A DNA stretch of 64,000 bases. Source: Escherichia phage vB-Eco-KMB43. How positions within the stretch are numbered: the stretch's first letter is position 1; every line of letters begins with the position of its first letter. This document shows, piece by piece, positions 1-64,000 of the stretch. The stretch is taken from sequence record OR525698.1. The stretch is one strand, 5' to 3'. A program made the position numbers and the translations under genes. The notes beneath the pieces were generated by a model. It saw only the letters and a program-made list of their open reading frames with translations. It had not been told where the DNA came from and made no database searches.

Positions 1-589
1 ATTGCTTTAAAAGTGCTTCCAGAAACTGCTGACGGGCTTTAGGCGTTACATAGTGTAAGTTAAGACCCAGCATTACAGTATTACCCGCCTTTGTCTTAGA
101 ATCACCCAGACAAATGATCAGCGGGAAAACATCCCAATATGGCAAAGTGTCTTTATACTTCGCATCATACATAAAGGTATAGATTCGCCCTACTTGCGGT
201 TTTACAATCTGGTGTCCCTTTATTCCCGCTTTTATTGTTTTAGTAAACCACTCCTGTGATTTTTCTTTAGGACGACTCTTTGATACAGCACGCATAGACG
301 CACGAAAATCATTAATCATCATCATTGCGCGTTGCTGCTTATTGAGACCCTTTGCGCCTTTCCCTTTTAGTTTTTCAACTTCTATTGCTGTTTTAATTTC
401 GCTTGCATAACGAGACATACTTTTAGTGAAAGTCGCATAGGCTATTCCCTTAGAATCTGCAAATGCTTTAGCTGTCATGCCTTTGGCTTTTGCTTTCGCA
501 AATTCTACACCCAATTCGACCCACTGTTTAGACTTTCTTTTTTGGGGAGACGGCTTTTCGTCTTCTGTGATTATTTCAAATACGCTCAT
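1..589 (-). CDS. gp2: DNA end-protector gp2-like protein, N-terminal ~196 codons; gene runs off the window start
   Basis: ATG at 589 (minus) with open frame to position 1 (translation MSVFEIITEDEKPSPQKRKSKQW...); located next to gene 4 and upstream of gene 53 as in T4. Confidence 0.45.
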   Translation of the reverse strand, partial: MSVFEIITEDEKPSPQKRKSKQWVELGVEFAKAKAKGMTAKAFADSKGIAYATFTKSMSRYASEIKTAIEVEKLKGKGAKGLNKQQRAMMMINDFRASMRAVSKSRPKEKSQEWFTKTIKAGIKGHQIVKPQVGRIYTFMYDAKYKDTLPYWDVFPLIICLGDSKTKAGNTVMLGLNLHYVTPKARQQFLEALLKQ

Positions 590-600
590 AATATTATCCT

Positions 601-1077
601 CTATTTGTTAAGCCCTTTAAAGCCAAACACTTTCTTTAATGCATGTTCGGTGATGATCTTAAACTCCATGTTATGCTTTTGGCACAAATCAACCGCAGCT
701 TTCCACTTTTCCGTGTTTACAGTATATGTGTAACACTCTTGCATGTATCTTTGCTTAGTCTTAGTGGTTATTCTTTTTGGCCTTTCCGGTGGCCGTGTCT
801 CTTTTGCCGGTTTAACTTCCCATAAGAACTCTTTACCATCTACAAATTTCACCCAAAAATCCATATGATACTTTCTGGATCGTTTATCTGCGCTAGACCA
901 GTAAGGTATAATCACACACTCAGAGTTCCATTTAGACACGCTAGGACTACGGTCCAAAAATTTCATTATGTGCAATTCCCAGCTTGATCTATAAGTGATT
1001 TTATGCAAGTTGTTTCCTTTGTACTTCTCAGGATTTTCTGGCTTGAACTTGCCCTTATAAGTGTTAGATCCTCCCAT
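601..1077 (-). CDS. gp4: head completion protein gp4-like
   Basis: 158-aa ORF; synteny between gene 2 and gene 53 as in T4 (gp4 is 150 aa); no motif-level confirmation. Confidence 0.45.
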   Translation of the reverse strand: MGGSNTYKGKFKPENPEKYKGNNLHKITYRSSWELHIMKFLDRSPSVSKWNSECVIIPYWSSADKRSRKYHMDFWVKFVDGKEFLWEVKPAKETRPPERPKRITTKTKQRYMQECYTYTVNTEKWKAAVDLCQKHNMEFKIITEHALKKVFGFKGLNK

Positions 1078-1092
1078 TTTAGCACCCTTTAT

Positions 1093-1100
1093 TATAAATA
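1093..1100 (+). promoter_or_regulatory. T4-type late promoter TATAAATA upstream of gene 53
   Basis: exact TATAAATA about 33 nt upstream of ATG 1133. Confidence 0.5.
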
Positions 1101-1132
1101 CATAATACTATTTATCAATTGAGGGTGCTAAA

Positions 1133-1687
1133 ATGCTCTTTTCTTTCTTCCCTGCCATTGAATACAACGGCAAGATGATTACTGACATTGTGCGCAATTA
1201 CCGCGCCTATTTCAACGCAATAATTTCTGATTATAACATACAAACATATTACATTCAAGGTAGTCCACGACCGGAACAAGTTGCATATGAAGTATACGGA
1301 AACCAACAACTTTATTGGATCTTGCTGATGCTTAATGACGTATACGATCCGTTCCATGACTGGATCACCGATCAAGAGACAGCATATGAATCAGCCGAAC
1401 AGCGATATGCAAATGTAGGAGGAAATCAAGTATTATACCACGTTGATATTGACGGAAACAAGTATTGGAATCTTACCGAATATCCGAAAGGATCAAGCAA
1501 TTGGTATGATAAAGGGGATATTCATCATCGTCATTTGCAGTTTCAAGGTGCACTATCGGCAGTAGACACACTGGAAGATGCGATCCTCCGTAATGAGGAA
1601 CGACGCAAGATCAAGATCATAGATCCTACACAAATTAAACAATTTATTAACGCATTCATTCGAGAAATGGAAAAGGCTGATGTGTAA
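1133..1687 (+). CDS. gp53: baseplate wedge protein gp53
   Basis: 184-aa ORF directly upstream of gp5; T4 gene order 53-5. Confidence 0.6.
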   Translation: MLFSFFPAIEYNGKMITDIVRNYRAYFNAIISDYNIQTYYIQGSPRPEQVAYEVYGNQQLYWILLMLNDVYDPFHDWITDQETAYESAEQRYANVGGNQVLYHVDIDGNKYWNLTEYPKGSSNWYDKGDIHHRHLQFQGALSAVDTLEDAILRNEERRKIKIIDPTQIKQFINAFIREMEKADV

Positions 1688-1698
1688 GGTGATTAATT

Positions 1699-3498
1699 AT
1701 GCTAATGTTTAATAACTCCGTTAAATGGTTTACCGGAATTGTAGAAAACAGGGAAGACCCATTAATGCTGGGGCGTGTTCAGGTTAGGATTCATGGTATA
1801 CATCCCTCGCTATCCGCACACGGTGACATTCAAGGTCTCCCAACCGAAGATCTATTATGGATTACGCCAGTACAAGATATTACAAGCGCGGCGATCTCCG
1901 GTATAGGTCAAAGCCCTACTGGTATTGTTGAAGGTTCAATGGTATTTGGTTTGGCTTTAGATGAACGTTATTTAAACTGCGTTATTCTGGGTACTATTGC
2001 CGGACAATATACAGAGAAACCACTCACTACAGAAGGTTTTTGCGACCCTTCTGGTGCATATCCTCGTTATATTGGTAATGATGTTAATATTCTTGCTCGT
2101 GGCGGTATTAACCCAGAAACCGGACAAACAACAAAACCTGATAGTGTCTATATTCGAGATGAAAACACTGGAGTTGCAGTAAATCCAGACGACGAGCCAT
2201 TAGACCAAATTCCGGTTGATGATAATCCTGATTTTACAATAGAAAAAATGCTGCGGGGCGATGAGGGATATCGCGAGAAATGGTATCTTGATTCAGAAGG
2301 ATATCCGACAATAGGCATCGGGCATTTGATCATTTATAAGAAAACCAGTGATCTGGGTATTATCAATAATGAACTTTCTAAGCTGGTAGGGCGTGAAGTT
2401 ACAAACGGAAGACTTACCGCCGAAGAAGTTAGTAAAGTATTTGCCGACGATATAGAAAAGACTCGTCGTGATATGCGCAAACATCCACGAATTGCACCTG
2501 TCTATAATAAATGTAATGCTTCTCGTCGTATGGCATTAGAAAATATGGCGTTTCAAATGGGTGTTGGTGGATTGGGTAAATTTAAGAATAGTCTTGCTGC
2601 GATGTTAGCGGAAGAATGGAAACAAGCCTATGATGGATTACGTCAATCTGTATGGGCTAACCAAACTCCAGGACGATCCAGCCGTGTTTCTAAAATTATT
2701 TTAACTGGTAACTTAGAATCATATGGCGTAATTGCTCCAAAGAAAGATGAATCTGTTTCTGATGATCCGCGAGCACGTTTGAGAAATGCCCGTATTGCTG
2801 CCTATAAGACGCAGAGAGCAGAAGAAGACCCAGAAGCACCGTTTACCCCACAAGACACACGAATCATGTTTAAAGAGCCTAAGAGTTCGTATTCTGCGAG
2901 GTATCCTTATAACCATGTGTACGAGTCAGAGAGCGGTCATATTATCGAGATTGATGATACTCCTTCTCACGAACGTTATCACCGCAAACATCCTTCTGGT
3001 ACATTTGAAGAAACCAGACCGGACGGAACGAGGGTAGAAAAGATTGAGGGTGATGATTATCTGATCGTTAAGCAAGGCCGGAAAGTCAACGTTAAGGGTA
3101 ATTTGCAAGTTGTTGTTGAAGGTGACGCGCAAGTTTATTATATGGGTAATGTAATGCAAACCGTTGATGGTAACGTCACTGAATTTATTCGTGGCAATGT
3201 TAATCAGACCGTTGAAGGTACTGCTAACATGCATGTTGTAGGTGATGTTACCGCTCAGCTTGACGCTAATTTAACGGCTAATGTCAAGGGTAATGCTGAA
3301 TTAATGATCGAGGGTAACACTACCGAAACAATTAAAGGTAACTATGATTTAACCGTTGAGGGTAATTTTAATATGACCGTCAATGGCACTAAATCAGATC
3401 AGGTTAATGGTGACTGGTCCCGTAATTGTGGTGCAAGCGTTAAAGATATTGCATCTGGTACAGTTAAAATTGATGGTAGCCGTATTGATCTTGGGTGA
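1699..3498 (+). CDS. gp5: baseplate hub/cell-puncturing protein gp5 with lysozyme domain
   Basis: 599 aa; internal T4-lysozyme-like segment YLDSEGYPTIGIGHL; C-terminal octapeptide-like beta-helix repeats (VxGNxxxxV pattern, e.g. VKGNLQVVVEGDAQV, VEGTANMHVVGDV). Confidence 0.85.
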   Translation: MLMFNNSVKWFTGIVENREDPLMLGRVQVRIHGIHPSLSAHGDIQGLPTEDLLWITPVQDITSAAISGIGQSPTGIVEGSMVFGLALDERYLNCVILGTIAGQYTEKPLTTEGFCDPSGAYPRYIGNDVNILARGGINPETGQTTKPDSVYIRDENTGVAVNPDDEPLDQIPVDDNPDFTIEKMLRGDEGYREKWYLDSEGYPTIGIGHLIIYKKTSDLGIINNELSKLVGREVTNGRLTAEEVSKVFADDIEKTRRDMRKHPRIAPVYNKCNASRRMALENMAFQMGVGGLGKFKNSLAAMLAEEWKQAYDGLRQSVWANQTPGRSSRVSKIILTGNLESYGVIAPKKDESVSDDPRARLRNARIAAYKTQRAEEDPEAPFTPQDTRIMFKEPKSSYSARYPYNHVYESESGHIIEIDDTPSHERYHRKHPSGTFEETRPDGTRVEKIEGDDYLIVKQGRKVNVKGNLQVVVEGDAQVYYMGNVMQTVDGNVTEFIRGNVNQTVEGTANMHVVGDVTAQLDANLTANVKGNAELMIEGNTTETIKGNYDLTVEGNFNMTVNGTKSDQVNGDWSRNCGASVKDIASGTVKIDGSRIDLG

Positions 3499-3506
3499 GG
3501 TAACTA

Positions 3507-4073
3507 ATGGTTGAAATTCTTCCGATGAGTTCAAAATTGGAGGATATCAGCGAGCGAGAAATCTTTGAGGTGGTGTTCTCTTATAAAGCAACGCCACCGG
3601 ATGCAAATACCACATACACGATTAAAGAGTTTAAGATCAGCGAGTATCGCCCTAATAAGGGCGTTACCGTTGAAGAAACTAAAATATCTGGTGAGTATCG
3701 GGATAGTTTTTCGCTTGGCGCGGATTCTCTTAAATATATAACGAAAGATAGAATTAAAAAATCTGCCGGAAGTTTTGATGATTTACCAGATCCAACTACC
3801 GCAGATCTATATTATTTTAACGCTCCTACACGTCTACAGGAGGTTTATACTTATAAAGTAACCCTAACCTATATCCAATCTGTTTCAGAGTCTTCTGGTG
3901 GTTCTGATGAAGGAAATAGTGGTGGTTCCAATAGCCGAGAGGGTGCTGGTGAAACTAATCCGCCTCCGGTAGTAACCGAGCACACAATAGAGAAAGTTTA
4001 TACTCAAACCGTTTTTGGAAATTGGGATGTGTGGGCGCAGCAACTAAGAGATTATGTACATAGGGGTGTTTAA
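3507..4073 (+). CDS. 5.1: gp5.1-like hypothetical protein
   Basis: 188-aa ORF in the 5.1 position between gene 5 and the PAAR-like 5.4 ORF. Confidence 0.4.
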
Positions 4074-4366
4074 TGGCTGGATTATCCTACGATAAAGCTA
4101 AAACTACAGGGCACGGAAACTACCCACCTACGGTAATTAATGCAACTCAATCTAAGGTATTTGTTGAGGGTATCCCTGTATTAGTCGAAGGAGACCCAAT
4201 TACACCACATACAAAAACAACAAAGCCTTATGATACACACGGGGGAACTACGGTCGCCAGTACCCCGAAAGTATTTGTTACCGGAAAGAAAGCAATTCAA
4301 ATGGCAGATCGTATTAGCTGTGGCGATACCGTCGCTATGGCATCACCGAAGGTATTCATAAAATGA
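4073..4366 (+). CDS. 5.4: gp5.4-like spike-tip (PAAR-type) protein
   Basis: 97-aa ORF, same length and position as T4 gp5.4; start overlaps the 5.1 stop. Confidence 0.55.
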
Positions 4367-6267
4367 CAAAGCAAAAGATTACACAAATTCCTGATATTTT
4401 TAATGCTGCTACATTCGATGAAATTAAAAGCGCATTAACAGACTGGATGAGAAACCAGGAAGAATTTAAAGATTTTGATTTTAATGGTGCTGGTATTAAC
4501 GTATTGATGGACTTGCTCGCATATAATACCCTTTATATTCAGCAATTCGCCAACGCCGCGCTATATGAATCTTTTATCAGAACGGCAATTAAGCGTAGTT
4601 CAGTTGTTCAAGCCGCGCAAGATTTAGGATATTTGCCAGCAAGTAAAACTAGTGCATCGACTACAATTATGTTGCACGTATCCCATCCGCGAAATCCGGC
4701 AAGTATTCGAATCCCACGAGGAACTAAATTTATTGCAAGTGTGGATCGCCAGACGTCTTACCCGTTTGTGACTACAGAAGACGTTGTGAGCGTTTTAGGT
4801 TCAAATGGTTTATATACGCCCATGCTTAAAGTCGCACAAGGTCGTATTGTTCGTACAGAAATGTTATTTGATCCGAAGAAACAAATTCTGATCCGTGATC
4901 CTGATATTGACCGCGCTCAGGTTAAGTTGTGGGTAGACGGTGCTGAATGGAAAGACTGGACGCGAGAAAGCATTGTTAATGCAACTGGCGCTAGTAATAT
5001 TTTCTATATGCGTGAAACCGTAGACGGACATACTGAAATTTTCTTTGGTGAGGGCGAATCAACTTTATCTGCTGCTGGTGGGGCGCTGGAAGCAAATTAT
5101 ATTGGTGGACTTAAGCCGTCAACTGGTGCTAATATTGTTATCGAATATATCAGCACTAAGGGCGCGGAAGCAAACGGTTCAGTTAATTTCACATACGCGG
5201 ATACCCTTGCATCTATCTCTATTGTTAAAATTATTGAGAATCCGACAAATGATCGTGATTATGTCGGTGCAGATGGTGGTGGTGATCCTGAATCAATCGA
5301 ACGTATCCGTGAACTTGCTCCGGTAATGCGTGAATCTCAGCGTCGTTGTGTAACTGCTTCCGACTACGAGGCTTTTGTATCTAGCCGTTTTGGTAGTATT
5401 GTTCAGGCGGTACAATGTTTCACCGACCGAGAAAAACCAGGTTATGCTTTTGTTGCTGTTAAGCCTAAATCTGGCTTGCGCTTGACAACTGTTCAAAAAG
5501 AAGATATGCGGGATTATCTGGCAAAATATAACCTTGCCCCTATCACGCCGAGCATCATTGACCCTAACTATCTGTATATTAAACAGAATATTAAAGTTTC
5601 CTATTCAATCAATGACTTGTCAGAATCAGAGCAGTGGTTGCGAGGTGCGGTTATTGATCAGATTGATGCATATTATACCGACGAAGTGGAAATTTTTAAC
5701 CAGACATTTAGTAAGTCTAAAATGCTTGCTCGTATTGACAAAGCTGATGTATCTGTGATAGGTTCTAGTGCAGAAATCGAGATGGTGCGAGAGATCGACA
5801 ACTTCTATAAAGCACCGATGGCGGGAATCAAGTTTTTAAACCAGTATAAGAGCGGAATCAAGTCTAGTTCATTCAACTTCGAAAAGGACGACAAGCAATA
5901 TCCGATCCATTATGTAAGTACAGAAATGAACAAAGAATCCGGTTTAGCTAAATTGTTGGTTGGACCTTTCCCTGTTGATTCTACAATCGCTTTACCGCAC
6001 TATTCCGGCACTGATTTTGATAAAGAGGTTATTGACGGGGCGGACCTATACTTTGAGGTTGGAGAGGTTCAGCATTATGACGACCTTATTTCATGGGATC
6101 TGGGTAAACTGAATATCAATAGCGATCGCTTTACTGGTTCATATATTGAGTTGACAGCTAAACCGATTGCTGATAACATCTTTACTAAAGACGGTTCTTT
6201 GATCGTGTTTGAAAACGATCTCCGTCCTCAGTACACAACTATTAGTCTGGAGGCAATTGCTCAATGA
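4363..6267 (+). CDS. gp6: baseplate wedge protein gp6
   Basis: 634 aa; synteny and size (T4 gp6 ~660 aa); ATGA-type overlap with neighbours. Confidence 0.7.
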
Positions 6268-9200
6268 TTAAAGCGCCTAGTGTAACTAGCTTGACAATAG
6301 AAAAATTGTCTGCTAATCAGGCGTATATCACATGGGATGACGTAGGCGAAAACTTCTTTTATTTTGTGGAGTTAGCCGAAACCAGAACACGAGACGGGGA
6401 GATCATCCCCGTCGATGAGTTAAGCTGGGTAAACCTGGGATATACTGCCGACCAAAACTGGTTTGAGGATAAAAACCTTTTTCCAGAATATTATTACAAA
6501 TTTCGTGTAGCAGTAGCCGCAGAAGGATTTGAACAAAGTAAATGGATTGAAACCGAAGAGTTTCAGACATTTAAAACAAACGCATATAATTTTTCTATGA
6601 TGCGAGAGTTCAACCTTGCAAACGAGTTTATAAAGGAAAAATTTACATACGATAATCGAGAGTATGTCAAGTTTAATACCGACCTTATTCAAGCATCATT
6701 GATGAAGGAAGATTTTGTCTTTAGTCCTGAATATGCAAACATGACAAATATCTCAAACTACATTGTAGTTGATGAGAACTTTCATGAAATACAGGATCAC
6801 ATAGAAAAAGTTTGTATTGATATAAACCGCACTATGTTAGCGGAAATGAACGGTGTTTTGTACCTTTTCGAACGGTTCCAGCCGATTGTGAAAGTGTCAA
6901 ATGATAAAGGTCAATCATGGAAAGCATACAAGGCTTTTAATGACCGTGTAGGAAATCCGGTTTCCCGCACATGCGTTTATCAGTCTAAAACCACTACTTA
7001 CGTTTTAGGATATGACCGAATCTTTTACGGACGACAAGCTAGCGATACTCGATGGAGCGCGGACGATGTTCGATTTAGTGATGATACGATCACTTTTGCA
7101 AAGGTTGGTGACGAGAACGATTTAGGCTTTGACGTTGAGGTCTTTGGTGTATTTTCCAGATTAACAGGGGACACCACAAAATACGCCGAAGCTATGGCGT
7201 GCAGTGATGACTATTTGTGGGTTGGTGCTAAAGATGTTATTCGCCGGATTCGTCTTAAGAATACTCCAGTTGATACCGTACAGGGTTCGCCTACGTTTGG
7301 AGAAAAAATATTCGATCCTGATGTTATCCGAGTAACAGGAAATGATAAAGCTGTCATTCAGAAAATGGATGTGATCGACGGTAAATTGCTTGTATTTGTT
7401 ACTGGTGAAGTTAAACAGCGTTATCAAGATCCAACCAAACCAGAAAACGTTGTTCCGTCAGATGATGCGGGTGTATACTTAATAGGGAGTGATGGTCTGT
7501 CTTTTCAGAGAGTATTTGGCAACACTCCGCAGGAAAGGGAATATATTCAGCATGGGTTCAGTAATATGTCAACCAATGGTGATGAGGTGTTCATAAGCCA
7601 TTATAATCATCACTTCGAAAGCATTTTACCTGATCCAGAAACTGCCGAGAAATATGAATTGGGCGAAGCTGTAAAATATTCTCAGGAGCCAACTTATCTA
7701 ACTGATAAGAAAATACATCAAACGACTTTCAGAGCAAGTTATGATGATTTGCGTATTTGGGAATTAGGACCGCAAGCGTATTATAATGAGGCTGATTATA
7801 CATGGATGCGTCGAAACGGTGTTCGTGTATGGATCACAAATGATAATCGCCCGTTGGTTGTTTATCCAGAGGTTATCTATACTCAAGAAGTTGATACTTC
7901 CGGCATTCTTGATAAAAACAGAATTAACCGTGAAGTTTATGATAAAGGGACCGTGACCTGTTATCTTAACAATGTTAAATTTGAAGGATTTAAACAATAT
8001 GCATCCGGTGTAATGTTCCATAAAAACACGGGAGAGATCATAGGATTCTATCAATTTAACTATCGCGTTCGTGATCAGGTTGGTGTATATTGGAAACCTA
8101 CAAATGTAGCATTTGTTGCTGAATTGCAAAATCAGGTTCGAGAGGTTCCCTGGGTTCCGGTTCACTACGATCGAGAACAAGACCCAGATTTGCGACCTTT
8201 ACTGAATAAGATGACACCTGATAGCTTTTTACTTGAGAACGAAAATTTCAGAAAATTCTCTGAATATTATCTGCAATTCTTAAGTGATGGTTCAGGAACA
8301 TATTATAATAAACTAAAAAATCTGATTAAAAACAAATATCCACGCGAGCAAGATGCATATGAGTATCTTTGGTCAGAGATGAACAAACGAAACATCTATG
8401 CAGATAAAAACAAGCGAGATGCGGTCGTAAGATTCTTTGAATCCCGCAAATCAGATTTTTATTCCACTAAGGGCGTGGAGGCTTCTTATAAGTTCTTGTT
8501 TAAGTTACTTTATAATGAAGATGTGGAAATTGAGGTTGAATCACAAGCCGGACTAGAGTATGATATTGTTGTTAGTTCAACGAACATTGACGAGGATATC
8601 GTAGGTCGCACGATTTATACCACGACCGGACGGGCTAACGTGACTTATCTTGAAAGGGAATATGAAGGTGGACGTCTACGCTGGCGAGTAACCATTCATA
8701 ACCTGATCGGGCGGTTCGAAGAAGGTCAAGTGATCAAATCAGAGAAAACAGCGTTTGAAGGGATGATCCTTGTTGGTGTACGTGGTAAAGAGTTGCTGAG
8801 TAGTTCAATCGACTATATCAACCGATCACGAAGCCAATACACCATGAAGATTAAAAGTGCATTGCCAGTTTCGCGCTATGCAAATGATGTAATGCGATTC
8901 GTTCATCCTGTCGGCTTTGGGTTTATCGGTGTTACCCTGCTTACGATGTTCATTAACAGCGGGTTGAGCATGAAGCACACCGAGACTATAATTCAATCTC
9001 TGAAAAATTATAAGTTTGACAGCGGATTGCCTAGCGTGTATCCTGATCGGGTGGCAGACCTTGATGTTGATGGAAATATTAAGATTGACCCACTAACAGG
9101 GAAACCATTATACTTAACGTCACCGACAATTGGCGAAGAGTTCCCTGTTCCTCCTGAATATGATCAGGAGAACAGCGAATTGTTCCACGGACTTAAAGCA

Positions 9201-9350
9201 AGCGAACGAAGATTTGCAATGAGTCCACTGTTTGACCAGTCGGCGGTAACATTCTCTATGTTCCGTGAACTTGTAGATAAAAGGTTGAAGGATAATATAG
9301 GGAATCCACGCGATCCGAAGAATCCGACACAGAGGAAAATTAATGGCTAA
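6264..9350 (+). CDS. gp7: baseplate wedge protein gp7
   Basis: 1028 aa; size and position match T4 gp7 (~1032 aa). Confidence 0.7.
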   Translation: MIKAPSVTSLTIEKLSANQAYITWDDVGENFFYFVELAETRTRDGEIIPVDELSWVNLGYTADQNWFEDKNLFPEYYYKFRVAVAAEGFEQSKWIETEEFQTFKTNAYNFSMMREFNLANEFIKEKFTYDNREYVKFNTDLIQASLMKEDFVFSPEYANMTNISNYIVVDENFHEIQDHIEKVCIDINRTMLAEMNGVLYLFERFQPIVKVSNDKGQSWKAYKAFNDRVGNPVSRTCVYQSKTTTYVLGYDRIFYGRQASDTRWSADDVRFSDDTITFAKVGDENDLGFDVEVFGVFSRLTGDTTKYAEAMACSDDYLWVGAKDVIRRIRLKNTPVDTVQGSPTFGEKIFDPDVIRVTGNDKAVIQKMDVIDGKLLVFVTGEVKQRYQDPTKPENVVPSDDAGVYLIGSDGLSFQRVFGNTPQEREYIQHGFSNMSTNGDEVFISHYNHHFESILPDPETAEKYELGEAVKYSQEPTYLTDKKIHQTTFRASYDDLRIWELGPQAYYNEADYTWMRRNGVRVWITNDNRPLVVYPEVIYTQEVDTSGILDKNRINREVYDKGTVTCYLNNVKFEGFKQYASGVMFHKNTGEIIGFYQFNYRVRDQVGVYWKPTNVAFVAELQNQVREVPWVPVHYDREQDPDLRPLLNKMTPDSFLLENENFRKFSEYYLQFLSDGSGTYYNKLKNLIKNKYPREQDAYEYLWSEMNKRNIYADKNKRDAVVRFFESRKSDFYSTKGVEASYKFLFKLLYNEDVEIEVESQAGLEYDIVVSSTNIDEDIVGRTIYTTTGRANVTYLEREYEGGRLRWRVTIHNLIGRFEEGQVIKSEKTAFEGMILVGVRGKELLSSSIDYINRSRSQYTMKIKSALPVSRYANDVMRFVHPVGFGFIGVTLLTMFINSGLSMKHTETIIQSLKNYKFDSGLPSVYPDRVADLDVDGNIKIDPLTGKPLYLTSPTIGEEFPVPPEYDQENSELFHGLKASERRFAMSPLFDQSAVTFSMFRELVDKRLKDNIGNPRDPKNPTQRKING

Positions 9351-10338
9351 TGAAAATAGTGTGATCTATCGCTCAATCATTACTAGCAAATTCAGAACAG
9401 AAAAACTTCTGAACTTCTATAATTCTGTAGGCGATGGAGCAAATCAAATTACAATTTATGGAACGTTTGGACGTTCGGAGCCGTGGTCAGAAAACGAAAA
9501 AGAGGTGGGCTTTGCCCCACCTTATCCGACCGATTCAACGGCTGGTGTTGTTGACATGTGGACCCATATGATGGGGGCGGTTAAGATTAACAAATCACTT
9601 CTTGATGCGGTTATCCCTCGTAAAGATTGGGGTGATACCGGACAGGATAACCCGCGCACGTTCTTTATCAATGACATTGTTGTCGTAAACTCAGCACCAT
9701 ATAACCGTACAGATGTTGGTAGCGGCTGGATGGTTTACCGTGTAACTGATGTTCCTGATCGCGGTTACTGCTCGATTTCAAGCATTGACGCTAAAGTAGA
9801 GTGTTTGAAGTTGGGCGGAAAGTGGACACCTACCCATGAATCAATTGCGCCACCTGTAGGAAAGGGCGATTCTATTGATATGGGTGATGGGTATCGTTGG
9901 GAATATCTGTACACAATTCCGCCTGATGCGGCGATCAACCGTTGCACCAATGAACATATTGTTGTACCGTTCCCCGATGAACTGCGACAAGATCCGGCGC
10001 GTTGGGGCTATGACAATGTGATCACCTGGTATAATGACTATAATCTGCTTTATCGGCTGAAAGTAGTAACTTTGCGTTTTCAGGCTTATATGGACTCTGC
10101 GCAATTCCCAACTACCGCGTTAGTGGGTAATACTGGTTTCCGTCAGTTAAGCATTATCCTTAACCCATTGGAAAAGAAAGCACGCCCTAGCGATCCAGAC
10201 GTTAAAGCGGTTAAATATAAGTACCGACCGCAAGACTTAGAGCCACACTCAGGAGAAATGATCTACATGGAAAACCGACAACCTATCGTTCGGTCATTAG
10301 ACCAAACAGAACTTGTTTCTGTATTGTTTGAGTTCTAA
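9343..10338 (+). CDS. gp8: baseplate wedge protein gp8
   Basis: 331 aa; size and position match T4 gp8 (334 aa). Confidence 0.7.
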   Translation: MANENSVIYRSIITSKFRTEKLLNFYNSVGDGANQITIYGTFGRSEPWSENEKEVGFAPPYPTDSTAGVVDMWTHMMGAVKINKSLLDAVIPRKDWGDTGQDNPRTFFINDIVVVNSAPYNRTDVGSGWMVYRVTDVPDRGYCSISSIDAKVECLKLGGKWTPTHESIAPPVGKGDSIDMGDGYRWEYLYTIPPDAAINRCTNEHIVVPFPDELRQDPARWGYDNVITWYNDYNLLYRLKVVTLRFQAYMDSAQFPTTALVGNTGFRQLSIILNPLEKKARPSDPDVKAVKYKYRPQDLEPHSGEMIYMENRQPIVRSLDQTELVSVLFEF

Positions 10339-10350
10339 GTGTATGATTTT

Positions 10351-10385
10351 AAAAGCCAATTCGAGAGAGTTGGCTTTTTCCATTT
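10351..10385 (+). terminator. rho-independent terminator after gene 8
   Basis: perfect inverted repeat AAAAGCCAA...TTGGCTTTT followed by T-rich tract. Confidence 0.6.
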
Positions 10386-10391
10386 TTGGTG

Positions 10392-10420
10392 TTGACAATA
10401 TTATTTGGTAAGGTATAATG
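10392..10420 (+). promoter_or_regulatory. sigma70-type (early-like) promoter
   Basis: TTGACA (10392-10397), 17-bp spacer, TATAAT (10415-10420); GGAGGA Shine-Dalgarno before ATG 10449. Confidence 0.6.
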
Positions 10421-10448
10421 CTCACATCTAAACAACGGAGGATAAATT

Positions 10449-10706
10449 ATGGCACGTCGTAAATTTACAGATAATTGTGAAGCAATTCAGGTATCCCCTT
10501 GCGGTTGGTATGTGATCGCGAACGGTGAAAAGATCGGAGAGATCATCGATCATACTCATTCATCACTAGCCGATTACACCGATGAACTATGGGAGGGTAT
10601 CAACTTCATGAATGACACTAAACGATTCAAGACTATCGACGAAGCTATCTATTTTGTGTATAATCCAACTTTCGGTATGTGGGGAACTAGAAAATGGCAC
10701 GCGTAA
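10449..10706 (+). CDS. hypothetical small protein (85 aa)
   Basis: ORF with strong SD (GGAGGA) downstream of a consensus promoter. Confidence 0.45.
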   Translation: MARRKFTDNCEAIQVSPCGWYVIANGEKIGEIIDHTHSSLADYTDELWEGINFMNDTKRFKTIDEAIYFVYNPTFGMWGTRKWHA

Positions 10707-11023
10707 ATATTAAACTGCATTATACAATGGGTAAACCAAAACATCCAATGCATAAAGTGTTTTGGGGCTTGCATCTTCAAGAAAAATGGCATGATAACTA
10801 TTGGTTTTGTGACCATGATAAGAAGTGGCATTCTCAAGATGAAGTTAATGCGATGATGGAACATGGTATAAAATTTAATTACTCTAATTATGACCATAGC
10901 ATTACTTGTATTCGAAAATTGAAACGGTTTATTCGAAAGAATCCGCAATTTAAAAACTTTGTGTTCTTTATGTCTCATGTTTATTTGGGGCATAGCGTTA
11001 CCGTAACAGCAAAGGTTAAATAA
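10694..11023 (+). CDS. hypothetical His/Trp-rich protein (109 aa)
   Basis: ORF overlapping neighbours; begins ATGGCACG like both flanking ORFs. Confidence 0.4.
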   Translation: MARVNIKLHYTMGKPKHPMHKVFWGLHLQEKWHDNYWFCDHDKKWHSQDEVNAMMEHGIKFNYSNYDHSITCIRKLKRFIRKNPQFKNFVFFMSHVYLGHSVTVTAKVK

Positions 11024-11862
11024 TGGCACGACTTTCTAAACAAGAGCAAAAATTACACGATCGGGCGATGGAGCTAATCAATTCAGATCGCCCATTGACC
11101 TATGAAGAAAAAGAATTTTGCTATAACAACTATCATGGCGATGGGCTAGGTGGTTCCGGTGCATTCTTTACCCCAGAAGGGCTTGCCTGGGATTTTACCA
11201 TTGATGCACACTGCACCGGAAAAGTATTGGACCTTTGTGCTGGGATCGGTCGTTTATCTTTTTGTATGTTGCATCGCTGTAAGCCAGAAAAGATCGTATG
11301 CGTCGAACTCAATCCAGAATTTGCGAGGATTGGCAAGCGACTATTACCGGAGGCAGAATGGATCACCAGCGATGTATTCGAATTTGAGTCAAACGAGAAA
11401 TTCGATGTTGTAATTAGCAATCCACCTTTCGGGAAAATCAATACAACCGACACAAAGGATGTATTTGAGTACACTGGCGGCGAATTTGAATTTAAGGTTA
11501 TGACATTAGGCCAGAAGTTTGCCGATGTAGGTTATTTTATTGTTCCTACTGGTTCCGCTGGTTTTGCCTATTCCGGTAGACCTTATTATGATGGATCAGT
11601 GAAGTCTAATAAATATCTAAAATGGAGCAAACAAACTGGTTTGGTGACTTATGCCGGATGTGGGATCGATACATCAATCTATCGCGATGAATGGCACAGT
11701 ACCAACGTTTTAACAGAAGTGGTTGAGGTTCGGTATTACGAGAAAGAAGCCGTAGAAGCGCCTAAATCGCGTCCTAACGAACAAATAGAAGAAAGTAAGG
11801 AGATTACCTTACCGGAACAAGAAACAGCGTCTGGGACGCTCTCAGACTTGTTTGACATTTAA
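11023..11862 (+). CDS. SAM-dependent N6-adenine (gamma-class, M.TaqI-like) methyltransferase
   Basis: motif order GAFFTPEGLAWDF (motif X), VLDLCAGIGRLS (motif I), VISNPPFG (motif IV NPPF/Y). Confidence 0.65.
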   Translation: MARLSKQEQKLHDRAMELINSDRPLTYEEKEFCYNNYHGDGLGGSGAFFTPEGLAWDFTIDAHCTGKVLDLCAGIGRLSFCMLHRCKPEKIVCVELNPEFARIGKRLLPEAEWITSDVFEFESNEKFDVVISNPPFGKINTTDTKDVFEYTGGEFEFKVMTLGQKFADVGYFIVPTGSAGFAYSGRPYYDGSVKSNKYLKWSKQTGLVTYAGCGIDTSIYRDEWHSTNVLTEVVEVRYYEKEAVEAPKSRPNEQIEESKEITLPEQETASGTLSDLFDI

Positions 11863-11867
11863 TTATA

Positions 11868-11892
11868 AGCCGTCCTCGTGGGCGGCTTTTTT
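11868..11892 (+). terminator. rho-independent terminator after methyltransferase gene
   Basis: AGCCGTCC..GGGCGGCT hairpin followed by TTTTTT. Confidence 0.55.
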
Positions 11893-11902
11893 GTATGTAT
11901 TT

Positions 11903-11910
11903 TATAAATA
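11903..11910 (+). promoter_or_regulatory. late promoter TATAAATA upstream of gene 9
   Basis: exact TATAAATA about 28 nt upstream of ATG 11938. Confidence 0.5.
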
Positions 11911-11937
11911 ATACATCATAACATGAGGAATTAAACA

Positions 11938-12792
11938 ATGGCACAAGTTCCAAAGAAAAGAATAGACACAGGTACGGTCGGCAATCCATCGACTGGCGAT
12001 ATCTTATATGATGGCGGTAATAAAATTAACGATAACTTTGATTCAATATATGACGCATTTGCTGATCAACGTCTAAAAGAGATTGATCATGGTGCTGGTC
12101 GAATGATTATTCATGCCACGGGATACTATCAGAAACACCCACGACAAAGCTATGCAGGATCGGCGGTAGAGATTGGTAGCTTACATGATATTGACACAAC
12201 TCAAGGCGCATTAATAGCAATTCTTCCTAAAGCTAAAGTTGGTGAGGGTGTTGTGTTCATAAATAGTAACGGTAGCTTTTCGGCAACAACACCACTAAAC
12301 ATTAGAACTCAAGCAGGAGATTCTATTAGCGGGTATTCCGGTGACGCGGTAATAACTCAACCTTTCTCAAAAGTCACCGTCTGGTGTACTGCCGTCGAAG
12401 GTAGTAGAGTTACCTGGCGGCTGGGCATCGAAAGTATGTTTACCGACACAACCACACCACTAGATAGGACAGTTAATGTAACTGGAGTTGCAACCAACGT
12501 TGCTATTGCAGCAAAAACAGAATATGTATCAATTAAACTATTAACAACCGCTAGCAATACGACGGGTTCAAAAATGCGCTCAAGCGAAACTCTATTGATG
12601 ATTGATGCCAGAGCCGGAAAAGTTTACGCGACAGAATATGCGGTTTTACAGAAAACAGAAGACGAATTATACACGGTTCGTTATTTCATTGGTTCCGGCG
12701 ATAAAGTATATGCAGAGTATAAGGCTACTGGCGAAAATATTCGTTTAGCAGTTAAAGCCACAGACACTATTAAAATCGGGGTTGCTACATGA
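11938..12792 (+). CDS. gp9: baseplate wedge / long-tail-fibre socket protein gp9
   Basis: 284 aa; size and position match T4 gp9 (288 aa). Confidence 0.7.
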   Translation: MAQVPKKRIDTGTVGNPSTGDILYDGGNKINDNFDSIYDAFADQRLKEIDHGAGRMIIHATGYYQKHPRQSYAGSAVEIGSLHDIDTTQGALIAILPKAKVGEGVVFINSNGSFSATTPLNIRTQAGDSISGYSGDAVITQPFSKVTVWCTAVEGSRVTWRLGIESMFTDTTTPLDRTVNVTGVATNVAIAAKTEYVSIKLLTTASNTTGSKMRSSETLLMIDARAGKVYATEYAVLQKTEDELYTVRYFIGSGDKVYAEYKATGENIRLAVKATDTIKIGVAT

Positions 12793-14591
12793 AACAATTA
12801 ATTAATATCGGTAACGTTGTTGATGACGGTACTGGTGATTATCTAAGAAAAGGCGGTCAAAAGATCAACGACAACTTTTCTGAACTTTATACTAAGCTGG
12901 GGGACGGCGATACCCCCCACGCATCCGGTGCATGGAAAACGCATACAGCGCCATTATTAAAGCCTAATTTTGGGGATGCGTGGGCTATCAATACAACAAA
13001 CAACGCGGTGTCGGTAGAGCTTCCTAAAGGTGGAGTTGGTGATTATAACAAGACAATTAAACTTCGTGATGTTTGGCGCTCGTGGGCGTCTCATAACGTA
13101 ACACTTAAGCCAGCACAAGGCGATACAATTAAAGGATCACCAATTGACCGAGAATTGTATAAAGATTTTATGGATGTTGAACTGGTTTATTGTGCGCCTG
13201 GGCGCTGGGAATATATCGAAAACAAGCGAGTTGACACGATCACCACGTCTGACCTAAGCACAGTAGCTAAGGAAGTTTATATTGCCACAGAAGGGCAAAC
13301 AGATTTCCCTAATGTATTTGGTTCTAACACATATAACACTCGAAATGTTGAAGTATATTATCGAGGAAACCTTTTATATTATGGTAAGTCTTTTAGTAAT
13401 GACTCTAACTACGGTTCAATTGGTGAGGATGGATCACTTGTTGAACTTGATGGCAAAAGCATAAAACTTCGTTTTCCTTGTTCGGCTGGGGACACCGTTC
13501 AAATTATTACATACATGGACGGAATTGCATCATTCCGATCTAGTTATATCACACACACAATTAGAGTGTATGATACCGGAATGACAGCACTAGAAACTAT
13601 TCCGGGTGAAGTGTGGGTAGGTGATTTATCGACGAAAAAAGAATTTACCAATGCTGATTTGGGAGTTAGTAAACGTGATATAATTAACCCAAATTCATTT
13701 GAGTTATTAATAAATGGTACTCAAATGATTAAAGCTGGTGATGCTGATCTTCCTTCGTTTGTCTGTGAAGGTGCTGACGGAGAAACCGAAGAGAGTTGCG
13801 CACTTGCTGGCGGTCAGTGGGTACAGTCTGGAGAAGATTATTCACTGGTATTTGATGAGAATAGCATTGTAACAGGGATTAAATTAGCTAAAGCGTTGGA
13901 CAATAGAGATACTATAACAATTCGTTGGTTTAATAACGATATCGGAACTCTATTAGAATGGGATGGTGTCGGCGGAATTAAAGAAAAAGCAGACAAGATT
14001 TATCTCAATAACGAAGACGAAGTTAATTTAACAAAACAAATTGAATATACAGACTTCCAGAATCCTAGTCAGAAAAACACTCGTCCGGCAGAAGAGTATT
14101 CAGGTCGAATTATGGATATATATTCACTGTTTGATATTTTTCATCCGGTCGGCACGATATACGAAAACGCACATAACCCAGCTAACCCAGCGACCTATAT
14201 GGGGTTTGGTATCTGGGTTCGGTATGCGGAAGGAGAATTTCTTGCTGGTTGGTCTTCCGATGCCAGCGACCAGAATTTTGCATTAAACAATAACGATCTT
14301 GATATTCATGGACAACCTACACACACCGCTGGTGGTACTGGTGGTGAAGTTGCCTATCAAATCAAGAAAGATATGATTCCTGAATTACAATCCAGCGATC
14401 GTGTTTTGGTGAAAGACGATACAGGGTCAATTATCATTGGTGGCTGTCAAGTTGATCCTGATGCGGCAGGTCCAGCGTTTACGAAATATAGAGAGGATAT
14501 CGTAAAAGTTAATTCTGGAAATGCCGATCCATCAATGATGGGTATTCTTCCTCCATATCGCACCGTTCATCGCTGGTTAAGGGTAGGTTAA
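12789..14591 (+). CDS. gp10: baseplate wedge / tail pin protein gp10
   Basis: 600 aa; size and position match T4 gp10 (602 aa). Confidence 0.7.
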   Translation: MKQLINIGNVVDDGTGDYLRKGGQKINDNFSELYTKLGDGDTPHASGAWKTHTAPLLKPNFGDAWAINTTNNAVSVELPKGGVGDYNKTIKLRDVWRSWASHNVTLKPAQGDTIKGSPIDRELYKDFMDVELVYCAPGRWEYIENKRVDTITTSDLSTVAKEVYIATEGQTDFPNVFGSNTYNTRNVEVYYRGNLLYYGKSFSNDSNYGSIGEDGSLVELDGKSIKLRFPCSAGDTVQIITYMDGIASFRSSYITHTIRVYDTGMTALETIPGEVWVGDLSTKKEFTNADLGVSKRDIINPNSFELLINGTQMIKAGDADLPSFVCEGADGETEESCALAGGQWVQSGEDYSLVFDENSIVTGIKLAKALDNRDTITIRWFNNDIGTLLEWDGVGGIKEKADKIYLNNEDEVNLTKQIEYTDFQNPSQKNTRPAEEYSGRIMDIYSLFDIFHPVGTIYENAHNPANPATYMGFGIWVRYAEGEFLAGWSSDASDQNFALNNNDLDIHGQPTHTAGGTGGEVAYQIKKDMIPELQSSDRVLVKDDTGSIIIGGCQVDPDAAGPAFTKYREDIVKVNSGNADPSMMGILPPYRTVHRWLRVG

Positions 14592-14592
14592 T

Positions 14593-15237
14593 ATGATTTC
14601 TAAAACACGTTCTAAAGCAAGCGTATTTTCTAGCGACGCAGCATTCATTTCATACGATCCGGGGTCGAAAGACCCCATTATTGGTGACATTCGCCCAATT
14701 GGTGGATTAAACGTAGACCAATCTCGCAAAGGTTCTTTTATTAACAACGTACAATCAGCCATTGATGATTTGTATAGCATTTCTATGCTTAATGTCGGTG
14801 ATGTATTGGTAACTACAAATTCAACTCCACCGGAAGCGGCGGGACAAATAGAAACTCTTTCTTTCACTGGAACGGTAACAAATAAACACGATCCAGCCGC
14901 GACAAAAGTTGTAATTGAAGTTTTGGGTTATCCATTTGTTGTTAATGTTGGAACATCGAATGTTGCATTATGCGAAATGGTCACAACAAAATTTACTGAA
15001 TTGAAAGACAAAAGTATCTTATTCTCTAGAGTTGAGAGGAAAGGTACTGGCAACGATAAAATAGAGATTCAGTATATTGATTCAAATGCACACGAAGCAA
15101 CGGTCGTAGAAAAATATGGTATTAGCGTTCGTGGGGAAATAAATTCCCCTGCTCGTTATGGTTATGGTGCATGGTCCAGAATGGGAACGGAAGAAAAATT
15201 TGGTTCAACACTATTTTATTTTAAGCGTATTGCGTAA
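14593..15237 (+). CDS. gp11: baseplate wedge / tail pin protein gp11
   Basis: 214 aa; size and position match T4 gp11 (219 aa). Confidence 0.65.
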   Translation: MISKTRSKASVFSSDAAFISYDPGSKDPIIGDIRPIGGLNVDQSRKGSFINNVQSAIDDLYSISMLNVGDVLVTTNSTPPEAAGQIETLSFTGTVTNKHDPAATKVVIEVLGYPFVVNVGTSNVALCEMVTTKFTELKDKSILFSRVERKGTGNDKIEIQYIDSNAHEATVVEKYGISVRGEINSPARYGYGAWSRMGTEEKFGSTLFYFKRIA

Positions 15238-15247
15238 GGTGTAAATT

Positions 15248-16651
15248 ATGAATAACACTATTAATCACGTAAAAGACGATGCACAGTATGTTAAGTTTGA
15301 CCCTACCGGAAATTGGCCTAGCAATATAAAAAACGTACAAGCGGCATTAGCCGCTATTCAGGGGTTTGCTATTGCAGGTCTTCCAACGGCAACCGAAGAA
15401 ACAGCGGGTATTGCTGAAATTGCTACTCAAAAAGAAGTAGATGATGGGTTGGATGGAACTAAAATTGTTACCCCAAAAACATTGGCTGTTAAGCTGTCAA
15501 GACCGGACGCAACAAAACTTGTCAAAGGGATCACTCGCTATGCTAATAACGATGAAGCTATGGGCGATACTCCAAATATTGCAATTGGTCCTGATACATT
15601 AACCCATGTATTCGAGAAGAAGAAGGCAACGGAAACCGTACAGGGTACAATTAAAATTTGTTCTATGGATGCGGCAAAAATAGGTAGCGATGACACTATG
15701 GCAGTAACGCCTAAAAAGATGCACGCTGCGATTGCTCAGATTGTTCCTGGATTGATCCCAGAGCAAAATACCGCTTCCGAATCCCGTGAGGGTCTAGTTA
15801 GGCTGGCAACAAGCCAACAAACGCTTGCTGGTACTATCAGAGAAGGATTTGCCGTTAGCCCATATGCATTTTCCAACGCAAGAGCCAATGAAAATCAGGC
15901 GGGTACTGTTAAAATTGCGTCATCCCAACAAATGATTGACGGTAATGACAACACAGTAGTAGTATCAGCACAAAAATTTGCGAACACTAAAGCAACCACT
16001 GGACAATTCGGTGTTGTTAAGCTAACAGATAATCCCGGTTCCGGTGAAGCAAATGCTGCGTTATCTGCAAATGCTCGTGTATTGCCTCTAAGCGGTGGTG
16101 TCGTTACTGGTGATGTGTATCGTCATAGTGGAGGTGACGGAAACCAGTTTACCACTAAAAACGAAATGGATGCATGGTGTATGCCAATTGGTGCAATTAT
16201 TCTAACTGCATTCAATAGCAATGATCACGGTGCATTTAAAATTTGTAACGGGCAATGGTTGAATAAACACCAATATCCTACGCTATTTGCTCGCATCGGA
16301 TTTACATATGGTGGTGACGGTGGAGATCATTTCGCTGTTCCAGATATGCGCGGTCTTGTTGCTCGTGGGTGCGATTGGGGAAGAGGTTTAGACCCAGGTC
16401 GTGGATTTGGTACTTATCAAGACGACACCATGCAACATATGACAGGTAACTTCCCTGTAGCTAACCGTTGGCGCGGTTGGACTGGTGGTGCATTTGCTAT
16501 CACAGGTGGTCAATGGAGCACGAACTATAAAAACGGTGGTGGTGATGATTGGGGTAGTATTGTTAACTTTGACAGCGCAAGACAGGTTAGAACGTCTGGC
16601 GAAACTCGCGTTAAAAGCCTTGCATTAAACTACGTTATAAGGGTACAATAA
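15248..16651 (+). CDS. gp12: short tail fibre protein gp12
   Basis: 467 aa; position after gp11; Gly-rich C-terminal region typical of fibre tips. Confidence 0.6.
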   Translation: MNNTINHVKDDAQYVKFDPTGNWPSNIKNVQAALAAIQGFAIAGLPTATEETAGIAEIATQKEVDDGLDGTKIVTPKTLAVKLSRPDATKLVKGITRYANNDEAMGDTPNIAIGPDTLTHVFEKKKATETVQGTIKICSMDAAKIGSDDTMAVTPKKMHAAIAQIVPGLIPEQNTASESREGLVRLATSQQTLAGTIREGFAVSPYAFSNARANENQAGTVKIASSQQMIDGNDNTVVVSAQKFANTKATTGQFGVVKLTDNPGSGEANAALSANARVLPLSGGVVTGDVYRHSGGDGNQFTTKNEMDAWCMPIGAIILTAFNSNDHGAFKICNGQWLNKHQYPTLFARIGFTYGGDGGDHFAVPDMRGLVARGCDWGRGLDPGRGFGTYQDDTMQHMTGNFPVANRWRGWTGGAFAITGGQWSTNYKNGGGDDWGSIVNFDSARQVRTSGETRVKSLALNYVIRVQ

Positions 16652-18420
16652 TGATCGAACAATTAAACATTCGAAAGATCCCTAACGTCGATGGTGTCCC
16701 TGGAGAGGGACAACATTCTATTAGCTGGATTAAAAATGGTGAATGTCTAAGCGCAGCAACCACAGAAACAGGACACGAGGGGACGCTTAACCGCGCCCCT
16801 TATGCGATTCAAGAAAATATTGTTCGTTTGGATGAAAATTCTAAGACAACGGTAACAAAAGTTAACGAAGTTGTTACAGCAGTTAATGATATTAAAACTA
16901 CTTTAGGCGCGGTTGCTGATGGTAGTATTATTGATATTGTCAATCAAACTATTGCAAAGGTTGAGTCTGTAGAAGAAAATTTAGGAGAAACTTCAAGGAC
17001 ATTACAAACCACAGTAGATGAACTGGCGGAGACAGGAAAGAAAATTGGTGTTCGTCCGGCAGCAGATCCGAGTACACGAACAATATATGATGATATTTCT
17101 TTCATCAAACAAGAATTGGGCGCTTTCCCTAACTTCAATATCAACGGTTATCCAGATCCAGGTAGTTCCGGTTCCGGTATCAAATATCGAGTTATCCAGA
17201 ATACGGAAGCATTAAACAACCACGGTCAGCGAATCCGCCAACTAGAAAACGACTGGCAAGATTCTGACGTTGGAGAGCTAACAGAACAAGTTAACAAAAT
17301 GCGAAGCGAGCTAGGAGACACATCACTAGCAACACAGGACAATGTTTATCTTCGTCTTCGCACAAACACTCGCAATATCGCTAGTATATCAAACGAAGTT
17401 CAGGAAGTAAAGAAAGCGATTCTATTTGAATCAATTCCCGATATCGGGACTAAAGTAACTAAGCTACAATCTGATTATACACAGCTTAATGATGAAGTCA
17501 ACGGCTTTGACGCTGGTATCCGTCCTCGTTTAACTCTTCTGGAAAATAAGATCGGCAATCCTCAAGCCGCTGGAAGTATTGATTATCGATTGACCAATCA
17601 AGAACTGGAATTTGTAGATCTTAAATCTATTGTCGGTGTCAGTGGTGCTGATGGCCTACGTGGTGAGGTTGCACGAATCTCTAACACAGTTGGTACTGAC
17701 AGTGAGCGTCATACTATCGCAGGTCGTCTAAAAATTGTAGAAAACACACAGGGACGACTAGAAGCTAGCGTACAGGATATCGAGCAAATGATCGGCGATC
17801 GAGATTCCGGTCTAACCGCCGGGGTTATTAAGCTGTCAAGCGACATGTACGGCAATCCAGAAGGAAGCACGCAGCTTGAACAAGATGGGATCGTGAAAAC
17901 TGTTAAGGAATTGAGCACATCAAATGCAAGCAAGGTAACAGACGTTCCTGATGATGGTTTCCATTATCTACGTAAGCACGGGGAATGGGTTCAGGTCGCA
18001 TGGGCGGCTGGTGCATTTAAAAACACCGCTCAGATTGATATTACTCTCGACGGACAAGATCAATACAAAGGAATCCCGCTAAACGATATGACCGAAGAAG
18101 TTCCTGCGCGTGGAATGGTTAAGAGCGAATCTCTTGTTACGGTTAACGACAAAGGCTTATTCCGTTGTGTTTTCCGTTGTTCTGTAAATGCGGCACATAA
18201 CGCTACTTTCGTAGTCGGTATTGCTAAAAATGGTCAGATTGTACATGAGGTACGACATGGTCATTATGGAACTGATGATTTAATTAGCTATTCTACCAGT
18301 GCTTTCCTAAATATTGAAAAGGGCGACCGGATCGATATTCGCATTAAGGGCGTATCCGAAGAAGCATTAGCGCAACAGCTACAAATTAAAGAGTTCCTCT
18401 TTGGGATTTCTCCGGTATAA
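16651..18420 (+). CDS. wac: fibritin (whisker) Wac-like with C-terminal extension
   Basis: 589 aa; coiled-coil-like segmented sequence; foldon-like segment DGFHYLRKHGEWVQV followed by ~150 extra residues. Confidence 0.55.
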   Translation: MIEQLNIRKIPNVDGVPGEGQHSISWIKNGECLSAATTETGHEGTLNRAPYAIQENIVRLDENSKTTVTKVNEVVTAVNDIKTTLGAVADGSIIDIVNQTIAKVESVEENLGETSRTLQTTVDELAETGKKIGVRPAADPSTRTIYDDISFIKQELGAFPNFNINGYPDPGSSGSGIKYRVIQNTEALNNHGQRIRQLENDWQDSDVGELTEQVNKMRSELGDTSLATQDNVYLRLRTNTRNIASISNEVQEVKKAILFESIPDIGTKVTKLQSDYTQLNDEVNGFDAGIRPRLTLLENKIGNPQAAGSIDYRLTNQELEFVDLKSIVGVSGADGLRGEVARISNTVGTDSERHTIAGRLKIVENTQGRLEASVQDIEQMIGDRDSGLTAGVIKLSSDMYGNPEGSTQLEQDGIVKTVKELSTSNASKVTDVPDDGFHYLRKHGEWVQVAWAAGAFKNTAQIDITLDGQDQYKGIPLNDMTEEVPARGMVKSESLVTVNDKGLFRCVFRCSVNAAHNATFVVGIAKNGQIVHEVRHGHYGTDDLISYSTSAFLNIEKGDRIDIRIKGVSEEALAQQLQIKEFLFGISPV

Positions 18421-18426
18421 GAAATT

Positions 18427-18449
18427 AAAGGGGCGTTAAGCCCCTTTTC
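18427..18449 (+). terminator. hairpin terminator after wac
   Basis: GGGGCGTTAAGCCCC palindrome followed by TTTTCC. Confidence 0.5.
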
Positions 18450-18466
18450 CGTTTATAGGTGATATT

Positions 18467-19399
18467 ATGTCAGGATATGTAACCAATAACCCAAGAGAAT
18501 TAAAAGACGCTATTCTGCGTCGTTTAGGCGCACCAGTAATTAACGTAGAAGTCACAGAAGACCAGATTTACGATTGTATTCAGAGAGCACTAGAACTCTA
18601 TGGGGAATATCATTTCGATGGTGTGAATAAAGGATATAAAGTATTTCGTGTTAGTGCAGAGCAAGCGCAACACGGGGTATTTGATTTAAGCGATTCTGGA
18701 GTATTCGCAGTAACTAAAATAATTCGAACAAACGTAGGTAGCGCGGCTACGATGGATGGCACTGCCGTTTATCCGTGGTTTACTGACTTTCTGTTGGGTT
18801 TAGCGGGTGTAAATGGCGGTTTAGGATCTGGCTGTAGTAAATTTTATGGTCCAAATGCAATGGGTGGTGATCTAGGATATTTCGAACAGCTTATGAGCTA
18901 TCGAGCCACTATGCAAAATATGCTCAATCCGCTGCCAGACTATTGGTATAATAGCGCAAACGGACAACTTAAGATTACAGGAAACTTCCGAGAAGGTGAT
19001 CTCATTGTTGTTGAATTATATGTTAAAAGCTATATAGACGTTCCTGACATGATCGGCGCGGTTGCTGGTTATGCTCATGCAGGAGGATGTTCTACCGCTG
19101 GCGGGATTAGCGCCGTTTATGATAATCCAACTGCTGGTTTAAGCGGGATTGTTGCTGGAATGGGACCGATCCGTGATAACAAGCAGGGCGCATATAATAA
19201 CCGTTGGGTTAAAGACATGGCAACCGCTTTCACTAAGGAGGTGTGGGGGTCCATCATGGCTAAACATCAAGGTCTGCAATTACCCGGCGGTGTCACTGTT
19301 GATGGTATCCGAATCATTGAAGAAGCACGCGCCGACATTGAGAAATTGCGACAAGAACTAGAATTATTAGATCCTCCGTTCGGCATCCTCATGATTTGA
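18467..19399 (+). CDS. gp13: neck protein gp13
   Basis: 310 aa; size and position match T4 gp13 (309 aa). Confidence 0.65.
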
Positions 19400-19405
19400 T
19401 TTATT

Positions 19406-19421
19406 GGGGGAGTATTCCCCC
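19406..19421 (+). other. stem-loop between genes 13 and 14
   Basis: GGGGGAGTATTCCCCC palindrome; weak T tract. Confidence 0.35.
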
Positions 19422-19435
19422 ATTTGGAGTAACAT

Positions 19436-20176
19436 ATGTTTAACAACACTCTTTTTGCTCGCCTTGAATCGCAGAAGGACTACGAGAATACACGACAAAC
19501 AGAGATTCTTAATCCTTATGTGAACTTTCACAAATATACAAATACTCAGACGTTAGCCGACGTTATGGTCGCCGAAGCTATTCAGATGCGAGGTGTAGAA
19601 TTATATTACATCCCTCGTGAATTTGTCAAACCAGATATGATCTTTGGTGAGGATGTTCAAAGCAAATTTACTAAAGCATGGAAATTTGCGGCTTATATTA
19701 ACTCATTTGATGGGTATGAAGGAGCGGGTAATTTCTTCTCTAGTTTCGGGTATCAAGCTAATGATGAACTAACTTTTACGGTTAACCCCAACCTATTCAA
19801 GCATCAAGTAGATGATCAAGAGCCAAAATCAGGTGACTTAATTTATATTCCTATGAGCAATGATTTATTTGAAATCTCATATGTAGAGCCATATCAGCCG
19901 TTTTTTCAGGCTGGCAAAAATGCCATGCGTAAAATTATTGCAGAGAAATTCGTGTATAGCGGTGAGGAATTGCGACCAGAATTACAACGCAATGAGGGAA
20001 TTAATGTTGATGAGTTTGCGGATCTGGATCTTGCACCGATCACTAATCTGGACGGGTTAACAGATATCAACTTAGATCAGTACAAAGAAGATAAGCAATT
20101 CAGAAGCGAAGGACAAGATTTTATTGATCCGTTTGATCCTATTAATGGCAAGGGTTCACCTTTCGCCGATTTTTGA
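19436..20176 (+). CDS. gp14: neck protein gp14
   Basis: 246 aa; synteny. Confidence 0.65.
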
Positions 20177-21036
20177 TAAATACTCATAAACAAGGGGGTC
20201 AAATGTTCGGTTGGCACTATAATTCGTCAATTAGAAGGTATATTGTATTGCTGGGTAATTTATTCTCCGGCGTACAAATTAAAAGGGTGCGTAGTGACGG
20301 TGAGCGTTTTATTAAAGTTCCTATCACCTACGCAAAGAAAGAAAAATTCATGATGAGTCTGGACAAATATAACAATATCTTAAGCGAGGAAGACGTAGCA
20401 AAGGTAGAAACTATTTTACCTCGTATGTGTCTTTCTTTGATTGATATGACATACGCCCAGAACTTTAAAACCAATATTGCAAATAAGACAGTACCAAAAT
20501 ATACAGAGGATGGAATCAGGAGCGTAACACAATATAATCCTGTACCATATAAGTTTACTTTCGAGTTAGGGATTTATACGCGTAACGAAGATGATATGTT
20601 TCAGATAATTGAACAGATTCTTCCTTACTTCCAGCCTCATTTTAACTGTAAGATTAAAGAACTACACGGTAATGATGTATGGATTGATCGAGATATTCAG
20701 GTCACAATTAGTTCTATTACTCCAGATGAACAGGTAGGCGAAGATAAGTTTTCTCGTCGTCGTCTTGAGTGGACCATTATGTTCGAATTTATCGGGTTTA
20801 TATATCCTCCAGCTACCGACGTTAAGGGGGAAATCAGAACGATTTATCTTGATTTTCATGCTAATTCTCGTGAATTGAATCCTAGCGGTAATTTTGAATC
20901 AGTGGATCACGAGGTCGTTAAACGTGACGTCGAGCAAGAAGATTGGGACGGAACTATCAAAGAATCATATTCTAGTGATATTCCAATACCAGTTGCACCG
21001 ACTCCACCGGGTCCACGTAGTGTAAGAGAATTTTAA
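20173..21036 (+). CDS. gp15: tail sheath stabiliser/terminator gp15
   Basis: 287 aa; synteny. Confidence 0.65.
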
Positions 21037-21049
21037 GAGGTAATTTATT

Positions 21050-23370
<2,321 letters not shown>

Positions 23371-23401
23371 CGATAATGCATAAAAAGATGAGGAAATTCT
23401 A

Positions 23402-25402
23402 ATGACTCTATTATCACCGGGTTTCGAAACGAAAGAAACTACTCTCTCCACTACCATTGTGCAATCTGCGACTGGTCGCGCGGCGCTGGTAGGTAAATTT
23501 CAATGGGGTCCAGCTTTCCAGATTGTTCAAGTAACTAATGAAGTTGAATTAGTTAATAAATTTGGTCAGCCGGATAATAACACCGCAGACTATTTCATGA
23601 GCGGGGCTAACTTCCTCCAGTATGGCAATGACCTGCGTGTTGTTCGTGTACTCAATAAAGAAAAAGCAAAAAACGCAACCGCACTGGCTGGTAACGTCGA
23701 GTTTGAAATCACAAACGAAGGTTCAAACTATGAAGTAGGCGATACCATCAAGATTAAACATAACCGTCAAGATATTGAAACGGCAGGTAAAGTAACTAAA
23801 GTTGATGGTGATGGTAAAGTTAAGGGAGTATTTATCCCAACTGGTAAAATTATCGCTCACGCTAAAGCAATTGGTGTTTATCCAGAACTTGATGGCGATT
23901 GGACGGCAGAGTTCACTTCTTCGTCAGGTAACGGCAGTGCGGCGCTGTCAGTAACTAAAATTGTTACTGATTCCGGTCTTCTGTTAACGGATCTGGAAAC
24001 TTCCCGCGCCAATATCACAAATCAAACTTTCTTGACTAAACTCCAGAAGTATGATATGCCAGCGGTAAGCGCGATCTATGCTGGTGAGATTGGCAACTCG
24101 CTGGAAGTGGAAATTCTGGCGCGTAGTGCGTTTAAGAACACTGCACCGGATCTGACCATATATCCTTATGGTGGCGAGCGCACCGCAGCACGCAACCTGA
24201 TTCCATATGCACCGCAGAATGATAATCAATATGCGTTTATTGTTCGTCGTGATGGTGTTGTGGTAGAATCCTATGTACTGTCTACTCTGAAAGGGGATAA
24301 AGACGTATACGGCAATTCTATCTATATGGACGACTTCTTTGCTCGTGGTTCTAGCCAGTACATCTATGCAACCGCTCAGGGCTGGGTAGATGGTTTCAGT
24401 GGCATTATCTCTCTTGCTGGTGGCGTTTCTGCTAACGAATCCGCAACTGCTGGTGTTGGTGCTGATCCGTTCATCGGTGCGATGATGCAAGGATGGGATC
24501 TGTTTGCTGAACGTGAATCTATTCACGTAAACCTGTTGATTGCTGGTGCATGTGCTGGCGAAGGCGATGCGTTCTCTACCGTACAGAAACATGCTGTTTC
24601 CATCGGTGACGAGCGTCAGGATTGCTTAGTAATGGTTTCTCCGCCGCGTAGCACTGTTGTTAATATTCCGGTGACTACCGCAATTGATAACCTGATTGCA
24701 TGGCGCGAAGGTTCAGGAAACTATAATGAAAACAACATGAACATTAATACCACTTACGCGGTTATTGATGGTAACTACAAATATCAGTATGACAAATACA
24801 ACGACGTAAACCGTTGGGTTCCGTTGGCTGCTGATATTGCTGGTTTATGTGCTCGAACTGATGTGGTATCTCAACCGTGGATGAGTCCGGCAGGTTATAA
24901 CCGTGGTCAGGTCATGAACGTGGTTAAACTGGCAATTGAGCCTCGCAAGGCGCACCGCGATCGTCTGTATCAGGCCGCAATTAACCCGGTAATCGGTGCT
25001 GGTGGTGAAGGGTTTATCCTGATGGGTGATAAAACCGCTACGACTGTTCCTAGCCCGTTTGACCGCATTAACGTTCGTCGTCTGTTTAACATGCTGAAAA
25101 AGAATATCGGCGATTCAAGCAAATACAAACTGTTTGAAAACAACGATAACTTTACTCGCGCTTCCTTCCGTATGGAGGTTTCGCAATATCTCAGCACGAT
25201 TCGCTCTCTTGGTGGCATTTATGACTTCCGAGTACAATGCGACACCACGAACAACACGCCTGATGTAATTGATCGTAATGAATTTGTTGCTAGCATGTTC
25301 ATCAAACCGGCAAAATCGATCAACTATATCATGCTCAATTTCACTGCTGTTGCAACTGGTGCTGATTTTGACGAAATTATCGGTCCAGCTAACCAGGCAT
25401 AA
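23402..25402 (+). CDS. gp18: tail sheath protein gp18
   Basis: 666 aa; position and size (T4 gp18 659 aa). Confidence 0.85.
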   Translation: MTLLSPGFETKETTLSTTIVQSATGRAALVGKFQWGPAFQIVQVTNEVELVNKFGQPDNNTADYFMSGANFLQYGNDLRVVRVLNKEKAKNATALAGNVEFEITNEGSNYEVGDTIKIKHNRQDIETAGKVTKVDGDGKVKGVFIPTGKIIAHAKAIGVYPELDGDWTAEFTSSSGNGSAALSVTKIVTDSGLLLTDLETSRANITNQTFLTKLQKYDMPAVSAIYAGEIGNSLEVEILARSAFKNTAPDLTIYPYGGERTAARNLIPYAPQNDNQYAFIVRRDGVVVESYVLSTLKGDKDVYGNSIYMDDFFARGSSQYIYATAQGWVDGFSGIISLAGGVSANESATAGVGADPFIGAMMQGWDLFAERESIHVNLLIAGACAGEGDAFSTVQKHAVSIGDERQDCLVMVSPPRSTVVNIPVTTAIDNLIAWREGSGNYNENNMNINTTYAVIDGNYKYQYDKYNDVNRWVPLAADIAGLCARTDVVSQPWMSPAGYNRGQVMNVVKLAIEPRKAHRDRLYQAAINPVIGAGGEGFILMGDKTATTVPSPFDRINVRRLFNMLKKNIGDSSKYKLFENNDNFTRASFRMEVSQYLSTIRSLGGIYDFRVQCDTTNNTPDVIDRNEFVASMFIKPAKSINYIMLNFTAVATGADFDEIIGPANQA

Positions 25403-25436
25403 TCAGTAAATTAGCATAGATTAAAAGTTAAATCAA

Positions 25437-25455
25437 GCGGGGAGAAAATCCCCGC
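25437..25455 (+). terminator. hairpin/attenuator after gene 18
   Basis: GCGGGGAGAAAATCCCCGC palindrome. Confidence 0.45.
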
Positions 25456-25475
25456 TCTATTAAGGAATATCAATT

Positions 25476-25970
25476 ATGGCACTCGATTTGAATGATATTA
25501 CACGCGGTTTCGAGTCTGGCGATTTTGCTCGTCCTAACCTGTTTGAAGTTGAGATCCCGTATCTGGGGCAAAACTTTAAGCTGATGTGTAAGGCTGCGAC
25601 CGTCCCGGCTGCGACCGTAGAAAAAATTGCTATAGGTTATCAAAACCGTAAAATTAACATCGCTGGCGACCGTGTATACGACGACTGGACCATCACTGTA
25701 TTCAACGATGACGCACACAAGATCCGTGATGCTATCGTTGCATGGAGCGATCAGACACACGGCACTGGTTCGGCGATCACTGGCGCAACTCCTGCACAGT
25801 ATAAGAAACAAGCTATTGTTCGTCAACTTAACCGTAACACCGAATCAACTAGCGAAAAAACATTGTACGGTATTTTCCCGACCAACGTAGGTGAAGTAAC
25901 CCTCGATTGGGAACAAAACAACGAAGTTGAAACGTTTGAAGTTACTTTTGCTATCGATTGGGTAGAATAA
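25476..25970 (+). CDS. gp19: tail tube protein gp19
   Basis: 164 aa; N-terminal NLFEVEIP and C-terminal TFEVTFAIDW tube motifs; synteny. Confidence 0.85.
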   Translation: MALDLNDITRGFESGDFARPNLFEVEIPYLGQNFKLMCKAATVPAATVEKIAIGYQNRKINIAGDRVYDDWTITVFNDDAHKIRDAIVAWSDQTHGTGSAITGATPAQYKKQAIVRQLNRNTESTSEKTLYGIFPTNVGEVTLDWEQNNEVETFEVTFAIDWVE

Positions 25971-25982
25971 ATATATTATCAT

Positions 25983-26001
25983 GCGGGGAGAAGTTCCCCG
26001 C
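25983..26001 (+). terminator. hairpin after gene 19
   Basis: GCGGGGAGAAGTTCCCCGC palindrome, near-copy of the one at 25437. Confidence 0.45.
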
Positions 26002-26028
26002 CTAATTTCTCCCAATTCGAGGTGAATA

Positions 26029-27594
26029 ATGTTTAGTAGATTAAAAATGCTTGCGCGTTGGGCTGATTTTGACAACGACAAATACGAAGAACAAATTAAA
26101 GATAAAGCAGAGTCTATCGCCGCACCTAAAAACAATGATGGTGCTACGGAAGTAGAAATTAATGATAATTTACCTGCTAGCGCGTGGAACTCTCTTACCC
26201 AGCAATTTTACAGCACCGACCAGAAAATCAGCACAACTAAGCAATTAGTTAACACATATCGCGGTTTGATGAATAACCATGAAGTCGAAAACGCTGTACA
26301 AAATATCGTTAACGATGCGATTGTATTTGAAGAAGGTCATGAAGTTGTTTCATTAAATCTTGAGGCGACTGGTTTTAGTGAATCTGTAAAAGAGCGCATT
26401 CATGAAGAATTTAAAGATCTTTTAAACACTATCCAGTTTGATAAGCGTGGTCAGGATATGTTCCGTCGCTGGTATGTCGATTCGCGTATTTTCTTCCATA
26501 AGATCATCGGTAAAAATCCAAAAGATGGTATCGTAGAATTACGCCAGCTTGATCCACGAAATCTTGAATATGTTCGCGAGATCATTACAGAAGACACCCC
26601 GGAAGGTAAAATTTATAAAGCAACGAAAGAATATTTCATTTACACCGTAGGCAATAGTTCTTATTGCGCGGGCGGTCAAGTATTCTCTCCTAATAGTCGC
26701 GTTAAAATCCCGCGTAGTGCTATTACATACGCTCACAGCGGCTTGATGGATTGCGATGATAAATATATCATTGGTTATTTGCATCGGGCTGTTAAGCCAG
26801 CAAACCAGCTTAAATTGTTGGAAGACGCAATGGTCGTTTATCGTATCACGCGTGCACCGGAACGCCGAGTGTTCTTTATTGATACCGGAAACATGAACAA
26901 CCGCAAGGCTGCACAGCACATGAACTCAGTGGCACAGTCTTTTAAAAACCGCGTTGTTTATGATGCATCGACTGGTAAACTTAAAAACCAGCAAGCAAAC
27001 CTATCAATGACAGAGGACTACTGGTTACAGCGTAGAGATGGTAAAGCAATCACCGATGTTACTACTTTACCCGGTGCATCCGGTATGAGTGATATCGATG
27101 ATATTCGCTACTTTAACCGTAAATTGTATGAAGCGTTGCGTGTGCCATTGTCACGTAGCAATCTCTCCGATGCTAATATGGTGATCGGTGGTGACGGTTC
27201 AGAAATTACTCGCGATGAGTTGGAATTTTCGAAATTCATTAGAACTCTGCAATCACAGTTTTCGGAAGTATTGCGCGATCCGCTTAAATATAATCTGATT
27301 CTCAAAAATGTAATTACGGAAGACGATTGGGATCGTGAAATAAATAATATCAAGGTGGTTTTCCATCGGGACTCTTACTATACAGAAGTTAAAGACGCGG
27401 AAATTTTAGAACGTCGAATCGGTCTAATCGAACGTATTACACCTTACATTGGTAAATATTTCTCTAACCAGACAGTGATGCGTGACATTCTGAAATATAC
27501 CGATGACCAGATGGACACCGAGAAGAAACAGATCGAAGAAGAAGCGAACGATCCGCGCTTTAAACAAACTCCCGATGAAATAGAGGATTTTTAA
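26029..27594 (+). CDS. gp20: portal vertex protein gp20
   Basis: 521 aa; size and position match T4 gp20 (524 aa). Confidence 0.85.
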   Translation: MFSRLKMLARWADFDNDKYEEQIKDKAESIAAPKNNDGATEVEINDNLPASAWNSLTQQFYSTDQKISTTKQLVNTYRGLMNNHEVENAVQNIVNDAIVFEEGHEVVSLNLEATGFSESVKERIHEEFKDLLNTIQFDKRGQDMFRRWYVDSRIFFHKIIGKNPKDGIVELRQLDPRNLEYVREIITEDTPEGKIYKATKEYFIYTVGNSSYCAGGQVFSPNSRVKIPRSAITYAHSGLMDCDDKYIIGYLHRAVKPANQLKLLEDAMVVYRITRAPERRVFFIDTGNMNNRKAAQHMNSVAQSFKNRVVYDASTGKLKNQQANLSMTEDYWLQRRDGKAITDVTTLPGASGMSDIDDIRYFNRKLYEALRVPLSRSNLSDANMVIGGDGSEITRDELEFSKFIRTLQSQFSEVLRDPLKYNLILKNVITEDDWDREINNIKVVFHRDSYYTEVKDAEILERRIGLIERITPYIGKYFSNQTVMRDILKYTDDQMDTEKKQIEEEANDPRFKQTPDEIEDF

Positions 27595-27828
27595 ATGAAA
27601 CAATTTATCGAAGCAATTAAAACTCGCGATCTAACGCTGATCGAAAAAGAATTTGATAAGATCATGGAGGCTAAAAAAGCCCAGATCATCGAATCCCAGC
27701 GTGTCGAAATCGCATCCAGTATCATGATCGAAGGTGAAGAAGAAAAAGACCGCGATGATGAAGATATGGAAGATGAGGACGACGAAGATCGCAAAGACGA
27801 TAAAAAAGACAAAGAAGACGACGAATAA
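27595..27828 (+). CDS. gp67: prohead core protein gp67 (acidic)
   Basis: 77 aa, highly acidic C-terminus (EDMEDEDDEDRKDDKKDKEDDE); position after portal. Confidence 0.55.
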   Translation: MKQFIEAIKTRDLTLIEKEFDKIMEAKKAQIIESQRVEIASSIMIEGEEEKDRDDEDMEDEDDEDRKDDKKDKEDDE

Positions 27829-27840
27829 TAGGAAGCCAAC

Positions 27841-28248
27841 ATGATTAAAGATTTTACTCCTAAAGCTGACTTAGAAACTTTTCTGCCGGAAGCACAGGAA
27901 AAATTGGACATGTTGGCTATGTTTGAGTCAGAAGAACTATTGAAAATCGTTGAAGGTATCTCCGAGGATGAGCCGGAACTGGCGGTAGCAATGCTGTCTA
28001 TCATCGACGGAATTACTGTAAATGAAGCAATGGTTAAACATGTAAACGCACGCGGGGAAGTTGCACGTAAGAAAGATCGCAAAACCCGTGAGCGTAATGC
28101 TTACATGACTACTGGCCTAAGCAAAGCTAAACGCCGTCAAATTGCCCGTCGTGCTGCAAAAACCAAACGTGCAAATCCATCTATAGAACGTCATGCGGAA
28201 CGTAAGCGCAAAAAAGCAATGCGTAAACGTAAGGCGTTAGGATTATAA
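27841..28248 (+). CDS. gp68: prohead core protein gp68
   Basis: 135 aa, basic C-terminus; synteny. Confidence 0.55.
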   Translation: MIKDFTPKADLETFLPEAQEKLDMLAMFESEELLKIVEGISEDEPELAVAMLSIIDGITVNEAMVKHVNARGEVARKKDRKTRERNAYMTTGLSKAKRRQIARRAAKTKRANPSIERHAERKRKKAMRKRKALGL

Positions 28249-28259
28249 CAGGAAACAAC

Positions 28260-28955
28260 ATGGAAAAGAACGAATTACTGATCGAACAATGGGGCGTTCC
28301 TTGTGCTCGCGGTAGTTCGTCATTGCTTGAATCATTTGATGATAAGGCTACAGGAAATCTCTATATTCAAGGGATTTTCCTGCAAGCCGAAACGGTAAAC
28401 CGCAATAAACGCTGGTATCCTCGCAGTGTTCTAGAAAATGCGGTTACTAAATACATACATGAACAAGTTGAGACACATCAAGCTCTAGGCGAACTTAATC
28501 ACCCAGCAAGAGCAATGCCAGATCCATCTAATGCTTGCATCATAATTGAAAAATTATGGTGGGAAGGTAATAACGTGATGGGTAAAGCCCGTGTTATTGA
28601 AGGGGATAAAGGCGCAGGTGATAAACTTGCTGCACTGATTCGCGCTGGCTGGATTCCTGGCGTTTCCTCCCGTGGGTTGGGTCGTTTGAAAGACTCAGGT
28701 CGCGGATACAATATTGTACAGGAAGGTTTTGTGTTGACGGTTGGTGTTGATGTTGTATGGGGTCCGAGCGCACCTGATGCGTGGGTAACTCCGGTGGTTG
28801 AGTCAACGGATAGCGATTCTAGCGCGTCAGACGCACCAGAAAGCGATAAAACCGAAAAAGTGACTAACCCTACAGCCTCGCAACAAAACATCGTAGAATC
28901 GAATAATAGCGCGTTTATGGCGCTCGCAGAAGCGTTATCTAAACGCTATAAATAA
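28260..28955 (+). CDS. gp21: prohead core scaffold/protease gp21
   Basis: 231 aa; synteny between 68 and 22. Confidence 0.7.
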   Translation: MEKNELLIEQWGVPCARGSSSLLESFDDKATGNLYIQGIFLQAETVNRNKRWYPRSVLENAVTKYIHEQVETHQALGELNHPARAMPDPSNACIIIEKLWWEGNNVMGKARVIEGDKGAGDKLAALIRAGWIPGVSSRGLGRLKDSGRGYNIVQEGFVLTVGVDVVWGPSAPDAWVTPVVESTDSDSSASDAPESDKTEKVTNPTASQQNIVESNNSAFMALAEALSKRYK

Positions 28956-28986
28956 TAACGTCGTTATCAACAAGAAGGTTATAACC

Positions 28987-29781
28987 ATGCTTAAAGAAAT
29001 GCTGCTCGAAGAAGCAAAACAGATCACCGTAGACCTTGCTCTCGATGACCTGTTTGAATCCGTCGAACTGTCGCCGGAAGTAAAAGAAAATTTTGGTACT
29101 ATCTACGCTCAGGCGGTAAAAGCTAATGCTGTTGCACTGGCAGAAAGCCACATTGAAAAAATCGCCGCTAAAGCCGATGAACTGGTAGAATCAAAGGTCG
29201 AAGAAGCACGCACCGAGATTGAAACCAAACTGTACGAAGATGCAGATAAATTCCTGAATCACTTAGGCGCTAAATGGCTGGCAGAAAATAAAGAAGCCGT
29301 TACCCGTAATATTAAAGCGGATCTGTGCGAATCCCTGATTGGTTCTCTGAAAGATGTTTTCGTTACTCACAATGTTGTAGTACCGGAAGAATCTGTAGAC
29401 GTTGTTGCTGAACTTGACGAAGCACTCAAAGAAGAAAAAGAAAAAACCTCCGAACTCTTTGATGCCAAACTGCAACTTGAAAGCGAAATTCGTGGCATGA
29501 AGCGCGAACAAGCGATCAATGAAAGCACTCGTGATCTTTCCGATACTCAGAAAGAAAAAGTAACCGCGCTGATTGAAGGTCTGGAATATAGCGAAACTTT
29601 CGATAAGAAATTAACTGCAATTGTCGAAATGGTTGCTAAGAAAGAAGACAAACCAGCGAAGATTGAAGAATCACTAAATACTGATGCCGACAAGCTGAAT
29701 GTTATTGCAGAAGCTGTCGAAGAATCAGAGAAAAAGGCAACTGTAGATTCCGGCGTATCCCGCTACCTGAATTTCATCTAA
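28987..29781 (+). CDS. gp22: prohead core scaffolding protein gp22
   Basis: 264 aa, acidic/helical composition; synteny. Confidence 0.65.
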   Translation: MLKEMLLEEAKQITVDLALDDLFESVELSPEVKENFGTIYAQAVKANAVALAESHIEKIAAKADELVESKVEEARTEIETKLYEDADKFLNHLGAKWLAENKEAVTRNIKADLCESLIGSLKDVFVTHNVVVPEESVDVVAELDEALKEEKEKTSELFDAKLQLESEIRGMKREQAINESTRDLSDTQKEKVTALIEGLEYSETFDKKLTAIVEMVAKKEDKPAKIEESLNTDADKLNVIAEAVEESEKKATVDSGVSRYLNFI

Positions 29782-29799
29782 TGTAATTCAAATCTACTT

Positions 29800-29807
29800 T
29801 ATAAATA
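29800..29807 (+). promoter_or_regulatory. late promoter TATAAATA upstream of gene 23
   Basis: exact TATAAATA about 34 nt upstream of ATG 29841. Confidence 0.55.
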
Positions 29808-29840
29808 CTTTAGGTTAACAACAAACAAGGTTTAAAGAAC

Positions 29841-31439
29841 ATGAAAACTACCAAAGAACTGATGGAAAAATGGTCCCCGCTGCTGGAGAACGAAAAACTG
29901 CCGGAAATCGCAACTGCGTCTAAGCAGAAACTGGTTGCTAAAATTCTGGAATCTCAGGAAGCGGATTTTGCTGTAGACCCGATCTATAAGGATGAAAAAG
30001 TTGTTGAAGCATTCGGTGGCTTTATCGTAGAAGCCGAAGTTGCTGGCGACCACGGTTATGACGCATCTCAGATCGCGGCTGGTCAGACTACTGGTGCAAT
30101 CACTAACGTAGGTCCGGCTGTTATCGGTATGGTTCGCCGTGCTATCCCTAACCTGATCGCATTTGATATTTGTGGTGTTCAGCCGATGAGCACTCCGACT
30201 AGCCAGATCTTTGCAATCCGTTCTGTATACGGTCCAGATCCGCTGGCAGGTGGCAATGCTCAGAATGTTCGTGAAGCATTCCATCCGATGTATGCACCTG
30301 ATGCGTTCCATAGCTCTCTTGCTGCTAAAGGTGCAACTGTAGGTTCACCAACTGGTACTGCATTCGCTAAACTAACTCTCAGTACTCCGATTGCTGCAGG
30401 TGATATTGTACACCACACCTTCGCAGAAACTGGCATTGCATATCTGCAAAACGTTACCTCAGGACAAGTAACCCCGACCAAATCTGGCAGCGAGTCAGAT
30501 GATGAAGTTGTCATGAAGCTGATTGAAGAAGGTAAACTGGCTGAAATCGCTTTCGGTATGGCGACTTCCATTGCCGAAATTCAGGAAGGATTTAACGGTT
30601 CCAGCAATAACCCGTGGGCTGAAATGTCAATGCGTATTGACAAACAGGTTGTTGAAGCGAAATCTCGCCAACTGAAAGCCCGTTACTCTATCGAAGTTGC
30701 GCAGGATCTGCGTGCTGTACACGGTATGGATGCTGACGCTGAACTGAATGCTATCCTGGCTAACGAAGTTCTGCTGGAAATCAACCGTGAAATCGTTGAC
30801 GTCATCAACTTTACCGCTCAGGTTGGTAAGACTGGTATGACTCAGACCGTTGGTTCTAAAGCTGGTGTATTTGACCTGCAAGACCCGATCGATACTCGCG
30901 GTGCTCGTTGGGCTGGTGAATCCTTCAAATCTCTGATCTACCAGATCGACAAAGAAGCTGCTGAAATCGCTCGTCAGACTGGTCGCGGTGCTGGTAACTT
31001 TGTTATCGCTTCCCGTAACGTTGTAAACATTCTGGCTTCTGCTGATCAGGGTATCAGTCTTGCTATGCAGGGTGCTGCAAAAGGTCTGAACACCGACACC
31101 ACTAAAGCTGTTTTCGCTGGTGTTCTGGCTGGTAAGTACAAAGTGTTCATCGACCAGTATGCTCGTCAAGACTACTTCACCGTAGGTTACAAAGGCGACA
31201 ACGAAATGGATGCTGGTATCTACTATGCTCCGTATGTTGCTCTGACTCCGCTGCGTGCAACTGACCCGCAGTCTTTCCACCCGGTTCTGGGCTTCAAGAC
31301 TCGCTATGGCATCGGCATTAACCCGTTTGCAGACAGCAAATCCCAGGCACCGTCCGCTCGCATCACCTCCGGTATGTTGAGCAAAGACAGCGTAGGTAAA
31401 AACGCATACTTCCGTCGTGTATGGGTTAAGGGTTGCTAA
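29841..31439 (+). CDS. gp23: major capsid protein gp23
   Basis: 532 aa; size and position match T4 gp23 (521 aa); highly biased codon usage typical of a highly expressed gene. Confidence 0.9.
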   Translation: MKTTKELMEKWSPLLENEKLPEIATASKQKLVAKILESQEADFAVDPIYKDEKVVEAFGGFIVEAEVAGDHGYDASQIAAGQTTGAITNVGPAVIGMVRRAIPNLIAFDICGVQPMSTPTSQIFAIRSVYGPDPLAGGNAQNVREAFHPMYAPDAFHSSLAAKGATVGSPTGTAFAKLTLSTPIAAGDIVHHTFAETGIAYLQNVTSGQVTPTKSGSESDDEVVMKLIEEGKLAEIAFGMATSIAEIQEGFNGSSNNPWAEMSMRIDKQVVEAKSRQLKARYSIEVAQDLRAVHGMDADAELNAILANEVLLEINREIVDVINFTAQVGKTGMTQTVGSKAGVFDLQDPIDTRGARWAGESFKSLIYQIDKEAAEIARQTGRGAGNFVIASRNVVNILASADQGISLAMQGAAKGLNTDTTKAVFAGVLAGKYKVFIDQYARQDYFTVGYKGDNEMDAGIYYAPYVALTPLRATDPQSFHPVLGFKTRYGIGINPFADSKSQAPSARITSGMLSKDSVGKNAYFRRVWVKGC

Positions 31440-31524
31440 TATAAGCCAATTCCTGAAAACTCCGGTCGGGTGCAATACCCGACTTATCATAAACCTTATG
31501 ACAGTGTAAAGTGTTAATTCCAAA

Positions 31525-31553
31525 GGGAAGACTCGAAAGGGTCTTCCCTTTTT
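31525..31553 (+). terminator. rho-independent terminator after gene 23
   Basis: GGGAAGAC..GTCTTCCC hairpin followed by TTTTT. Confidence 0.65.
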
Positions 31554-31569
31554 GCGTATTATAACCAGT

Positions 31570-31577
31570 TATAAATA
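31570..31577 (+). promoter_or_regulatory. candidate late promoter TATAAATA in the 23-24 intergenic region
   Basis: exact TATAAATA; no long ORF immediately downstream. Confidence 0.35.
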
Positions 31578-31938
31578 AGGTTGCAAGCCTATATTCTATT
31601 GGGAGCGAAAATAGATACACACAACAAAGACAGGAAGATGCAGAACATCGGTGGGTTGCTAGCCTAAATCCGGTGGCTATGATATGTGATTGATTTTGAT
31701 GCTGGATTTATTAAAACACAACAAACAATTCCACCAATTTTCGTAGTAACTGCATGGCAAAGGGACCAATGAATGAAATGAGCGTTCATGTTGATATTGG
31801 GTCGGATAGATTTGGTAGATATACAGATCTGGTGTCTGCCGACCTTGTTATGACATTCCAGTGTGACGCTAGCGGTAATTTTTGGTTTTGGTACGCTGTT
31901 CCCCGAATTAACCCAAAATTCTCCATAAGGAGGAATGC

Positions 31939-32091
31939 ATGAGTAAGAAAGAAAACAGCTATGTTATGACTCGTAAGGAATACAACGAATTGATGTTAGC
32001 ATTAGCTTATGCAATTATTCGTTCTGATCATGCAATTAATCTGGTAAACAAAGTTAACCGTAGCGTTGATAATGTTTCTAGGAAGAAGTAA
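31939..32091 (+). CDS. hypothetical small protein (50 aa)
   Basis: ATG preceded by AAGGAGG at 5-nt spacing; below the 60-aa cutoff of the ORF track. Confidence 0.4.
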   Translation: MSKKENSYVMTRKEYNELMLALAYAIIRSDHAINLVNKVNRSVDNVSRKK

Positions 32092-32130
32092 GTTTATTTT
32101 TGGAATCCTTTGGATTCCTTTTTCTTTTTG

Positions 32131-32138
32131 TATAAATA
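32131..32138 (+). promoter_or_regulatory. late promoter TATAAATA upstream of gene 24
   Basis: exact TATAAATA about 38 nt upstream of ATG 32176. Confidence 0.5.
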
Positions 32139-32175
32139 TGATATATCCATTAAGGCAAATACAGGATTCATAAAC

Positions 32176-33417
32176 ATGACTCATATTTTTACTGAACTGT
32201 TGCGGGAATCTACTTCCTCAGTAGCTAACCAGACAGCGCGACCGCAACTATTATCATTAACTCGCGCGGTAAACAACCTGATTTTCTCTGATCTGGTAGC
32301 AATCCAGCCAACGGATCAACCAGTATCTGCATTGTACGGCCTACGTTATCTTAATCATGATGGTCAGATGACTTTCCGAACTGCTGCAACCTACGGTGGT
32401 GCGGTTGGTGATCGCACAGAGATTGAAGAGTTTTCAAAAGAAAAATCTTATGACGAAGGCGCACTATTCAAATCAGGCGATGTTGTATACGAAGTTGTGA
32501 CCGCTGGTACAGTCGGTGAAGATGCCGAAACTCCAGAAGCTGCGATCTTTAAAGGCGTAATGACAAACAAAATTCGTTTCTATAGCGATTGTGCATCGGT
32601 AGAATACTTTGAAGATAAAAACACCGAAATTGCGTCTACCTCTATGCAGTTTGACAAGTGGCAAGTTAATGTAGGTTCTCGTAAACTGAAAACCTCGTTC
32701 ACCACTGAATTAATGCAGGATCTTGAGGCAAGCCAAATCAACTCTGAAAACTCTGTAATTGATCTTCTGGCTACTGTTGCTTCAGAAGAGATCAACAAAG
32801 ATATTATTCAGAAGTTGATCACTGTATCATCTCGCTATAAAATTAAAGGGATCACCCCTGATGGCGTACTTTCTCTCGTTAGCGTTCAGGATGCACCAAC
32901 ACAAGCGCGTGAACTTTACCGCTATGCTTGCGAGATGAGCAATCAAATGTTGCGGACTTCCTCCTTTGCTGGTACATACGTTTTGGCGTCTTCTCGCGTG
33001 GTTGGCCTCCTGCAATCTTCCGGTTGGATGGAAGAAACCGACAATGCTCTAAGCGAAGGTCGTCTACGTTGCGGTCTGGAAGTGTACGCAGACACGACAA
33101 CACCTTTCGATTATATGCTCGTTGGTTGTAAGCACATGATCGGTGATATGGAGAGTGTCGGTTCTCTGTTCTACTCCCCATATACAGAAGCCGACGGCGC
33201 TGGCGCGTATAAGAGCGTAATTGACCCTAATAGCTTCCAGCATCATGTAGCTATTATGAATCGTTATTCACTCTCTGTCAACCCATATACATCAAAAGTT
33301 GATCAGGAAGAACACCAGGTCATCAAGGGTGACGATTGGGGTAAAATGGCTGGACGTTCAGAAATGTCCTACATTTTAGGAATCGAACTGCCACCGCTTG
33401 AGATTGACAACGCTTAA
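32176..33417 (+). CDS. gp24: head vertex protein gp24
   Basis: in-frame ATG 32176 (MTHIFTELL) downstream of the late promoter; the ORF-track start at 32110 would place the promoter inside the gene; gp23-paralogue position. Confidence 0.8.
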   Translation: MTHIFTELLRESTSSVANQTARPQLLSLTRAVNNLIFSDLVAIQPTDQPVSALYGLRYLNHDGQMTFRTAATYGGAVGDRTEIEEFSKEKSYDEGALFKSGDVVYEVVTAGTVGEDAETPEAAIFKGVMTNKIRFYSDCASVEYFEDKNTEIASTSMQFDKWQVNVGSRKLKTSFTTELMQDLEASQINSENSVIDLLATVASEEINKDIIQKLITVSSRYKIKGITPDGVLSLVSVQDAPTQARELYRYACEMSNQMLRTSSFAGTYVLASSRVVGLLQSSGWMEETDNALSEGRLRCGLEVYADTTTPFDYMLVGCKHMIGDMESVGSLFYSPYTEADGAGAYKSVIDPNSFQHHVAIMNRYSLSVNPYTSKVDQEEHQVIKGDDWGKMAGRSEMSYILGIELPPLEIDNA

Positions 33418-34005
33418 CTAAATATCTAACCAAGACAAGTCAGATCCGCCCAAGATTTTTTCGACGGCGGATCTATTTTCTTGATGATATAAGTTAAAAC
33501 ATGGTATCCCATGTCTACGGGCAACATAAACAGCAATTCTAGTTCCTCCCGAAACGATTCCATTAACTTCTTTCGCCCAAAATATCACACAATCTACCGG
33601 ATCATCAAGTGTCTCACCTAAGACTTGAGCAACATTTCTAGAAAACAGATTTTGCATGTATAACGGTATAGAACGAGGATTATCATAAACATGTTCTAAT
33701 TCATCCATCGCCAGATTTTTTTGTTCTAAGGTTTGCCATGCAATCACATCATGACCGTTATGCTTGTGGTCATAAAACTTCCAATTTGGAATGAAAATTT
33801 TTCTATAATCTGGATCGTAATACTTCATGAAAGCATTGTCCATACCGTAAGCCCCTCCAGAATGCGCTACAACGCGATTTTCTGACAATACCCTCCCAAT
33901 GGTACTAGCCATTATCAAAATGTCGCTAGGCGCTTTTCTAGAGCCGATTAAAGCACATCTACGAAGTGGTTTTACTCCAAATAGATCTTGTAACTGGTCA
34001 AACAT
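33418..34005 (-). CDS. DprA/Smf-like (SLOG-type Rossmann) domain protein
   Basis: 195 aa; motifs LIGSRKAP, HSGGAYGMD, LFSRNVAQVLG, SGGTRIAVYVARRHGIP matching the DprA core pattern GSR / SG.A.G.D / RNR / SGS..TA. Confidence 0.45.
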   Translation of the reverse strand: MFDQLQDLFGVKPLRRCALIGSRKAPSDILIMASTIGRVLSENRVVAHSGGAYGMDNAFMKYYDPDYRKIFIPNWKFYDHKHNGHDVIAWQTLEQKNLAMDELEHVYDNPRSIPLYMQNLFSRNVAQVLGETLDDPVDCVIFWAKEVNGIVSGGTRIAVYVARRHGIPCFNLYHQENRSAVEKILGGSDLSWLDI

Positions 34006-34158
34006 AATATTTCCTCCATAGAAAGCAATATCATACTACAAGTTAATAACAAATACAAGTATCCGCGTAGCGGAAGCGAGCACAGCGAGCATTAAAAACA
34101 CTTCCAGTAATTGATTAATAAATGTTCGAAACAAATTTTTATTATTTTATAAGATAAG

Positions 34159-34329
34159 TCTTCGTTTTGATCATAATTTAAACATACATGTAAAACTACA
34201 CAAAAGGATATCGCTTCGCGAACTCCTACGGAGTATAACATTTGTGTTACAATATGTAGTGATTAATAATTAACCAAAGATACATTTTCTATGTTCTAAA
34301 GATCTTTCTTCGTTTTGATCATAATTTAA
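34159..34329. repeat. pair of direct repeats (23-bp core TCTTCGTTTTGATCATAATTTAA at 34159-34181 and 34307-34329) in AT-rich non-coding region
   Basis: two identical 23-mers plus shared downstream CATGTAAA(A)CT about 148 bp apart. Confidence 0.6.
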
Positions 34330-34385
34330 TCAAACAGTATTAATATTGTGCACATGTAAACTAAAATTATGTTAATAATAGATAC

Positions 34386-34410
34386 AAAAAAGCCGCCCAG
34401 AAGGACGGCT
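34386..34410 (-). terminator. rho-independent terminator (minus strand)
   Basis: AGCCGCCCAGAAGGACGGCT hairpin with T-run on the minus strand, just downstream of the ORF ending at 34419. Confidence 0.6.
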
Positions 34411-34418
34411 AATGTTAA

Positions 34419-34856
34419 TTATTTGTTGATAACGATCTGATTTCGGCGAATGGTAACATTACTCTTAGAGATGATCAGATCATCCGGCACTACGTTAGTT
34501 TTGTATGGTTGGAATCGAACAAGCATCTGATTGCGTTTAGACCCTTCCTTAATCTTGATTTCCATCTGGATATTGTTGCCTACGTGAGCAACCGCAATTT
34601 CACCTTTATTCTCATAGACCCACTTGCTGGTAACGTCTCCAGCAAAAGCCTTAATAACTTGCAATGCTTCGTCGTATGCGGTAGAGCTGTGAACTTTCAG
34701 AAGGCCAGCCGTAGCAAGACGGGAGCAGGTGATCGCCGGAGATTGCCAAACATCAACATTAATTTGCTCAATCATAGTAACACCGCCCTGATCAACTGCT
34801 TTGAATGCTTCGAACATTGCCTTTTTCATTGCTACGTGGTTTTTACGGAATTTCAT
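34419..34856 (-). CDS. hypothetical protein (145 aa)
   Basis: ORF in the 24.x position; no recognised motifs. Confidence 0.4.
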   Translation of the reverse strand: MKFRKNHVAMKKAMFEAFKAVDQGGVTMIEQINVDVWQSPAITCSRLATAGLLKVHSSTAYDEALQVIKAFAGDVTSKWVYENKGEIAVAHVGNNIQMEIKIKEGSKRNQMLVRFQPYKTNVVPDDLIISKSNVTIRRNQIVINK

Positions 34857-34902
34857 AATTATTCACCTCTATTGATTAGTTATTCAGAATATTAATTACA
34901 AA

Positions 34903-35178
34903 TTAGGACATTGCCCGTTTGAATGCGTCCATTATAACAGTGTTATTTGGCTTGTCAACACGTTTTTGAACTTTATTTTTAAATTTTTTGTTGATGTGGT
35001 GTTTACGATAAACAACCTTTTCACGGCTGGCGTAAGCCTCGCGTGCATCTTTTACCATCAACCATTCCTTAGCCGCATCTTGTCCGCTGATCCCGCCAAT
35101 CTTCTTAGCAATATCAACAAAATTAAGACCGTGGTCTTCGCGTAGCATGTAAACCATTAACGCTGTTTTCTTGTCCAT
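34903..35178 (-). CDS. hypothetical basic protein (about 91 aa from ATG 35178; alternative start 35286)
   Basis: ATG overlapping the stop of the upstream ORF (TGATG coupling); basic C-terminus. Confidence 0.35.
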   Translation of the reverse strand: MDKKTALMVYMLREDHGLNFVDIAKKIGGISGQDAAKEWLMVKDAREAYASREKVVYRKHHINKKFKNKVQKRVDKPNNTVIMDAFKRAMS

Positions 35179-35375
35179 CACTTCGCCCCATTGACGATTA
35201 ACAGGATAGTGATCAGTACCGGAAACTGGATCATGACAGTACCAAAAAACCGGATAAACGCATTTTCCGACTTCCACACATGACATGCGACTAGCTGATA
35301 GACCATTGTTGCAACCAAAGCCAGAAAATACATCTCGATTGGTGCTTCTTTGATCAATCGTACAACCTCATTCAT
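35178..35375 (-). CDS. small hydrophobic (membrane) protein, 65 aa
   Basis: strong SD GAGGTGA 5 nt upstream of ATG 35375; two hydrophobic stretches. Confidence 0.4.
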   Translation of the reverse strand: MNEVVRLIKEAPIEMYFLALVATMVYQLVACHVWKSENAFIRFFGTVMIQFPVLITILLIVNGAK

Positions 35376-35569
35376 ACTTCACCTCATACATTCATAAACA
35401 CAACAACGAATAGGACAGTAACAGTTATTAAAGCCATTTTCAACCCCATATTCATAATATTTTCCTCATAGGGTAACGCCCTGTCGATGCGTGCCATTAT
35501 AGGCATCTAAATCGCTCTGTCAAGCACAAAAACAAAAAAGCCACCCCGAAGGATGGCTGATAGATTTCA

Positions 35570-36784
35570 TTAAGCAGGATGCGTTTCACGAATGCGTAGA
35601 ACTCGCTCTAACGTCTCTCGGTCCAGTTTATGTAACTTTTTGGACTGATACATGAAACCATTGCGAGATTCCATGCAAGTGCAATCACTATATTTTTCTT
35701 CCGCTGCCGCGATTGTCTCCAGATCTTTGGCGTACTTGCTGGTTGAATAAACTTCTCGGTTACGCCACTCTAACCCAGCCTCATTGAATTTAACAATCTC
35801 GTCAAATACCCACCATCCAATGTAGATAAATGAAGTTTTGCGCCACGGGATCGGGTGTACGTAACGAAACATTTTAACAACTTCCATTGAACATTTTCTA
35901 CTTGTACTTGTTGCAACTTCTACTGTTTCATCTTCGATCTGTTGATATAGTTTAGCAACACACCAGAATTTGGCTGTGTCATCGTAAGTAGCACTCTCTT
36001 TGAACAGATGACCGTCTGGCATGATAGAAAATCCTTCCTGTGCTTCGCCGACCTCACTACCGATCAGAGTCGGTGACAGTTGCCCTTCGCGCTGCAAATA
36101 CCAGTTATATTTGATCGTCAATTCAGGCATACCGCTAGAATCGCCTACAATGTTCTCTGACACAACATAATTAAGTAAGATCTCATTACCTAGTGCCACG
36201 GTCTTTGATTCCACCACATCCTGATCTACGTTCATTGTTGCCAGCATGATTTTAGTCGATGCGCTAGCGGCTGAATCTTCCGACTCACCCCACACTTTTA
36301 CAGTATACACGCCGTTTTTATCTGCTGTAAATTTTTGGATCGTAATATCCTGTGTTGTGTCTATAACGTCTTCGCCCTTACTCCAACTATAATGTAGTTC
36401 ATAGTTGTCTGCTGGAGTATTCCCACCAGAAAATTTTACTGTTGCATGTAATTCTACGTCTGTTTGTGATGATACGTAGAAATGCTGCGGTTCGGTGATA
36501 TTTACGATTAATTCAGCTTCTTCCATGAGGAAAACTTCAGATTCTACTGATTCCGTCGTATCGGTATCTTGTACCGTTACTTTATAGCTACCCGCATTTT
36601 CACTTGTTGCACCTACTACAGATAGCGTAGCTGTGCTATTTTCATGTGGTTGGTCGTCTTTTGTCCATGTATATGTCAAATTGCTGGGTAATGGTTCGTC
36701 ACCCGCTACAGTCGCCGTTAAGGTGAAACCATCTCCAGCAAGAAAACATCTTTTGTCAGATTTAATTGATACTGTGAAAGTCAT
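35570..36784 (-). CDS. hoc: Hoc-like outer capsid decoration protein with Ig-like domains
   Basis: 404 aa; repeated Ig-like segments (LTYTWTKDD..., GSYKVTV, YTVKVWG); hoc position upstream of inh on the minus strand. Confidence 0.6.
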   Translation of the reverse strand: MTFTVSIKSDKRCFLAGDGFTLTATVAGDEPLPSNLTYTWTKDDQPHENSTATLSVVGATSENAGSYKVTVQDTDTTESVESEVFLMEEAELIVNITEPQHFYVSSQTDVELHATVKFSGGNTPADNYELHYSWSKGEDVIDTTQDITIQKFTADKNGVYTVKVWGESEDSAASASTKIMLATMNVDQDVVESKTVALGNEILLNYVVSENIVGDSSGMPELTIKYNWYLQREGQLSPTLIGSEVGEAQEGFSIMPDGHLFKESATYDDTAKFWCVAKLYQQIEDETVEVATSTSRKCSMEVVKMFRYVHPIPWRKTSFIYIGWWVFDEIVKFNEAGLEWRNREVYSTSKYAKDLETIAAAEEKYSDCTCMESRNGFMYQSKKLHKLDRETLERVLRIRETHPA

Positions 36785-36953
36785 ATAAAGCCACTCCCAT
36801 AGAAAATCCGAATTTAATTAATTGAAATAGTTGATTGCCATCAACCAGATAACCATTGCGAGATTCCAATACATGAGTATTAGAATAGTGATGTAACGAG
36901 GCCGAAATAGTATCGATCTCGTCTGGGTATTTGTTCTGTTTGATGTAATACAT
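36762..36953 (-). other. short ORF resembling the Hoc C-terminal segment (possible duplicated fragment or mini-gene)
   Basis: 63-aa ORF; peptide NKYPDEIDTISASLHHYSNTHVLESRNGYL parallels Hoc SKYAKDLETIAAAEEKYSDCTCMESRNGFM; 18-nt identity AACCATTGCGAGATTCCA at 36852-36869 and 35656-35673; no SD. Confidence 0.3.
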
Positions 36954-37049
36954 TGATTTTGTTAGAAATGTAGTATCCTCTTTTTAATTGCATAACGGAA
37001 CTACAATTAAAATTATAACAAATATTTCACAACTTTTATCACCCAAAAA

Positions 37050-37775
37050 TTACTTGAGTGTGTGGAATTGGCTGTGTTTAGTCTCTCGCACCTTGACAGA
37101 CCCATCGCGTTTGATATAATAGATCAGCGACTTGAGGGTGTCGTGTACATACGCGTGCGGGAAACGTTCTGGATACTTCTTCCAATCTGGAGTATTAACG
37201 ATCCAGTCGAAAATCCACCACGGGCAGGAGTAGTAACCACGACCGCCACCGATCAAGCAAATGGTCGGACGGAAGCCAGTAAGATCGCAAAATGAATCAG
37301 TGTCATGTGCTGGGGAACGATGCTCTGCTTCGTTAGAGAAAATGTTGGCTACCGGAGATTCCACTTTAACTTCCGGTGCTTCTTCAACATCTGACTTAAC
37401 TTCTTCGACCACTGGTTCAACTGCCGGAGATTCTTCTTTTGTTTCTTCAATGACGATCTCAGGTTCTTTCATTGCTTCAACCAGAGACGGATCAACTTCG
37501 TCGAATACCACTTTATCATCTGCGGTGTCTGCTGCCAGAATAAGATCGTTAATACTGGTTCCTTCTGCCGGAGTTTCTTCTTCCATTTCGGAAGCCAGTT
37601 TAGTTAATTCTGTTTCTACGAACTCGATCATGTTCTCTAGCGAGAGCGTCTTTTTGACCTTTATATCAAATTGTTTTGCGTAGTCCGCTAATTCTGTTTT
37701 AGCGGCTTTCTGTGATTCTTTGTCGTCGGACGCCGCAATAGCGCGGAGTTCTTCGAAATATTCTTTATCAAACAT
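37050..37775 (-). CDS. inh: Inh-like protein (inhibitor of prohead protease), by position only
   Basis: 241 aa; acidic central region; location adjacent to hoc as in T4. Confidence 0.3.
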   Translation of the reverse strand: MFDKEYFEELRAIAASDDKESQKAAKTELADYAKQFDIKVKKTLSLENMIEFVETELTKLASEMEEETPAEGTSINDLILAADTADDKVVFDEVDPSLVEAMKEPEIVIEETKEESPAVEPVVEEVKSDVEEAPEVKVESPVANIFSNEAEHRSPAHDTDSFCDLTGFRPTICLIGGGRGYYSCPWWIFDWIVNTPDWKKYPERFPHAYVHDTLKSLIYYIKRDGSVKVRETKHSQFHTLK

Positions 37776-37801
37776 GTTATTCTCCTGATTGGGGGTGTTT
37801 G

Positions 37802-37809
37802 TATAAATA
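37802..37809 (+). promoter_or_regulatory. late promoter TATAAATA upstream of uvsW
   Basis: exact TATAAATA 37 nt upstream of ATG 37846. Confidence 0.5.
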
Positions 37810-37845
37810 TTTGTATACTGTATTTATTGAGTGAGGCTATTCGCT

Positions 37846-39330
37846 ATGCAAGATATTAAAATTCACTTTCTGAACTATTCCCATGTTCAAATTGAATGTA
37901 GCGATTCAATTTTATTAGAAATGCGAGATTATTTTAGTTTTGAAGTCGAGGGAGCGCGGTTTCAAAAAAGATTTAAGTATGGTGGATGGGATGGGCGTAT
38001 TCGTCTTTTAGACTACAACGGAAAGTTGCCTATCGGCCTAACTAAAACCGTGGGAATCTTCGCTAAAAATATGGGCTATAGCGTATGGGTAGATCCTCGC
38101 TTATTCGAAAAAGAACAAGTTACAGAAGAAGAAATTACAAAATGGTGTAATGACTTAGAATTATATTCCGGTGCTAACAGGATCACCCCGCACTGGTATC
38201 AATCAAAGGCTGTCTTTGAAGGTATCCATCATAAACGCCGTATGTTAGTTTTGCCTACGTCCGCTGGTAAATCTGCGATTGCTTGTATGTTGTCTCGCTG
38301 GTACTTAGAGAACTACGAAGGGAAAGTGCTGATCATCGTTCCTACCACGTCGCTAGTGCTGCAAATGCGTGATGACTTTGTTGATTATCGCCAGTTTCCT
38401 TATGAAGCAATTCATACTATCATGAGCGGTACTAGTAAACACGTAGGTGATCGCCTGATCGTTGTTAGTACGTGGCAATCAGCATGTAAACAGCCTCGTG
38501 AGTGGTTCCAACAATTCGGGATGGTTATTGTTGACGAATGTCACAAAGCCACTGCTAAAAACCTGCTAAACATCGTTACTGATATGGATCATTGCCAATT
38601 TAAGATCGGTATGACTGGTTCCCCTCGTGACGGGAAAGCTAACATGATGCAGTATGTCGGGCTTTTCGGTGATATTTCTAAGATCGTGAGTATTGACCGC
38701 CTGATGGAAGAAGGGCAGGTGACAAAACTGAAAATTAACTGTCTTTTCCTTCGTTATACCGATGAGGAATGTAGCGCGGTTAAGGGTAGAGAATATGCGG
38801 AAGAGATCAAGTATATTACGTCTAACCCACGACGAAATAAGTTTGCTTGTAATTTGGCGCTAAAACTCGCTAAGAAGGGCGAAAACGTATTCCTTATGTT
38901 CCGCAATACTAAGCACGGAAAACTTATGTATGACGCGTTACAGAAGGTACACGACAAGGTTTATTATATTGACGGTGGAGTTAAGACAGAAGAACGTGAT
39001 GAATTTAAGAAATTAGCGGAAGGGGAAACCGGGATCATTTGCGTTGCATCCTATGGTGTGTTCTCTACTGGTGTTTCAATTAAGAATTTGCACCATGTTA
39101 TTTTCGGTCATCCAGTGAAGGAATCAACTATCGTTCGTCAGAGTATCGGTCGTGCATTGCGTAAACATGGTTCTAAGGATATTGCAACGGTCTGGGATCT
39201 TATAGATCATCTGGCGGTGAAGACAAAGAGCAAGAATGCTAAGAAACAGTTTAGTCACCTTAATTATGCTCTTAAACACGCGCTTTTGAGGATACAGCTT
39301 TACAATACCGATAAATTTGAGTATGCTTAA
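37846..39330 (+). CDS. uvsW: UvsW SF2 DNA helicase
   Basis: helicase motifs LPTSAGKSAI (Walker A-like) and DECHK (DExH); ATG 37846 (MQDIKIHF) downstream of the promoter; T4 UvsW is about 500 aa. Confidence 0.75.
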   Translation: MQDIKIHFLNYSHVQIECSDSILLEMRDYFSFEVEGARFQKRFKYGGWDGRIRLLDYNGKLPIGLTKTVGIFAKNMGYSVWVDPRLFEKEQVTEEEITKWCNDLELYSGANRITPHWYQSKAVFEGIHHKRRMLVLPTSAGKSAIACMLSRWYLENYEGKVLIIVPTTSLVLQMRDDFVDYRQFPYEAIHTIMSGTSKHVGDRLIVVSTWQSACKQPREWFQQFGMVIVDECHKATAKNLLNIVTDMDHCQFKIGMTGSPRDGKANMMQYVGLFGDISKIVSIDRLMEEGQVTKLKINCLFLRYTDEECSAVKGREYAEEIKYITSNPRRNKFACNLALKLAKKGENVFLMFRNTKHGKLMYDALQKVHDKVYYIDGGVKTEERDEFKKLAEGETGIICVASYGVFSTGVSIKNLHHVIFGHPVKESTIVRQSIGRALRKHGSKDIATVWDLIDHLAVKTKSKNAKKQFSHLNYALKHALLRIQLYNTDKFEYA

Positions 39331-39380
39331 ACACGCGCTTTTGAGGATACAGCTTTACAATACCGATAAATTTGAGTATG
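39271..39380 (+). repeat. perfect tandem duplication, 2 x 55 bp, spanning the uvsW stop codon
   Basis: CTTAAACACGCGCTTTTGAGGATACAGCTTTACAATACCGATAAATTTGAGTATG at 39271-39325 and again at 39326-39380. Confidence 0.9.
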
Positions 39381-39446
39381 TCACGAAAACCATCGAGATT
39401 TAATAAATAGGGGCTTTAATGCCCCTTTATTCTACGGAGATTAAAA

Positions 39447-39683
39447 ATGATTAGCTTTAAACGTTTTTTGGTTGAGGCCGCTATTGACGGTTTCATGCGT
39501 AAGATTTATTCTTGTAATACTATCGAGGGATTAAATGAACTTGAGGCATATTATGAGAAGCGCAAGAAAGAAACAGAATTGAAACCTGCTGATGATATTT
39601 CGATCCGTGATGCCATCGCTGGACGCCGTAAGCAACTGGAAGCGGACAACGAGCCAGAAGATGAGCCGGAAGAGGATTTTTAA
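39447..39683 (+). CDS. uvsW.1: UvsW.1-like small protein
   Basis: 78 aa (T4 UvsW.1 76 aa) immediately downstream of uvsW; acidic C-terminus. Confidence 0.55.
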   Translation: MISFKRFLVEAAIDGFMRKIYSCNTIEGLNELEAYYEKRKKETELKPADDISIRDAIAGRRKQLEADNEPEDEPEEDF

Positions 39684-39689
39684 GATATA

Positions 39690-39713
39690 AAAAAGCCCCA
39701 TCATTGATGGGGC
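39690..39713 (-). terminator. hairpin terminator at convergence of uvsW.1 and the uvsY operon
   Basis: GCCCCATCATTGATGGGGC palindrome with T-run on the minus strand. Confidence 0.55.
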
Positions 39714-39746
39714 AAAATAAACCAATTAAAATCGGTTATCAACAAA

Positions 39747-39923
39747 TTACATTAACAGCATTGTTTGCTCTACGAGTTGTTCTTGTTCTTCGCCGTTCGC
39801 ATCTTCACTAATCGAACGTTCTGTTACTAGCTGTAAGCAGTAGCCAGTGTGAACAACGCCGTTTTCTGTCTGGACGGATAACGCATCCTCGACAGGTTGT
39901 TTACAACAAATACAGATTTTCAT
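39747..39923 (-). CDS. small Cys-rich protein (58 aa), uvsY.-1/-2 position
   Basis: AGGAGG SD 7 nt upstream of ATG 39923; MKICICCKQP...GYCLQ cysteine cluster; not in ORF track (<60 aa). Confidence 0.45.
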   Translation of the reverse strand: MKICICCKQPVEDALSVQTENGVVHTGYCLQLVTERSISEDANGEEQEQLVEQTMLLM

Positions 39924-39944
39924 AAAAATTCCTCCTGCATGTAT

Positions 39945-40352
39945 TTAGCGACCAGATTCCAGCATACGCAATTCTATAGCATTCTTGATCGCAAAGCCAC
40001 GAGATTTAACGATATCAAGTGCGCGACCAGCAAAATCCATTACCATCTGGTAATATGCAATTTTCGTATCAAGTGGTAAGATCTCGTCGTCTGCTGCCAT
40101 GACAACTTTCAATTCTGATTTCTCATATTCAGCACGACACCAGTCATCACTACGGTTAGTGTAAAAATCAAGACGATTTTTCATAGCCTTTTTCTTTTTA
40201 GCCTCAAGAGCAATCGTCTCTCTTTTCGCCTCGCTGTAAATCCTTAACCACTTTGAGTATACTACCGGATTATTCAGCGCCTCCCATTGCAACTTAGTCG
40301 CATCGATCTTCATGTCAGCTTCTAATTGTTCTTTCAAATCGTTTAGGTCCAT
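39945..40352 (-). CDS. uvsY: UvsY recombination mediator
   Basis: 135 aa; strong resemblance to T4 UvsY as recalled (DLKEQLEADMKIDATKLQWEALNN..., C-terminal VKSRGFAIKNAIELRMLESG). Confidence 0.8.
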   Translation of the reverse strand: MDLNDLKEQLEADMKIDATKLQWEALNNPVVYSKWLRIYSEAKRETIALEAKKKKAMKNRLDFYTNRSDDWCRAEYEKSELKVVMAADDEILPLDTKIAYYQMVMDFAGRALDIVKSRGFAIKNAIELRMLESGR

Positions 40353-40399
40353 AATATCCCCTTATTCACACTAAGACCTATATCATATCACACACAAAA

Positions 40400-40786
40400 T
40401 CACTTTGCAAGTCTTATGCGTAGTTGTTCAAGATCATCTGGGTTATCTATTACTGAAAAGTAGATTGATACTATGATTGAGTTATCGTCGTACTGCGGAG
40501 TTACTTCTACTGTCAGGTTTCGGACCCGTGGTTCATAGTTTCGGATCGCCTCATTGATGTTTTTTGATAAGGTGTCCACTGTCAGTGGGTTCATGTTCTC
40601 AAACAGTGATTTATTGAGATCGCATCCAAACAGTGGATCAAATGGACGAGATCCCTTGCGAGTAGTCACGATCAGTAGAATAGAATCCTTAACCGCTTTA
40701 ATCCCTATGTTCTTTTTAACGTCGTTATTCCACGATCTGGATATATTGAGATCCAAATCAGTATACATCTGATTAATAGTTGCCAT
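40400..40786 (-). CDS. gp25: baseplate wedge protein gp25
   Basis: matches T4 gp25 as recalled (TTRKGSRPFDPLFGCDL, FSVIDNPDDLEQ); ATG 40786 with GAGGT SD; ORF-track start 40798 is a TTG. Confidence 0.8.
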   Translation of the reverse strand: MATINQMYTDLDLNISRSWNNDVKKNIGIKAVKDSILLIVTTRKGSRPFDPLFGCDLNKSLFENMNPLTVDTLSKNINEAIRNYEPRVRNLTVEVTPQYDDNSIIVSIYFSVIDNPDDLEQLRIRLAK

Positions 40787-40794
40787 GTTATACC

Positions 40795-41424
40795 TCAAAG
40801 AATTTTAAGGAAACTGGATAGACCTGATAATGAATATACACCAGATTCCCCGCATTCGCACTTGATCGGTACTGCCAGCGTGATTTGATTTCTTGTTAGC
40901 TCGTCGATCACTTCTTCCACTTTATCCGTGGTAAGCATATCCAGCACACGGTCAAAGTCCTGTGCGTTCAGGTCGTCTATATTGAATTGCTGATCGCCGA
41001 TCACGATATATTCGATACATGCAATTACCATCTGCATAATATCAACATCTTCTGTAAATTTAGGTTGACGAAACTTGATTTTTACTTGTCCTAAGTCTAG
41101 AATATATGGTTCAACTTCTGGTATCTGTGTGCGTGAAACATCAAGAGAATATACTTTCTCTTTATTGCATACACCACACACCCAAGTAGCATCAATTTTC
41201 ATCTTATTGAGGCTGTGACACCATAAGAGAAGAAAAATATATTCTGCTTCGCATTTCTCTAGCTCTAATGCATTGATCCCCGTACATTCATGTATGATCT
41301 CTATAACAACCTCTGACAGCTTGCCAGTCTCTTTTGCTGCTACCAGTTTTTGAAATTCGCCGAAGGTGAAAGCACGGGCGTGTATCAACTTTTCGCCTAA
41401 TTGGATCTTGAAAAAGTATTGCAT
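40795..41424 (-). CDS. gp26: baseplate hub protein gp26
   Basis: 209 aa (T4 gp26 208 aa) upstream of gp25 on the minus strand; CGVCNKEK zinc-ribbon-like motif. Confidence 0.6.
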   Translation of the reverse strand: MQYFFKIQLGEKLIHARAFTFGEFQKLVAAKETGKLSEVVIEIIHECTGINALELEKCEAEYIFLLLWCHSLNKMKIDATWVCGVCNKEKVYSLDVSRTQIPEVEPYILDLGQVKIKFRQPKFTEDVDIMQMVIACIEYIVIGDQQFNIDDLNAQDFDRVLDMLTTDKVEEVIDELTRNQITLAVPIKCECGESGVYSLSGLSSFLKIL

Positions 41425-41466
41425 AATAAAACACCCTTTATAAACACATAGAATTATTTAGTATTT

Positions 41467-41474
41467 TATAAATA
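41467..41474 (+). promoter_or_regulatory. late promoter TATAAATA upstream of gene 51
   Basis: exact TATAAATA about 21 nt upstream of ATG 41495. Confidence 0.5.
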
Positions 41475-41494
41475 CCCGAAAGGGGGATTATACC

Positions 41495-42265
41495 ATGAAT
41501 ATTATCCGAATAAAACTACCGGAAGGTGTGCAGAGATTTAAACCCTTCACGGTAAAAGATTATAGAGATTTCCTTCTGGTGTCAACTGAAATTAAGATGA
41601 ATCCAGAAGAAGAACAAACGATTCTGGATGAGCTATTAGAAGAAATATATCCAGAAGTAGATCCGGCATTTCGTGAATATATTTTCCTGAATGTCTTTAC
41701 TAGTTCAATTGGTAAAACTAAGATACCGCTTTGTTTTACTTGCCCGACTTGCAACAAAGAAAGAAAAATGTTGCTTAACTTACAGGTTGAAGCACTAAAA
41801 CCAATCGTTCTAGAGGCCGCAGGGCTTAAAATAACTTTCCGGTATGTTAAACCATCAACCGACTATGCAAAAACGTTTCTGGATGCGATAGAGCGTGTAT
41901 CTGATGGTATTAATGATTATCTATGGACTGAATTACCGGAAGAAGTTAGAGAACAGGTTATCGATTCAATCTCATTTGCTGAATTTGAAGAAGTTGTTAA
42001 GCAGATGCACACAATCAAGATCGAACAAAAGATATCTTGTTGTGAAAGTCATGACCTGAAATACATAGGTCTTCTTCCATTGTTCAAATTGTTGTTGAAT
42101 CCAGATGAGTTATTCATCTTTTATCGAATAAACCATCTATTGGCAAAATCAAATTATTCTATCAGTGATCTTATGGACATGTTACCCGTCGAGAGAAACA
42201 TTGCACTGACACTGGTCGAGAAAGACGTAAAAGAGGCAAACAATGCAAAGAACGGGGTTTCCTAA
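41495..42265 (+). CDS. gp51: baseplate hub assembly protein gp51
   Basis: 256 aa (T4 gp51 249 aa); divergent from gp26; CPTCNKERK motif. Confidence 0.5.
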   Translation: MNIIRIKLPEGVQRFKPFTVKDYRDFLLVSTEIKMNPEEEQTILDELLEEIYPEVDPAFREYIFLNVFTSSIGKTKIPLCFTCPTCNKERKMLLNLQVEALKPIVLEAAGLKITFRYVKPSTDYAKTFLDAIERVSDGINDYLWTELPEEVREQVIDSISFAEFEEVVKQMHTIKIEQKISCCESHDLKYIGLLPLFKLLLNPDELFIFYRINHLLAKSNYSISDLMDMLPVERNIALTLVEKDVKEANNAKNGVS

Positions 42266-43352
42266 TGTCTCAATAAAACTTTATCAGGATTATGAGGCAT
42301 TTCTAAATCATCGCTTTATAGAATTGGGTGCTACCTTTGTTACAATGACTCTGCGTGATTCGATTCGTGGGGTGAACGAAGGATTGTTGCAATTCTATGA
42401 TAATAAGGCGATGCATACAAAATTAAACGGGAGAGAGATCATTCAGATTTCTCTATCCACTGCTAATACAGATGAAGTGTTTAACCGAATCTATGGGATC
42501 TCTCATAGTAATGTAACAATTGACCAAAAATCAGACAACATTTTAACATTCCAGTTAAAGAGTTATCATGAAACCCTAAACCTTAAATTTTCTAGCTCAT
42601 TGACAAATAACGCTGTTAATAACGTAACTAGTATGATTGATGCCATCTATAAGGAAGTTCCTTTATGGAAACCTACTATAAAGGGTGATAACGTTGTTAT
42701 TCCTCGTTGTCCGTGGGTTAGTACCATAAATGACTATATGGATTTTGTTAGGGCATACGGGCAAAGCGTAGAAACCGAGTCTTTCGTGTATTGCTGGGAA
42801 GATTTTGATGGTATAACGATCGCTGGACACGATACAATATTAAAAAATGAGCCAATACCAGCTATAATCTGTGAGCCTAGACTCATGGGGCAATTTATTG
42901 ATATGTCGCCTAATCTGATGGTTTTTAATTTCGAGTGGCAGACTAAGAGCAATGCTAAAGTTAAAAATTCATTTAGCAATGTGACATACACAACTATTGA
43001 TTTTGTTACTAAGCAGTATAATAAAATTATTGTTGGTAATGGGGATAATATTGCACACTTTGCTCATGGCGGCGCTTATGGCGATTTAACTTATAAGAAT
43101 GCGTTTTTGGAAGGTTCTAAACTTGCCACAATAGAACAATATGATTCATATGCTACCGCCGTGTGTCACGGTAATTTTTCGTTGCGCCCTGGTATGGTTA
43201 TTCGATTCTTTGATGAGAAGCAACAAGCACGCAATGATTTTATTGTTGACGAAGTTGTGCATGAAATTAGCCGAGAGCAATCATTAACTCACCTGTATAT
43301 GATCGGTAACAGCGAAGAATTACAGGAAGTCAAATTTGAAGGTAAGATATAA
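42243..43352 (+). CDS. gp27: baseplate hub protein gp27
   Basis: 369 aa; position before gp29-like ORF. Confidence 0.6.
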   Translation: MQRTGFPNVSIKLYQDYEAFLNHRFIELGATFVTMTLRDSIRGVNEGLLQFYDNKAMHTKLNGREIIQISLSTANTDEVFNRIYGISHSNVTIDQKSDNILTFQLKSYHETLNLKFSSSLTNNAVNNVTSMIDAIYKEVPLWKPTIKGDNVVIPRCPWVSTINDYMDFVRAYGQSVETESFVYCWEDFDGITIAGHDTILKNEPIPAIICEPRLMGQFIDMSPNLMVFNFEWQTKSNAKVKNSFSNVTYTTIDFVTKQYNKIIVGNGDNIAHFAHGGAYGDLTYKNAFLEGSKLATIEQYDSYATAVCHGNFSLRPGMVIRFFDEKQQARNDFIVDEVVHEISREQSLTHLYMIGNSEELQEVKFEGKI

Positions 43353-45058
43353 TGACAGAAACTAAACCTATGTTAAAATTTGTTGTTCCTGTAAAAAAAT
43401 TAGAGATAAACGGGAAACATATCAAGATCCCAAAAATGGGGATTAAGCAACATCGATTATTAAAAGATGTTCGTAGCTGTGATGAAACATTAAAGATTCT
43501 TCTTGATTCAATCTGTCCTGGGTTAAACGCTGCCGAGTCTGAATTGGTTATGCTTAACCTTTGTGCGTATGAAGAATTGCAAAAACTCAATAATTTCTCT
43601 TCTCAGATGAATGAGAAATTACGTGGTTTTGGTGTTATGATGGAACGTAGATTTGGTGTTGTCAGTAAAATGGCTAGCGGTATTGGTGCGATTGAAGAAG
43701 CACTGAAAAAACCGGAACAACCGCAAACAATGCCATCACCTCAGCCAGTTTTGCCTACTGTACCGGAACAGCCTAATAATGACAACTATCAAGGTCTTCC
43801 AAAGAAAAAACCAGATGTTGAGGAACGGAAGAAAAAGAACGCCGCAGATAAGCGCAATGCGGATTCTATGGAAAATCTTCTTAAAGTTGTTCGTGGAGGA
43901 TTTAAAGAAACCATAGGTATCTCTAATAAGGTCTTAGGGATGTTATTTAAGATCACCTTGACCGCTATGGCAGAAGCCGCAAAATGGGGCGCTATTTTGA
44001 TGGGTATTGTTTTTGCCATTGATACCCTTATGATTCATTTCAGATATTGGAGTGATTTATTCGAAACAAAATTTGATGAATTTATGGATAAAGCCGGAGA
44101 ATGGGCTGGACCCATTAGTGATATTCTAACAACTATTCGTCAAGTTCGAGATTATTGGTCTAAAGGTGAATATGGAGAATTAATTAAATCTCTTGTTATG
44201 GGTATTGGTGATGCATTCTATAAAACCTTTATCCAACTTGATCGAATTATCACTACTGGTATTGCTAAAATTCTTCGCATGATCCCTGGTATGGGTGATT
44301 ATGCCGATAAGTTAGAATATGGTGCTTTAAAATCTGCTGTCGCTCAAGGTTATACGCCAAATGAAAGAGAACTCGAATTAATGGATAAGGTCGAGTCTGA
44401 ACACGAAGAGGACAAATACGGGGAGCGTACTGGTTGGACCGGAAAAGCCCGTGATATTGGTGAGGCTATCGGTGACTCCATTAAAGATAAAGTTAACGAG
44501 GGTCTTGTTAGTCTGGGTTGGAGAGATCAAAAGGATGTTGACGCAGAGAAGCGACAAGAAGAATTAAAGCGCGGAGAATATGAGTCTGTTTCTGCTGAAC
44601 AACGATCTGCTAGTCGTAAACTTAGAATTAAAAGTGAGGGCGCGATCAACAATATTAATGAAGTTATGGAGAATTTGAGCGGTGACTATGACAAAGAAAG
44701 AATGGGAGAGTTGAAAAAGGATATTGATGTTTACCGTGAGCAAGTTCAAGATCCTACATTAGTTGAAAGTGATCGTTCTCAGTTAGAGCGTCTTATTGAA
44801 AAATTTGATGAGATGTATGCTGATAAAACTAAGGGTGTTGTGCAAACACAGCCGGTTCCTGCAACTGAAACGGAAACAGCAAAACAAGCGGAACGTACTG
44901 AACAAATGCAGAAACAAGCTGCAATCCAGAAACAAACGACAAATCAGACCTCAAACGTAAATAATACACAAATTGTAACAAACAATAGAACTATTAAACA
45001 GGGTGCACCAACAACTAGAATTGATGCCCCCGGTACAATTAATATGGGGAACTTTTAA
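43352..45058 (+). CDS. gp29: baseplate hub / tail-length determinant gp29-like protein
   Basis: 568 aa with central hydrophobic/helical segments; position between gp27 and gp48; no separate gp28-sized ORF present. Confidence 0.5.
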   Translation: MTETKPMLKFVVPVKKLEINGKHIKIPKMGIKQHRLLKDVRSCDETLKILLDSICPGLNAAESELVMLNLCAYEELQKLNNFSSQMNEKLRGFGVMMERRFGVVSKMASGIGAIEEALKKPEQPQTMPSPQPVLPTVPEQPNNDNYQGLPKKKPDVEERKKKNAADKRNADSMENLLKVVRGGFKETIGISNKVLGMLFKITLTAMAEAAKWGAILMGIVFAIDTLMIHFRYWSDLFETKFDEFMDKAGEWAGPISDILTTIRQVRDYWSKGEYGELIKSLVMGIGDAFYKTFIQLDRIITTGIAKILRMIPGMGDYADKLEYGALKSAVAQGYTPNERELELMDKVESEHEEDKYGERTGWTGKARDIGEAIGDSIKDKVNEGLVSLGWRDQKDVDAEKRQEELKRGEYESVSAEQRSASRKLRIKSEGAINNINEVMENLSGDYDKERMGELKKDIDVYREQVQDPTLVESDRSQLERLIEKFDEMYADKTKGVVQTQPVPATETETAKQAERTEQMQKQAAIQKQTTNQTSNVNNTQIVTNNRTIKQGAPTTRIDAPGTINMGNF

Positions 45059-46116
45059 TGAAAATTAGTGTTATCAATGATGCCGTTGATAGCTTTAAAG
45101 CGGGGGTTAAAACCTCCGCTGGTTTTACCTCAAAAAATAAAGGGAAAACATTAACCGCTCAATTCCCCGCTGAACGTGCTAGCGGTAATGATGCTAGCGG
45201 TTATTATATCAACGACTTATATAATAATGGTCTGTTATTCACTGCATACGATTACACCTCTCGTACTACTGGATCGCTGCGTGATTTCAGGAAAAAGAAA
45301 AATGTTGCTAGCGGTTTTGGTGGTAGCGTTAATATCGCTGGTTTTGATTTAAATTTGGGTGGGAGAAATGCTGCATTTGACCGAGAGGCAATTGCTAATA
45401 TTCTTCTTCCTCGTAGTCAATCTGACGTTGACGCTGCCAGCCATAAGTTTAATGATGTTGGTGAATCTGTTATTTCTCGCGGCGGTGGTACTTTAGGCGG
45501 TGCTCTTTCTAATATGGCATCTACTGCCGTTTTTGGTGGTATCGAAAGTATTACTGGTGGATACCTTGCCGATCACGGTGAACAGATTTATAATACTGCG
45601 CGAAGCATGTATGCGGGTGCTGATGCACGAACTAAAAACTACGTATGGCATCTAACCCCACGTAGTATTGAAGACCTTCGCAATATTCTGATCATATACG
45701 AAACGTTTTTAGAATTGTCTTATGGTTCTAGTGGCATTTCCAGCACCGCAAAAGAATTAAAAGCGGAAGTTGATGCGTGGTATAAAAATACACTATTGAG
45801 AAAATCCACCCCAGAGGAAGCGAAGAGAAATGATACTCTGTTTGAAGGGATCACCGATTTTCTATCAAACGTAATTACTGTATCTAACCCGACAATATGG
45901 ATGATCTCTAACTTCGGCAAGCGTACATCGTTTGAAGGGCGTAGCGATGCATTTGGTCCCGCTCAGATCTCAAGTGTACGTCTGGACAAGTCGCCTGATG
46001 GTAAGTTTAATGGCCTTGCTATTTCTCCTAACTTGCCGAGTACCTTTGTTCTGGAAGTATCATTTAGAGAGATCTTGACACTTTCCCGTGGTACTATATT
46101 TGGGAGTGCGGCATAA
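45058..46116 (+). CDS. gp48: baseplate tail-tube junction protein gp48
   Basis: 352 aa; C-terminal tube-like motif TFVLEVSFREI; synteny. Confidence 0.6.
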   Translation: MKISVINDAVDSFKAGVKTSAGFTSKNKGKTLTAQFPAERASGNDASGYYINDLYNNGLLFTAYDYTSRTTGSLRDFRKKKNVASGFGGSVNIAGFDLNLGGRNAAFDREAIANILLPRSQSDVDAASHKFNDVGESVISRGGGTLGGALSNMASTAVFGGIESITGGYLADHGEQIYNTARSMYAGADARTKNYVWHLTPRSIEDLRNILIIYETFLELSYGSSGISSTAKELKAEVDAWYKNTLLRKSTPEEAKRNDTLFEGITDFLSNVITVSNPTIWMISNFGKRTSFEGRSDAFGPAQISSVRLDKSPDGKFNGLAISPNLPSTFVLEVSFREILTLSRGTIFGSAA

Positions 46117-46646
46117 TGTTTGATTTAAATGACTTTAACGAACAAGCCGCTAACCTTGACTTTCAGCGATCGAACTTATTCAGCGTGGCATTTGCCACCA
46201 CTCCAAGTAATAAGACACAAGCGATCCTAGAAAGTATGGGTGGTGCGGTATATGATATTATACCAAATGCATTAAATGACTATTTCGGGATTACTCGTGG
46301 TGATTATACTGACGCATTAACAAATCTTGCTGTGCAGGGTGTTAGGCGTGCTGTTGATTCATCTGGTGTCAAAAAGTATCTTTTAGGTGCAATGTCATCC
46401 CGCGTAGTTCAATCTCTTCTGGGGCAATTTGATGTTGGTACATATGCGCTTGACTGGTTCAATCTGGCATATAAGACAAGCGGTCTTCTGGTGTATGCTG
46501 TTAAGGTTCCAGAAAACAGATTGAATTATGAAATGGACCGTAACCACAATGCGCCAAACATTCGATTAATGGTAAGTGTCTGGAAGAAAAAGATGGTCTT
46601 AAGCTGTCTGATGTGTATATTTGTACAGAGACTGAATTTACTTTAA
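46116..46646 (+). CDS. gp54: gp54-like tail-tube initiator, N-terminal segment (frame interrupted)
   Basis: N-terminus MFDLNDFNEQAANLDFQRSNLFSVAF parallels gp19 N-terminus; last ~18 codons look like out-of-frame read-through. Confidence 0.45.
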   Translation: MFDLNDFNEQAANLDFQRSNLFSVAFATTPSNKTQAILESMGGAVYDIIPNALNDYFGITRGDYTDALTNLAVQGVRRAVDSSGVKKYLLGAMSSRVVQSLLGQFDVGTYALDWFNLAYKTSGLLVYAVKVPENRLNYEMDRNHNAPNIRLMVSVWKKKMVLSCLMCIFVQRLNLL

Positions 46647-46867
46647 ATGGTAAAGTCTTTAAATTTAAAAATCCAATGTATACTTCTGACCCCATTATCG
46701 ATGACGCTGATTTCTTGAGTCATCATTATCACGATCCTAGTGTAGACTTCCATGATTTCCCAGCTTTTATTATGGATTGGGCTACAGGATTAAGAAAAAC
46801 TATTGCACTGGATACACCGGAAGGTACTATCTATGGTGGAATTAACATATTGGATCGCCTATCATGA
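46613..46867 (+). other. middle open frame within the gp54 region (frame 2, GTG-initiated in ORF track)
   Basis: frame open from 46544 to 46867, overlapping the 3' end of the previous segment by ~100 nt. Confidence 0.3.
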
Positions 46868-46972
46868 ATGACGCATTAACATCATTTCGCGGGATGCGCA
46901 AGGAAGCGGAAGAAAACCCGATTGATAAACTTAACAAATTAGATAAACGGACGTGATTTCGATCCGCTTGTA

Positions 46973-47425
46973 TTGAGCTTTAGAATGGACTCTAGCGCAT
47001 CAAACTATCGAGCAATGCAGGATTGGGTTAACTCAGTAGAAGACCCCGTTACAGGGCTTCGTGCGCTTCCTGTTGACGTTGAAGCAGATATTCAGGTTAA
47101 CTTACATAACCGAATGGGAGTTCCTCACACGATCATGATGTTTAATGGTTGTGTTCCTGTTGGTGTGAGTGCACCGGAATTAACCTATGAAAATAACAAC
47201 GAAATAACAACATTCGATGTTACTTTCGCATATCGTTCTATGCAAACTGGTGCTGTAGGAGAGCAAGCCGCGCGAGAATGGATTGAGGATAAGGCAATAA
47301 ACGCAATAACAAACACTTTCGGCAATAATTTACTTGATAGTGGGTTATCTGCTGCTGGTAATGCTTTATCGCGTCTAAATGGCGTTGGTGGGCGTGTGGT
47401 GAATACTGTCACTAACTGGTTCTGA
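46973..47425 (+). CDS. gp54: gp54-like tail-tube initiator, C-terminal segment
   Basis: contains tube C-terminal motif PELTYENNNEITTFDVTFAY paralleling gp19 EVTLDWEQNNEVETFEVTFAI; frame open from 46943. Confidence 0.45.
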   Translation: MSFRMDSSASNYRAMQDWVNSVEDPVTGLRALPVDVEADIQVNLHNRMGVPHTIMMFNGCVPVGVSAPELTYENNNEITTFDVTFAYRSMQTGAVGEQAAREWIEDKAINAITNTFGNNLLDSGLSAAGNALSRLNGVGGRVVNTVTNWF

Positions 47426-47433
47426 TAATCGAA

Positions 47434-47460
47434 AGGCGGGGATTATCCCCGCCTTTTTAT
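47434..47460 (+). terminator. rho-independent terminator after gene 54
   Basis: AGGCGGGGATTATCCCCGCCT hairpin followed by TTTTTATTTT. Confidence 0.65.
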
Positions 47461-47942
47461 TTTGCTAAATCATTGCAATATTTTAGTGCCTTAGTTTGAA
47501 ATTCTGCGCTGTTAAGTTCTTCATAACGGTCATAATCACCGTTTAATGCTGCTTTTCTTGCTTCTTGCTCTATCTGCATGTCAGACATGATAATACAGCG
47601 ATCCCGTGCTTTCATCTTCTCAAGTTGTATAAACTCTTCTTTCTGTTTGCGCAATTCTTCTTGACGCTTCTTTTCTTCTCGTGCTTTCTCTTCCCGCGCT
47701 TCTTTGATTGCATCCTTGAACATCTGCGTTTGTGGTGCTAAACCAACTTTAACGCGACCCACGTCTCGACGTTCCATTTTAGAAATAAAGCATGATTCGA
47801 TCTGATCATCACTTGCATATGCTGCTTTACATTCACGAAGCAAGAAAACCGGATCTGATTTAGCATTCATCATAGCTTCCATGTTAGCACAACCAGTAAG
47901 CATGAATGCAGACGCAAGACCAATTAGTTTAATCATTTTCAT
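47457..47942 (-). CDS. predicted lipoprotein with charged coiled-coil region
   Basis: 161 aa; signal peptide plus lipobox LTGC (MKMIKLIGLASAFMLTGC); Lys/Glu-rich helical segment. Confidence 0.5.
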   Translation of the reverse strand: MKMIKLIGLASAFMLTGCANMEAMMNAKSDPVFLLRECKAAYASDDQIESCFISKMERRDVGRVKVGLAPQTQMFKDAIKEAREEKAREEKKRQEELRKQKEEFIQLEKMKARDRCIIMSDMQIEQEARKAALNGDYDRYEELNSAEFQTKALKYCNDLAK

Positions 47943-48763
47943 TTAGTCACCTCACCGAAAATTGTAAATTGTCTACGATTCTCATCGCCGAAAGATTCTA
48001 CTACGTCGTTTACCTTGACGCAAGTCCCGCGCGGTAAAATTACTTCACATTCGCAAGGATTCCATGCAATTGACCCAACAACAAAACCTTTATGATCTTT
48101 TACGTCAATTACCCACGATACATTACAAGAATGTTGCATCTTTCCGGTCATCGATTCATATCGATTCTCACAATAAAGGCTAGTGCTGTTTGATAGCCAT
48201 CCTCCAAAGATGATCGGTGTCATGCTGGTCGATACAAAGTTTTTAAAGGTAAACTCCTTATCTTCAATGATGCGCTCTATTGTCTGAATGTCAAGATGTT
48301 GACCGCGATAAAGAGTACCGTTTAACTTTTCGGTTTTATCCATGACACAATCCATCAAATCGACAATCTCTGATATCTCGTCGGTCATGTCTTCTTCCCC
48401 TAAGAGAGCACCATTTACCCATTCGTATTGTTCAGATACATAATCACAGATTGCATTATATTCTGCTGGGGTTATGTTGTTATGTTTGTAATGTTTGAAT
48501 ACATTATCTCCAAAGTCTTCGGAATGTACTTCATACATCACATTAATGATTTTCTTGACAAATCCATAATCTTGTGTCTCGCGCTCAAGGAAGCGGATAA
48601 CCTTCACATAATCATCAAAGTTAATCTGATCGCTGATCATCTCAGTGATCATGTAACCATTAATCCCCTCAATGTCATATGTTTCAATATAATTGTCCAT
48701 ACGTTCCATCATTGATTCGCGTGATTCTTCCGAAAGACGAAAATCCTGTAATTTCTTGAACAT
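47939..48763 (-). CDS. ADP-ribosyltransferase, Alt-like paralogue (short)
   Basis: 274 aa; R-S-ExE motifs TLYRGQHL, FVSTSMTP, CECEVILPRG shared with the Alt ORF. Confidence 0.55.
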   Translation of the reverse strand: MFKKLQDFRLSEESRESMMERMDNYIETYDIEGINGYMITEMISDQINFDDYVKVIRFLERETQDYGFVKKIINVMYEVHSEDFGDNVFKHYKHNNITPAEYNAICDYVSEQYEWVNGALLGEEDMTDEISEIVDLMDCVMDKTEKLNGTLYRGQHLDIQTIERIIEDKEFTFKNFVSTSMTPIIFGGWLSNSTSLYCENRYESMTGKMQHSCNVSWVIDVKDHKGFVVGSIAWNPCECEVILPRGTCVKVNDVVESFGDENRRQFTIFGEVTK

Positions 48764-48842
48764 TTTAAACCTCCCATATAACAGAAAACGGGGCTAGTAT
48801 AAAACTAGTCCCCGTTTGAGTCAACCATTATTTCTTAAAAAA
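48764..48842 (-). promoter_or_regulatory. intergenic hairpin plus sigma70-like promoter (minus strand) between alt and the alt-like gene
   Basis: on minus strand TTGACT (plus 48809-48814), 17-bp spacer, TATACT (plus 48786-48791); imperfect palindrome AACGGGGCTAGT..ACTAGTCCCCGTT. Confidence 0.4.
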
Positions 48843-50894
48843 TTACATTTTAAATTTATCTGGCATTGCGTCTACAGATACCAGATCAGCGATAAGCTGA
48901 CGTAGAGTTGCCTTATCTGCTTTCTTACGTTCGGTTTTAGCTTCGCTAATGAAGCTGGAGAAAGACAGGTCAGAAGCAGGTTTAATAACACCTTCACGGA
49001 TGAATGCATCACCGTCTGCGATCATCTCGCCAGATTCTTGTAATGCTGCCAGTTCATTTTTGTTCATAATATGTGCCTCAATGTAATAAGTTTCTTGTGA
49101 ATCCGTCGATGCCGTAGCACGAGTTACCGTATCAAAGGATAACACAACACCGCGAGGAAGTAAAATCTCGCATTCTTTGTAAGCAAATGCTTTGTTACCT
49201 ACTGGCAACACAGGGATGTTTTCCGCGCCAGCAATGGAGAAAGCAACATTAGCGCCACCTTCACCGCGAGAGCCAGCCATAGAATCAACACCAGCAACGG
49301 CACTAGCCACGTTTGCATTCCAGCCGCCAAAAATGTTAGGTGCAAGGGAAGTGCTCACATAGTTTTTAAAGTAAAACGCTTTTTGCTTACGTGCAGTTTC
49401 CCACATTTGAGTCCGGAAGTCCATACCACGATACAGAATAGTACCCGGATCAAGTTTAACGCCATAGTTGGAGAAGGCATTATCCAGTGCATCGCACATC
49501 TTGACCAATTCTTCTGGATCTGCGATGCCTTCAAACTCTTCCAGCTTACGATCAGTTAGGAAGTTGTTCATATTGATGTATGCTGCATCGGCATATTCGC
49601 TCAATACAAAACCTTCCGCGCCCGGCAGATCAAGATCAATATCTGCCATCATTTCACCCATGTTGCTAGCAATTGCTTCAAACATACCGGAAGCAACATT
49701 ACGTAGGGCATCGGTTTTAATCTGGGTGATATGACTACGCAGCATTTCAGCTTTTACATCTGCTGGCATAGACTGGTCTACTCGATCCATTGCCAGGGCG
49801 GTGATCTTGTTTTCGAATACTTCCTCGCTCATGATTTCTTTTAAGCGTTTGATTGATGCTGCGATAACTTCCGCAGACAACGGATCATATTGATCCTGAA
49901 CTTTTACCAGTTCGCTTACTGCGTATTTTGCATCTGCTTCGCTTTCAAAAATAGTACGCATGAAACCATAGCGAGTGATAATATCACTTGTCCAGTCATT
50001 CAGAGAACGGGCGGTTGAACGTTCTAATGCTTGACGATCAATCAGAGTATTAAACTGTTTCTTAGGTTCGGCTTCGGTGATATCTTCTTCCGGTTTAAGA
50101 TTAATTTTTTCTGGATGATTCACATAGTCGCTGTTATAGGTCGCTTGAGTTTTCAGCATTTCTTCTTTAGTCAAACGAGATTTAGCCGCTACGCGTTGTT
50201 CTGCTTCCGCGTTTCGTTCTTCTTCTGACACAAGACTAGCCGCATACGCCTCATCTTTAGTCAGAGATTCACCAGTAGCCTTAGATACCCAGCGATCACC
50301 TAAATCACTTTCTACTTTAGTGAACAAGGATTCATCAAGTTTAATCCCTTTAATCTTATCAATCGCCATCCCGCGACGCTTGACAACAACTAAAGCGATC
50401 TTTTTGCTGGTCATTACTTCCTGCTGGAATACTTCAAACTTCGGTGTACGACGCACCAAACGCTCTATAACGCGCTTAACCAGTTCGGTCTTACCTTTCA
50501 TGCGGGATACGTTAAAACGGAACATAACAGCGTCTAATTGCGCTTTACGGGCTGTTTCCATAACCACATCAAAAGCACTTGCCATAACTGCAATCGGGTT
50601 ATCTCCTAGACCATTTTTAAGCTGTACAATACGACCGCTTTTGTTCATTTCGCACAGTACAACATGTGCGGTCTTGTCACCCATACGAATGATTTTAGGT
50701 GTTTTGTTGGTGAAGTTACAAAGACGGACAATCACATCTTTATCGCGTGTCTGTACTGCAAAAAGCTGTTTAGGATTCTGCTTAGGCTTTAAGCACTGTA
50801 CCGGAGCAATACTGCCAAAGTTTTCTTCCTCTTCCGTCAACAGCCATTTCTCGAAAGATTCAATCATTAGATCGTCGATTTCTAAGTTAAACAT
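48843..50894 (-). CDS. alt: Alt ADP-ribosyltransferase
   Basis: 683 aa (T4 Alt 682 aa); ART motifs ILYRGMDF, YVSTSLAP, KECEILLPRG near C-terminus. Confidence 0.7.
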   Translation of the reverse strand: MFNLEIDDLMIESFEKWLLTEEEENFGSIAPVQCLKPKQNPKQLFAVQTRDKDVIVRLCNFTNKTPKIIRMGDKTAHVVLCEMNKSGRIVQLKNGLGDNPIAVMASAFDVVMETARKAQLDAVMFRFNVSRMKGKTELVKRVIERLVRRTPKFEVFQQEVMTSKKIALVVVKRRGMAIDKIKGIKLDESLFTKVESDLGDRWVSKATGESLTKDEAYAASLVSEEERNAEAEQRVAAKSRLTKEEMLKTQATYNSDYVNHPEKINLKPEEDITEAEPKKQFNTLIDRQALERSTARSLNDWTSDIITRYGFMRTIFESEADAKYAVSELVKVQDQYDPLSAEVIAASIKRLKEIMSEEVFENKITALAMDRVDQSMPADVKAEMLRSHITQIKTDALRNVASGMFEAIASNMGEMMADIDLDLPGAEGFVLSEYADAAYINMNNFLTDRKLEEFEGIADPEELVKMCDALDNAFSNYGVKLDPGTILYRGMDFRTQMWETARKQKAFYFKNYVSTSLAPNIFGGWNANVASAVAGVDSMAGSRGEGGANVAFSIAGAENIPVLPVGNKAFAYKECEILLPRGVVLSFDTVTRATASTDSQETYYIEAHIMNKNELAALQESGEMIADGDAFIREGVIKPASDLSFSSFISEAKTERKKADKATLRQLIADLVSVDAMPDKFKM

Positions 50895-50940
50895 TTTATA
50901 TCCTCTAGTTGATAACCTATAAACCTATATTTATGAAAAA

Positions 50941-50955
50941 GGGGCTTAACGCCCC
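50941..50955 (-). terminator. hairpin terminator (minus strand)
   Basis: GGGGCTTAACGCCCC palindrome with T-run on the minus strand. Confidence 0.5.
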
Positions 50956-50961
50956 CATTTA

Positions 50962-51174
50962 TTATAATGCACCATCGAGCAATTGCTCTAAGGTGTATCC
51001 TGAATAGTCTTTTTCAATCAGGATATATTTTCCTACTCGTTTAATACAACCGCGCATTTCAACGTATTCTGCGTAGTTGATGGTGCGAGTTGTTCCATCT
51101 TCCAGTAATGCAGTACCGATTTCGTTAATGCGGTCATAAGTTACGTCGGTAATGATGATTTCGATGTTAGCCAT
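50962..51174 (-). CDS. hypothetical small protein (70 aa)
   Basis: ORF preceded by cassette copy 1 with AAGGAG SD. Confidence 0.45.
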   Translation of the reverse strand: MANIEIIITDVTYDRINEIGTALLEDGTTRTINYAEYVEMRGCIKRVGKYILIEKDYSGYTLEQLLDGAL

Positions 51175-51245
51175 TTGATACTCCTTAGTAGTTCGTTTCG
51201 GTATGGGTGTATTATGATATACACCCTCTGTTATGTCAACAACTT
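51175..51245 (-). promoter_or_regulatory. promoter/5'UTR cassette copy 1 (PeSL-like)
   Basis: minus-strand TTGACA (plus 51234-51239), 17-bp spacer, CATAAT, conserved UTR ...ACACCCATACCGAAACGA..AAGGAG. Confidence 0.6.
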
Positions 51246-51425
51246 TTAGAACATTTTTGAAATCAATTCTGCTTTGATTTCGCAGAGAACATCTAAAGAT
51301 TTCTCGTCACCTGCTTTTGCTGCTTCTGCTTGCATTTTTGAAATGGCTTCAATGTCGGTGCAATTATAAGCCGCTTGAACTTTAGCGATTGCGATGATTG
51401 CCGATTCGATGGTTAAGTGTTTCAT
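51246..51425 (-). CDS. hypothetical small protein (59 aa)
   Basis: ATG 51425 directly downstream of cassette copy 2; not in ORF track. Confidence 0.4.
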   Translation of the reverse strand: MKHLTIESAIIAIAKVQAAYNCTDIEAISKMQAEAAKAGDEKSLDVLCEIKAELISKMF

Positions 51426-51495
51426 GTTTGATTCCCCTTTCGTTTCGGTATGTGTGTATTATAGGGGATCACCGATCCCCCTGTCAACAACTTTT
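51426..51495 (-). promoter_or_regulatory. promoter/5'UTR cassette copy 2 (PeSL-like)
   Basis: TTGACA (plus 51482-51487), palindromic spacer GGGGGATCGGTGATCCCC, TATAAT, conserved UTR. Confidence 0.65.
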
Positions 51496-51498
51496 TAG

Positions 51499-52014
51499 TT
51501 ATTTTTTTAATTGCTCATCTTGCAATAGGGCAATCACATGCTGGCGATGTTCTTCCGATTGAGGCACACCGAAAAAGTTTGTTTTGTAGAAATACTCTAA
51601 TCGGTCTTCTCGTGTGCTCTCTTCCATCATGATCGCGGGTAGTCCGAGATTTCGGAAACGTCGCTTTTCTGCTGGCGTAAAATCACTGTAATACAACATA
51701 GAATCATCATTACCAGCAATGCTAAACTCATCCTTCATAAAGGAGAATATTGCGTTTAAACGCTGTTTACCGTCCACGATTTCGATCTCATAGCGAGAGC
51801 CATCATCAATCTTAGCCATTGCGATAGCACCGACCGGAAAATCATTAATCAGGTTTTCGATAAACATACGTTTGTTTTCGGTGTCCCATACCAAAGGACG
51901 CTGATAATCTGGGTTCATGTTGATATAGCCATCTTCTAACCATGCTTCGTAAACAGAGATGACAAAGTTTTTAGTATTGGTATAGTAACGGCGTTTAGGC
52001 GTTAAACGGTTCAT
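51499..52014 (-). CDS. DUF262 / ParB-like nuclease-domain protein
   Basis: motifs DYQRPLVW and VDGKQR; ATG 52014 with AGGAGA SD, 1 nt after the upstream stop; ORF-track alternative start 52050. Confidence 0.55.
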   Translation of the reverse strand: MNRLTPKRRYYTNTKNFVISVYEAWLEDGYINMNPDYQRPLVWDTENKRMFIENLINDFPVGAIAMAKIDDGSRYEIEIVDGKQRLNAIFSFMKDEFSIAGNDDSMLYYSDFTPAEKRRFRNLGLPAIMMEESTREDRLEYFYKTNFFGVPQSEEHRQHVIALLQDEQLKK

Positions 52015-52015
52015 G

Positions 52016-52348
52016 TTATAGTCTCCTGAATGGATCATCACGTAAATCAATATCTTTTAAGAACTCATCCCATGAATGGCGGATATTGTTCTTAATTCTC
52101 CAGATAAGCGCAGGGATTGAACGCTCTCCCATCTGGAAGTATGGATCATATGATCCGTATGCCCAATATGCTACTACAATTCCACAATCAGCGCAATAGT
52201 ATTCTATTTCACTTGCTGGCGACCAAAGTCCATCAATATGATCGGTGATCTTGCTTTCGATGTTATGGCTATGACAATCAGGGCAACGGATGCAATGACC
52301 TTGTTTATCGTAATTTGACGTTAGCGAATACTTAAACAATCTCATCAT
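52016..52348 (-). CDS. zinc-ribbon protein (two CxxC pairs)
   Basis: 110 aa; CIRCPDC ... CADCG; start overlaps upstream stop (ATGA). Confidence 0.45.
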   Translation of the reverse strand: MMRLFKYSLTSNYDKQGHCIRCPDCHSHNIESKITDHIDGLWSPASEIEYYCADCGIVVAYWAYGSYDPYFQMGERSIPALIWRIKNNIRHSWDEFLKDIDLRDDPFRRL

Positions 52349-53061
52349 AGATCCTTATTTGCTTCAAATACTGCCTTTGCGAATCCTCGCGGGGTAAGTG
52401 ACCTGATAGTCTTTGTTTTCGTTCCTTTCCCGCCTAGCTTAGAATGCTGTTTACTGTACCCTTTATTAATCTGCAAAGGTTTCTTTTCTGGCATTATAAA
52501 GCCTTGTCCGGTCCATAAGCAAGTCTTTTTCGGGTACATATCACGGGCGGCGATATACTCAGGAAAAGTAGGATGTTTATCATCTTCCGGCAAATAACCG
52601 CCATATTCCCACGGATGGAACATATAATCAGGCTTACGCCACATGCTAGAGATAACGCTTACAGGATTCTCTATCATGTAGGGAACTCCTAGCCATTCAC
52701 CCAAATAAGCGGTTATTTTAGCTGCCCGTACATCATGAACTTGAATCAATGGTCCTTGCTCTCGTTTCTTTCGTTCAAAGTGTGCAGCGCCACTAACAGC
52801 TAAATTGGTGCACGGTGGGAATGCAAAGATAATATCCGGTTTCCCCCATTCAAGGTCCATTGCTCTTTCCAGCCAGTTCAAATCAATCCAGGTGTTTACA
52901 TAGGTAATGTTTGGATGTTCAAATCTGGTATTATACTTTTTGTATGTACCGTGGTCGGCGTCATCCGCATTAAAGCAGACTACCTTATGACCTGCTTTAG
53001 CCCATTCTAGCCCCATTATCCCCGATCCGTCAAAGTTACAGAATATTAATTTTTGTTTCAT
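52345..53061 (-). CDS. C5-cytosine methyltransferase-fold protein (atypical PCT motif)
   Basis: 238 aa; motif I-like FCNFDGSGIMG, motif IV-like DIIFAFPPCTNLAVSGA, motif VI-like MIENP; no obvious target-recognition domain. Confidence 0.5.
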   Translation of the reverse strand: MKQKLIFCNFDGSGIMGLEWAKAGHKVVCFNADDADHGTYKKYNTRFEHPNITYVNTWIDLNWLERAMDLEWGKPDIIFAFPPCTNLAVSGAAHFERKKREQGPLIQVHDVRAAKITAYLGEWLGVPYMIENPVSVISSMWRKPDYMFHPWEYGGYLPEDDKHPTFPEYIAARDMYPKKTCLWTGQGFIMPEKKPLQINKGYSKQHSKLGGKGTKTKTIRSLTPRGFAKAVFEANKDL

Positions 53062-53303
53062 ATACGCCCCTTTAATCCAACACAGATTTTAGAAGGTTCT
53101 TTGCCGTGCCACATTAAGTAAAGTCCATTAATGCGGCCTTGTTTTGTATATGATTCTTTTCTGATCTTCTTATAGTGTCGTGCTTCCTCAGCCGATTGTT
53201 TAGAATACCAATCATAAAGGAAGAGGCACAAAGGCCAACCATTAGCGGCCTTAATGCAGTTATTAAGAAATTCCTTATTGCGTTTAATTAATTTTCTTTT
53301 CAC
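53058..53303 (-). CDS. hypothetical basic protein (81 aa)
   Basis: ORF with overlapping start/stop in the operon. Confidence 0.4.
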   Translation of the reverse strand: MKRKLIKRNKEFLNNCIKAANGWPLCLFLYDWYSKQSAEEARHYKKIRKESYTKQGRINGLYLMWHGKEPSKICVGLKGRI

Positions 53304-53551
53304 GCTGCCCCCATTGGTTTGATAGTAACAGAATCTAAAAGACCTTTGTTAGCCAGTTCGCGGCAAGTTTTCAGATCCGCAACTTCCCAGCCAGCCGCAA
53401 TCAGGTTATCGATGAGGCTGTTAGCAACTTCTTCGCTCATGAAAGAGCACTGTTTGCCGATGGTGTAGCGTACACGCTGTAATTTCAGTTTACGGAAGCC
53501 TTTAACGTTCAGGTCTTTAGCGATTTTCTTTGCGGTTTCGATGTTAGCCAT
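53300..53551 (-). CDS. hypothetical protein (83 aa), first gene of the operon
   Basis: ATG directly downstream of cassette copy 3 (AGGAGAATCAAACAATG). Confidence 0.45.
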   Translation of the reverse strand: MANIETAKKIAKDLNVKGFRKLKLQRVRYTIGKQCSFMSEEVANSLIDNLIAAGWEVADLKTCRELANKGLLDSVTIKPMGAA

Positions 53552-53628
53552 TGTTTGATTCTCCTAAGTGGTATCTAGTCTTGATGGTTGTATTGTAGGG
53601 GAGTTATCCTCCCCTGTCAACACTTTTT
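53552..53628 (-). promoter_or_regulatory. promoter/5'UTR cassette copy 3 (PeSL-like)
   Basis: TTGACA (plus 53615-53620), palindromic spacer GGGGAGGATAACTCCCC, TACAAT, conserved UTR. Confidence 0.6.
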
Positions 53629-53634
53629 ATAAAA

Positions 53635-53802
53635 TTATTTGTTAATTTCCGGTGCGTTGCTAGGATAGTAACCTTCTTTAACTCCGAGGTATTTCGCAAC
53701 CATCCCTACAATCTTCTGTGCTACTACAATGTCAAATTTCAGATAATCTTCGCCGTGGGTTTCAATGATATATGCTTCACATGCTGCTTTAGTCTCGAAC
53801 AT
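53635..53802 (-). CDS. hypothetical small protein (55 aa), paralogue of 57256-57423
   Basis: ATG after cassette copy 4; about 87% amino-acid identity to the second copy. Confidence 0.5.
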   Translation of the reverse strand: MFETKAACEAYIIETHGEDYLKFDIVVAQKIVGMVAKYLGVKEGYYPSNAPEINK

Positions 53803-53873
53803 TTTGATTCTCCTATTTCGTTTCGGTATGTGTGTATTATAGGGGATCTCCCGATCCCCGTCAACAACTTTTT
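53803..53873 (-). promoter_or_regulatory. promoter/5'UTR cassette copy 4 (PeSL-like)
   Basis: TTGACG (plus 53860-53865), palindromic spacer GGGATCGGGAGATCCCC, TATAAT. Confidence 0.6.
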
Positions 53874-53880
53874 TTTAAAA

Positions 53881-54162
53881 TTATTCGTGATTAGTTTCGA
53901 TGTTGTGCATTTTGCACCAGTTCAGCCAATCACCCAGATCCTGATAGTTAATGCTTTTATCTGCTGCCATCGTTTTTGTCTTGATACCCATATGTGCGTT
54001 ATGAGTAAGCATTTTTACAGTGAACTCAATTTTATCACCTTTAGCTTTAACATCAACCAGTTTGGTCCACTGGCTACCAGCGCCGCGAATGTTCATACCA
54101 ACGATGTTTCCGATGTATGCTTCTTTGTTTTTCAGGATTTCGGTTGCTTTGATGAATTTCAT
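53881..54162 (-). CDS. hypothetical protein (93 aa)
   Basis: ORF downstream of cassette copy 5. Confidence 0.45.
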   Translation of the reverse strand: MKFIKATEILKNKEAYIGNIVGMNIRGAGSQWTKLVDVKAKGDKIEFTVKMLTHNAHMGIKTKTMAADKSINYQDLGDWLNWCKMHNIETNHE

Positions 54163-54232
54163 TTTTGATTCTCCAGTTCGTTTCGGTATGTGTGTATTAT
54201 GCTATTTTCTTACTTTGGTGTCAACAACTTTT
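54163..54232 (-). promoter_or_regulatory. promoter/5'UTR cassette copy 5 (PeSL-like)
   Basis: TTGACA (plus 54219-54224), CATAAT, conserved UTR. Confidence 0.55.
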
Positions 54233-54233
54233 T

Positions 54234-54503
54234 TTAGATATTTTCAGAAATAAATTTTAAAACTTGACGTAAATGTTTCTCATCTTTGATAGTCGCCGGA
54301 AGTTCTTCTTTTACTTCCTGTGCAAGATAGATATTTCCGTTCCAAGTGAAAGATCCGTCTTCGTTTACGCGATAGCTGAACATCCACTCGCAATCATTTT
54401 CGATTTCATATACACACAGAAGAGTGTAATCTTCAAAGCTATTGATTTCAAGGTCGAAGCCGTGACGTTTTGCAAAGTTGGTAGTGGTTTTAGTCAGTGC
54501 CAT
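54234..54503 (-). CDS. hypothetical protein (89 aa)
   Basis: ORF downstream of cassette copy 6. Confidence 0.45.
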   Translation of the reverse strand: MALTKTTTNFAKRHGFDLEINSFEDYTLLCVYEIENDCEWMFSYRVNEDGSFTWNGNIYLAQEVKEELPATIKDEKHLRQVLKFISENI

Positions 54504-54580
54504 TGTTTGATTCTCCTAAGTGGTATCTCGTCTTGATGGGTGTATTATGCTATAGGCGTGATCTGGTGTCAATGCTTTTT
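54504..54580 (-). promoter_or_regulatory. promoter/5'UTR cassette copy 6 (PeSL-like)
   Basis: TTGACA (plus 54567-54572), 17-bp spacer, CATAAT. Confidence 0.55.
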
Positions 54581-54820
54581 TTAATTTTATGCAATAAAAA
54601 GACGACACTAAGGTCGGCACATTTTAAAAATTCTTGCCATATATGCAAGCCTCATAATCTAGAGGATGACCGCCAATCCTACCCGGCTTAATATTCCAAC
54701 CGCATCGATATTTGCTGACCATGCTAACAGTTTCGGTTCTTAGAGCATTTTCTTTGCAAATCATACCCCATAAATTCTTTTCTATAAGGACAGTCCGCTT
54801 TGCAAGTTGGCGGTTCTACG

Positions 54821-55012
54821 TCATTTAGCGGGTCGGAAGCAGTTGGCTTTATTATCAATTCTTTGTTTGCAATAATCATAAGCACATCCCATTGAAGACA
54901 ATTTAACATCTTCGCAATAAGTGTTGAATCCGTCAAACACGGTCACTTCGTATTTGACTCCATCAGCGATAGCTTTTACTTTATACCATCCATGCTTGTA
55001 TAAAATCTTCAT
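54821..55012 (-). CDS. hypothetical Cys-rich protein (63 aa)
   Basis: ATG directly downstream of cassette copy 7; overlapped out of frame by ORF 54724-54936. Confidence 0.4.
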   Translation of the reverse strand: MKILYKHGWYKVKAIADGVKYEVTVFDGFNTYCEDVKLSSMGCAYDYCKQRIDNKANCFRPAK

Positions 55013-55082
55013 CTTTATTTCCTCAATCTCGTTTCGATGGGTGTATTATGCTATAGGCTAGACCAGGTTGTCAACAACTTTT
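55013..55082 (-). promoter_or_regulatory. promoter/5'UTR cassette copy 7 (PeSL-like)
   Basis: TTGACA (plus 55069-55074), CATAAT, conserved UTR. Confidence 0.55.
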
Positions 55083-55103
55083 TTAATTTTTTGGAAATAA
55101 AAA

Positions 55104-55124
55104 AGCCGACGCTAAGGTCGGCTA
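55104..55124 (-). terminator. rho-independent terminator (minus strand)
   Basis: AGCCGACGCTAAGGTCGGCT hairpin with TTTTTT on the minus strand; degenerate copy at 54597-54620. Confidence 0.6.
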
Positions 55125-55130
55125 ATAAAA

Positions 55131-55439
55131 TCATTTAGACAAATAATCATTCTGTGCAATCCGGTCGGCGTATGCTGGTGTTACGTCAATCGCCAACACT
55201 TTAACGCGTGCTTTCTTGCGACCTGGGTTTTCTCGTAACCAGTGCTCATGACCGTGCACATTTTTATATTTTGATGCGGTTTCGAAGGTACGGATCGGAC
55301 CTGGATAATCTGCGTAAAGGATCTCTAGGTCTTCGGTGATGTAAAAATATACATCATAATTACTGTTCTCTAGTTTAAGCAGAGAATTGCGAAATTGTGG
55401 TAAATTCTCGCGGGTAAATTCAACTACAAGATTTTTCAT
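55131..55439 (-). CDS. small protein, paralogue family A (HxHW ... AxDV.P..AD), member 1
   Basis: ATG 55439 with GAGGA SD; HEHW and VLAIDVTPAYAD motifs. Confidence 0.5.
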   Translation of the reverse strand: MKNLVVEFTRENLPQFRNSLLKLENSNYDVYFYITEDLEILYADYPGPIRTFETASKYKNVHGHEHWLRENPGRKKARVKVLAIDVTPAYADRIAQNDYLSK

Positions 55440-55468
55440 AGTGATATCCTCATTCAGATAGATTAAAA

Positions 55469-55483
55469 GGGGCTTAACGCCCC
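55469..55483 (-). terminator. hairpin terminator (minus strand)
   Basis: GGGGCTTAACGCCCC palindrome, identical to 50941-50955. Confidence 0.5.
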
Positions 55484-55488
55484 GTATA

Positions 55489-55776
55489 TTAAAACAGTCC
55501 TTCCTGTACACCGTAGTAGAGTTCGTCACTGATAATTTCATTAATGCGACGGTGTGCATATTCCTGATTTGCGAAGTTGTCAGCAAGTTCTACTTTAGTT
55601 TCGCCGTCATGAGTCCATTTAGTGATAACTTTACCATCTGCAAATTTGAAGTTGAACTCTTTAGCTACTGCATCGCGTACCAGACGTGCGAACTTGTTGT
55701 TACGGATTGCATTATCGGTTTCGTGTGCAGCGTGAGCAAATTTGTTAACTTTCAGAGTGATAGTAATGTATGCCAT
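55489..55776 (-). CDS. small protein, paralogue family B, member 1
   Basis: 95 aa; LVRDAVAKEFNFK shared with 58658-58969 (LIREVRKALAKEFNTK). Confidence 0.5.
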   Translation of the reverse strand: MAYITITLKVNKFAHAAHETDNAIRNNKFARLVRDAVAKEFNFKFADGKVITKWTHDGETKVELADNFANQEYAHRRINEIISDELYYGVQEGLF

Positions 55777-55859
55777 AATTTGATTCTCCTAGTTAGAAAG
55801 TGTATCTCGTTTCGATGGGTGTATTATGCTATACACCCGATCCATTGTCAACGCCTTTT
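55777..55859 (-). promoter_or_regulatory. promoter/5'UTR cassette copy 8 (PeSL-like)
   Basis: TTGACA (plus 55846-55851) overlapping the stop codon of the upstream ORF; CATAAT. Confidence 0.55.
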
Positions 55860-56183
55860 TATAAAATAATTTTCGATATCTTTATGATGTTTTTCTCGTG
55901 CTTGGTCTGCCTCGGCTGGCGATACGTTGGAAGCGATAATCTTCACTACTGTTGCACCTTTTTCGGTGTCCGACACCCAATGATTATGGAAACCGCTATT
56001 ATTAAACACTTGATAAGAAAATGATTTAATGCTAGGGAAATTATATGTGTAATAGCGTACCTTTAATTCTGAATCTATGTATAGATAGATCACCGCACCT
56101 AGATAGACCGTCTCACTCGTTCCATCAACTAACAGTAGAGTATTTCGCAATTCTTCTAAATTGTCTTTTGTAAGAAAAATCAT
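55848..56183 (-). CDS. small protein, paralogue family A, member 2
   Basis: 111 aa; LYIDSELKVRYY, HNHW, IIASNVSPAEAD. Confidence 0.5.
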   Translation of the reverse strand: MIFLTKDNLEELRNTLLLVDGTSETVYLGAVIYLYIDSELKVRYYTYNFPSIKSFSYQVFNNSGFHNHWVSDTEKGATVVKIIASNVSPAEADQAREKHHKDIENYFIKRR

Positions 56184-56197
56184 AGTATAATCCTCAA

Positions 56198-56533
56198 TTA
56201 AACCAAATTAACTTTGGTGTTGTGGTGTTTTTCTCGTGCTTCGTCCGCTTCTTCCGGTGTCACGTTACGAGCGACTACAATAACACTTGCTGCCTCTCCG
56301 TGATGAGAGATCTCTACCCAATGGTTATGATTTGTGAATCCGTGTTTTATTGCGTAAGCGAACGGCTTGGACGTCCAGTAGTTACTATAATATCGTACAT
56401 TTAGATCGCTATCAATGTACAAATATGTGCTGTCGTTTACATTGCCACTAACAACAAAAACAAGACAATTGCGAAGATCTGGCAATATTTTGTCTGTCAA
56501 TTTTATAATGTGACTGTTCATAATTAACACCAC
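56198..56533 (-). CDS. small protein, paralogue family A, member 3
   Basis: 111 aa; LYIDSDLNVRYY, HNHW, VVARNVTPEEAD. Confidence 0.5.
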   Translation of the reverse strand: MVLIMNSHIIKLTDKILPDLRNCLVFVVSGNVNDSTYLYIDSDLNVRYYSNYWTSKPFAYAIKHGFTNHNHWVEISHHGEAASVIVVARNVTPEEADEAREKHHNTKVNLV

Positions 56534-56733
56534 TCAAGAGTTTTTGAAAACACATCTATCCATTGTTGAGTATATGCAGTTTCTTTCCACGAGACAATAC
56601 CAGTAGAATAATGATTCTTGTTTCCAGAAAAGGACGGGCATTTTGATGCATCTTCCATCATCTTTTCGGCGAACTCTGGTTCGTATACTCGCAAGATCTG
56701 TTGATATGCTTTGTAGTCTTTAAATTTGCTCAT
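56524..56733 (-). CDS. hypothetical small protein (69 aa)
   Basis: ORF between family A members. Confidence 0.4.
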   Translation of the reverse strand: MSKFKDYKAYQQILRVYEPEFAEKMMEDASKCPSFSGNKNHYSTGIVSWKETAYTQQWIDVFSKTLEWC

Positions 56734-56998
56734 AATCGTTAACTACCTTATCAGCTTCTTTTATTGTTTTTACATCAACTGCGATAACCCGTAAAGGTTC
56801 GTCGTGGTTCCACCAATGATCGTGAATATCAGCTTGTGATTTATCACCAAAGGAATCACGAATATCATTTTTACATTTATAGCTAATGTGACCGTCATAG
56901 TCAACATAAAGGTAATTATCGAAAATCGGCGTTTTTAAGATCATGCCGAAAAATCTTTCTTTGTGTGTCTTATCCAGTGTTGCAGTAATTCGCATCAT
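56720..56998 (-). CDS. small protein, paralogue family A, member 4
   Basis: 92 aa; HDHW, VIAVDVKTIKEAD; AGAGGAA SD. Confidence 0.5.
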   Translation of the reverse strand: MMRITATLDKTHKERFFGMILKTPIFDNYLYVDYDGHISYKCKNDIRDSFGDKSQADIHDHWWNHDEPLRVIAVDVKTIKEADKVVNDYEQI

Positions 56999-57010
56999 AA
57001 TATATTCCTC

Positions 57011-57190
57011 TTAGAAAGGGATGGTCATTTCTTGAGCTTGTACATTCTCGTTAGGATTAAACTTCATCCAACCGATATTGTCTACCAGCATATGCACATT
57101 TTTATCATATCCTACGTGAGTAGTCAATACTAAATGTGCTTTACCTTCAACGATGATTTCCATGTACTTCTGAACTTCGATAGCTTTCAT
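57011..57190 (-). CDS. hypothetical small protein (59 aa)
   Basis: ATG directly downstream of cassette copy 9; not in ORF track. Confidence 0.4.
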   Translation of the reverse strand: MKAIEVQKYMEIIVEGKAHLVLTTHVGYDKNVHMLVDNIGWMKFNPNENVQAQEMTIPF

Positions 57191-57191
57191 T

Positions 57192-57255
57192 TTTGATTCT
57201 CCGTTTGTTGTCTTGATGGGAGTATATTACTACTCCCTTTAATCATTGTCAACTA
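57192..57255 (-). promoter_or_regulatory. promoter/5'UTR cassette copy 9 (PeSL-like)
   Basis: TTGACA (plus 57247-57252), 17-bp spacer, TAATAT; palindrome GGGAGTA..TACTCCC. Confidence 0.5.
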
Positions 57256-57423
57256 TTATTTGTTAATTTCCGGTGCGTTGCTCGGATAGTAACCTTCTTT
57301 AACACCCAGATATTTTGCGACCATTCCGGTGATCTTCTGTGCTACTACAATGTCAAATTTCAGGTAGTCTTCACCGTGGTTTGCTACAATGTATGCTTCG
57401 CATTCTGCTTTAGTCTGGAACAT
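57256..57423 (-). CDS. hypothetical small protein (55 aa), paralogue of 53635-53802
   Basis: near-identical nucleotide and protein sequence to the first copy; ATG after cassette copy 10. Confidence 0.5.
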   Translation of the reverse strand: MFQTKAECEAYIVANHGEDYLKFDIVVAQKITGMVAKYLGVKEGYYPSNAPEINK

Positions 57424-57493
57424 TTTTGATTCTCCTATATCTCGTTGGTATGTGTGTAGTATAGGGGATCACCGATCCCCTGTCAACAACTTT
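57424..57493 (-). promoter_or_regulatory. promoter/5'UTR cassette copy 10 (PeSL-like)
   Basis: TTGACA (plus 57481-57486), palindromic spacer GGGGATCGGTGATCCCC, TATACT. Confidence 0.6.
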
Positions 57494-57802
57494 TTATTCT
57501 TCATCTTCATCTTTATCTTGATATGCGTACGTCATAAATTTGTCTGCTACTTTGTCCGCGTTTTCAGGTTCTACGTCTGACGCTAGGACAACAGCTAGTT
57601 CTGTTTTGTCGTTTCCATCATACCAATGATTATGAGTGTCGTTTTCTTCGATATAAAACGAATCATTTGGAGTTGTGCGACAATATACGTCTAAATTCCC
57701 ATCGATATAAAAGATCCAATCCGAATACAAAATGATTGTTTTAGCAAGATTTTTATTGCCTTCAACGAAAGGTTCGGCTACAAACAAATTAGTATGTTCC
57801 AT
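57494..57802 (-). CDS. small protein, paralogue family A, member 5
   Basis: ATG 57802 with GAGGA SD; HNHW, LAVVLASDVEPENAD. Confidence 0.5.
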   Translation of the reverse strand: MEHTNLFVAEPFVEGNKNLAKTIILYSDWIFYIDGNLDVYCRTTPNDSFYIEENDTHNHWYDGNDKTELAVVLASDVEPENADKVADKFMTYAYQDKDEDEE

Positions 57803-57819
57803 AGTATTTTTCCTCAAAA

Positions 57820-58011
57820 TTATACAGCTTCGTAAACTTCCCAATGTCCAACACCAGCACGCTTAACGAAAAGGTTTTCTTTTATGTTATTCATAAACGT
57901 CTGGATGGATTTAATTCGTTTGGAAGGTTTCCAGTCTTCGTTGGTATTGCGTCGATACATCATAACATTACCAGACCGCTTATATTCAGCAACCATTTTA
58001 AGACCACACAT
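57820..58011 (-). CDS. hypothetical small protein (63 aa)
   Basis: ATG 58011 with GAGGA SD downstream of cassette copy 11. Confidence 0.4.
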   Translation of the reverse strand: MCGLKMVAEYKRSGNVMMYRRNTNEDWKPSKRIKSIQTFMNNIKENLFVKRAGVGHWEVYEAV

Positions 58012-58090
58012 AATATTATCCTCAATTTGTGGGAGAGTATTACCCTCCCGATTATTGTTATACTACATTACGCAAAATGGCGTGTCAATG
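58012..58090 (-). promoter_or_regulatory. promoter cassette copy 11 (divergent variant)
   Basis: TTGACA (plus 58083-58088, inside the 3' end of the upstream ORF), TAGTAT; palindrome GGGAG..CTCCC. Confidence 0.4.
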
Positions 58091-58388
58091 CTTCTTTTGC
58101 TGTTCCGCTAAGATTCTCTATCTCTCCTGGCATAACATCAACCGCCAGAACTTCTACAACATCCTCTGATCCTAACCAGTGAGTATGACCTTTGTAGAAC
58201 TTGATAATCAGACTACCTTCCTCATCCCATTTAACGCTATCGCTAGCCCACCACACATCACCGTCGATAAAGTTGATGTAAAGCACACTACGCCACATTG
58301 AATTAATTACTTTCAATACTGCGCCTTTCATATCTTCCACGGTGTGGTCTTCCATTTTGAAGACCTCGCCTACCTGAACTTTTGCCAT
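58068..58388 (-). CDS. small protein, paralogue family A, member 6
   Basis: 106 aa; HTHW, VLAVDVMPGEIEN. Confidence 0.5.
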   Translation of the reverse strand: MAKVQVGEVFKMEDHTVEDMKGAVLKVINSMWRSVLYINFIDGDVWWASDSVKWDEEGSLIIKFYKGHTHWLGSEDVVEVLAVDVMPGEIENLSGTAKEALTRHFA

Positions 58389-58405
58389 TTAGTCACCTCT
58401 CTTTA

Positions 58406-58585
58406 TTACATAACAATTACGCCAGCCGTTGAAAGTTGATGTTTCAACTGAGCATTTTCTGCTACTGTCAAATCAATGATTTCTTGTGACGCTGCAATCA
58501 TATAGCCATTGGTGATATTGTTTTGCATCAGTTCAATGGTTTCTTCGTTGTAGCGGATTTTAGCGATGATTTCGTTGAAGTTCAT
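58406..58585 (-). CDS. hypothetical small protein (59 aa)
   Basis: ATG 58585 directly downstream of cassette copy 12; not in ORF track. Confidence 0.4.
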   Translation of the reverse strand: MNFNEIIAKIRYNEETIELMQNNITNGYMIAASQEIIDLTVAENAQLKHQLSTAGVIVM

Positions 58586-58657
58586 AATTGATTCTCCTAG
58601 TTCGTTTCGGTATGTGTGTATTATAGGGGAGTTTAACCTCCCCTGTCAACAACTTTT
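58586..58657 (-). promoter_or_regulatory. promoter/5'UTR cassette copy 12 (PeSL-like)
   Basis: TTGACA (plus 58645-58650), palindromic spacer GGGGAGGTTAAACTCCCC, TATAAT. Confidence 0.6.
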
Positions 58658-58969
58658 TTAAAGTTTTTCCATGATAACGGTCATAATTACATCTTCTGCG
58701 CGAGCGGTCAGATTATCAGCGTCAGCATGTGGGCGGTTGGTTGTTACAGAGATAACACCGTTGCGCACTGGTTTGATATTGATATCAAGATGATCCGCGA
58801 AACGTTCGCCAGTTACAGAATGAATTTTGGTGTTAAATTCTTTTGCCAGTGCCTTGCGAACTTCACGAATCAGGATAGCGTTTTTCAGTTGGTTCTCCGC
58901 GCTCATGGTCTTCTGAGTGTTCATGGTTCCGTCGAAGTCAATCATTGGCAGCGTTACGATGTATTTCAT
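58658..58969 (-). CDS. small protein, paralogue family B, member 2
   Basis: 103 aa; LIREVRKALAKEFNTK. Confidence 0.5.
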   Translation of the reverse strand: MKYIVTLPMIDFDGTMNTQKTMSAENQLKNAILIREVRKALAKEFNTKIHSVTGERFADHLDINIKPVRNGVISVTTNRPHADADNLTARAEDVIMTVIMEKL

Positions 58970-59056
58970 TTTTGATTCTCCGTTTAAGAAAGTGTGTTTC
59001 GTTTTGATGTGTGTAGTATAGGGGATACGTGATCCCCTGTCAACAACTTTTTTGAA
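58970..59056 (-). promoter_or_regulatory. promoter/5'UTR cassette copy 13 (PeSL-like)
   Basis: TTGACA (plus 59038-59043), palindromic spacer GGGGATCACGTATCCCC, TATACT. Confidence 0.6.
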
Positions 59057-59401
59057 TTATTTTTTCATGAGCTTAATGGCTTCTTCCATAGCCAGCACAT
59101 TTCGATAGTTAGGGTATCGTGTTAGATCGTCATACATTCGCTTAAGGGTGGAAACTTCCTCAAACTCTGGGTTTTCTAGATACAGTTGAACAAATTGTTT
59201 CTCTACCATCTCGGCTTTTAGCTTGTCTGCTTGTTCCTGTTCATATGATTTCGTTGGACCCAACACCAACAAAATGATAAAGGTGATCAACGGGCTAATG
59301 ATCAATGATAGGATAACATAACCAATAACGCTACGGTTTAAACGGCTTGCGTACATGCCTACAAGGAAAACAAAAAGGATATAGATAAACAGAAAGAACA
59401 T
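59057..59401 (-). CDS. small inner-membrane protein (two predicted TM helices)
   Basis: 114 aa; N-terminal hydrophobic segments MFFLFIYILFVFLVGMYA and VIGYVILSLIISPLITFIILLVLG. Confidence 0.5.
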   Translation of the reverse strand: MFFLFIYILFVFLVGMYASRLNRSVIGYVILSLIISPLITFIILLVLGPTKSYEQEQADKLKAEMVEKQFVQLYLENPEFEEVSTLKRMYDDLTRYPNYRNVLAMEEAIKLMKK

Positions 59402-59408
59402 ATAATGG

Positions 59409-59882
59409 TTACTCCTTATTTTCGCGCTCGTACTTTTCGAAATAAAATTCTACTGGCTGGTCGTGGATTGACAGCAAGCCAAAGCGTTTAGCCGCTCGCA
59501 ATCCCATATTGCGCTGAATGTACTTCTGGAAGTTCTCGCGTATACACTTACGCCAGGATTCTAAGCCCATGCAGCTTTTATAAAGATTGCATTGCACACA
59601 TGCCGGATTCATGTTATCAAGTATATCATGCTCCGGTTTATGCATTCCTACAACCTTATACTTCCACGATCCATCATCATTACGGACAATTCGTCCATTT
59701 TCATCATAGACTACCTTTGAGCGTCGCAATACTGGTTTGATGTGGTCTGCGTGCCAGCGATCCCCTAGTTCCTCGCCACAATAGGCACAACGTCCACCAT
59801 ATTTCATTTTCAGGATCTGGCGTTGCTCTTTCTTTGACAATTTTTTAGGTTTAGGGGCTTTCGCCCCTTCATTATCACACAT
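59409..59882 (-). CDS. HNH endonuclease (candidate homing endonuclease)
   Basis: 157 aa; CAYCGEEL...HADHIKPV...NMNPACVQCN (CxxC-H-N-H-CxxC arrangement); start overlaps ligase stop region. Confidence 0.6.
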   Translation of the reverse strand: MCDNEGAKAPKPKKLSKKEQRQILKMKYGGRCAYCGEELGDRWHADHIKPVLRRSKVVYDENGRIVRNDDGSWKYKVVGMHKPEHDILDNMNPACVQCNLYKSCMGLESWRKCIRENFQKYIQRNMGLRAAKRFGLLSIHDQPVEFYFEKYERENKE

Positions 59883-61377
59883 CGAATACCTCTTTTACTG
59901 TATTTGCAGTGGTCTTGTCGTAGCGAATACGTTTGATGATTGGGAGAAATAAAGAGAACTCCGGTTCATCTTCTTTACGTGATTTGCTGCGAATGTACCC
60001 GTTGCATGTCATCTCAATGACTTTTCCAATCAGGTTATGACGGTCAGCCCATAACATTTCTCGGTCGAGTTCATTTCGACGATCGAACGGAATTACACGT
60101 TCAGTACCATCATCACCTTTTTCGGTTGTAGTGTCGGTTAATCCCGATCCGGTGTTAGTCATCATTCGTCCGCACGCACTACGGACAGTAAAACCGCCTA
60201 CCTTATTGGGGTCTTTACTATGCGGATATACATCAACAATTTCCGCGTCGAAGTCAATCACTTCTTTAAATTTAACCTGATCTTTACTACGGCGATCTTC
60301 AAATACACCATGTAAATTTTTAAGGATAATACCTTCTAAGCCCATGTTGACATAACGATGATATACTTCGCGAGCTTCATCGATATTGTTAACTACAGTG
60401 TTTTCTATGATCTGAACACGAGGATCGTTAAGTTCTTCAACAATCTGTTTTAGTTCTTCGAATCGATCTTTATATTGCTTCGTTGCTTTCTCGTTTCCGT
60501 AATACACATCACGGTCGATAACATCCCAGACAGTGTAAACAATACATTGGGCTTCTTCTTTTGGAATAGTTCCTTTAAGTGATTTGTTGAGGATACCATT
60601 TCCGGTCTGACGATCTGCAACAACGGATTCTTTCACTGCTTCCGCTACTGGCGTTAATGGCATTTCCTCTTCTTCAAATATCCATGACAGAGTACCATCA
60701 TAAACGCTTTCAACGAAGTTCTGCGCTGGTGTTTGCGAAAGGGTAGGCATATATACCAATTCGCCATCTAGAACAATTCCACGGCCTCGTAGACGCTCTA
60801 AAACCGCAAACAAATCATCAAGCCCTTGATAGGTATTACCTGAGCGGGTATAGATTGCTAATGTTTCCCCGTCAATATCAGCCATACCACGAGCGCCATC
60901 GCTTTTAAGTTGTGCATACGCCGGATACTTGATATTAGCAATAGTCTTATCAGAACATGACGATGCAAGGTGGCACGGTTGCTGGGGGATCAGTTTCTTC
61001 CATACCTTGTTTGCAGTGGTAGCGGAACAGCCGCATTCCAGATCACGATTCAGGACCATCATTGCAACTTTAGCATCATCCTCTGACAAGCAAGTCAGAG
61101 TATCGGTAACTAGCTGTAATGCTGCATTACCAGTTACTTGACGCGTGGCAAGTTTATTTTTAAAGACCTGTAATGCACCGGATAAAGACAATACAGACGA
61201 ATAGCGAGACGGTTTATCGTATTTCTTTACGCCAAACGTAACCTGTTTGCAATATGCCAGATAAAAGCATTCTTTCAGCGTTTCATTGCTCGCGGATTCT
61301 TTCAGAATCTTTTCTTTCAGCGATGTTTTGTCTGTTGCTGCAAGCTGATTAATGATATTAAGAATTGACATTTTCAC
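59875..61377 (-). CDS. gp30: ATP-dependent DNA ligase (gene 30)
   Basis: 500 aa; adenylation motif AQLKSDGARG (KxDGxR); size matches T4 ligase (487 aa). Confidence 0.85.
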   Translation of the reverse strand: MKMSILNIINQLAATDKTSLKEKILKESASNETLKECFYLAYCKQVTFGVKKYDKPSRYSSVLSLSGALQVFKNKLATRQVTGNAALQLVTDTLTCLSEDDAKVAMMVLNRDLECGCSATTANKVWKKLIPQQPCHLASSCSDKTIANIKYPAYAQLKSDGARGMADIDGETLAIYTRSGNTYQGLDDLFAVLERLRGRGIVLDGELVYMPTLSQTPAQNFVESVYDGTLSWIFEEEEMPLTPVAEAVKESVVADRQTGNGILNKSLKGTIPKEEAQCIVYTVWDVIDRDVYYGNEKATKQYKDRFEELKQIVEELNDPRVQIIENTVVNNIDEAREVYHRYVNMGLEGIILKNLHGVFEDRRSKDQVKFKEVIDFDAEIVDVYPHSKDPNKVGGFTVRSACGRMMTNTGSGLTDTTTEKGDDGTERVIPFDRRNELDREMLWADRHNLIGKVIEMTCNGYIRSKSRKEDEPEFSLFLPIIKRIRYDKTTANTVKEVFDV

Positions 61378-61837
61378 CTCGTTTTGTTAAACGTTCACGA
61401 ATATCATTGAGGATACTACAAAATTCCGATTCAGTCAATATAGTCTTTAACGGATCAGTTCCACCTATGCTATGACGTAATTTCTTATTTCCGGTAGCAA
61501 GTAATGCTTTACAAAATTCTGGGTTATTCCGTGCCATCGTAACAAATGCCAGATGTACCAGTCTGTAATAATGCTCACTCATTCGATGAATCGGGCGACC
61601 CTGAAAATATAACATGTGATTCTCAATCTTTTCAGTTCTTCCGGTTCTTTTTGCTTTGCCACCGTGCATCAAAAAGATTTCTCTTTGTCTCTGAGGGTTC
61701 TTAAATCTTAGCCCCTGTAAAAATCCTTCTGTGCTGTTAATATCGCAGCCAAATAAACGGAATGGTCTTTTATTGAAATTACTCAATTCACCCGATGGAT
61801 AAGGTCCACCCGCATAGATATCAATTTCAGAAGTCAT
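61358..61837 (-). CDS. NADAR / YbiA-like domain protein
   Basis: 159 aa; GELSNF...STEGFLQGLRF and ALLATGNKKL paralleling E. coli YbiA as recalled (GDFSNF...TSEHYFQAQKF, ALLATAPAKL). Confidence 0.6.
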   Translation of the reverse strand: MTSEIDIYAGGPYPSGELSNFNKRPFRLFGCDINSTEGFLQGLRFKNPQRQREIFLMHGGKAKRTGRTEKIENHMLYFQGRPIHRMSEHYYRLVHLAFVTMARNNPEFCKALLATGNKKLRHSIGGTDPLKTILTESEFCSILNDIRERLTKRGENVNS

Positions 61838-61991
61838 TGAAACTAATCTCGCTAATCAGAGAGAACGGATCATAATCGTCATTAGGAATATCGATAGTAA
61901 TCGAATGAGGATTTACCCATACACCAAACTGGTCTTCTTCGGTGAATACTTCGGTATGGATTTCGTGGATGTTTACATTCATAGTTTTCAT
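61827..61991 (-). CDS. hypothetical small protein (about 54 aa)
   Basis: ATG 61991 with AAGGA SD; overlaps the start of the NADAR ORF; not in ORF track. Confidence 0.3.
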   Translation of the reverse strand: MKTMNVNIHEIHTEVFTEEDQFGVWVNPHSITIDIPNDDYDPFSLISEISFNDF

Positions 61992-62045
61992 AATAAAATT
62001 TCCTTAATAATCAATAACTTACAAAATCATATAGCCAAAATATAG

Positions 62046-62064
62046 GCGGGATTATTTCCCGCCG
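62046..62064 (-). terminator. hairpin terminator after gene 31 (minus strand)
   Basis: GGCGGGATTATTTCCCGCC palindrome with T-rich tract on the minus strand. Confidence 0.5.
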
Positions 62065-62074
62065 TTTAAAATCA

Positions 62075-62398
62075 TTAACCGTAAACTACCACAATATTCT
62101 GTTTGTGTGTTACAGTCCATTTCAGGTCGATCTCTTCTTCCTTCTTAACGCCGTTAATAACGTCTGGATGAGGAACTTTATTCATCTTGCCATGTGGCAG
62201 TAAAACAGTTTTACCCAGCAATTCTTTATCTACCGTTTCACCGATATCAATAATCTTACCTACCAGCGGAATCTCGCCCATAGTGCGCTTTTGCTCAATA
62301 ATGATCCCCATAGAGCTTTTTACTTCTGTCCCTGCGCTTTCTGCTTTAGCTTCAATGATCACATAGTCACCAAGTGCTTTAGGAGTTTTAACGGTCAT
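62075..62398 (-). CDS. gp31: GroES-like co-chaperonin gp31
   Basis: 107 aa; GDYVIIEAK and KVPHPDV paralleling T4 gp31; position between ligase and cd. Confidence 0.6.
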   Translation of the reverse strand: MTVKTPKALGDYVIIEAKAESAGTEVKSSMGIIIEQKRTMGEIPLVGKIIDIGETVDKELLGKTVLLPHGKMNKVPHPDVINGVKKEEEIDLKWTVTHKQNIVVVYG

Positions 62399-62439
62399 AA
62401 TTTTATTACCTCTTCAAATCAATACAGTTTAATGATGAA

Positions 62440-62760
62440 TTATTTATAAATTTCGACGATCTGCGCTGGAGTCAGCCCGTCTACATTAATCAGACTATCA
62501 AGCCCAAAACTACGGAAACCTTCAACTGCAATTTCATATACTGGCAAAGATGTTTCTGATTCTTTACGCGGTTTTTCAACATTCGGAACTAACCACTTTT
62601 CGTATGTTTCAAACGGCATCAGTGCCGGATCTCGCGTGGCGATCATCTCACGGACAGTACCATCTTTCTTAGTAAACTGCAAAGAGTGAGTACCGACCGA
62701 AAACATTTTCTTTAGTGCTTCACGAAGTGCGATATTATCAACTTGTTCAGTCATTATCAA
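62440..62760 (-). CDS. hypothetical protein (31.1/31.2 position)
   Basis: 106-aa ORF between cd and gene 31. Confidence 0.4.
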   Translation of the reverse strand: MIMTEQVDNIALREALKKMFSVGTHSLQFTKKDGTVREMIATRDPALMPFETYEKWLVPNVEKPRKESETSLPVYEIAVEGFRSFGLDSLINVDGLTPAQIVEIYK

Positions 62761-63253
62761 TACCCTTCAAATCAGTCAATAATGCTTTTGGAATACGCGT
62801 GATTGTAATATCTGCATTATTCAGAATATCAGCCCAATCACGCCCACCATTTCGATCATATGTGTCGCAATAGTATAGATGTTTAATACCACTGTTTGCA
62901 ATTGCTTTAGCGCAATCTGGACACGGTGAAGCAGTACACCACATACTAGCGCCTTCAATCGATACACCGCTACGGGCAGCAAACAAAATAGCATTTAATT
63001 CAGCATGGATCTCGTTTTTCTGTGACCATGCACTATGCTCTGGTCGTTTTTCTGGGATCATTTTGCCGTCATCATCCAGCCAACCGTTTTTATGTGCATG
63101 ACAGCTACAATTTACTTGCCCTGCTGGAGTTCCGTTAAATCCAGTAGAAATGATTCGCCCGTCTTTTTCGATCAGTGCGCCTACCTTCCACGAAACGCAT
63201 TTAGAGTTCTTTGCGATTAGATAGGCGATCTGCATGTAAGTTTGTGACAACAT
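62747..63253 (-). CDS. cd: dCMP deaminase
   Basis: 168 aa; zinc-binding motifs HAELNAI and PCPDCAKAI. Confidence 0.85.
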   Translation of the reverse strand: MLSQTYMQIAYLIAKNSKCVSWKVGALIEKDGRIISTGFNGTPAGQVNCSCHAHKNGWLDDDGKMIPEKRPEHSAWSQKNEIHAELNAILFAARSGVSIEGASMWCTASPCPDCAKAIANSGIKHLYYCDTYDRNGGRDWADILNNADITITRIPKALLTDLKGIDND

Positions 63254-63274
63254 AATATAATCCTCACATAGTAA

Positions 63275-63478
63275 TTAACCGTATACGCGAAAGTATTCTA
63301 CTGATCCGTCGCTATACTGTTTTACATTGAATGTATTCACACCATGATTATTTCTCATGATGACATATACACTGCGACGTTCATCGCTAAACGGCATAAC
63401 TGGCGCTGGTTCAATATCAACACTAAAACCACGTTTAGCAAGTGCTTCGCCTAATTGCTTGAGTTTATCGGTAAACAT
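63275..63478 (-). CDS. hypothetical small protein (67 aa)
   Basis: ORF in the cd.x position. Confidence 0.4.
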   Translation of the reverse strand: MFTDKLKQLGEALAKRGFSVDIEPAPVMPFSDERRSVYVIMRNNHGVNTFNVKQYSDGSVEYFRVYG

Positions 63479-63954
63479 TAAAAGTCTCCGTAGTTAACCT
63501 GAAAACATTCTACACCAATTGAGCGGTACATGTCAACCACTTGATCACGGTCATCTACCGCCAAAACAACATGATAACGCGGTGCAATTTCAGAGAAGAA
63601 GATCTCTTTCTTCACTTCATGATCAGGACGACGATCATTAGTTTCACGTTGAAAGTGATCACTCGGTTCAATACCCTGTTCACGCAACCATTGCAGAGTA
63701 TCTTCTTCGCAAACATCCTCACGCCCTGAGCATGTAATGATACGATAACCATTATCACGATACAGTTTAAGCATTTCGACCACTTGCGGACGAGGTTTAT
63801 CTTCTTTGACCTTTGTCCAGTCAAACGGATGACGACCGCCCTTATCCGCTAATGTCCCATCAATATCAAAGATCACTGCCTTTGGCAGCATGGTATTCGG
63901 TTTGTATACTTCTTGACCCATATATTCCTGCATCAGATAAAATTGGTTGCGCAA
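63478..63954 (-). CDS. HAD-superfamily phosphatase-like protein
   Basis: 158 aa; HAD motif I VIFDIDGTLAD; C-terminal acidic motif VLAVDDRD. Confidence 0.55.
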   Translation of the reverse strand: MRNQFYLMQEYMGQEVYKPNTMLPKAVIFDIDGTLADKGGRHPFDWTKVKEDKPRPQVVEMLKLYRDNGYRIITCSGREDVCEEDTLQWLREQGIEPSDHFQRETNDRRPDHEVKKEIFFSEIAPRYHVVLAVDDRDQVVDMYRSIGVECFQVNYGDF

Positions 63955-64000
63955 ATGAGAAAGTGGAATTGCTTTCTCACCGCGATATAAATTACGTTTC

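What the first reader, a model, noticed from the sequence alone, without database searches (positions are those of the whole stretch)
51175..59056. Thirteen copies of a conserved promoter/5'UTR cassette punctuate an ~8 kb array of small minus-strand genes
Between alt and DNA ligase, nearly every small ORF is preceded by a 65-85 bp cassette. On the minus strand each reads TTGACA, a 17-18 bp spacer, (T/C)A(T/C)AAT, then ACAC(A/C)CATACCGAAACGA...GGAGAATCAAA and the ATG. In most copies the spacer is a palindrome whose two arms change together while staying complementary (GGGGATCGGTGATCCCC, GGGGAGGATAACTCCCC, GGGGAGGTTAAACTCCCC, GGGGATCACGTATCCCC, GGGAGTA..TACTCCC), which argues for selection on a hairpin. 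Homology extends into the first codons (MAN.., MK.I.., MF.TK..), so the cassette carries the translation start with it. In copy 8 the stop codon of the upstream gene lies inside the -35 hexamer. This resembles the promoter-early stem-loop (PeSL) cassettes reported for T4-type hyperplastic regions, here in an unusually dense array that would allow gene shuffling by recombination between copies.
Basis: partly seen in the sequence, partly recalled or inferred. Interest (0 to 1): 0.8.

Follow-up and report, generated by a model that had tools for sequence, protein, structure and literature searches.

The report
Known PeSL promoter cassettes, RB49-type phage
The repeated cassettes are real, but they are the already published "PeSL" promoter/stem-loop elements of RB49-like coliphages, sitting in the same alt-to-ligase variable region where they were first described and tested, so this is a correct rediscovery and not a new finding.

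Summary
There are 13 near-consensus sigma-70 promoter cassettes on the minus strand between 51172 and 59055. Twelve are homologous and one, at 58088, is divergent. A profile built from the 12 finds exactly those 12 sites in the 64-kb window.

The window is a Krischvirus (RB49-like phage). The region corresponds to RB49 ORFs 185-211, the region Arbiol et al. 2010 call HPR3, where they defined PeSLs. The first cassette, C1, is identical in sequence to RB49 PeSL211/210, whose stem-loop terminated transcription in a reporter. C4 differs by 2 nt from PeSL206/205, a strong promoter in their assay.

The array is not unusually dense. The same profile finds 12 copies in RB49 and 13 in phage SAP. Only 13 of about 27 ORFs carry a cassette.

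Comparison with 11 relatives gives 12 distinct indel events. Six have both ends in cassettes, which supports shuffling between copies.

The formal covariation test is weak. However, orthologous hairpin spacers are 4-6 times more divergent than the leaders, and all 16 variants still pair.

One point not in the PeSL papers is untested. The Shine-Dalgarno (SD) box GGAGAATCAAA matches the T4 RegB/S1 cleavage consensus at 10 of 11 positions.

Verdict: already known, low interest.

The parts
58967..59055 (-). Cassette C1: A-rich tract, TTGACA, spacer hairpin GGGGAT-cacgt-ATCCCC (59021-59037), TATACT, 39-nt leader, GGAGAATCAAA, ATG of a 103-aa ORF
   Evidence: Identical in sequence to RB49 PeSL211/210, whose stem-loop was tested as a terminator.
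58583..58661 (-). Cassette C2: TTGACA, hairpin GGGGAG-gttaaa-CTCCCC (58626-58643), TATAAT, leader ACACACATACCGAAACGAACTA, GGAGAATCAAT, ATG of a 59-aa ORF
   Evidence: -15 kcal/mol, z -2.9; 12/12 match.
58009..58100 (-). Cassette C3 (divergent): TTGACA-17-TAGTAT, with stem-loop GGGAGGGT-aat-ACTCTCCC (58031-58049) downstream of the -10 and so inside the leader; GAGG-type ribosome-binding site (RBS); ATG of a 63-aa ORF
   Evidence: 10/12. The nhmmer profile does not detect it.
57421..57498 (-). Cassette C4: TTGACA, hairpin GGGGATC-ggt-GATCCCC (57464-57480), TATACT, GGAGAATCAAA, ATG of a 55-aa ORF (paralog of the ORF at C10)
   Evidence: Differs by 2 nt from RB49 PeSL206/205, which gave about 13,000 Miller units.
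57188..57264 (-). Cassette C5: TTGACA-17-TAATAT, with hairpin GGGAGTA-gtaata-TACTCCC (57218-57237) overlapping the -10; GGAGAATCAAA; ATG of a 59-aa ORF
   Evidence: (z -3.9).
55774..55863 (-). Cassette C6: TTGACA (containing the TGA stop of the upstream ORF), hairpin GGGTGTAT-agcata-ATACACCC (55817-55838) overlapping the CATAAT -10, 40-nt leader, GGAGAATCAAA, ATG of a 95-aa ORF (same PHROG as the ORF at C1)
   Evidence: Orthologs in RB49, SAP and SFHK24 carry GGGGATAT/ATATCCCC, a change on both sides of two base pairs.
55010..55086 (-). Cassette C7: TTGACA-18-CATAAT, no internal hairpin, GAGGAAAT RBS, ATG of a 63-aa ORF
55104..55123 (-). Intrinsic terminator AGCCGACCTTAGCGTCGGCT followed by a T-run, immediately upstream of C7. 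It takes the place of the missing internal stem-loop.
54501..54584 (-). Cassette C8: TTGACA-17-CATAAT, no internal hairpin, leader ...GATACCACTTA, GGAGAATCAAA, ATG of an 89-aa ORF
54596..54618 (-). Degenerate copy of the same terminator (GCCGACCTTAGTGTCGTC followed by a T-run) upstream of C8. Terminator plus cassette form the roughly 97-nt repeat at which the 407-bp segment is deleted in five relatives.
54160..54236 (-). Cassette C9: TTGACA-17-CATAAT, no hairpin anywhere, leader ACACACATACCGAAACGAACT, GGAGAATCAAA, ATG of a 93-aa ORF
53800..53876 (-). Cassette C10: TTGACG, hairpin GGGGATC-ggga-GATCCCC (53842-53859), TATAAT, GGAGAATCAAA, ATG of a 55-aa ORF. Its upstream edge is an insertion hot spot.
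   Evidence: Inserts of three different lengths sit here: 545 bp in RB49, 367 bp in JSE, and 529 bp in G2494 and MIZ6.
53549..53632 (-). Cassette C11: TTGACA, hairpin GGGGAG-gataa-CTCCCC (53598-53614), TACAAT, GGAGAATCAAA, ATG of an 83-aa ORF
   Evidence: (-19.4 kcal/mol, z -4.5).
51423..51499 (-). Cassette C12: TTGACA, hairpin GGGGGATC-ggt-GATCCCC (51464-51480), TATAAT, GGGGAATCAAA, ATG of a 59-aa ORF
   Evidence: 12/12. Tandemly duplicated in SAP. Together with C13 it bounds the deletion seen in PHB13, Cognac and JK32.
51172..51251 (-). Cassette C13: TTGACA-17-CATAAT, with hairpin GGGTGTAT-atcata-ATACACCC (51205-51226) overlapping the -10; GGAGTATCAAA; ATG of a 70-aa ORF
   Evidence: (z -3.4).

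Best explanation
The region is the PeSL (promoter-early stem-loop) array of the alt-to-ligase hyperplastic region of an RB49-like Krischvirus. Each cassette is a compact early-expression module with four parts:
- An A-rich tract and a near-consensus sigma-70 promoter. Host RNA polymerase would read it immediately after infection. This is inferred here and was shown by reporter assay for the RB49 ortholog.
- A G(n)-loop-C(n) stem-loop. It usually lies between -35 and -10 or across the -10, upstream of the cassette's own predicted start. It is therefore transcribed only in read-through RNA from the gene above, which it attenuates or terminates. That insulates each unit. This was shown by reporter assay for a stem-loop with the same sequence as C1.
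- A short, unstructured, G-poor leader of 26-40 nt.
- A strong GGAG Shine-Dalgarno box and the ATG.

The roughly 75-90 nt of shared sequence recurs every 0.25-2 kb in direct orientation. The phage's efficient homologous recombination can therefore cross over between copies. This deletes, duplicates or inserts the ORFs in between and swaps promoter/hairpin halves between cassettes. Comparison with relatives shows this here. The published work showed it as mini-circles.
For: Identity of the region:
- The region matches 63 Krischvirus-type records at about 94-98% identity.
- It aligns with RB49 ORFs 185-211 between alt and gene 30.
- Arbiol et al. 2010 defined PeSLs there and tested PeSL193/192, 206/205 and 211/210.
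- C1 is identical to RB49 PeSL211/210, and C4 differs from PeSL206/205 by 2 nt.

Promoter and repeat quality:
- Eleven cassettes score 11-12/12 and two score 10/12.
- The profile hits exactly 12 sites in 64 kb, all on the same strand.

Stem-loops:
- Ten of 13 copies have stem-loops of 7-8 predicted base pairs, with predicted energies for the folded promoter segments of -11 to -19.5 kcal/mol. Two of the remaining three have a canonical terminator just upstream.
- The window holds 25 GC-rich perfect hairpins against 6.3 +/- 2.4 in shuffles.

Constraint on pairing:
- Among orthologous cassettes in 12 genomes the spacer differs by about 0.12 per nt. The leader differs by 0.03 and the CDS by 0.02 (my means of the table without its mixed MANI group).
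- All 16 distinct GGG-type spacers nonetheless keep at least 6 pairs.
- Two base pairs are changed on both sides in the class that overlaps the -10.

Recombination:
- Of 12 distinct indel events against 11 relatives, 6 have both ends in cassettes and 2 more have one end at a cassette edge.
- Chimeric cassettes occur in Cognac, PHB13, JK32, UPWr_E1 and MIZ6. Their crossovers lie between the -10 and the ATG, the zone where the published mini-circle junctions were mapped.

Leaders: predicted to be unstructured, at -0.3 to -2.6 kcal/mol.
Against: - No transcription data exist for this phage. Start sites, termination at the stem-loops and early timing are all inferred from sequence and from RB49 reporter assays.
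- The stem-loops are followed by TATAAT-like sequence rather than a true U-tract. Efficient intrinsic termination is therefore not obvious from sequence. Only one stem-loop was tested in the paper.
- One cassette (C9) has no stem-loop or terminator at all.
- The formal covariation test is not significant for the spacer class (81/500 shuffles). For the -10-overlap class it rests on what is probably a single event.
- Four of the 12 indel events have neither end at a cassette edge (53060/53287, 55892/56519, 58386/58391, and 57817/58009, which ends at the ATG of C3). Against a null of 'any gene junction' the enrichment is modest, with p about 0.04 by my binomial estimate.
Confidence: 0.9

Rival explanations
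1. The GGGG...CCCC palindromes act at the DNA level. They would be an operator or a recombination target for a phage or host protein, or a cruciform that initiates exchange, rather than an RNA terminator. A dimer bound between -35 and -10 would also shut the promoter off.
For: - The palindrome sits inside the promoter, where a bound protein would block RNA polymerase.
- The arms are strongly conserved as G4/C4.
- The 3-nt loop is found as GGT or as its reverse complement ACC at five orthologous sites. The palindrome has therefore been flipped as DNA.
- The authors of the PeSL paper themselves speculate about a specific DNA-binding protein.
- The stem-loops lack a U-tract.
Against: - The position of the stem-loop relative to the hexamers varies: in the spacer, across the -10, downstream, or upstream.
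- The arm sequences differ (GATC, GAG, GTGTAT, GAGTA), which fits a structure better than a sequence-specific site.
- Cassettes without a stem-loop have a classical terminator just upstream instead.
- Mismatches are of the G-T type on the sense strand, which are G-U pairs in RNA.
- A stem-loop identical to that of C1 terminated transcription in a reporter.
- No recombinase has been identified.
Confidence: 0.15
2. There is no dedicated 'mobile cassette' function. These are ordinary early promoters that were copied along with small genes by tandem duplication and kept similar by gene conversion. Indels at the cassettes would then be a passive by-product of any repeated sequence in a recombination-proficient phage.
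For: - Two cassette-plus-gene pairs are plain duplications: the 55-aa ORFs at C4 and C10 share 89% amino-acid identity, and the ORFs at C1 and C6 belong to the same PHROG.
- Indels also occur at non-cassette microhomologies of 16-17 nt.
- A six-member paralog family in the same region expanded without cassettes.
- T4-type recombination needs less than 50 bp of homology.
Against: This reading disputes only what was selected for, not the mechanism.
- Unrelated ORFs share cassettes, so cassettes are not merely co-duplicated with genes. An example is C11/C13, with identity through ATGGCTAACATCGAAA.
- Inserts of three different lengths occupy the same cassette edge in different phages.
Confidence: 0.3
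3. The stem-loops serve mainly as 3'-end stabilisers of the upstream mRNA, protecting it from 3' exonucleases after processing, rather than as terminators.
For: - Each stem-loop lies a few nucleotides after the stop codon of the upstream ORF.
- The stems are GC-rich but lack a U-tract.
Against: - The reporter assay showed a reduction in downstream expression comparable to rrnB T1.
- This role is not exclusive of attenuation.
Confidence: 0.1

Closest known systems
PeSL (promoter-early stem-loop) cassettes of coliphages RB49 and phi1 (Arbiol, Comeau, Kutateladze, Adamia and Krisch 2010, Genome Biol Evol 2:140; PMC2839356)
   Same: - Same genus and same alt-to-ligase hyperplastic region, called HPR3 in that paper.
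- Same architecture: AT-rich tract, TTGACA-N17-TATAAT, G(n)-loop-C(n) stem-loop in several positions, then SD and ATG.
- C1 is identical to PeSL211/210 and C4 is within 2 nt of PeSL206/205.
- Indels lie at the cassettes. Like phi1, the window lacks RB49 ORF192.
   Different: Nothing essential differs. This genome is a new mosaic of known segments: the best single relative, FL37, covers 88%. With 11 relatives instead of one pair, the hairpin/promoter half can be seen to be exchanged at orthologous sites.
PeSLs of T4/PST and KVP40/nt-1 (Comeau, Arbiol and Krisch 2014; PMC4122927)
   Same: Composite promoter/terminator motifs in hyperplastic regions, next to indels.
   Different: Those have other promoter consensus sequences (TTTACW...TAYWAT and TTGYVH...TAWWAT) and AT-richer stems, usually placed upstream of the promoter. 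They are analogs, not homologs, of the cassettes here. The present sequence family is confined to 58 Krischvirus-type records.
Integron gene cassettes, and the 'linker' sequences of Botstein's modular theory
   Same: Short conserved elements flank promoterless or self-expressed ORFs and act as the points of exchange. Circular intermediates have been reported.
   Different: No integrase or attC-type site-specific recombination is involved. Exchange is by general homologous recombination, and each cassette brings its own promoter.
T4 RegB/S1 endoribonuclease target sites (consensus GGAGRAYARAA, optimum GGAGAAUAAAA; Durand et al. 2006, PMC1702504)
   Same: The cassette box GGAGAAUCAAA matches at 10 of 11 positions. 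It is an SD of early genes in a predicted single-stranded leader.
   Different: Position 8 is C, where T4 sites strongly prefer A. The RB49 RegB is divergent. Cleavage at these sites has not been tested, so this is a resemblance only.

Membership tests
PeSL (RB49/phi1 type) | Near-consensus sigma-70 promoter, TTGACA-N17(18)-TATAAT | tested here: met
   Eleven cassettes score 11-12/12 and two score 10/12, with spacers of 17-18 nt, all on the minus strand.
PeSL (RB49/phi1 type) | AT-rich tract upstream of -35 that typically holds the stop codon of the upstream gene | tested here: met
   AAAAAGTTG-type tracts precede 12 of 13 copies. The upstream stop codon lies 0-25 nt upstream of the -35, or inside it at C6.
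PeSL (RB49/phi1 type) | Stable G(n)-loop-C(n) stem-loop in one of five positions relative to the promoter | tested here: met
   Six lie in the spacer, 3 overlap the -10, 1 lies downstream of the -10, and 2 cassettes have a terminator upstream of the -35. One cassette (C9) has none.
PeSL (RB49/phi1 type) | Shine-Dalgarno sequence and start codon at the 3' end | tested here: met
   GGAGAATCAA is exact in 9 copies and within 1 mismatch in 2 more, 4-6 nt before the ATG.
PeSL (RB49/phi1 type) | Intergenic position in a hyperplastic region, upstream of ORFs of unknown function | tested here: met
   The region lies between alt and gene 30. All ten cassette ORFs tested fall in PHROGs of unknown function, and five tested against Pfam had no hit.
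PeSL (RB49/phi1 type) | Sequence homology to the published RB49 PeSLs | tested here: met
   C1 is identical to RB49 PeSL211/210 and C4 differs from PeSL206/205 by 2 nt. The profile finds 12 copies in the RB49 interval.
PeSL (RB49/phi1 type) | Association with insertions, deletions and replacements between related phages | tested here: met
   Six of 12 distinct events have both ends in cassettes and 2 more have one end at a cassette edge. Chimeric cassettes sit at the junctions.
PeSL (RB49/phi1 type) | Promoter and terminator activity in vivo; formation of mini-circles | not testable with these tools
   Published for RB49 orthologs only: about 13,000 Miller units for PeSL206/205, termination comparable to rrnB T1 for the PeSL211/210 stem-loop, and inverse-PCR circles for ORF192 and ORF210.
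RegB/S1 cleavage site (T4 type) | GGA(G/U) followed by an A-rich 7-nt tract (GGAGRAYARAA) in single-stranded RNA | tested here: inconclusive
   Eight cassettes match at 10 of 11 positions, with C in place of the conserved A at position 8. The leaders are predicted to be unstructured. regB is not in this window. RB49 is reported to have a divergent regB. Cleavage has not been tested.

The most novel reading that the evidence does not exclude
The invariant 3' box GGAGAAUCAAA may be a RegB/S1 endoribonuclease site as well as a Shine-Dalgarno sequence. Each PeSL would then be a complete early module that switches on through the sigma-70 promoter, is insulated by the stem-loop, and is switched off by RegB cutting within the SD a few minutes into infection. 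Internal genes of the same operons use a different RBS of the GAGGA-type, which lacks GGAG, so they would escape the cut. The PeSL papers do not mention RegB.
Probability: 0.3. Interest if true: 0.4.

Novelty: already known. Interest (0 to 1): 0.15.

Why it matters
The finding does not open a new question. PeSLs, their promoter and terminator activities and their role in modular shuffling were published in 2010 for this phage group and this very region. At least one public record, GEC-3S, already annotates them as promoters.

The practical value is in annotation. Thirteen early transcription units and their insulators can be marked in this genome.

The comparison with 11 relatives adds some quantitative support to the published model:
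- Half of the indel events run from one cassette to another.
- The promoter/hairpin half is exchanged at orthologous sites, while the leader and gene stay linked.
- The hairpin sequence changes fast but always stays paired.

The resemblance of the SD box to a RegB site is a cheap hypothesis that someone working on Krischvirus gene expression could test.

Tried and rejected
- My first regex scan and a strict degenerate pattern each missed several copies. An explicit list anchored on the ATGs and an nhmmer profile replaced them.
- The pattern CATMSAAACGA is not significantly enriched in the whole window. The leader box is too variable for a single short pattern.
- The formal covariation count on the spacer class was not significant (81/500 shuffles reach the score). 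This is partly because MAFFT misregisters copies with an extra G or C. For the -10-overlap class it is nominally significant (2/500) but rests on three orthologous sequences. I therefore do not use covariation as the main argument.
- The Rfam scan of 50000-60500 at E up to 1 found only two chance-level hits, to a Plasmodium RUF1 and to snoU54. No described RNA family is present.
- Pfam found nothing for eight of ten ORFs tested. The exceptions are a GmrSD_N domain and a weak Zn-ribbon match.
- A tblastn search with T4 RegB found no regB in the window. Its presence in this phage rests on the literature for RB49.
- The claim of an 'unusually dense array' is rejected. RB49 has 12 copies, SAP 13 and most relatives 9-12 in the same interval.
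- The idea of a hairpin-bearing 5'UTR is rejected. Only C3 has its stem-loop downstream of the predicted start.

Full report
**1. What is in the sequence**

I read the minus strand of 50800-59400 and anchored on the start codons. This gives 13 promoter-like cassettes. The positions below give the first T of TTGAC and the A of the ATG.

| Cassette | TTGAC / ATG |
|---|---|
| C1 | 59043 / 58969 |
| C2 | 58649 / 58585 |
| C3 | 58088 / 58011 |
| C4 | 57486 / 57423 |
| C5 | 57252 / 57190 |
| C6 | 55851 / 55776 |
| C7 | 55074 / 55012 |
| C8 | 54572 / 54503 |
| C9 | 54224 / 54162 |
| C10 | 53864 / 53802 |
| C11 | 53620 / 53551 |
| C12 | 51487 / 51425 |
| C13 | 51239 / 51174 |

- The consensus scan ranks 11 of them as the best sigma-70 matches in the region, at 11-12 of 12 hexamer positions with spacers of 17-18 nt. 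C3 and C5 score 10/12. All are on the minus strand.
- GGAGAATCAA occurs nine times exactly, only here and only on this strand. With one mismatch there are 19 matches against 5.3 +/- 2.5 in shuffles.
- An nhmmer profile built from 12 copies finds exactly those 12 sites in the whole 64-kb window, with E from 1e-11 to 2e-17. C3 is a divergent promoter with its own stem-loop and is not detected by the profile.
The TGA stop of ORF 55848-56183 occupies 55850-55848, inside the TTGACA at 55851-55846.

**2. Hairpins**

I folded the promoter portion of each copy. Ten copies have a stem-loop of 7-8 predicted base pairs. The folded segments have predicted energies of -11 to -19.5 kcal/mol.

| Position of the stem-loop | Cassettes | Sequence |
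|---|---|---|
| Strictly between -35 and -10 | C1, C2, C4, C10, C11, C12 | GGGGAT(C)-loop-(G)ATCCCC or GGGGAG-loop-CTCCCC |
| Overlapping the -10 | C5; C6 and C13 | GGGAGTA/TACTCCC; GGGTGTAT/ATACACCC |
| Downstream of the -10 | C3 | GGGAGGGT/ACTCTCCC |
| None inside the cassette | C7, C8, C9 | see below |

- C7 and C8 are each preceded by a classical or degenerate intrinsic terminator: GCCGACCTTAGCGTCGGC plus a T-run at 55104-55123, and a degenerate copy near 54596-54618. C9 has nothing.
- So 'most copies have a spacer palindrome' really means 6 of 13. It becomes 9 of 13 if the -10-overlap class is included.
- With a predicted start 7 nt after the -10, the stem-loop lies upstream of the cassette's own transcript in 9 of the 10 copies that have one.
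- The predicted leaders are 26-42 nt long. Except for C3, whose leader contains its stem-loop, they are essentially unstructured at -0.3 to -2.6 kcal/mol.

**3. Where the window comes from**

- Megablast of 51000-59400 hits 63 phage records, all RB49-like (Krischvirus). Identity is about 94-98%, but no single record covers more than 88%.
- The RB49 annotation shows the interval is ORFs 185-211, between the Alt-like ADP-ribosyltransferase and an HNH endonuclease next to gene 30 DNA ligase. FL37, JSE, PHB13, SAP and Cognac have the same frame.
- A single cassette used as a query finds 58 records, all of this phage group, with 6-10 places each. The GEC-3S record already annotates the site as promoter, -35 and -10.

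**4. What is already published**

Arbiol et al. 2010 (PMC2839356) describe PeSLs in RB49 and phi1. The points that matter here are:
- They found about 51 PeSLs per genome, mostly in hyperplastic regions.
- A PeSL consists of an AT-rich tract, a sigma-70-identical promoter, a stem-loop that often has polyG/polyC arms, and an SD plus ATG. Five subclasses are defined by the position of the stem-loop.
- They report promoter activity of about 13,000 Miller units for PeSL206/205.
- They report terminator activity comparable to rrnB T1 for the stem-loop of PeSL211/210.
- They count eight PeSLs in about 5 kb around ORF192 in 'HPR3'.
- Mini-circles carrying ORF192 and ORF210 had crossovers mapped between the -10 and the SD or ATG.

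My table of orthologs shows that C1 is identical in sequence to RB49 PeSL211/210. C4 differs from PeSL206/205 by two bases at the -10 (TATACTA against TATAATG). Like phi1, the window lacks ORF192. The finding is therefore the same set of elements, not merely something similar.

Comeau et al. 2014 (PMC4122927) extend the concept to T4/PST and KVP40/nt-1, which have different consensus sequences.

**5. Is the array unusually dense?**

No. The same profile finds 12 copies in the RB49 interval, 13 in SAP, 9-12 in eight other relatives and 5 in Cognac, which has a large deletion. Thirteen copies in 7.9 kb is the density the paper gives (8 in about 5 kb). Only 13 of about 27 ORFs carry a cassette. 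The others sit in short operons behind a second conserved RBS type, GAGGA(t/a)(a/t)ATA(t/c)TATG.

**6. Gain and loss at cassette boundaries**

I chained blastn alignments of 50000-60500 against 11 relatives. This gives 12 distinct structural events.

Six events have both ends in cassettes, or an insertion point in one:
- 51215/51439 removes the 59-aa ORF, with 24 nt shared at the junction (PHB13, Cognac, JK32).
- C12 is tandemly duplicated in SAP.
- 53639/53803 removes the 55-aa ORF, with 87 nt shared (UPWr_E1, JK32).
- Insertions occur at 53872-53885, the upstream edge of C10. They come in three different lengths: 545 bp in RB49, 367 bp in JSE, and 529 bp in G2494 and MIZ6.
- 54618/55026 removes 407 bp, with about 97 nt of terminator plus cassette shared (FL37, JSE, PHB13, G2494, SFHK24).
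- 53871/57255 in Cognac lies between the paralogous C10 and C4 units.

Two events have one end at a cassette edge: 59064/59422 and 58675/59422.

Four events have neither end at a cassette edge:
- 53060/53287.
- The 55892/56519 replacement, inside a paralog block.
- A 261-bp insertion at 58386-58391.
- 57817/58009, which runs from the g5/g6 junction to the ATG of C3.

Cassettes plus or minus 15 nt cover about 18% of the region. Both ends falling in cassettes in 6 of 12 events is therefore far above a positional null. Against the harder null that indels fall at any gene junction (13 of 27 have a cassette), my binomial estimate is p of about 0.04. The junction cassettes in the deleted genomes are chimeras. 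One partner supplies the hairpin and -10, and the other supplies the leader, SD and ORF. This matches the published crossover zone.

**7. Covariation and constraint on the hairpin**

The formal count is weak.
- For the -10-overlap register, I aligned 29 distinct sequences, including orthologs that lack the stem. Two pairs change on both sides: GGGTGTAT/ATACACCC in the window against GGGGATAT/ATATCCCC in RB49, SAP and SFHK24. The covariation score is 0.054 against 0.021, reached by 2 of 500 shuffles. This is probably one event.
- For the spacer class the score is not significant (81/500). This is partly because copies with an extra G or C are misaligned.

The ortholog table is more informative. 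Upstream of one and the same gene, different phages carry different perfect palindromes. Before the MNFNEII ORF, for example, these are GGGGAG-gttaaa-CTCCCC, GGGGATC-acc-GATCCCC, GGGGATC-ggt-GATCCCC and GGGGATC-gcc-GATCCCC.

I measured divergence between orthologous cassettes. These are my means of the table after leaving out its mixed MANI group.

| Segment | Differences per nt |
|---|---|
| Spacer | about 0.12 |
| Upstream 30 nt | about 0.13 |
| Leader | about 0.03 |
| First 90 nt of the CDS | about 0.02 |

All 16 distinct GGG-type spacers still form at least 6 pairs. The arms do change together, but mainly because whole promoter/hairpin modules are exchanged between cassettes. Variation within a module is concentrated in the loop. 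This supports a constraint on pairing. It does not prove stepwise compensatory evolution.

**8. Homology into the coding region**

C11 and C13 share ATGGCTAACATCGAAA, although their proteins are otherwise unrelated by BLASTP. Two cassette-plus-gene pairs are true paralogs. The 55-aa ORFs at C4 and C10 are 89% identical, and the ORFs at C1 and C6 are both in phrog_7474. For the remaining pairs, identity at +4 to +18 is 0.40. It is 0.27-0.35 further downstream and 0.33 in non-cassette genes. That is a small effect, compatible with a preference for A-rich second codons. The claim that the cassette carries the translation start with it is only partly right.

**9. Mechanism**

The best-supported reading is the published one. 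Each cassette is an early sigma-70 promoter. Its embedded or adjacent stem-loop attenuates read-through from the unit above. A short open leader and a strong SD follow. The direct repeats serve as substrates for homologous recombination that reshuffles the ORFs.

- Shown here: the anatomy, the homology to the tested elements, the cassette-to-cassette indels and the chimeric cassettes.
- Shown elsewhere, for orthologs: promoter strength, terminator activity and mini-circles.
- Inferred: start sites, early timing, and termination at every copy.

The rivals are:
- A DNA-level protein target or cruciform. The GGT/ACC loop flip favours this, and the authors speculated about it. The variable position and sequence of the stems argue against it.
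- Passive duplication and gene conversion with no selected 'mobility' role.
- Stabilisation of the upstream mRNA's 3' end.

None of these excludes the main reading.

**10. A point not in the PeSL papers**

The cassette box GGAGAATCAAA matches the T4 RegB/S1 target at 10 of 11 positions. The consensus is GGAGRAYARAA and the optimum is GGAGAAUAAAA. Eight cassettes carry it exactly, in leaders predicted to be single-stranded. The internal genes use a GAGG-type RBS without GGAG. RB49 is reported to encode a divergent RegB whose own SD is cut in vivo. The 2010 PeSL paper contains no mention of RegB.

Caveats:
- Position 8 is C, where T4 sites strongly prefer A.
- regB is not in this window. I confirmed that the query was the genuine T4 RegB sequence.
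- Nothing has been tested.

I rate this at about 0.3.

**11. Other checks**

Rfam finds no described RNA family in the region. All ten cassette ORFs tested fall in PHROGs of unknown function. The only Pfam domain of note nearby is GmrSD_N in ORF 51499-52014.

**12. Verdict**

The element is already known in this genus and at this locus. The claim of unusual density is wrong. Interest is low (0.15).

Noticed in passing
window 58068-58388, 57494-57802, 56720-56998, 56198-56521, 55848-56183, 55131-55439 (all minus strand): Six paralogous ORFs of about 100 aa with invariant Y...HxHW...A..V residues. BLASTP links three of them. None carries a cassette. All use a second conserved RBS, GAGGA(t/a)(a/t)ATA(t/c)TATG. 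The one large replacement that is not at a cassette (55892/56519) lies inside this block.
   Followed up: partly
window 57464-57480 and 51464-51480, with orthologous sites in L001-L011: The 3-nt loop of GGGGATC-NNN-GATCCCC is GGT or its exact reverse complement ACC at five orthologous sites across 12 genomes. The only near-intermediates are GCC, ACA and ATC. The palindrome has apparently been flipped as DNA, for example by template switching or a cruciform, and the flipped form then spread between cassettes.
   Followed up: partly
window 50940-50956 and 55469-55483 (minus strand): The same intrinsic terminator, GGGGCGTTAAGCCCC plus a T-run, occurs twice. Each copy follows a cassette-headed ORF and precedes a gene without a cassette.
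   Followed up: no
window 51499-53061 (minus strand): A block without cassettes. It holds a 171-aa protein with only the GmrSD_N (DUF262) domain at E 4e-20, a 110-aa protein with a weak Zn-ribbon match, and a 238-aa protein annotated in RB49 as a DNA methyltransferase but with no Pfam hit here. It could be an anti-restriction or modification module.
   Followed up: no
window 48790-48830 (minus strand), downstream of alt: Another PeSL-like element of a different sequence family: TTGACT-17-TATACT, with a stem of about 12 bp (ACGGGGACTAGT...ACTAGCCCCGT) across the -10, followed by TTTT. It is conserved in 9 of the loci.
   Followed up: no
L007 (G2494) about 2498-2570 and L005 (SAP) about 8506-8577: Cassettes left without a gene. 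In G2494 the ATG of the MKHL ORF reads ATA. SAP has a tandem second copy of C12 followed by no ORF. These are examples of decaying or orphan PeSLs.
   Followed up: no
window 59057-59401 (minus strand): A 114-aa ORF with a hydrophobic N-terminal half, the RB49 ORF211 ortholog. It starts 7 nt after the HNH endonuclease gene and has no cassette. It is absent from SAP, MIZ6, SFHK24, UPWr_E1 and JK32, and those deletions end at the upstream edge of C1 or C2.
   Followed up: partly

What the first reader, a model, noticed from the sequence alone, without database searches (positions are those of the whole stretch)
51499..53551. Translationally coupled five-gene operon: DUF262/ParB-like protein, zinc-ribbon protein and an atypical C5-methyltransferase-fold protein
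Five minus-strand ORFs (83 aa, 81 aa, 238 aa, 110 aa, ~171 aa) have overlapping or 1-nt-separated stop/start codons (ATGA at 53300-53303, 53058-53061 and 52345-52348; TAA-C-ATG at 52014-52018) and are driven by one cassette promoter. The 238-aa protein has the C5-MTase motif arrangement (FCNFDGSGIMG; DIIFAFPPCTNLAVSGA; MIENP) but PCT instead of the canonical PCQ, and is too short to hold a normal target-recognition domain. The last gene carries DUF262-type motifs DYQRPLVW and DGKQR, the ParB-like N-terminal domain of GmrSD-family type IV restriction enzymes. A DUF262 protein coupled to a minimal cytosine-modifying enzyme and a zinc ribbon is not a described T4 module. It could be a DNA-modification or anti-restriction system, or a phage-borne system directed against competing phages.
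Basis: partly seen in the sequence, partly recalled or inferred. Interest (0 to 1): 0.8.

Follow-up and report, generated by a model that had tools for sequence, protein, structure and literature searches.

The report
Mosaic early operon with phage Dcm methylase
The five overlapping genes are real, but they are a patchwork of independently mobile accessory genes of an RB49-like phage, whose "atypical methyltransferase" belongs to an already studied family of small phage cytosine methylases, so no new multi-protein system is shown.

Summary
The window is an RB49-like coliphage (Krischvirus, about 98% identical). The five minus-strand ORFs correspond to RB49p190, p189.1, p189, p188 and p187. One junction is GTGA, not ATGA.

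Both fold calls hold. The 238-aa protein models confidently, and its best structural matches are C5-cytosine methyltransferases. The 171-aa protein is a DUF262/ParB-N domain with no nuclease domain.

The "new system" reading does not hold. The 238-aa protein is 55% identical, end to end, to the Dcm-like methyltransferase of phage KarlJaspers (Bas06). The same gene in the near-identical phage K42 was shown to put 5mC on DNA and to trigger retron Ec86. The family occurs in 1,520 phage genomes. In 79 viral loci with the methyltransferase and 53 with the short DUF262, all outside Krischvirus, none carries any other gene of the operon. Within Krischvirus, ORFs are inserted or deleted inside the operon.

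Best reading: a mosaic early cassette with an ordinary phage Dcm-like methylase, probably anti-restriction. The zinc-ribbon and short DUF262 proteins are separate accessory genes of unknown role. Interest is low to moderate.

The parts
53592..53620 (-). PeSL-type early promoter upstream of the operon: TTGACA, a 17-nt spacer that forms the stem-loop GGGGAG/CTCCCC, then TACAAT.
   Evidence: 11 of 12 consensus positions. Exact match to the TTGACA-N17-TAYAAT pattern, which has 9 matches in the window against 1.5 expected. PeSL cassettes of RB49/phi1 are described in PMC2839356.
53300..53551 (-). Gene 1, 83 aa (= RB49p190). Function unknown.
   Evidence: ORF. phrog_14908 E 5e-59. No Pfam family above threshold. 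100% identical to the RB49 copy.
53058..53303 (-). Gene 2, 81 aa, GTG start overlapping the stop of gene 1 as GTGA (= RB49p189.1). Function unknown. Dispensable in at least one relative.
   Evidence: ORF. phrog_7065 E 7.5e-38. Almost precisely deleted in the Krischvirus-like contig L093.
52345..53061 (-). Gene 3, 238 aa (= RB49p189). Minimal Dcm-like SAM-dependent DNA C5-cytosine methyltransferase. Motif I is F10-x-G12-S13-G14. The catalytic Cys is C84 in P82-P83-C84-T85. Motif VI is E131-N132-P133. K178/K179 are basic residues. The tail carries LGGK..TK.IRSLTPRG.
52016..52348 (-). Gene 4, 110 aa (= RB49p188). Small zinc-ribbon protein (C19xxC22 ... C52xxC55, followed by a conserved WAYGSYxP). 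Function unknown.
   Evidence: phrog_2993 E 5e-34. Only weak zinc-ribbon Pfam hits, below threshold. Homologs in Nonagvirus JenP1 and Felixounavirus TP1 sit in unrelated contexts. The D37-H38 pair is not conserved, so it is not an HNH nuclease (by inspection).
51499..52014 (-). Gene 5, 171 aa (= RB49p187). Stand-alone DUF262/ParB-N (GmrS-like) domain with invariant YQRxxVW, DGKQRL and NxxGVPQSEEH motifs. No nuclease domain.
51458..51487 (-). Next PeSL cassette, directly after the operon. Its stem-loop is the likely attenuator or terminator of the five-gene transcript, and its promoter serves the next gene (59 aa, 51246-51425).
   Evidence: 12 of 12 consensus positions. Sequence TTGACAGGGGGATCGGTGATCCCCTATAAT. 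Terminator activity of PeSL stem-loops was shown for RB49/phi1 in PMC2839356. It was not tested for this copy.

Best explanation
This is one PeSL-bounded early transcription unit in a hyperplastic region of an RB49-like phage. It carries five small accessory genes that were assembled by modular shuffling and do not form a conserved machine.

Host sigma-70 RNA polymerase starts at the PeSL promoter (53620-53592). The five cistrons each have their own Shine-Dalgarno-like sequence. Their stops and starts overlap or nearly touch, so they are probably translated in a coupled manner. The next PeSL stem-loop attenuates the transcript. This step is inferred from the anatomy and from published PeSL work.

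Gene 3 is a minimal SAM-dependent DNA cytosine-C5 methyltransferase of the phage Dcm-like family. Its fold, catalytic motifs and family membership are shown here. Activity has been shown only for the homolog from phage K42. It most likely methylates cytosines in phage DNA, and incidentally host DNA, at a small subset of sites to blunt restriction. As a side effect it can be sensed by retron Ec86/Eco1. The role and the target sequence are inferred, not shown.

Gene 5 is a stand-alone ParB-N/DUF262 nucleotide-binding domain without a nuclease. Gene 4 is a zinc ribbon. Genes 1 and 2 are ORFans. Each has its own distribution among phages and probably acts on its own. Most likely these are small host-takeover or counter-defence factors whose targets are unknown.
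For: - Identity of the phage and genes: 97-99% identity to 55 Krischvirus genomes. RB49 annotation p187-p190.
- Methyltransferase fold and motifs.
- Family membership: phrog_757 E 8e-91. 55% full-length identity to Bas06 'Dcm-like C5 cytosine methyltransferase', a 711-bp gene. 711-bp homologs in T1-like contigs carry C82, E128, K175 and K176 at exactly the positions mutated in K42 Dcm.
- Published activity: K42 Dcm raises 5mC on msDNA by LC-MS, a catalytic mutant is inactive, and escaper phages lose dcm (bioRxiv 10.1101/2023.08.16.553469). This is restated in PMC12916289.
- Independence of the genes: 0 of 79 methyltransferase loci (+-6 kb) and 0 of 53 short-DUF262 loci (+-10 kb) outside Krischvirus contain any other operon gene, by tblastn and by profile HMM. 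ST64B has the DUF262 gene but no methyltransferase or zinc ribbon anywhere in its 40 kb. Neighbours of the DUF262 and zinc-ribbon homologs differ by lineage.
- Plasticity inside Krischvirus: kaaroe has a 59-aa ORF inserted exactly at the zinc-ribbon/DUF262 junction, and ORF2 is deleted in L093.
- No bulk modification: TB34, whose operon coding sequence is identical to that of SAP and about 98% identical to the window, has no detectable modified nucleosides by HPLC/MS (PMC13390438).
Against: - Tight translational coupling is what one would also expect of subunits made in fixed ratios. The five genes stay together in nearly all Krischvirus genomes, though these are about 98% identical, so this is weak evidence.
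- DUF262 domains in defence systems sense modified DNA, including DNA methylated by a phage cytosine methylase (Dazbog). A functional link between a C5 methylase and a DUF262 protein is therefore biologically plausible.
- No activity, target sequence or partner has been measured for any of the five proteins of this phage.
- CCWGG, the site assumed for K42 Dcm, is about 3-fold depleted in the window. That fits poorly with full self-protection at that site.
Confidence: 0.72

Rival explanations
1. One reading: the methyltransferase, zinc ribbon and DUF262 protein work together as one DNA-modification or anti-restriction system. For example, the zinc ribbon or the DUF262 protein could supply the DNA targeting that the enzyme, which lacks a normal target-recognition domain, cannot provide.
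For: - Overlapping or adjacent stops and starts, and one promoter.
- The methyltransferase has only about 35 residues where other C5-MTases have a target-recognition domain of about 80 or more residues.
- The trio is kept in 55 Krischvirus genomes.
Against: - Homologs about 55-65% identical to the methyltransferase occur as single genes, with no zinc-ribbon or DUF262 neighbour, in 79 of 79 other viral loci.
- The K42 enzyme is active when expressed alone from a plasmid.
- 53 of 53 short-DUF262 loci lack the methyltransferase and the zinc ribbon.
- kaaroe tolerates an extra ORF between genes 4 and 5.
Confidence: 0.1
2. The DUF262 protein is a GmrS-like sensor used in phage-versus-phage or counter-defence conflict. 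One version: it recognises modified DNA (hmC or glucosyl-hmC of T-even competitors) and recruits a separately encoded nuclease. Another version: it acts as a decoy that blocks host DUF262-based type IV, Dazbog or BrxU enzymes that would attack methylated phage DNA.
For: - A complete DUF262 core with all three invariant motifs.
- DUF262-only subunits exist in split defence systems, as shown by PADLOC hits to NsnA and PD-T4-2_A and by the GmrS1/GmrSD2 pair in PMC12373910.
- The short family is found in T4-like genera such as Krischvirus, Pseudotevenvirus, Slopekvirus and Karamvirus. To judge from only 54 'Escherichia' records, nearly all Krischvirus, it is absent from Tequatrovirus and Mosigvirus.
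- RB49-type DNA is unmodified (PMC13390438; PMC2993671), so such a phage would be immune to an activity directed at modified DNA.
Against: - No nuclease domain in the protein or in the operon.
- No conserved partner gene across lineages.
- No experiment addresses this.
- The distribution may simply follow phylogeny.
Confidence: 0.12
3. The 238-aa enzyme does not make plain 5-methylcytosine. Instead it installs another C5 group, or starts a post-replicative hypermodification pathway. This would explain the unexplained 5hmC and glucosyl-5hmC reported in Krischvirus SAP.
For: - Krischvirus lacks the dCMP hydroxymethylase and glucosyltransferase genes, yet SAP DNA was reported as modified (PMC13390438).
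- SAP differs from TB34 by a 79-bp PeSL duplication directly downstream of this operon.
Against: - The five coding sequences are identical in SAP and in unmodified TB34.
- The K42 homolog yields 5mC.
- No TET-like or glycosyltransferase gene is seen in the operon.
- The duplication affects the promoter of the next cassette, not this operon.
Confidence: 0.04

Closest known systems
Phage Dcm-like C5-cytosine methyltransferase of Drexlerviridae (KarlJaspers/Bas06 bas06_0055; phage K42 Dcm, the trigger of retron Ec86/Eco1)
   Same: - Same family: 55% identity over the full length, E 6e-92.
- Same size (236 against 238 aa).
- Same invariant residues. K42 C82/E128/K175/K176 correspond to C84/E131/K178/K179 here.
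- Same PPCT motif and the same truncated target-recognition region.
   Different: - It sits in a T4-like myovirus inside a PeSL cassette, next to DUF262 and zinc-ribbon genes. The siphovirus copies have no such neighbours.
- Activity, target sequence and retron triggering are untested for the Krischvirus copy.
- The CCWGG specificity was assumed rather than mapped, even for K42.
Classical C5 DNA methyltransferases (M.HhaI, M.HaeIII, E. coli Dcm; DNMT3A/3B catalytic domain)
   Same: - Seven-stranded Rossmann-type catalytic domain.
- Motif I FxGxG, motif IV Pro-Cys, motif VI ENx.
- DNMT3, which has the smallest target-recognition domain, is the best match.
   Different: - About 90 residues shorter than the bacterial enzymes.
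- PCT instead of PCQ, ENP instead of ENV, and PKKT where motif VIII QxRxR would lie.
- No clear motif X.
- Below the Pfam PF00145 cut-off.
- No hit in a sequence search of the PDB.
GmrSD/BrxU/SspE family (DUF262 N-terminal NTPase domain plus DUF1524/HNH nuclease)
   Same: - The N-terminal DUF262 domain, with QR..W and DG(K/Q)QR motifs.
- ParB-N fold.
   Different: - The protein ends after the DUF262 core (171 aa).
- It has no nuclease domain, and no nuclease is found in the operon, so it cannot by itself be a type IV restriction enzyme.
PeSL cassettes of RB49/phi1 (Arbiol et al. 2010, PMC2839356)
   Same: - Strong sigma-70 promoter with a G/C stem-loop in or next to the spacer.
- It flanks small nonessential genes in hyperplastic regions.
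- Recombination between PeSLs inserts, deletes and duplicates cassettes. The 79-bp PeSL duplication in SAP is an example.
   Different: This cassette holds five cistrons rather than one or two. Two of the rearrangements seen (kaaroe, L093) lie inside the cassette, at gene junctions, rather than at PeSLs.

Membership tests
DNA cytosine-C5 methyltransferase (PF00145 superfamily) | Motif I, the SAM-binding FxGxG loop | tested here: met
   F10, G12, S13 and G14 are invariant in 44 homologs.
DNA cytosine-C5 methyltransferase (PF00145 superfamily) | Motif IV, the catalytic Pro-Cys | tested here: met
   P82-P83-C84-T85 are invariant. Gln is replaced by Thr throughout the family.
DNA cytosine-C5 methyltransferase (PF00145 superfamily) | Motif VI, the ENV glutamate | tested here: met
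   E131-N132-P133 are invariant.
DNA cytosine-C5 methyltransferase (PF00145 superfamily) | Score above the Pfam gathering threshold | tested here: not met
   15.7 bits against a 22-bit cut-off, covering only residues 10-100.
DNA cytosine-C5 methyltransferase (PF00145 superfamily) | Catalytic-domain fold | tested here: met
DNA cytosine-C5 methyltransferase (PF00145 superfamily) | Target-recognition domain of normal size between motifs VIII and IX | tested here: not met
   Only about 35 residues lie between strand 180-185 and R220-S-L-T-P-R-G.
Phage Dcm-like mini-methyltransferase family (phrog_757; K42/Bas06 Dcm) | Full-length sequence homology to a characterised member | tested here: met
   phrog_757 E 8e-91. 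55% identity, E 6e-92, to bas06_0055. The residues mutated in K42 Dcm are conserved.
Phage Dcm-like mini-methyltransferase family (phrog_757; K42/Bas06 Dcm) | 5mC-forming activity on DNA | not testable with these tools
   Shown only for K42 Dcm (LC-MS). TB34 virion DNA shows no detectable modified nucleoside. That is still compatible with rare sites: if the target were CCWGG, about 0.2% of cytosines would be methylated (29 sites in 64 kb).
GmrSD-type type IV restriction enzyme | N-terminal DUF262 domain with the DGQQR-type motif | tested here: met
GmrSD-type type IV restriction enzyme | C-terminal DUF1524/HNH nuclease domain, or an adjacent GmrD subunit | tested here: not met
   The protein is 171 aa and consists of the DUF262 core only. 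No nuclease family is found in the other four proteins. The rest of the phage genome was not scanned.
Conserved multi-gene system (methyltransferase + zinc ribbon + DUF262) | The genes co-occur in unrelated genomes | tested here: not met
   0 of 79 and 0 of 53 loci outside Krischvirus. The whole ST64B genome is negative.
PeSL cassette (RB49/phi1 hyperplastic regions) | Near-consensus sigma-70 promoter with a G/C stem-loop, flanking nonessential genes | tested here: met
   Location between alt and gene 54 in RB49 coordinates. PMC2839356.

The most novel reading that the evidence does not exclude
In Krischvirus the short DUF262 protein, possibly with the zinc ribbon, has been recruited next to the Dcm-like methylase as its bodyguard. 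It would act as a reader or decoy for methylated DNA that shields the phage from host defences that sense cytosine methylation. These include DUF262-based type IV enzymes, Dazbog and retron Ec86. Some Krischvirus isolates are recorded on E. coli B hosts. From memory, not checked here beyond BL21(DE3), E. coli B carries retron Ec86 natively. Alternatively, the DUF262 protein could be a nuclease-less GmrS used against hmC-containing T-even competitors.
Probability: 0.1. Interest if true: 0.6.

Novelty: new member of a known kind. Interest (0 to 1): 0.27.

Why it matters
As it stands, little changes. The cluster has been annotated in RB49 since its genome was published, and the methyltransferase belongs to a family with a characterised member.

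Three open questions remain and are cheap to test.

1. How does a C5 methyltransferase with almost no target-recognition domain choose its sites? This family is present in about 3% of sequenced phages.
2. What does the conserved stand-alone DUF262 domain do? It is found in T4-like phages that lack hmC and in lambdoid prophages.
3. How do Dcm-carrying Krischviruses avoid retron Ec86 on E. coli B hosts?

Answers would bear on phage anti-restriction and on how defence systems sense methylation.

Tried and rejected
- PDB sequence search with the 238-aa protein gave no hit, even at E 10. NCBIfam gave nothing for four of the five proteins.
- I asked whether the SAP (modified DNA) and TB34 (unmodified DNA) difference maps to this operon. 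The five coding sequences are identical. The only differences nearby are a 79-bp PeSL tandem duplication just downstream and two T-run indels in other intergenic promoters. I rejected this as an explanation for the operon's function.
- I asked whether the zinc ribbon could be an HNH nuclease partner of the DUF262 protein. The candidate Asp-His pair is not conserved in JenP1 or TP1 homologs, so I rejected this.
- I asked whether the gene upstream of DUF262 in RB16 and KP15 (about 109 aa, the same size as the zinc ribbon) is a zinc-ribbon homolog. It is not. It is a Cys-poor protein with a hydrophobic C-terminus.
- I asked whether RB16p029, annotated 'DNA methyltransferase' and 243 aa long, is the Dcm-like family. 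It is not. It carries an NPPF motif typical of amino-methyltransferases and gets no HMM hit. Only the first 50 kb of RB16 were read, so absence across the whole RB16 genome was not established.
- Motif statistics were tried as a clue to the enzyme's target. CCWGG and GGCC are depleted, but so are many unrelated 6-bp palindromes. The signal is general restriction-site avoidance and does not identify the target.
- The literature search for DUF262 together with phage cytosine methyltransferase found no paper.
Full report
**What the window is.** The 2.5 kb around the finding is 97-99% identical to 55 complete genomes of RB49-like coliphages (genus Krischvirus, including RB49, Phi1, JSE, GEC-3S and TB34). 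In RB49 coordinates the five ORFs are RB49p190, p189.1, p189 (annotated 'DNA methyltransferase'), p188 and p187. They lie between the alt ADP-ribosyltransferase gene and a long run of small hypothetical genes. This is one of the hyperplastic regions described for RB49 and phi1. Such regions are dense in PeSLs, which are promoter-early stem-loop cassettes (PMC2839356).

**Check of the observation.** All five minus-strand ORFs exist with the stated lengths. I read the junctions base by base.
- ATGA at 53061-53058 and at 52348-52345, as stated.
- TAA-C-ATG at 52018-52012, as stated.
- The first junction (53303-53300) is GTGA, not ATGA. ORF2 uses a GTG start, as the RB49 annotation also has it.

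Each start has a purine-rich Shine-Dalgarno-like stretch inside the 3' end of the preceding gene. A near-consensus sigma-70 promoter with a 6-bp G/C stem in its spacer lies at 53620-53592. A perfect-consensus copy at 51487-51458 follows the last gene. There is no strong promoter or terminator in between. The promoter pattern has 9 matches in the window against 1.5 expected. The ORFs are genuine genes: each matches a PHROG family at E between 5e-34 and 8e-91.

**The 238-aa protein.**
- Pfam DNA_methylase scores only 15.7 bits, below its 22-bit cut-off, and covers only the N-terminal 90 residues. A PDB sequence search finds nothing.
- An AlphaFold2 model built on 44 homologs is confident (pLDDT 90, pTM 0.89) and has the seven-stranded methyltransferase sheet.
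- In the alignment, F10/G12/S13/G14 (motif I), P82-P83-C84-T85 (motif IV), E131-N132-P133 (motif VI) and the C-terminal LGGK..TK.IRSLTPRG block are invariant.
- Only about 35 residues separate the last core strand from the motif-IX-like RSLTPRG.

**These features are not peculiar to this phage.**
- The protein belongs to a very large family of 220-260-aa proteins. It has 7,314 hits in the 5.8-billion-sequence search and 1,153 clusters at 50% identity. Homologs occur in 1,520 of 50,697 phage genomes, including Drexlerviridae, Dhillonvirus, Jerseyvirus and Vequintavirinae, where they are usually annotated as C5 methylase or Dcm.
- One member has been studied. In phage K42, which is 95.4% identical to KarlJaspers/Bas06, a 711-bp dcm gene is lost or silenced in all mutants that escape retron Ec86. 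Expressing it alone is toxic only when the retron is present. It raises 5mC on the retron msDNA by LC-MS. A C82A/E128A/K175A/K176A mutant is inactive (bioRxiv 10.1101/2023.08.16.553469). The conclusion is repeated in PMC12916289.
- I fetched Bas06. Its bas06_0055 ('Dcm-like C5 cytosine methyltransferase', 711 bp) is 55% identical to the window protein over the full length, E 6e-92.
- The four residues mutated in K42 correspond to the invariant C84, E131, K178 and K179 here.
- Gene 3 is thus a new member of a known, experimentally supported family.
- The target sequence of this family is not settled. The K42 authors assumed CCWGG by analogy with host Dcm and showed only that changing that site in the msDNA abolishes defence.

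**Is it a system?** I tested co-occurrence in both directions.
- Of 79 viral loci outside Krischvirus that carry the methyltransferase (+-6 kb), none contains a homolog of the zinc ribbon, the DUF262 protein, ORF1 or ORF2, by tblastn or by profile HMM. The neighbourhoods differ with the phage group.
- Of 53 viral loci outside Krischvirus that carry the short DUF262 protein (+-10 kb), none contains the methyltransferase or the zinc ribbon.
- The short DUF262 family (35-39% identity) sits among unrelated genes in RB16, KP15 and the temperate Salmonella phage ST64B. The complete ST64B genome has no methyltransferase or zinc-ribbon homolog.
- Zinc-ribbon homologs occur in Nonagvirus and Felixounavirus, next to nucleotide-metabolism or ORFan genes.
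- Within Krischvirus the operon is plastic. Phage kaaroe has a 173-bp insertion encoding a 59-aa ORF exactly at the zinc-ribbon/DUF262 junction. An IMG/VR Krischvirus-like contig has lost ORF2.

The association of the three genes is therefore lineage-specific. The usual comparative signature of a functional system is absent.

**Most likely mechanism.**
- Shown here: the operon anatomy, the folds, the catalytic motifs and the family membership.
- Inferred from published work on close relatives: early transcription from the PeSL promoter with attenuation at the next PeSL, and SAM-dependent C5 methylation of DNA by gene 3.
- Inferred only: that methylation serves anti-restriction, and that genes 1, 2, 4 and 5 act independently.

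TB34 carries the same five coding sequences as SAP and is about 98% identical to the window. It shows no detectable modified nucleosides by HPLC/MS (PMC13390438). The enzyme therefore does not bulk-modify the genome. If CCWGG were the target, only about 0.2% of cytosines would be methylated (29 sites in 64 kb), which could escape detection.

**Rivals.**
- A cooperative methyltransferase, zinc-ribbon and DUF262 system remains possible. It rests only on operon packing, and I give it about 0.1.
- A conflict role for the DUF262 protein is attractive. It could be a nuclease-less GmrS-like sensor directed at hmC-containing competitors, or a decoy against host DUF262 enzymes. DUF262 proteins sense modified DNA: Dazbog is triggered by a phage cytosine methylase. 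The short family also appears confined to T4-like genera without hmC. No evidence bears on it directly, so I give it about 0.12.
- A role in the unexplained hmC and glucosyl-hmC of Krischvirus SAP is unlikely (about 0.04), because SAP and unmodified TB34 have identical operon coding sequences.

**Verdict.** The interpretation as a novel coupled system is not supported. The cluster is a mosaic PeSL cassette containing a member of a known phage Dcm-like methyltransferase family and a stand-alone DUF262 domain of unknown role. Interest is low to moderate.

Noticed in passing
whole window (1-64000): Strong avoidance of restriction-type palindromes. GAATTC, AAGCTT, GGATCC, ACCGGT, AGCGCT, CCGCGG and CAGCTG each occur 0 times, against 19-38 expected (both strands, Markov model). 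TCCGGA occurs 2 times against 58 expected. GGCC is at 0.30x and CCWGG at 0.35x of expectation. This fits a phage with unmodified DNA that relies on site avoidance. It argues against full self-protection at CCWGG by the phage methylase.
   Followed up: partly
L003 (SAP, OZ034687) about 1128-1290, against L004 (TB34, OX001802) 1128-1208; equivalent to window about 51430-51510: SAP was reported with hmC and glucosyl-hmC DNA, and TB34 with canonical C. In this region they differ by a 79-bp tandem duplication. It covers the PeSL intergenic region plus the last 13 nt of the DUF262 gene, directly downstream of the operon. They also differ by two single-T indels just upstream of the -35 boxes of two other PeSLs. 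The five operon coding sequences are identical. The published SNP analysis reported no leads (PMC13390438).
   Followed up: partly
window 54234-54503 (-), 89 aa (= RB49p194, phrog_6147): This ORFan lies two cassettes upstream of the operon. It has homologs of 46-65% identity in 20 T1-like viral loci, on the same strand and 1-2.5 kb upstream of their Dcm-like gene. It is the only gene seen near the methyltransferase in two unrelated phage groups. This may be a remnant of a block transfer.
   Followed up: partly
L002 (kaaroe, MN850574) 2213-2392; L093 (IMG/VR 3300045988_033703) about 8955-8970: Rearrangements inside the operon in close relatives. In kaaroe a 59-aa ORF is inserted exactly at the TAA-C-ATG junction between the zinc-ribbon and DUF262 genes. 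In L093, ORF2 is almost precisely deleted.
   Followed up: yes
window 53803-53880: The window lacks RB49 ORF192 (158 aa in RB49, between p191 and p193) and has a single PeSL there. This is the phi1-type arrangement used as the worked example of PeSL-mediated excision in PMC2839356.
   Followed up: partly
window 53300-53551 (-), ORF1: The 83-aa ORF1 gives a weak PADLOC match (E 2.6e-5) to residues 722-785 of the UG35 defence-associated reverse transcriptase model. It has no Pfam support. This may be chance.
   Followed up: no
L149 (RB16, NC_014467) 16840-17571: RB16 carries the short DUF262 gene. It also encodes a 243-aa 'DNA methyltransferase' of similar size, but that protein is an NPPF-motif amino-methyltransferase unrelated to the Dcm-like family.
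   Followed up: yes

What the first reader, a model, noticed from the sequence alone, without database searches (positions are those of the whole stretch)
53635..57423. Recent duplication of a 55-aa gene within the cassette array
ORFs 53635-53802 and 57256-57423 are near-identical at nucleotide level and about 87% identical as proteins (MF(E/Q)TKA(A/E)CEAYI...VAQKI(V/T)GMVAKYLGVKEGYYPSNAPEINK), each directly behind a cassette promoter. This is direct evidence that cassette-flanked modules are copied within the region.
Basis: seen in the sequence. Interest (0 to 1): 0.4.

Follow-up and report, generated by a model that had tools for sequence, protein, structure and literature searches.

The report
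Old paralog pair in phage cassette array
Two copies of a tiny early gene of unknown function in an RB49-like (Krischvirus) coliphage are a real but ancient duplicate pair, each behind one of the already described promoter/stem-loop cassettes (PeSLs); the pair is ordinary for this phage group and is not a recent copying event.

Summary
The two 55-aa ORFs exist at the stated coordinates on the minus strand. They are 49/55 identical as proteins. At DNA level they are only 86% identical (145/168; dS about 0.75, dN/dS about 0.07), not near-identical.

The window is a Krischvirus (RB49/phi1/JSE-like T4-type coliphage). The copies are orthologues of RB49 ORF191 and ORF205. The "cassettes" are the published PeSLs of Arbiol et al. 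2010.

Fifty-one of 58 Krischvirus records carry both copies. The ORF191-type and ORF205-type genes form separate sister clades. Divergence between the copies (dS 0.8-0.95) far exceeds divergence among orthologues (0.05-0.16), so the duplication predates the sampled genus.

Homology runs from the upstream PeSL to 2 nt past the stop codon, as expected for a PeSL-bounded module. The upstream PeSL match is not specific to this pair.

Relatives show continuing recombination at this pair:
- two independent deletions of the roughly 3.6 kb between the copies (Cognac, FL04);
- precise absence of copy A, leaving one chimeric PeSL (UPWr_E1, Brandy, JK32);
- conversion patches between the copies (PTE-Eco09, Brandy, Cognac).

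The protein (PHROG 8009) has no known function. It is a predicted two-helix hairpin with a conserved tail.

Verdict: real, already explained, low interest.

The parts
53635..53802 (-). Copy A: 55-aa early ORFan, orthologue of RB49 ORF191 / phi1 ORF191 (PHROG 8009)
   Evidence: ORF list. It is 98-100% identical at protein level to the annotated hypothetical protein in 53 Krischvirus records. RB49 annotation RB49p191. PHROG 8009, E 7e-38.
53803..53880 (-). PeSL upstream of copy A. It fills the whole intergenic gap: AT tract, TTGACG, hairpin GGGGATCgggaGATCCCC, TATAAT, leader ACACACATACCGAAACGAAAT, SD AGGAG, then ATG.
   Evidence: RNA fold -14.9 kcal/mol, z -2.4. In the same position as the phi1 cassette between ORF193 and ORF191.
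53552..53634 (-). PeSL downstream of copy A (promoter of the ORF190 orthologue). It is a different leader subtype (ACAACCATCAAGACTAGATACCACTTAGGAG). Homology between the two copies ends here.
   Evidence: Hairpin GGGGAGgataaCTCCCC, -19.4 kcal/mol, z -5.0.
57256..57423 (-). Copy B: 55-aa early ORFan, orthologue of RB49 ORF205 / phi1 ORF205 (PHROG 8009)
   Evidence: It is 96-100% identical at protein level in 56 Krischvirus records. RB49p205. PHROG 8009, E 1e-38.
57424..57493 (-). PeSL upstream of copy B (= PeSL206/205 of RB49): TTGACA, hairpin GGGGATCggtGATCCCC, TATACT, leader, SD, ATG
   Evidence: The RB49 PeSL206/205 was measured as a very strong promoter (about 13,000 Miller units) in PMC2839356.
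57191..57255 (-). Variant PeSL downstream of copy B (TTGACA-17-TAATAT with hairpin GGGAGTAgtaataTACTCCC overlapping the -10). Homology between the copies ends here.
   Evidence: -12.2 kcal/mol, z -3.4.
53881..57190 (-). Block of about ten small ORFans and their cassettes lying between the two direct-repeat copies. It is deleted as a unit in phages Cognac and FL04 by recombination between the copies.
   Evidence: ORFs. blastn segment maps of Cognac (L004) and FL04 (L007) against the window. Crossover mapping.

Best explanation
The window is the alt-to-gene-30 hyperplastic region of a Krischvirus (RB49-like T4-type coliphage). The two ORFs are the orthologues of RB49 ORF191 and ORF205. They are an old paralogous pair of one PeSL-flanked ORFan module (PeSL promoter/stem-loop plus a 55-aa gene).

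Inferred origin: the module was copied once, before the radiation of the sequenced Krischvirus phages. The route was homologous recombination in PeSL repeats, either unequal crossing-over between PeSLs in replicating concatemers or excision as a PeSL mini-circle and re-insertion at another PeSL.

Shown: both copies have since been kept under strong purifying selection (dN/dS about 0.07). Each is transcribed from its own strong early sigma-70 promoter and insulated by the stem-loop.

Shown by comparison with relatives: as 240-nt direct repeats 3.3-4.3 kb apart, the copies still recombine with each other. This produces deletions of the intervening ORFans, precise loss of one copy, and short gene-conversion patches.

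Inferred only: the protein is a small two-helix early protein with a conserved GYYPSN tail. It most likely binds a host or phage partner during take-over. Its function is not known.
For: Identity of the region:
- It is 93-97% identical at nt level to Krischvirus genomes, and the copies map to RB49p191 and RB49p205.

Age of the pair:
- 51 of 58 Krischvirus records have both copies.
- Mean dS is 0.05 among A orthologues and 0.16 among B orthologues, against 0.83-0.95 between A and B.
- In an NJ tree the A and B genes form sister, reciprocally monophyletic clades, with the L010 homologue and swi2 outside them.

Selection:
- dN/dS is 0.07.

Module bounds:
- Homology starts in the upstream PeSL and ends 2 nt after the stop codon.

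PeSL anatomy:
- 11 promoters matching 11-12 of 12 consensus positions lie on the gene strand within 8 kb. All are intergenic and most have GGGG...CCCC hairpins.

Ongoing recombination:
- FL04 and Cognac each keep a single copy, with B's upstream neighbours and A's downstream neighbours.
- The FL04 crossover lies in the loop of the PeSL hairpin. The Cognac crossover lies between the SD and the ATG, and Cognac also has a B-type patch at codons 38-47.
- UPWr_E1, Brandy and JK32 lack copy A and have one chimeric PeSL at the site. MIZ4 has a larger PeSL-to-PeSL deletion.
- PTE-Eco09 copy A is B-type from the -10 box through about codon 8.
- PTE-Eco09 and Brandy copy B carry an A-type patch at codons 17-26.

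Literature (PMC2839356):
- PeSLs were defined in RB49 and phi1.
- PeSL206/205 is a very strong promoter.
- A mini-circle containing ORFans 191-194 was sequenced.
Against: - The copying event itself is not observed.
- The upstream PeSLs of A and B (64/70 identical) are no closer to each other than A's is to the PeSL at 51426-51498 (66/73). Co-duplication of promoter and gene therefore cannot be demonstrated.
- Conversion between the copies blurs both the divergence estimate and the tree.
- The tree rests on 150 nt, and I did not test its branch support.
- The family also occurs in unrelated siphoviruses and in an unplaced contig, so horizontal acquisition is possible.
- No evidence on protein function was obtained.
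Confidence: 0.7

Rival explanations
1. Two independent acquisitions (xenologues). One copy is vertical. The other is a diverged allele brought in from a related phage as a PeSL-flanked module or mini-circle and inserted at a resident PeSL, rather than copied within the genome.
For: - PeSL-mediated insertion and mini-circles are documented at this locus (PMC2839356).
- The 55-aa family is horizontally spread: Swiduovirus and Sashavirus siphoviruses and an unrelated Logan contig with an 83% identical homologue.
- Mosaic alleles show frequent exchange.
- 14% nt divergence with both copies intact is what an imported allele would look like.
Against: - A and B are each other's closest relatives in every database searched. 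Only 5 representative clusters were found among 1.84 billion proteins. The phage collection contains no T4-like genus other than Krischvirus with a homologue.
- They share derived residues (H16, Y38) against all outgroups and form sister clades.
- No donor lineage is known.
Confidence: 0.2
2. One reading: a recent intragenomic duplication specific to this phage or its immediate relatives.
For: The protein identity is high (89%). The two loci look alike by eye because the PeSLs are alike.
Against: - Nucleotide identity is 86% and dS is 0.75.
- Both copies are present in RB49, phi1, JSE and 48 further records.
- Orthologues are 94-100% identical at nt level, against 84-90% between paralogues.
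- The A and B clades are reciprocally monophyletic.
Confidence: 0.03
3. The similarity reflects only the shared regulatory cassette or chance, and the ORFs are not real genes.
For: The ORFs are very short (55 aa), have no Pfam or NCBIfam family, and lie among many overlapping spurious ORFs.
Against: - The similarity spans all 168 coding nt.
- The substitution pattern is strongly codon-structured: 14 synonymous-only codons against 6 nonsynonymous, dN/dS 0.07.
- Homologues are conserved at protein level in unrelated siphoviruses at 44-72%.
- The AF2 model is confident for so shallow an alignment (pLDDT 79).
- Each ORF has a consensus SD 6-7 nt before the ATG.
Confidence: 0.01

Closest known systems
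PeSL (promoter-early stem-loop) cassettes and PeSL-mediated modular shuffling in RB49/phi1-type phages (Arbiol, Comeau, Kutateladze, Adamia, Krisch 2010, PMC2839356; Comeau et al. 2014, PMC4122927)
   Same: Same phage genus, same hyperplastic region and the same cassettes. The PeSL before copy B is PeSL206/205, whose promoter strength was measured. Copy A (ORF191) lies in the sequenced 191-194 mini-circle. The crossover sites I mapped in natural variants (hairpin loop; between -10 and SD; between SD and ATG) match those reported for mini-circles.
   Different: The papers describe insertion, deletion and replacement of ORFans. Text searches of both papers found no mention of paralogues or duplications. 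The ORF191/ORF205 paralogy, the deletions between the two copies and the conversion patches are not discussed there.
Morons of lambdoid phages (single genes with their own promoter and terminator)
   Same: A small accessory gene carrying its own promoter and an insulating stem-loop. Homologues in siphoviruses sit as isolated small genes next to terminase genes.
   Different: In the moron model the regulatory sequences are not the vehicle of mobility (discussion of PMC2839356). Here the conserved flanking PeSLs are the recombination substrates.
Direct-repeat-mediated deletion and gene conversion between dispersed paralogues (general homologous recombination; T4 needs under 50 bp of homology, Singer et al. 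1982 as cited in PMC2839356)
   Same: Two 240-nt direct repeats at 86% identity, 3.3-4.3 kb apart, give deletion of the interval (Cognac, FL04) and patchy conversion.
   Different: Nothing unusual. It is simply an instance in a phage accessory region.
PHROG 8009 (phage protein family of unknown function)
   Same: Both copies match the 55-position profile end to end (E 7e-38 and 1e-38).
   Different: The family has no annotation, so membership says nothing about function.

Membership tests
PeSL-flanked ORFan module (Arbiol et al. 2010) | Sigma-70 consensus -35 and -10 hexamers preceded by an AT-rich tract | tested here: met
   TTGACG-17-TATAAT (copy A) and TTGACA-17-TATACT (copy B), both 11 of 12, each preceded by an A-run. 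Eleven such sites lie on the gene strand in 51-59.2 kb.
PeSL-flanked ORFan module (Arbiol et al. 2010) | Stable stem-loop, typically GGGG...CCCC, between or overlapping the promoter hexamers | tested here: met
   GGGGATC-loop-GATCCCC in both upstream cassettes. MFE -14.9 and -13.8 kcal/mol against shuffle means of -9.0 and -9.4 (z -2.4 and -1.7). The downstream cassettes give -19.4 (z -5.0) and -12.2 (z -3.4).
PeSL-flanked ORFan module (Arbiol et al. 2010) | Shine-Dalgarno sequence and start codon of an ORFan at the 3' end, with the cassette filling the intergenic gap in a hyperplastic region of a T4-type phage | tested here: met
   AGGAGAATCAAA(A)ATG in both. [quoted passage not shown] The region lies between alt and gene 30 in Krischvirus genomes.
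PeSL-flanked ORFan module (Arbiol et al. 2010) | Promoter and terminator activity in vivo | not testable with these tools
   Literature only. RB49 PeSL206/205 gave about 13,000 Miller units. The stem-loop of PeSL211/210 terminated as well as rrnB T1 (PMC2839356).
PeSL-flanked ORFan module (Arbiol et al. 2010) | Recombination between PeSLs produces presence/absence polymorphism of the flanked gene, leaving one chimeric PeSL | tested here: met
   UPWr_E1, Brandy and JK32 have one chimeric PeSL (5' half of the upstream-A cassette, 3' half of the downstream-A cassette) in place of copy A. MIZ4 has a PeSL-to-PeSL deletion. The FL04 crossover is in the hairpin loop.
PeSL-flanked ORFan module (Arbiol et al. 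2010) | Formation of circular excision products (mini-circles) | not testable with these tools
   Literature only. An RB49 mini-circle containing ORFans 191-194 was sequenced (PMC2839356). None is reported for ORF205.
Recent intragenomic duplication | Copies nearly identical at synonymous sites, with the duplicate absent from close relatives | tested here: not met
   dS 0.75. Both copies are in 51 of 58 Krischvirus records. Paralogue divergence is 5-18 times orthologue divergence.
PHROG 8009 | Full-length match to the family profile | tested here: met
   E 6.8e-38 and 1.2e-38, residues 1-55 on profile positions 1-55.

The most novel reading that the evidence does not exclude
The two diverged copies are kept for a reason beyond redundancy.
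- As proteins, they may be subfunctionalised early effectors. They differ at six positions: 3, 7 and 13-15 in or near predicted helix 1, and 32 in helix 2. Whether these positions are surface-exposed was not examined. The two forms might recognise two variants of a host or defence target.
- As DNA, their direct-repeat arrangement may act as a built-in, recurrent switch that deletes the roughly ten ORFans between them, or regains them through co-infection. Krischvirus populations would then always contain long and short versions of this accessory region.

Two independent natural deletions (Cognac, FL04) and several conversion tracts are compatible with this but do not prove it.
Probability: 0.12. 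Interest if true: 0.4.

Novelty: already known. Interest (0 to 1): 0.15.

Why it matters
It matters little beyond housekeeping. The region is the type locality of the PeSL shuffling model, and the genes have been deposited as hypothetical proteins since the RB49 genome.

The useful points are modest:
1. The pair gives a clean, datable example that PeSL-bounded modules can be duplicated as well as inserted or deleted.
2. Public genomes already contain natural recombinants whose crossover points can be read to the nucleotide and match those of the published mini-circles.
3. Strong purifying selection on both copies, plus spread of the family to unrelated enterobacterial siphoviruses, marks this 55-aa protein as a functional early protein worth a knockout or pull-down. 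This holds although nothing here suggests what it does.

Tried and rejected
Function searches that found nothing:
- Pfam and NCBIfam gave no family.
- A PDB sequence-profile search gave no hit.
- The AF2 model (pLDDT 79; two helices, residues 5-16 and 18-39, plus a tail) had no Foldseek match in PDB or BFVD below E = 3.
- PHROG 8009, and a weak match to PHROG 485 (E 0.01), both have unknown function.

Homologue searches:
- The word-indexed search found only 4 clusters.
- The exhaustive HMMER search of 1.84 billion representatives found only 5. One (P0006) is the first 22 aa of copy B fused to an unrelated C-terminus. One (P0008) is a 20-residue match in a 1625-aa protein, which I regard as spurious.

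PeSL similarity as a marker of co-duplication: rejected, because A's PeSL is as close to the PeSL at 51426-51498 as to B's.

A larger segmental duplication: rejected. The genes flanking A and B are unrelated.

The contig carrying the 83% homologue P0003 (L010):
- It has no nt match in the phage collection and is not present in 5426 complete E. coli genomes.
- It joins an ORF194-like gene and the 55-aa gene to genes that I recognise from memory as resembling E. coli ycdX and ghrA (Pfam lists only PHP and 2-Hacid_dh_C).
- It may be a chimeric assembly, and I left it there.

Uneven spread of A/B differences: only 1 of the 23 differences falls in the last 48 nt (binomial P 0.004, window chosen post hoc). 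This may reflect conversion or constraint and was not resolved.

Literature: text searches found no paper naming ORF191/ORF205 as paralogues.


Full report
**What is in the sequence**

Both are on the minus strand and both encode 55 aa. BLASTP gives 49/55 identical residues (89%, E 1e-37). The coding DNA is 145/168 identical (86.3%). Of the 20 codons that differ, 14 differ only synonymously and 6 change the amino acid. Nei-Gojobori estimates are dN 0.055, dS 0.75 and dN/dS 0.07. An independent repeat search reports the pair as a 172-nt direct repeat at 87% identity with 3621-nt spacing. The pair is therefore real and far beyond chance, but "near-identical at nucleotide level" is wrong.

**Boundaries**

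In gene orientation, similarity stops 2 nt after the stop codon (TAAT). The downstream intergenic cassettes are of different subtypes:
- after copy A: ...TTGACAGGGGAGGATAACTCCCCTACAAT...
- after copy B: ...TTGACAATGATTAAAGGGAGTAGTAATAT...

Upstream, similarity continues through the complete 70-78-nt intergenic cassette to the stop codon of the preceding, unrelated gene (64/70 identical). That cassette belongs to a repeat family. Copy A's cassette is equally close to the one at 51426-51498 (66/73). The copied unit is therefore "ORF, with or without its upstream cassette". The upstream edge cannot be placed more precisely than within the cassette.

**What the cassettes and the region are**

The 7.5 kb around the finding is 93-97% identical to Krischvirus genomes such as PHB13, FL37, ELT4, JSE and RB49. 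These are T4-type coliphages of the family Straboviridae. In RB49, copy A is ORF191 (RB49p191) and copy B is ORF205 (RB49p205). Both lie in the accessory region between alt and gene 30.

The cassettes are the PeSLs (promoter-early stem-loops) described in RB49 and phi1 by Arbiol et al. 2010 (PMC2839356). A PeSL consists of an AT tract, a sigma-70 -35 box, a GGGG...CCCC hairpin, a -10 box, a leader, an SD and the ATG.

In this window I find 11 promoters on the gene strand between 51 and 59.2 kb that match 11-12 of the 12 consensus positions. All of them are intergenic. The hairpins fold at -12 to -19 kcal/mol, better than shuffled controls.

The published work bears directly on both copies:
- PeSL206/205, the cassette in front of copy B, was cloned and gave about 13,000 Miller units.
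- A sequenced RB49 mini-circle contained ORFans 191-194 and so included copy A.

This window lacks ORF192, like phi1. ORF193 directly precedes copy A.

**Age of the duplication**

tblastn against 50,697 phage records finds the family in 58 Krischvirus records:

| Copies present | Records | Which |
|---|---|---|
| Both | 51 | includes RB49, phi1, JSE |
| Only B-type | 5 | MIZ4, MIZ5, UPWr_E1, Brandy, JK32 |
| Only A-type | 2 | Cognac, FL04 |

I extracted 18 gene copies from 12 genomes:

| Comparison | nt identity | Mean dS |
|---|---|---|
| A orthologues | 96-100% | 0.05 |
| B orthologues | 94-100% | 0.16 |
| A versus B | 84-90% | 0.83 (0.95 without the mosaic copies) |

Mean dN between A and B is 0.053. 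A neighbour-joining tree on 150 codon-aligned nt places all A genes and all B genes in two reciprocally monophyletic sister clades. An 83%-identical metagenomic homologue (P0003, on contig L010) and the siphovirus swi2 fall outside them. I did not assess branch support for this tree. A and B also share residues H16 and Y38, which no outgroup has. The split between A and B therefore predates the radiation of the sequenced genus. Both copies have been held under strong purifying selection. "Recent" is refuted.

**Evidence that the modules recombine**

The single-copy genomes are natural recombinants.

- **Cognac and FL04.** Each has one copy flanked upstream by B's neighbours and downstream by A's neighbours. 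The roughly 3.6 kb between the copies (about ten ORFs in this window) has been deleted. The crossovers differ, so these are independent events.
  - In FL04 the switch from B-type to A-type sequence lies in the loop of the PeSL hairpin (GGGGATCGG|GAGATCCCC).
  - In Cognac the PeSL is B-type through the SD, the CDS is A-type for codons 1-37 and B-type for codons 38-47, and the downstream flank is A-type.
- **UPWr_E1, Brandy and JK32.** These lack copy A exactly. ORF193 and ORF190 are separated by one chimeric PeSL. Its 5' half matches the cassette upstream of A and its 3' half matches the cassette downstream of A. The switch lies between the -10 box and the SD.
- **MIZ4.** The cassette at A's upstream position is joined to the 3' half of the PeSL at 51175-51245, which removes copy A and six further genes.

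Two-copy genomes carry short exchanged tracts:
- PTE-Eco09 copy A is B-type from the -10 box through about codon 8.
- PTE-Eco09 and Brandy copy B carry an A-type patch at codons 17-26.
- The B copy in this window is A-like at codons 23-25 when compared with RB49 and phi1 copy B.

These crossover positions are the same classes reported for PeSL mini-circles: hairpin loop, -10 to SD, and SD to ATG.

**The protein**

Both copies match PHROG 8009 (unknown function) end to end. There is no Pfam, NCBIfam or PDB sequence match.

The family is very small. A word-indexed search found four clusters. An exhaustive HMMER search of 1.84 billion representatives found five matches, of which one is a fusion of the first 22 aa of copy B to an unrelated C-terminus and one is a 20-residue match in a 1625-aa protein.

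Outside Krischvirus, homologues occur in enterobacterial siphoviruses, where they are isolated small genes beside the terminase genes:
- Swiduovirus swi2 and the similar-sized phages Bas81, SeSz-2, D10 and Pu29, at 66-72% identity (I did not check the genus of the last four);
- Sashavirus Sasha and the similar phages Solent, Sergei and PDP46, at 44% identity.

An AlphaFold2 model (pLDDT 79) predicts two helices (residues 5-16 and 18-39) followed by the conserved tail GYYPSNAPEINK. Foldseek found nothing significant in PDB or BFVD. What can be said is that this is a genuine, selected, early-expressed small protein. A role as a binder of a host or phage partner is inference from its size, timing and genomic neighbourhood only.

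**Most likely mechanism and rivals**

Best explanation (confidence about 0.7): one old duplication of a PeSL-bounded module in the Krischvirus ancestor, by homologous exchange in PeSL repeats. The exchange was either unequal crossing-over or mini-circle re-insertion. Both copies were then retained under selection, and ectopic recombination between them continues. The points about age, selection and recombination are shown here. The copying route is inferred from the boundaries and from the published PeSL mechanism.

Main rival (about 0.2): the second copy is a diverged allele imported from a related phage at a PeSL. The family is horizontally mobile, so this cannot be excluded. However, no donor or intermediate lineage exists in any collection searched, and A and B are each other's closest relatives.

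The "recent duplication" reading and the "cassette-only or chance similarity" reading are refuted.

**Comparison with what is known, and novelty**

This is the same system, in the same genus and at the same locus, as the published PeSL modular-shuffling model. All PeSL features that can be tested on sequence are met. Promoter and terminator activity and mini-circles rest on the literature.

Text searches of the two PeSL papers, the five-genome T4-like comparison and the wider library found no mention of ORF191/ORF205 as paralogues, nor of duplications via PeSLs. The pair and its recombinant alleles are therefore a small addition to a known story, not a new kind of element. I rate it as already known, with low interest.

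Noticed in passing
window 55131-55586, 55848-56183, 56198-56533, 57494-57844 (minus strand); possibly also 56720-56998 and 58068-58388: A second, larger paralogue family of about 100-aa ORFans. They share an H-x-H-W motif and a C-terminal '(V/I)xxxV.P.EAD' stretch, and they lie between and beside the two 55-aa copies (blastp E 1e-5 to 1e-22). Gene duplication is therefore common in this accessory region. The last two members are related by eye only.
   Followed up: partly
window about 54504-54640 and about 55013-55135 (minus strand): A different repeated cassette. It has an intrinsic-terminator hairpin (GCCGACCTTAG(T/C)GTCG(T/G)C followed by a T-run), then an AT tract and a TTGACA-17/18-CATAAT promoter without the GGGG/CCCC hairpin. 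The two copies are about 80% identical over about 95 nt.
   Followed up: partly
window 53536-53551 and 51159-51174 (starts of ORFs 53300-53551 and 50962-51174, minus strand): Two unrelated proteins share their first 16 nt (ATGGCTAACATCGAAA, MANIE), so PeSL homology runs into the coding sequence. The MIZ4 deletion joins exactly these two cassettes.
   Followed up: partly
L002 4001-4156 (Swiduovirus swi2); L003 2992-3180 (Sashavirus Sasha): Homologues of the 55-aa protein (72/68% and 44% identical) occur in unrelated enterobacterial siphoviruses as isolated small genes next to the terminase genes. This indicates horizontal spread of the gene across phage families.
   Followed up: partly
L010 4723-5165 and 5158-6633 (Logan contig SRR5584643_240): An 83%-identical homologue sits directly after an ORF194-like gene (41% identical to window 54234-54503). 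It abuts a truncated PHP-family gene and a 2-hydroxyacid dehydrogenase gene, which I recognise from memory as resembling E. coli ycdX and ghrA. There is no nt match in the phage collection, and the segment is absent from 5426 complete E. coli genomes. It may be a chimeric assembly or an undescribed element.
   Followed up: partly
window 47939-48763 and 48843-50894 (minus strand): These two adjacent ORFs are paralogues (37% identical over 109 aa). By gene length and order they correspond to RB49 ORF183 and alt. The ORF183/alt paralogy is already noted in PMC1524935.
   Followed up: no
window 53803-53880 compared with RB49 (L001 5449-5925): This window lacks RB49 ORF192. ORF193 is followed directly by copy A through a single PeSL. 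This is the phi1 arrangement that Arbiol et al. used to illustrate PeSL-mediated excision.
   Followed up: yes
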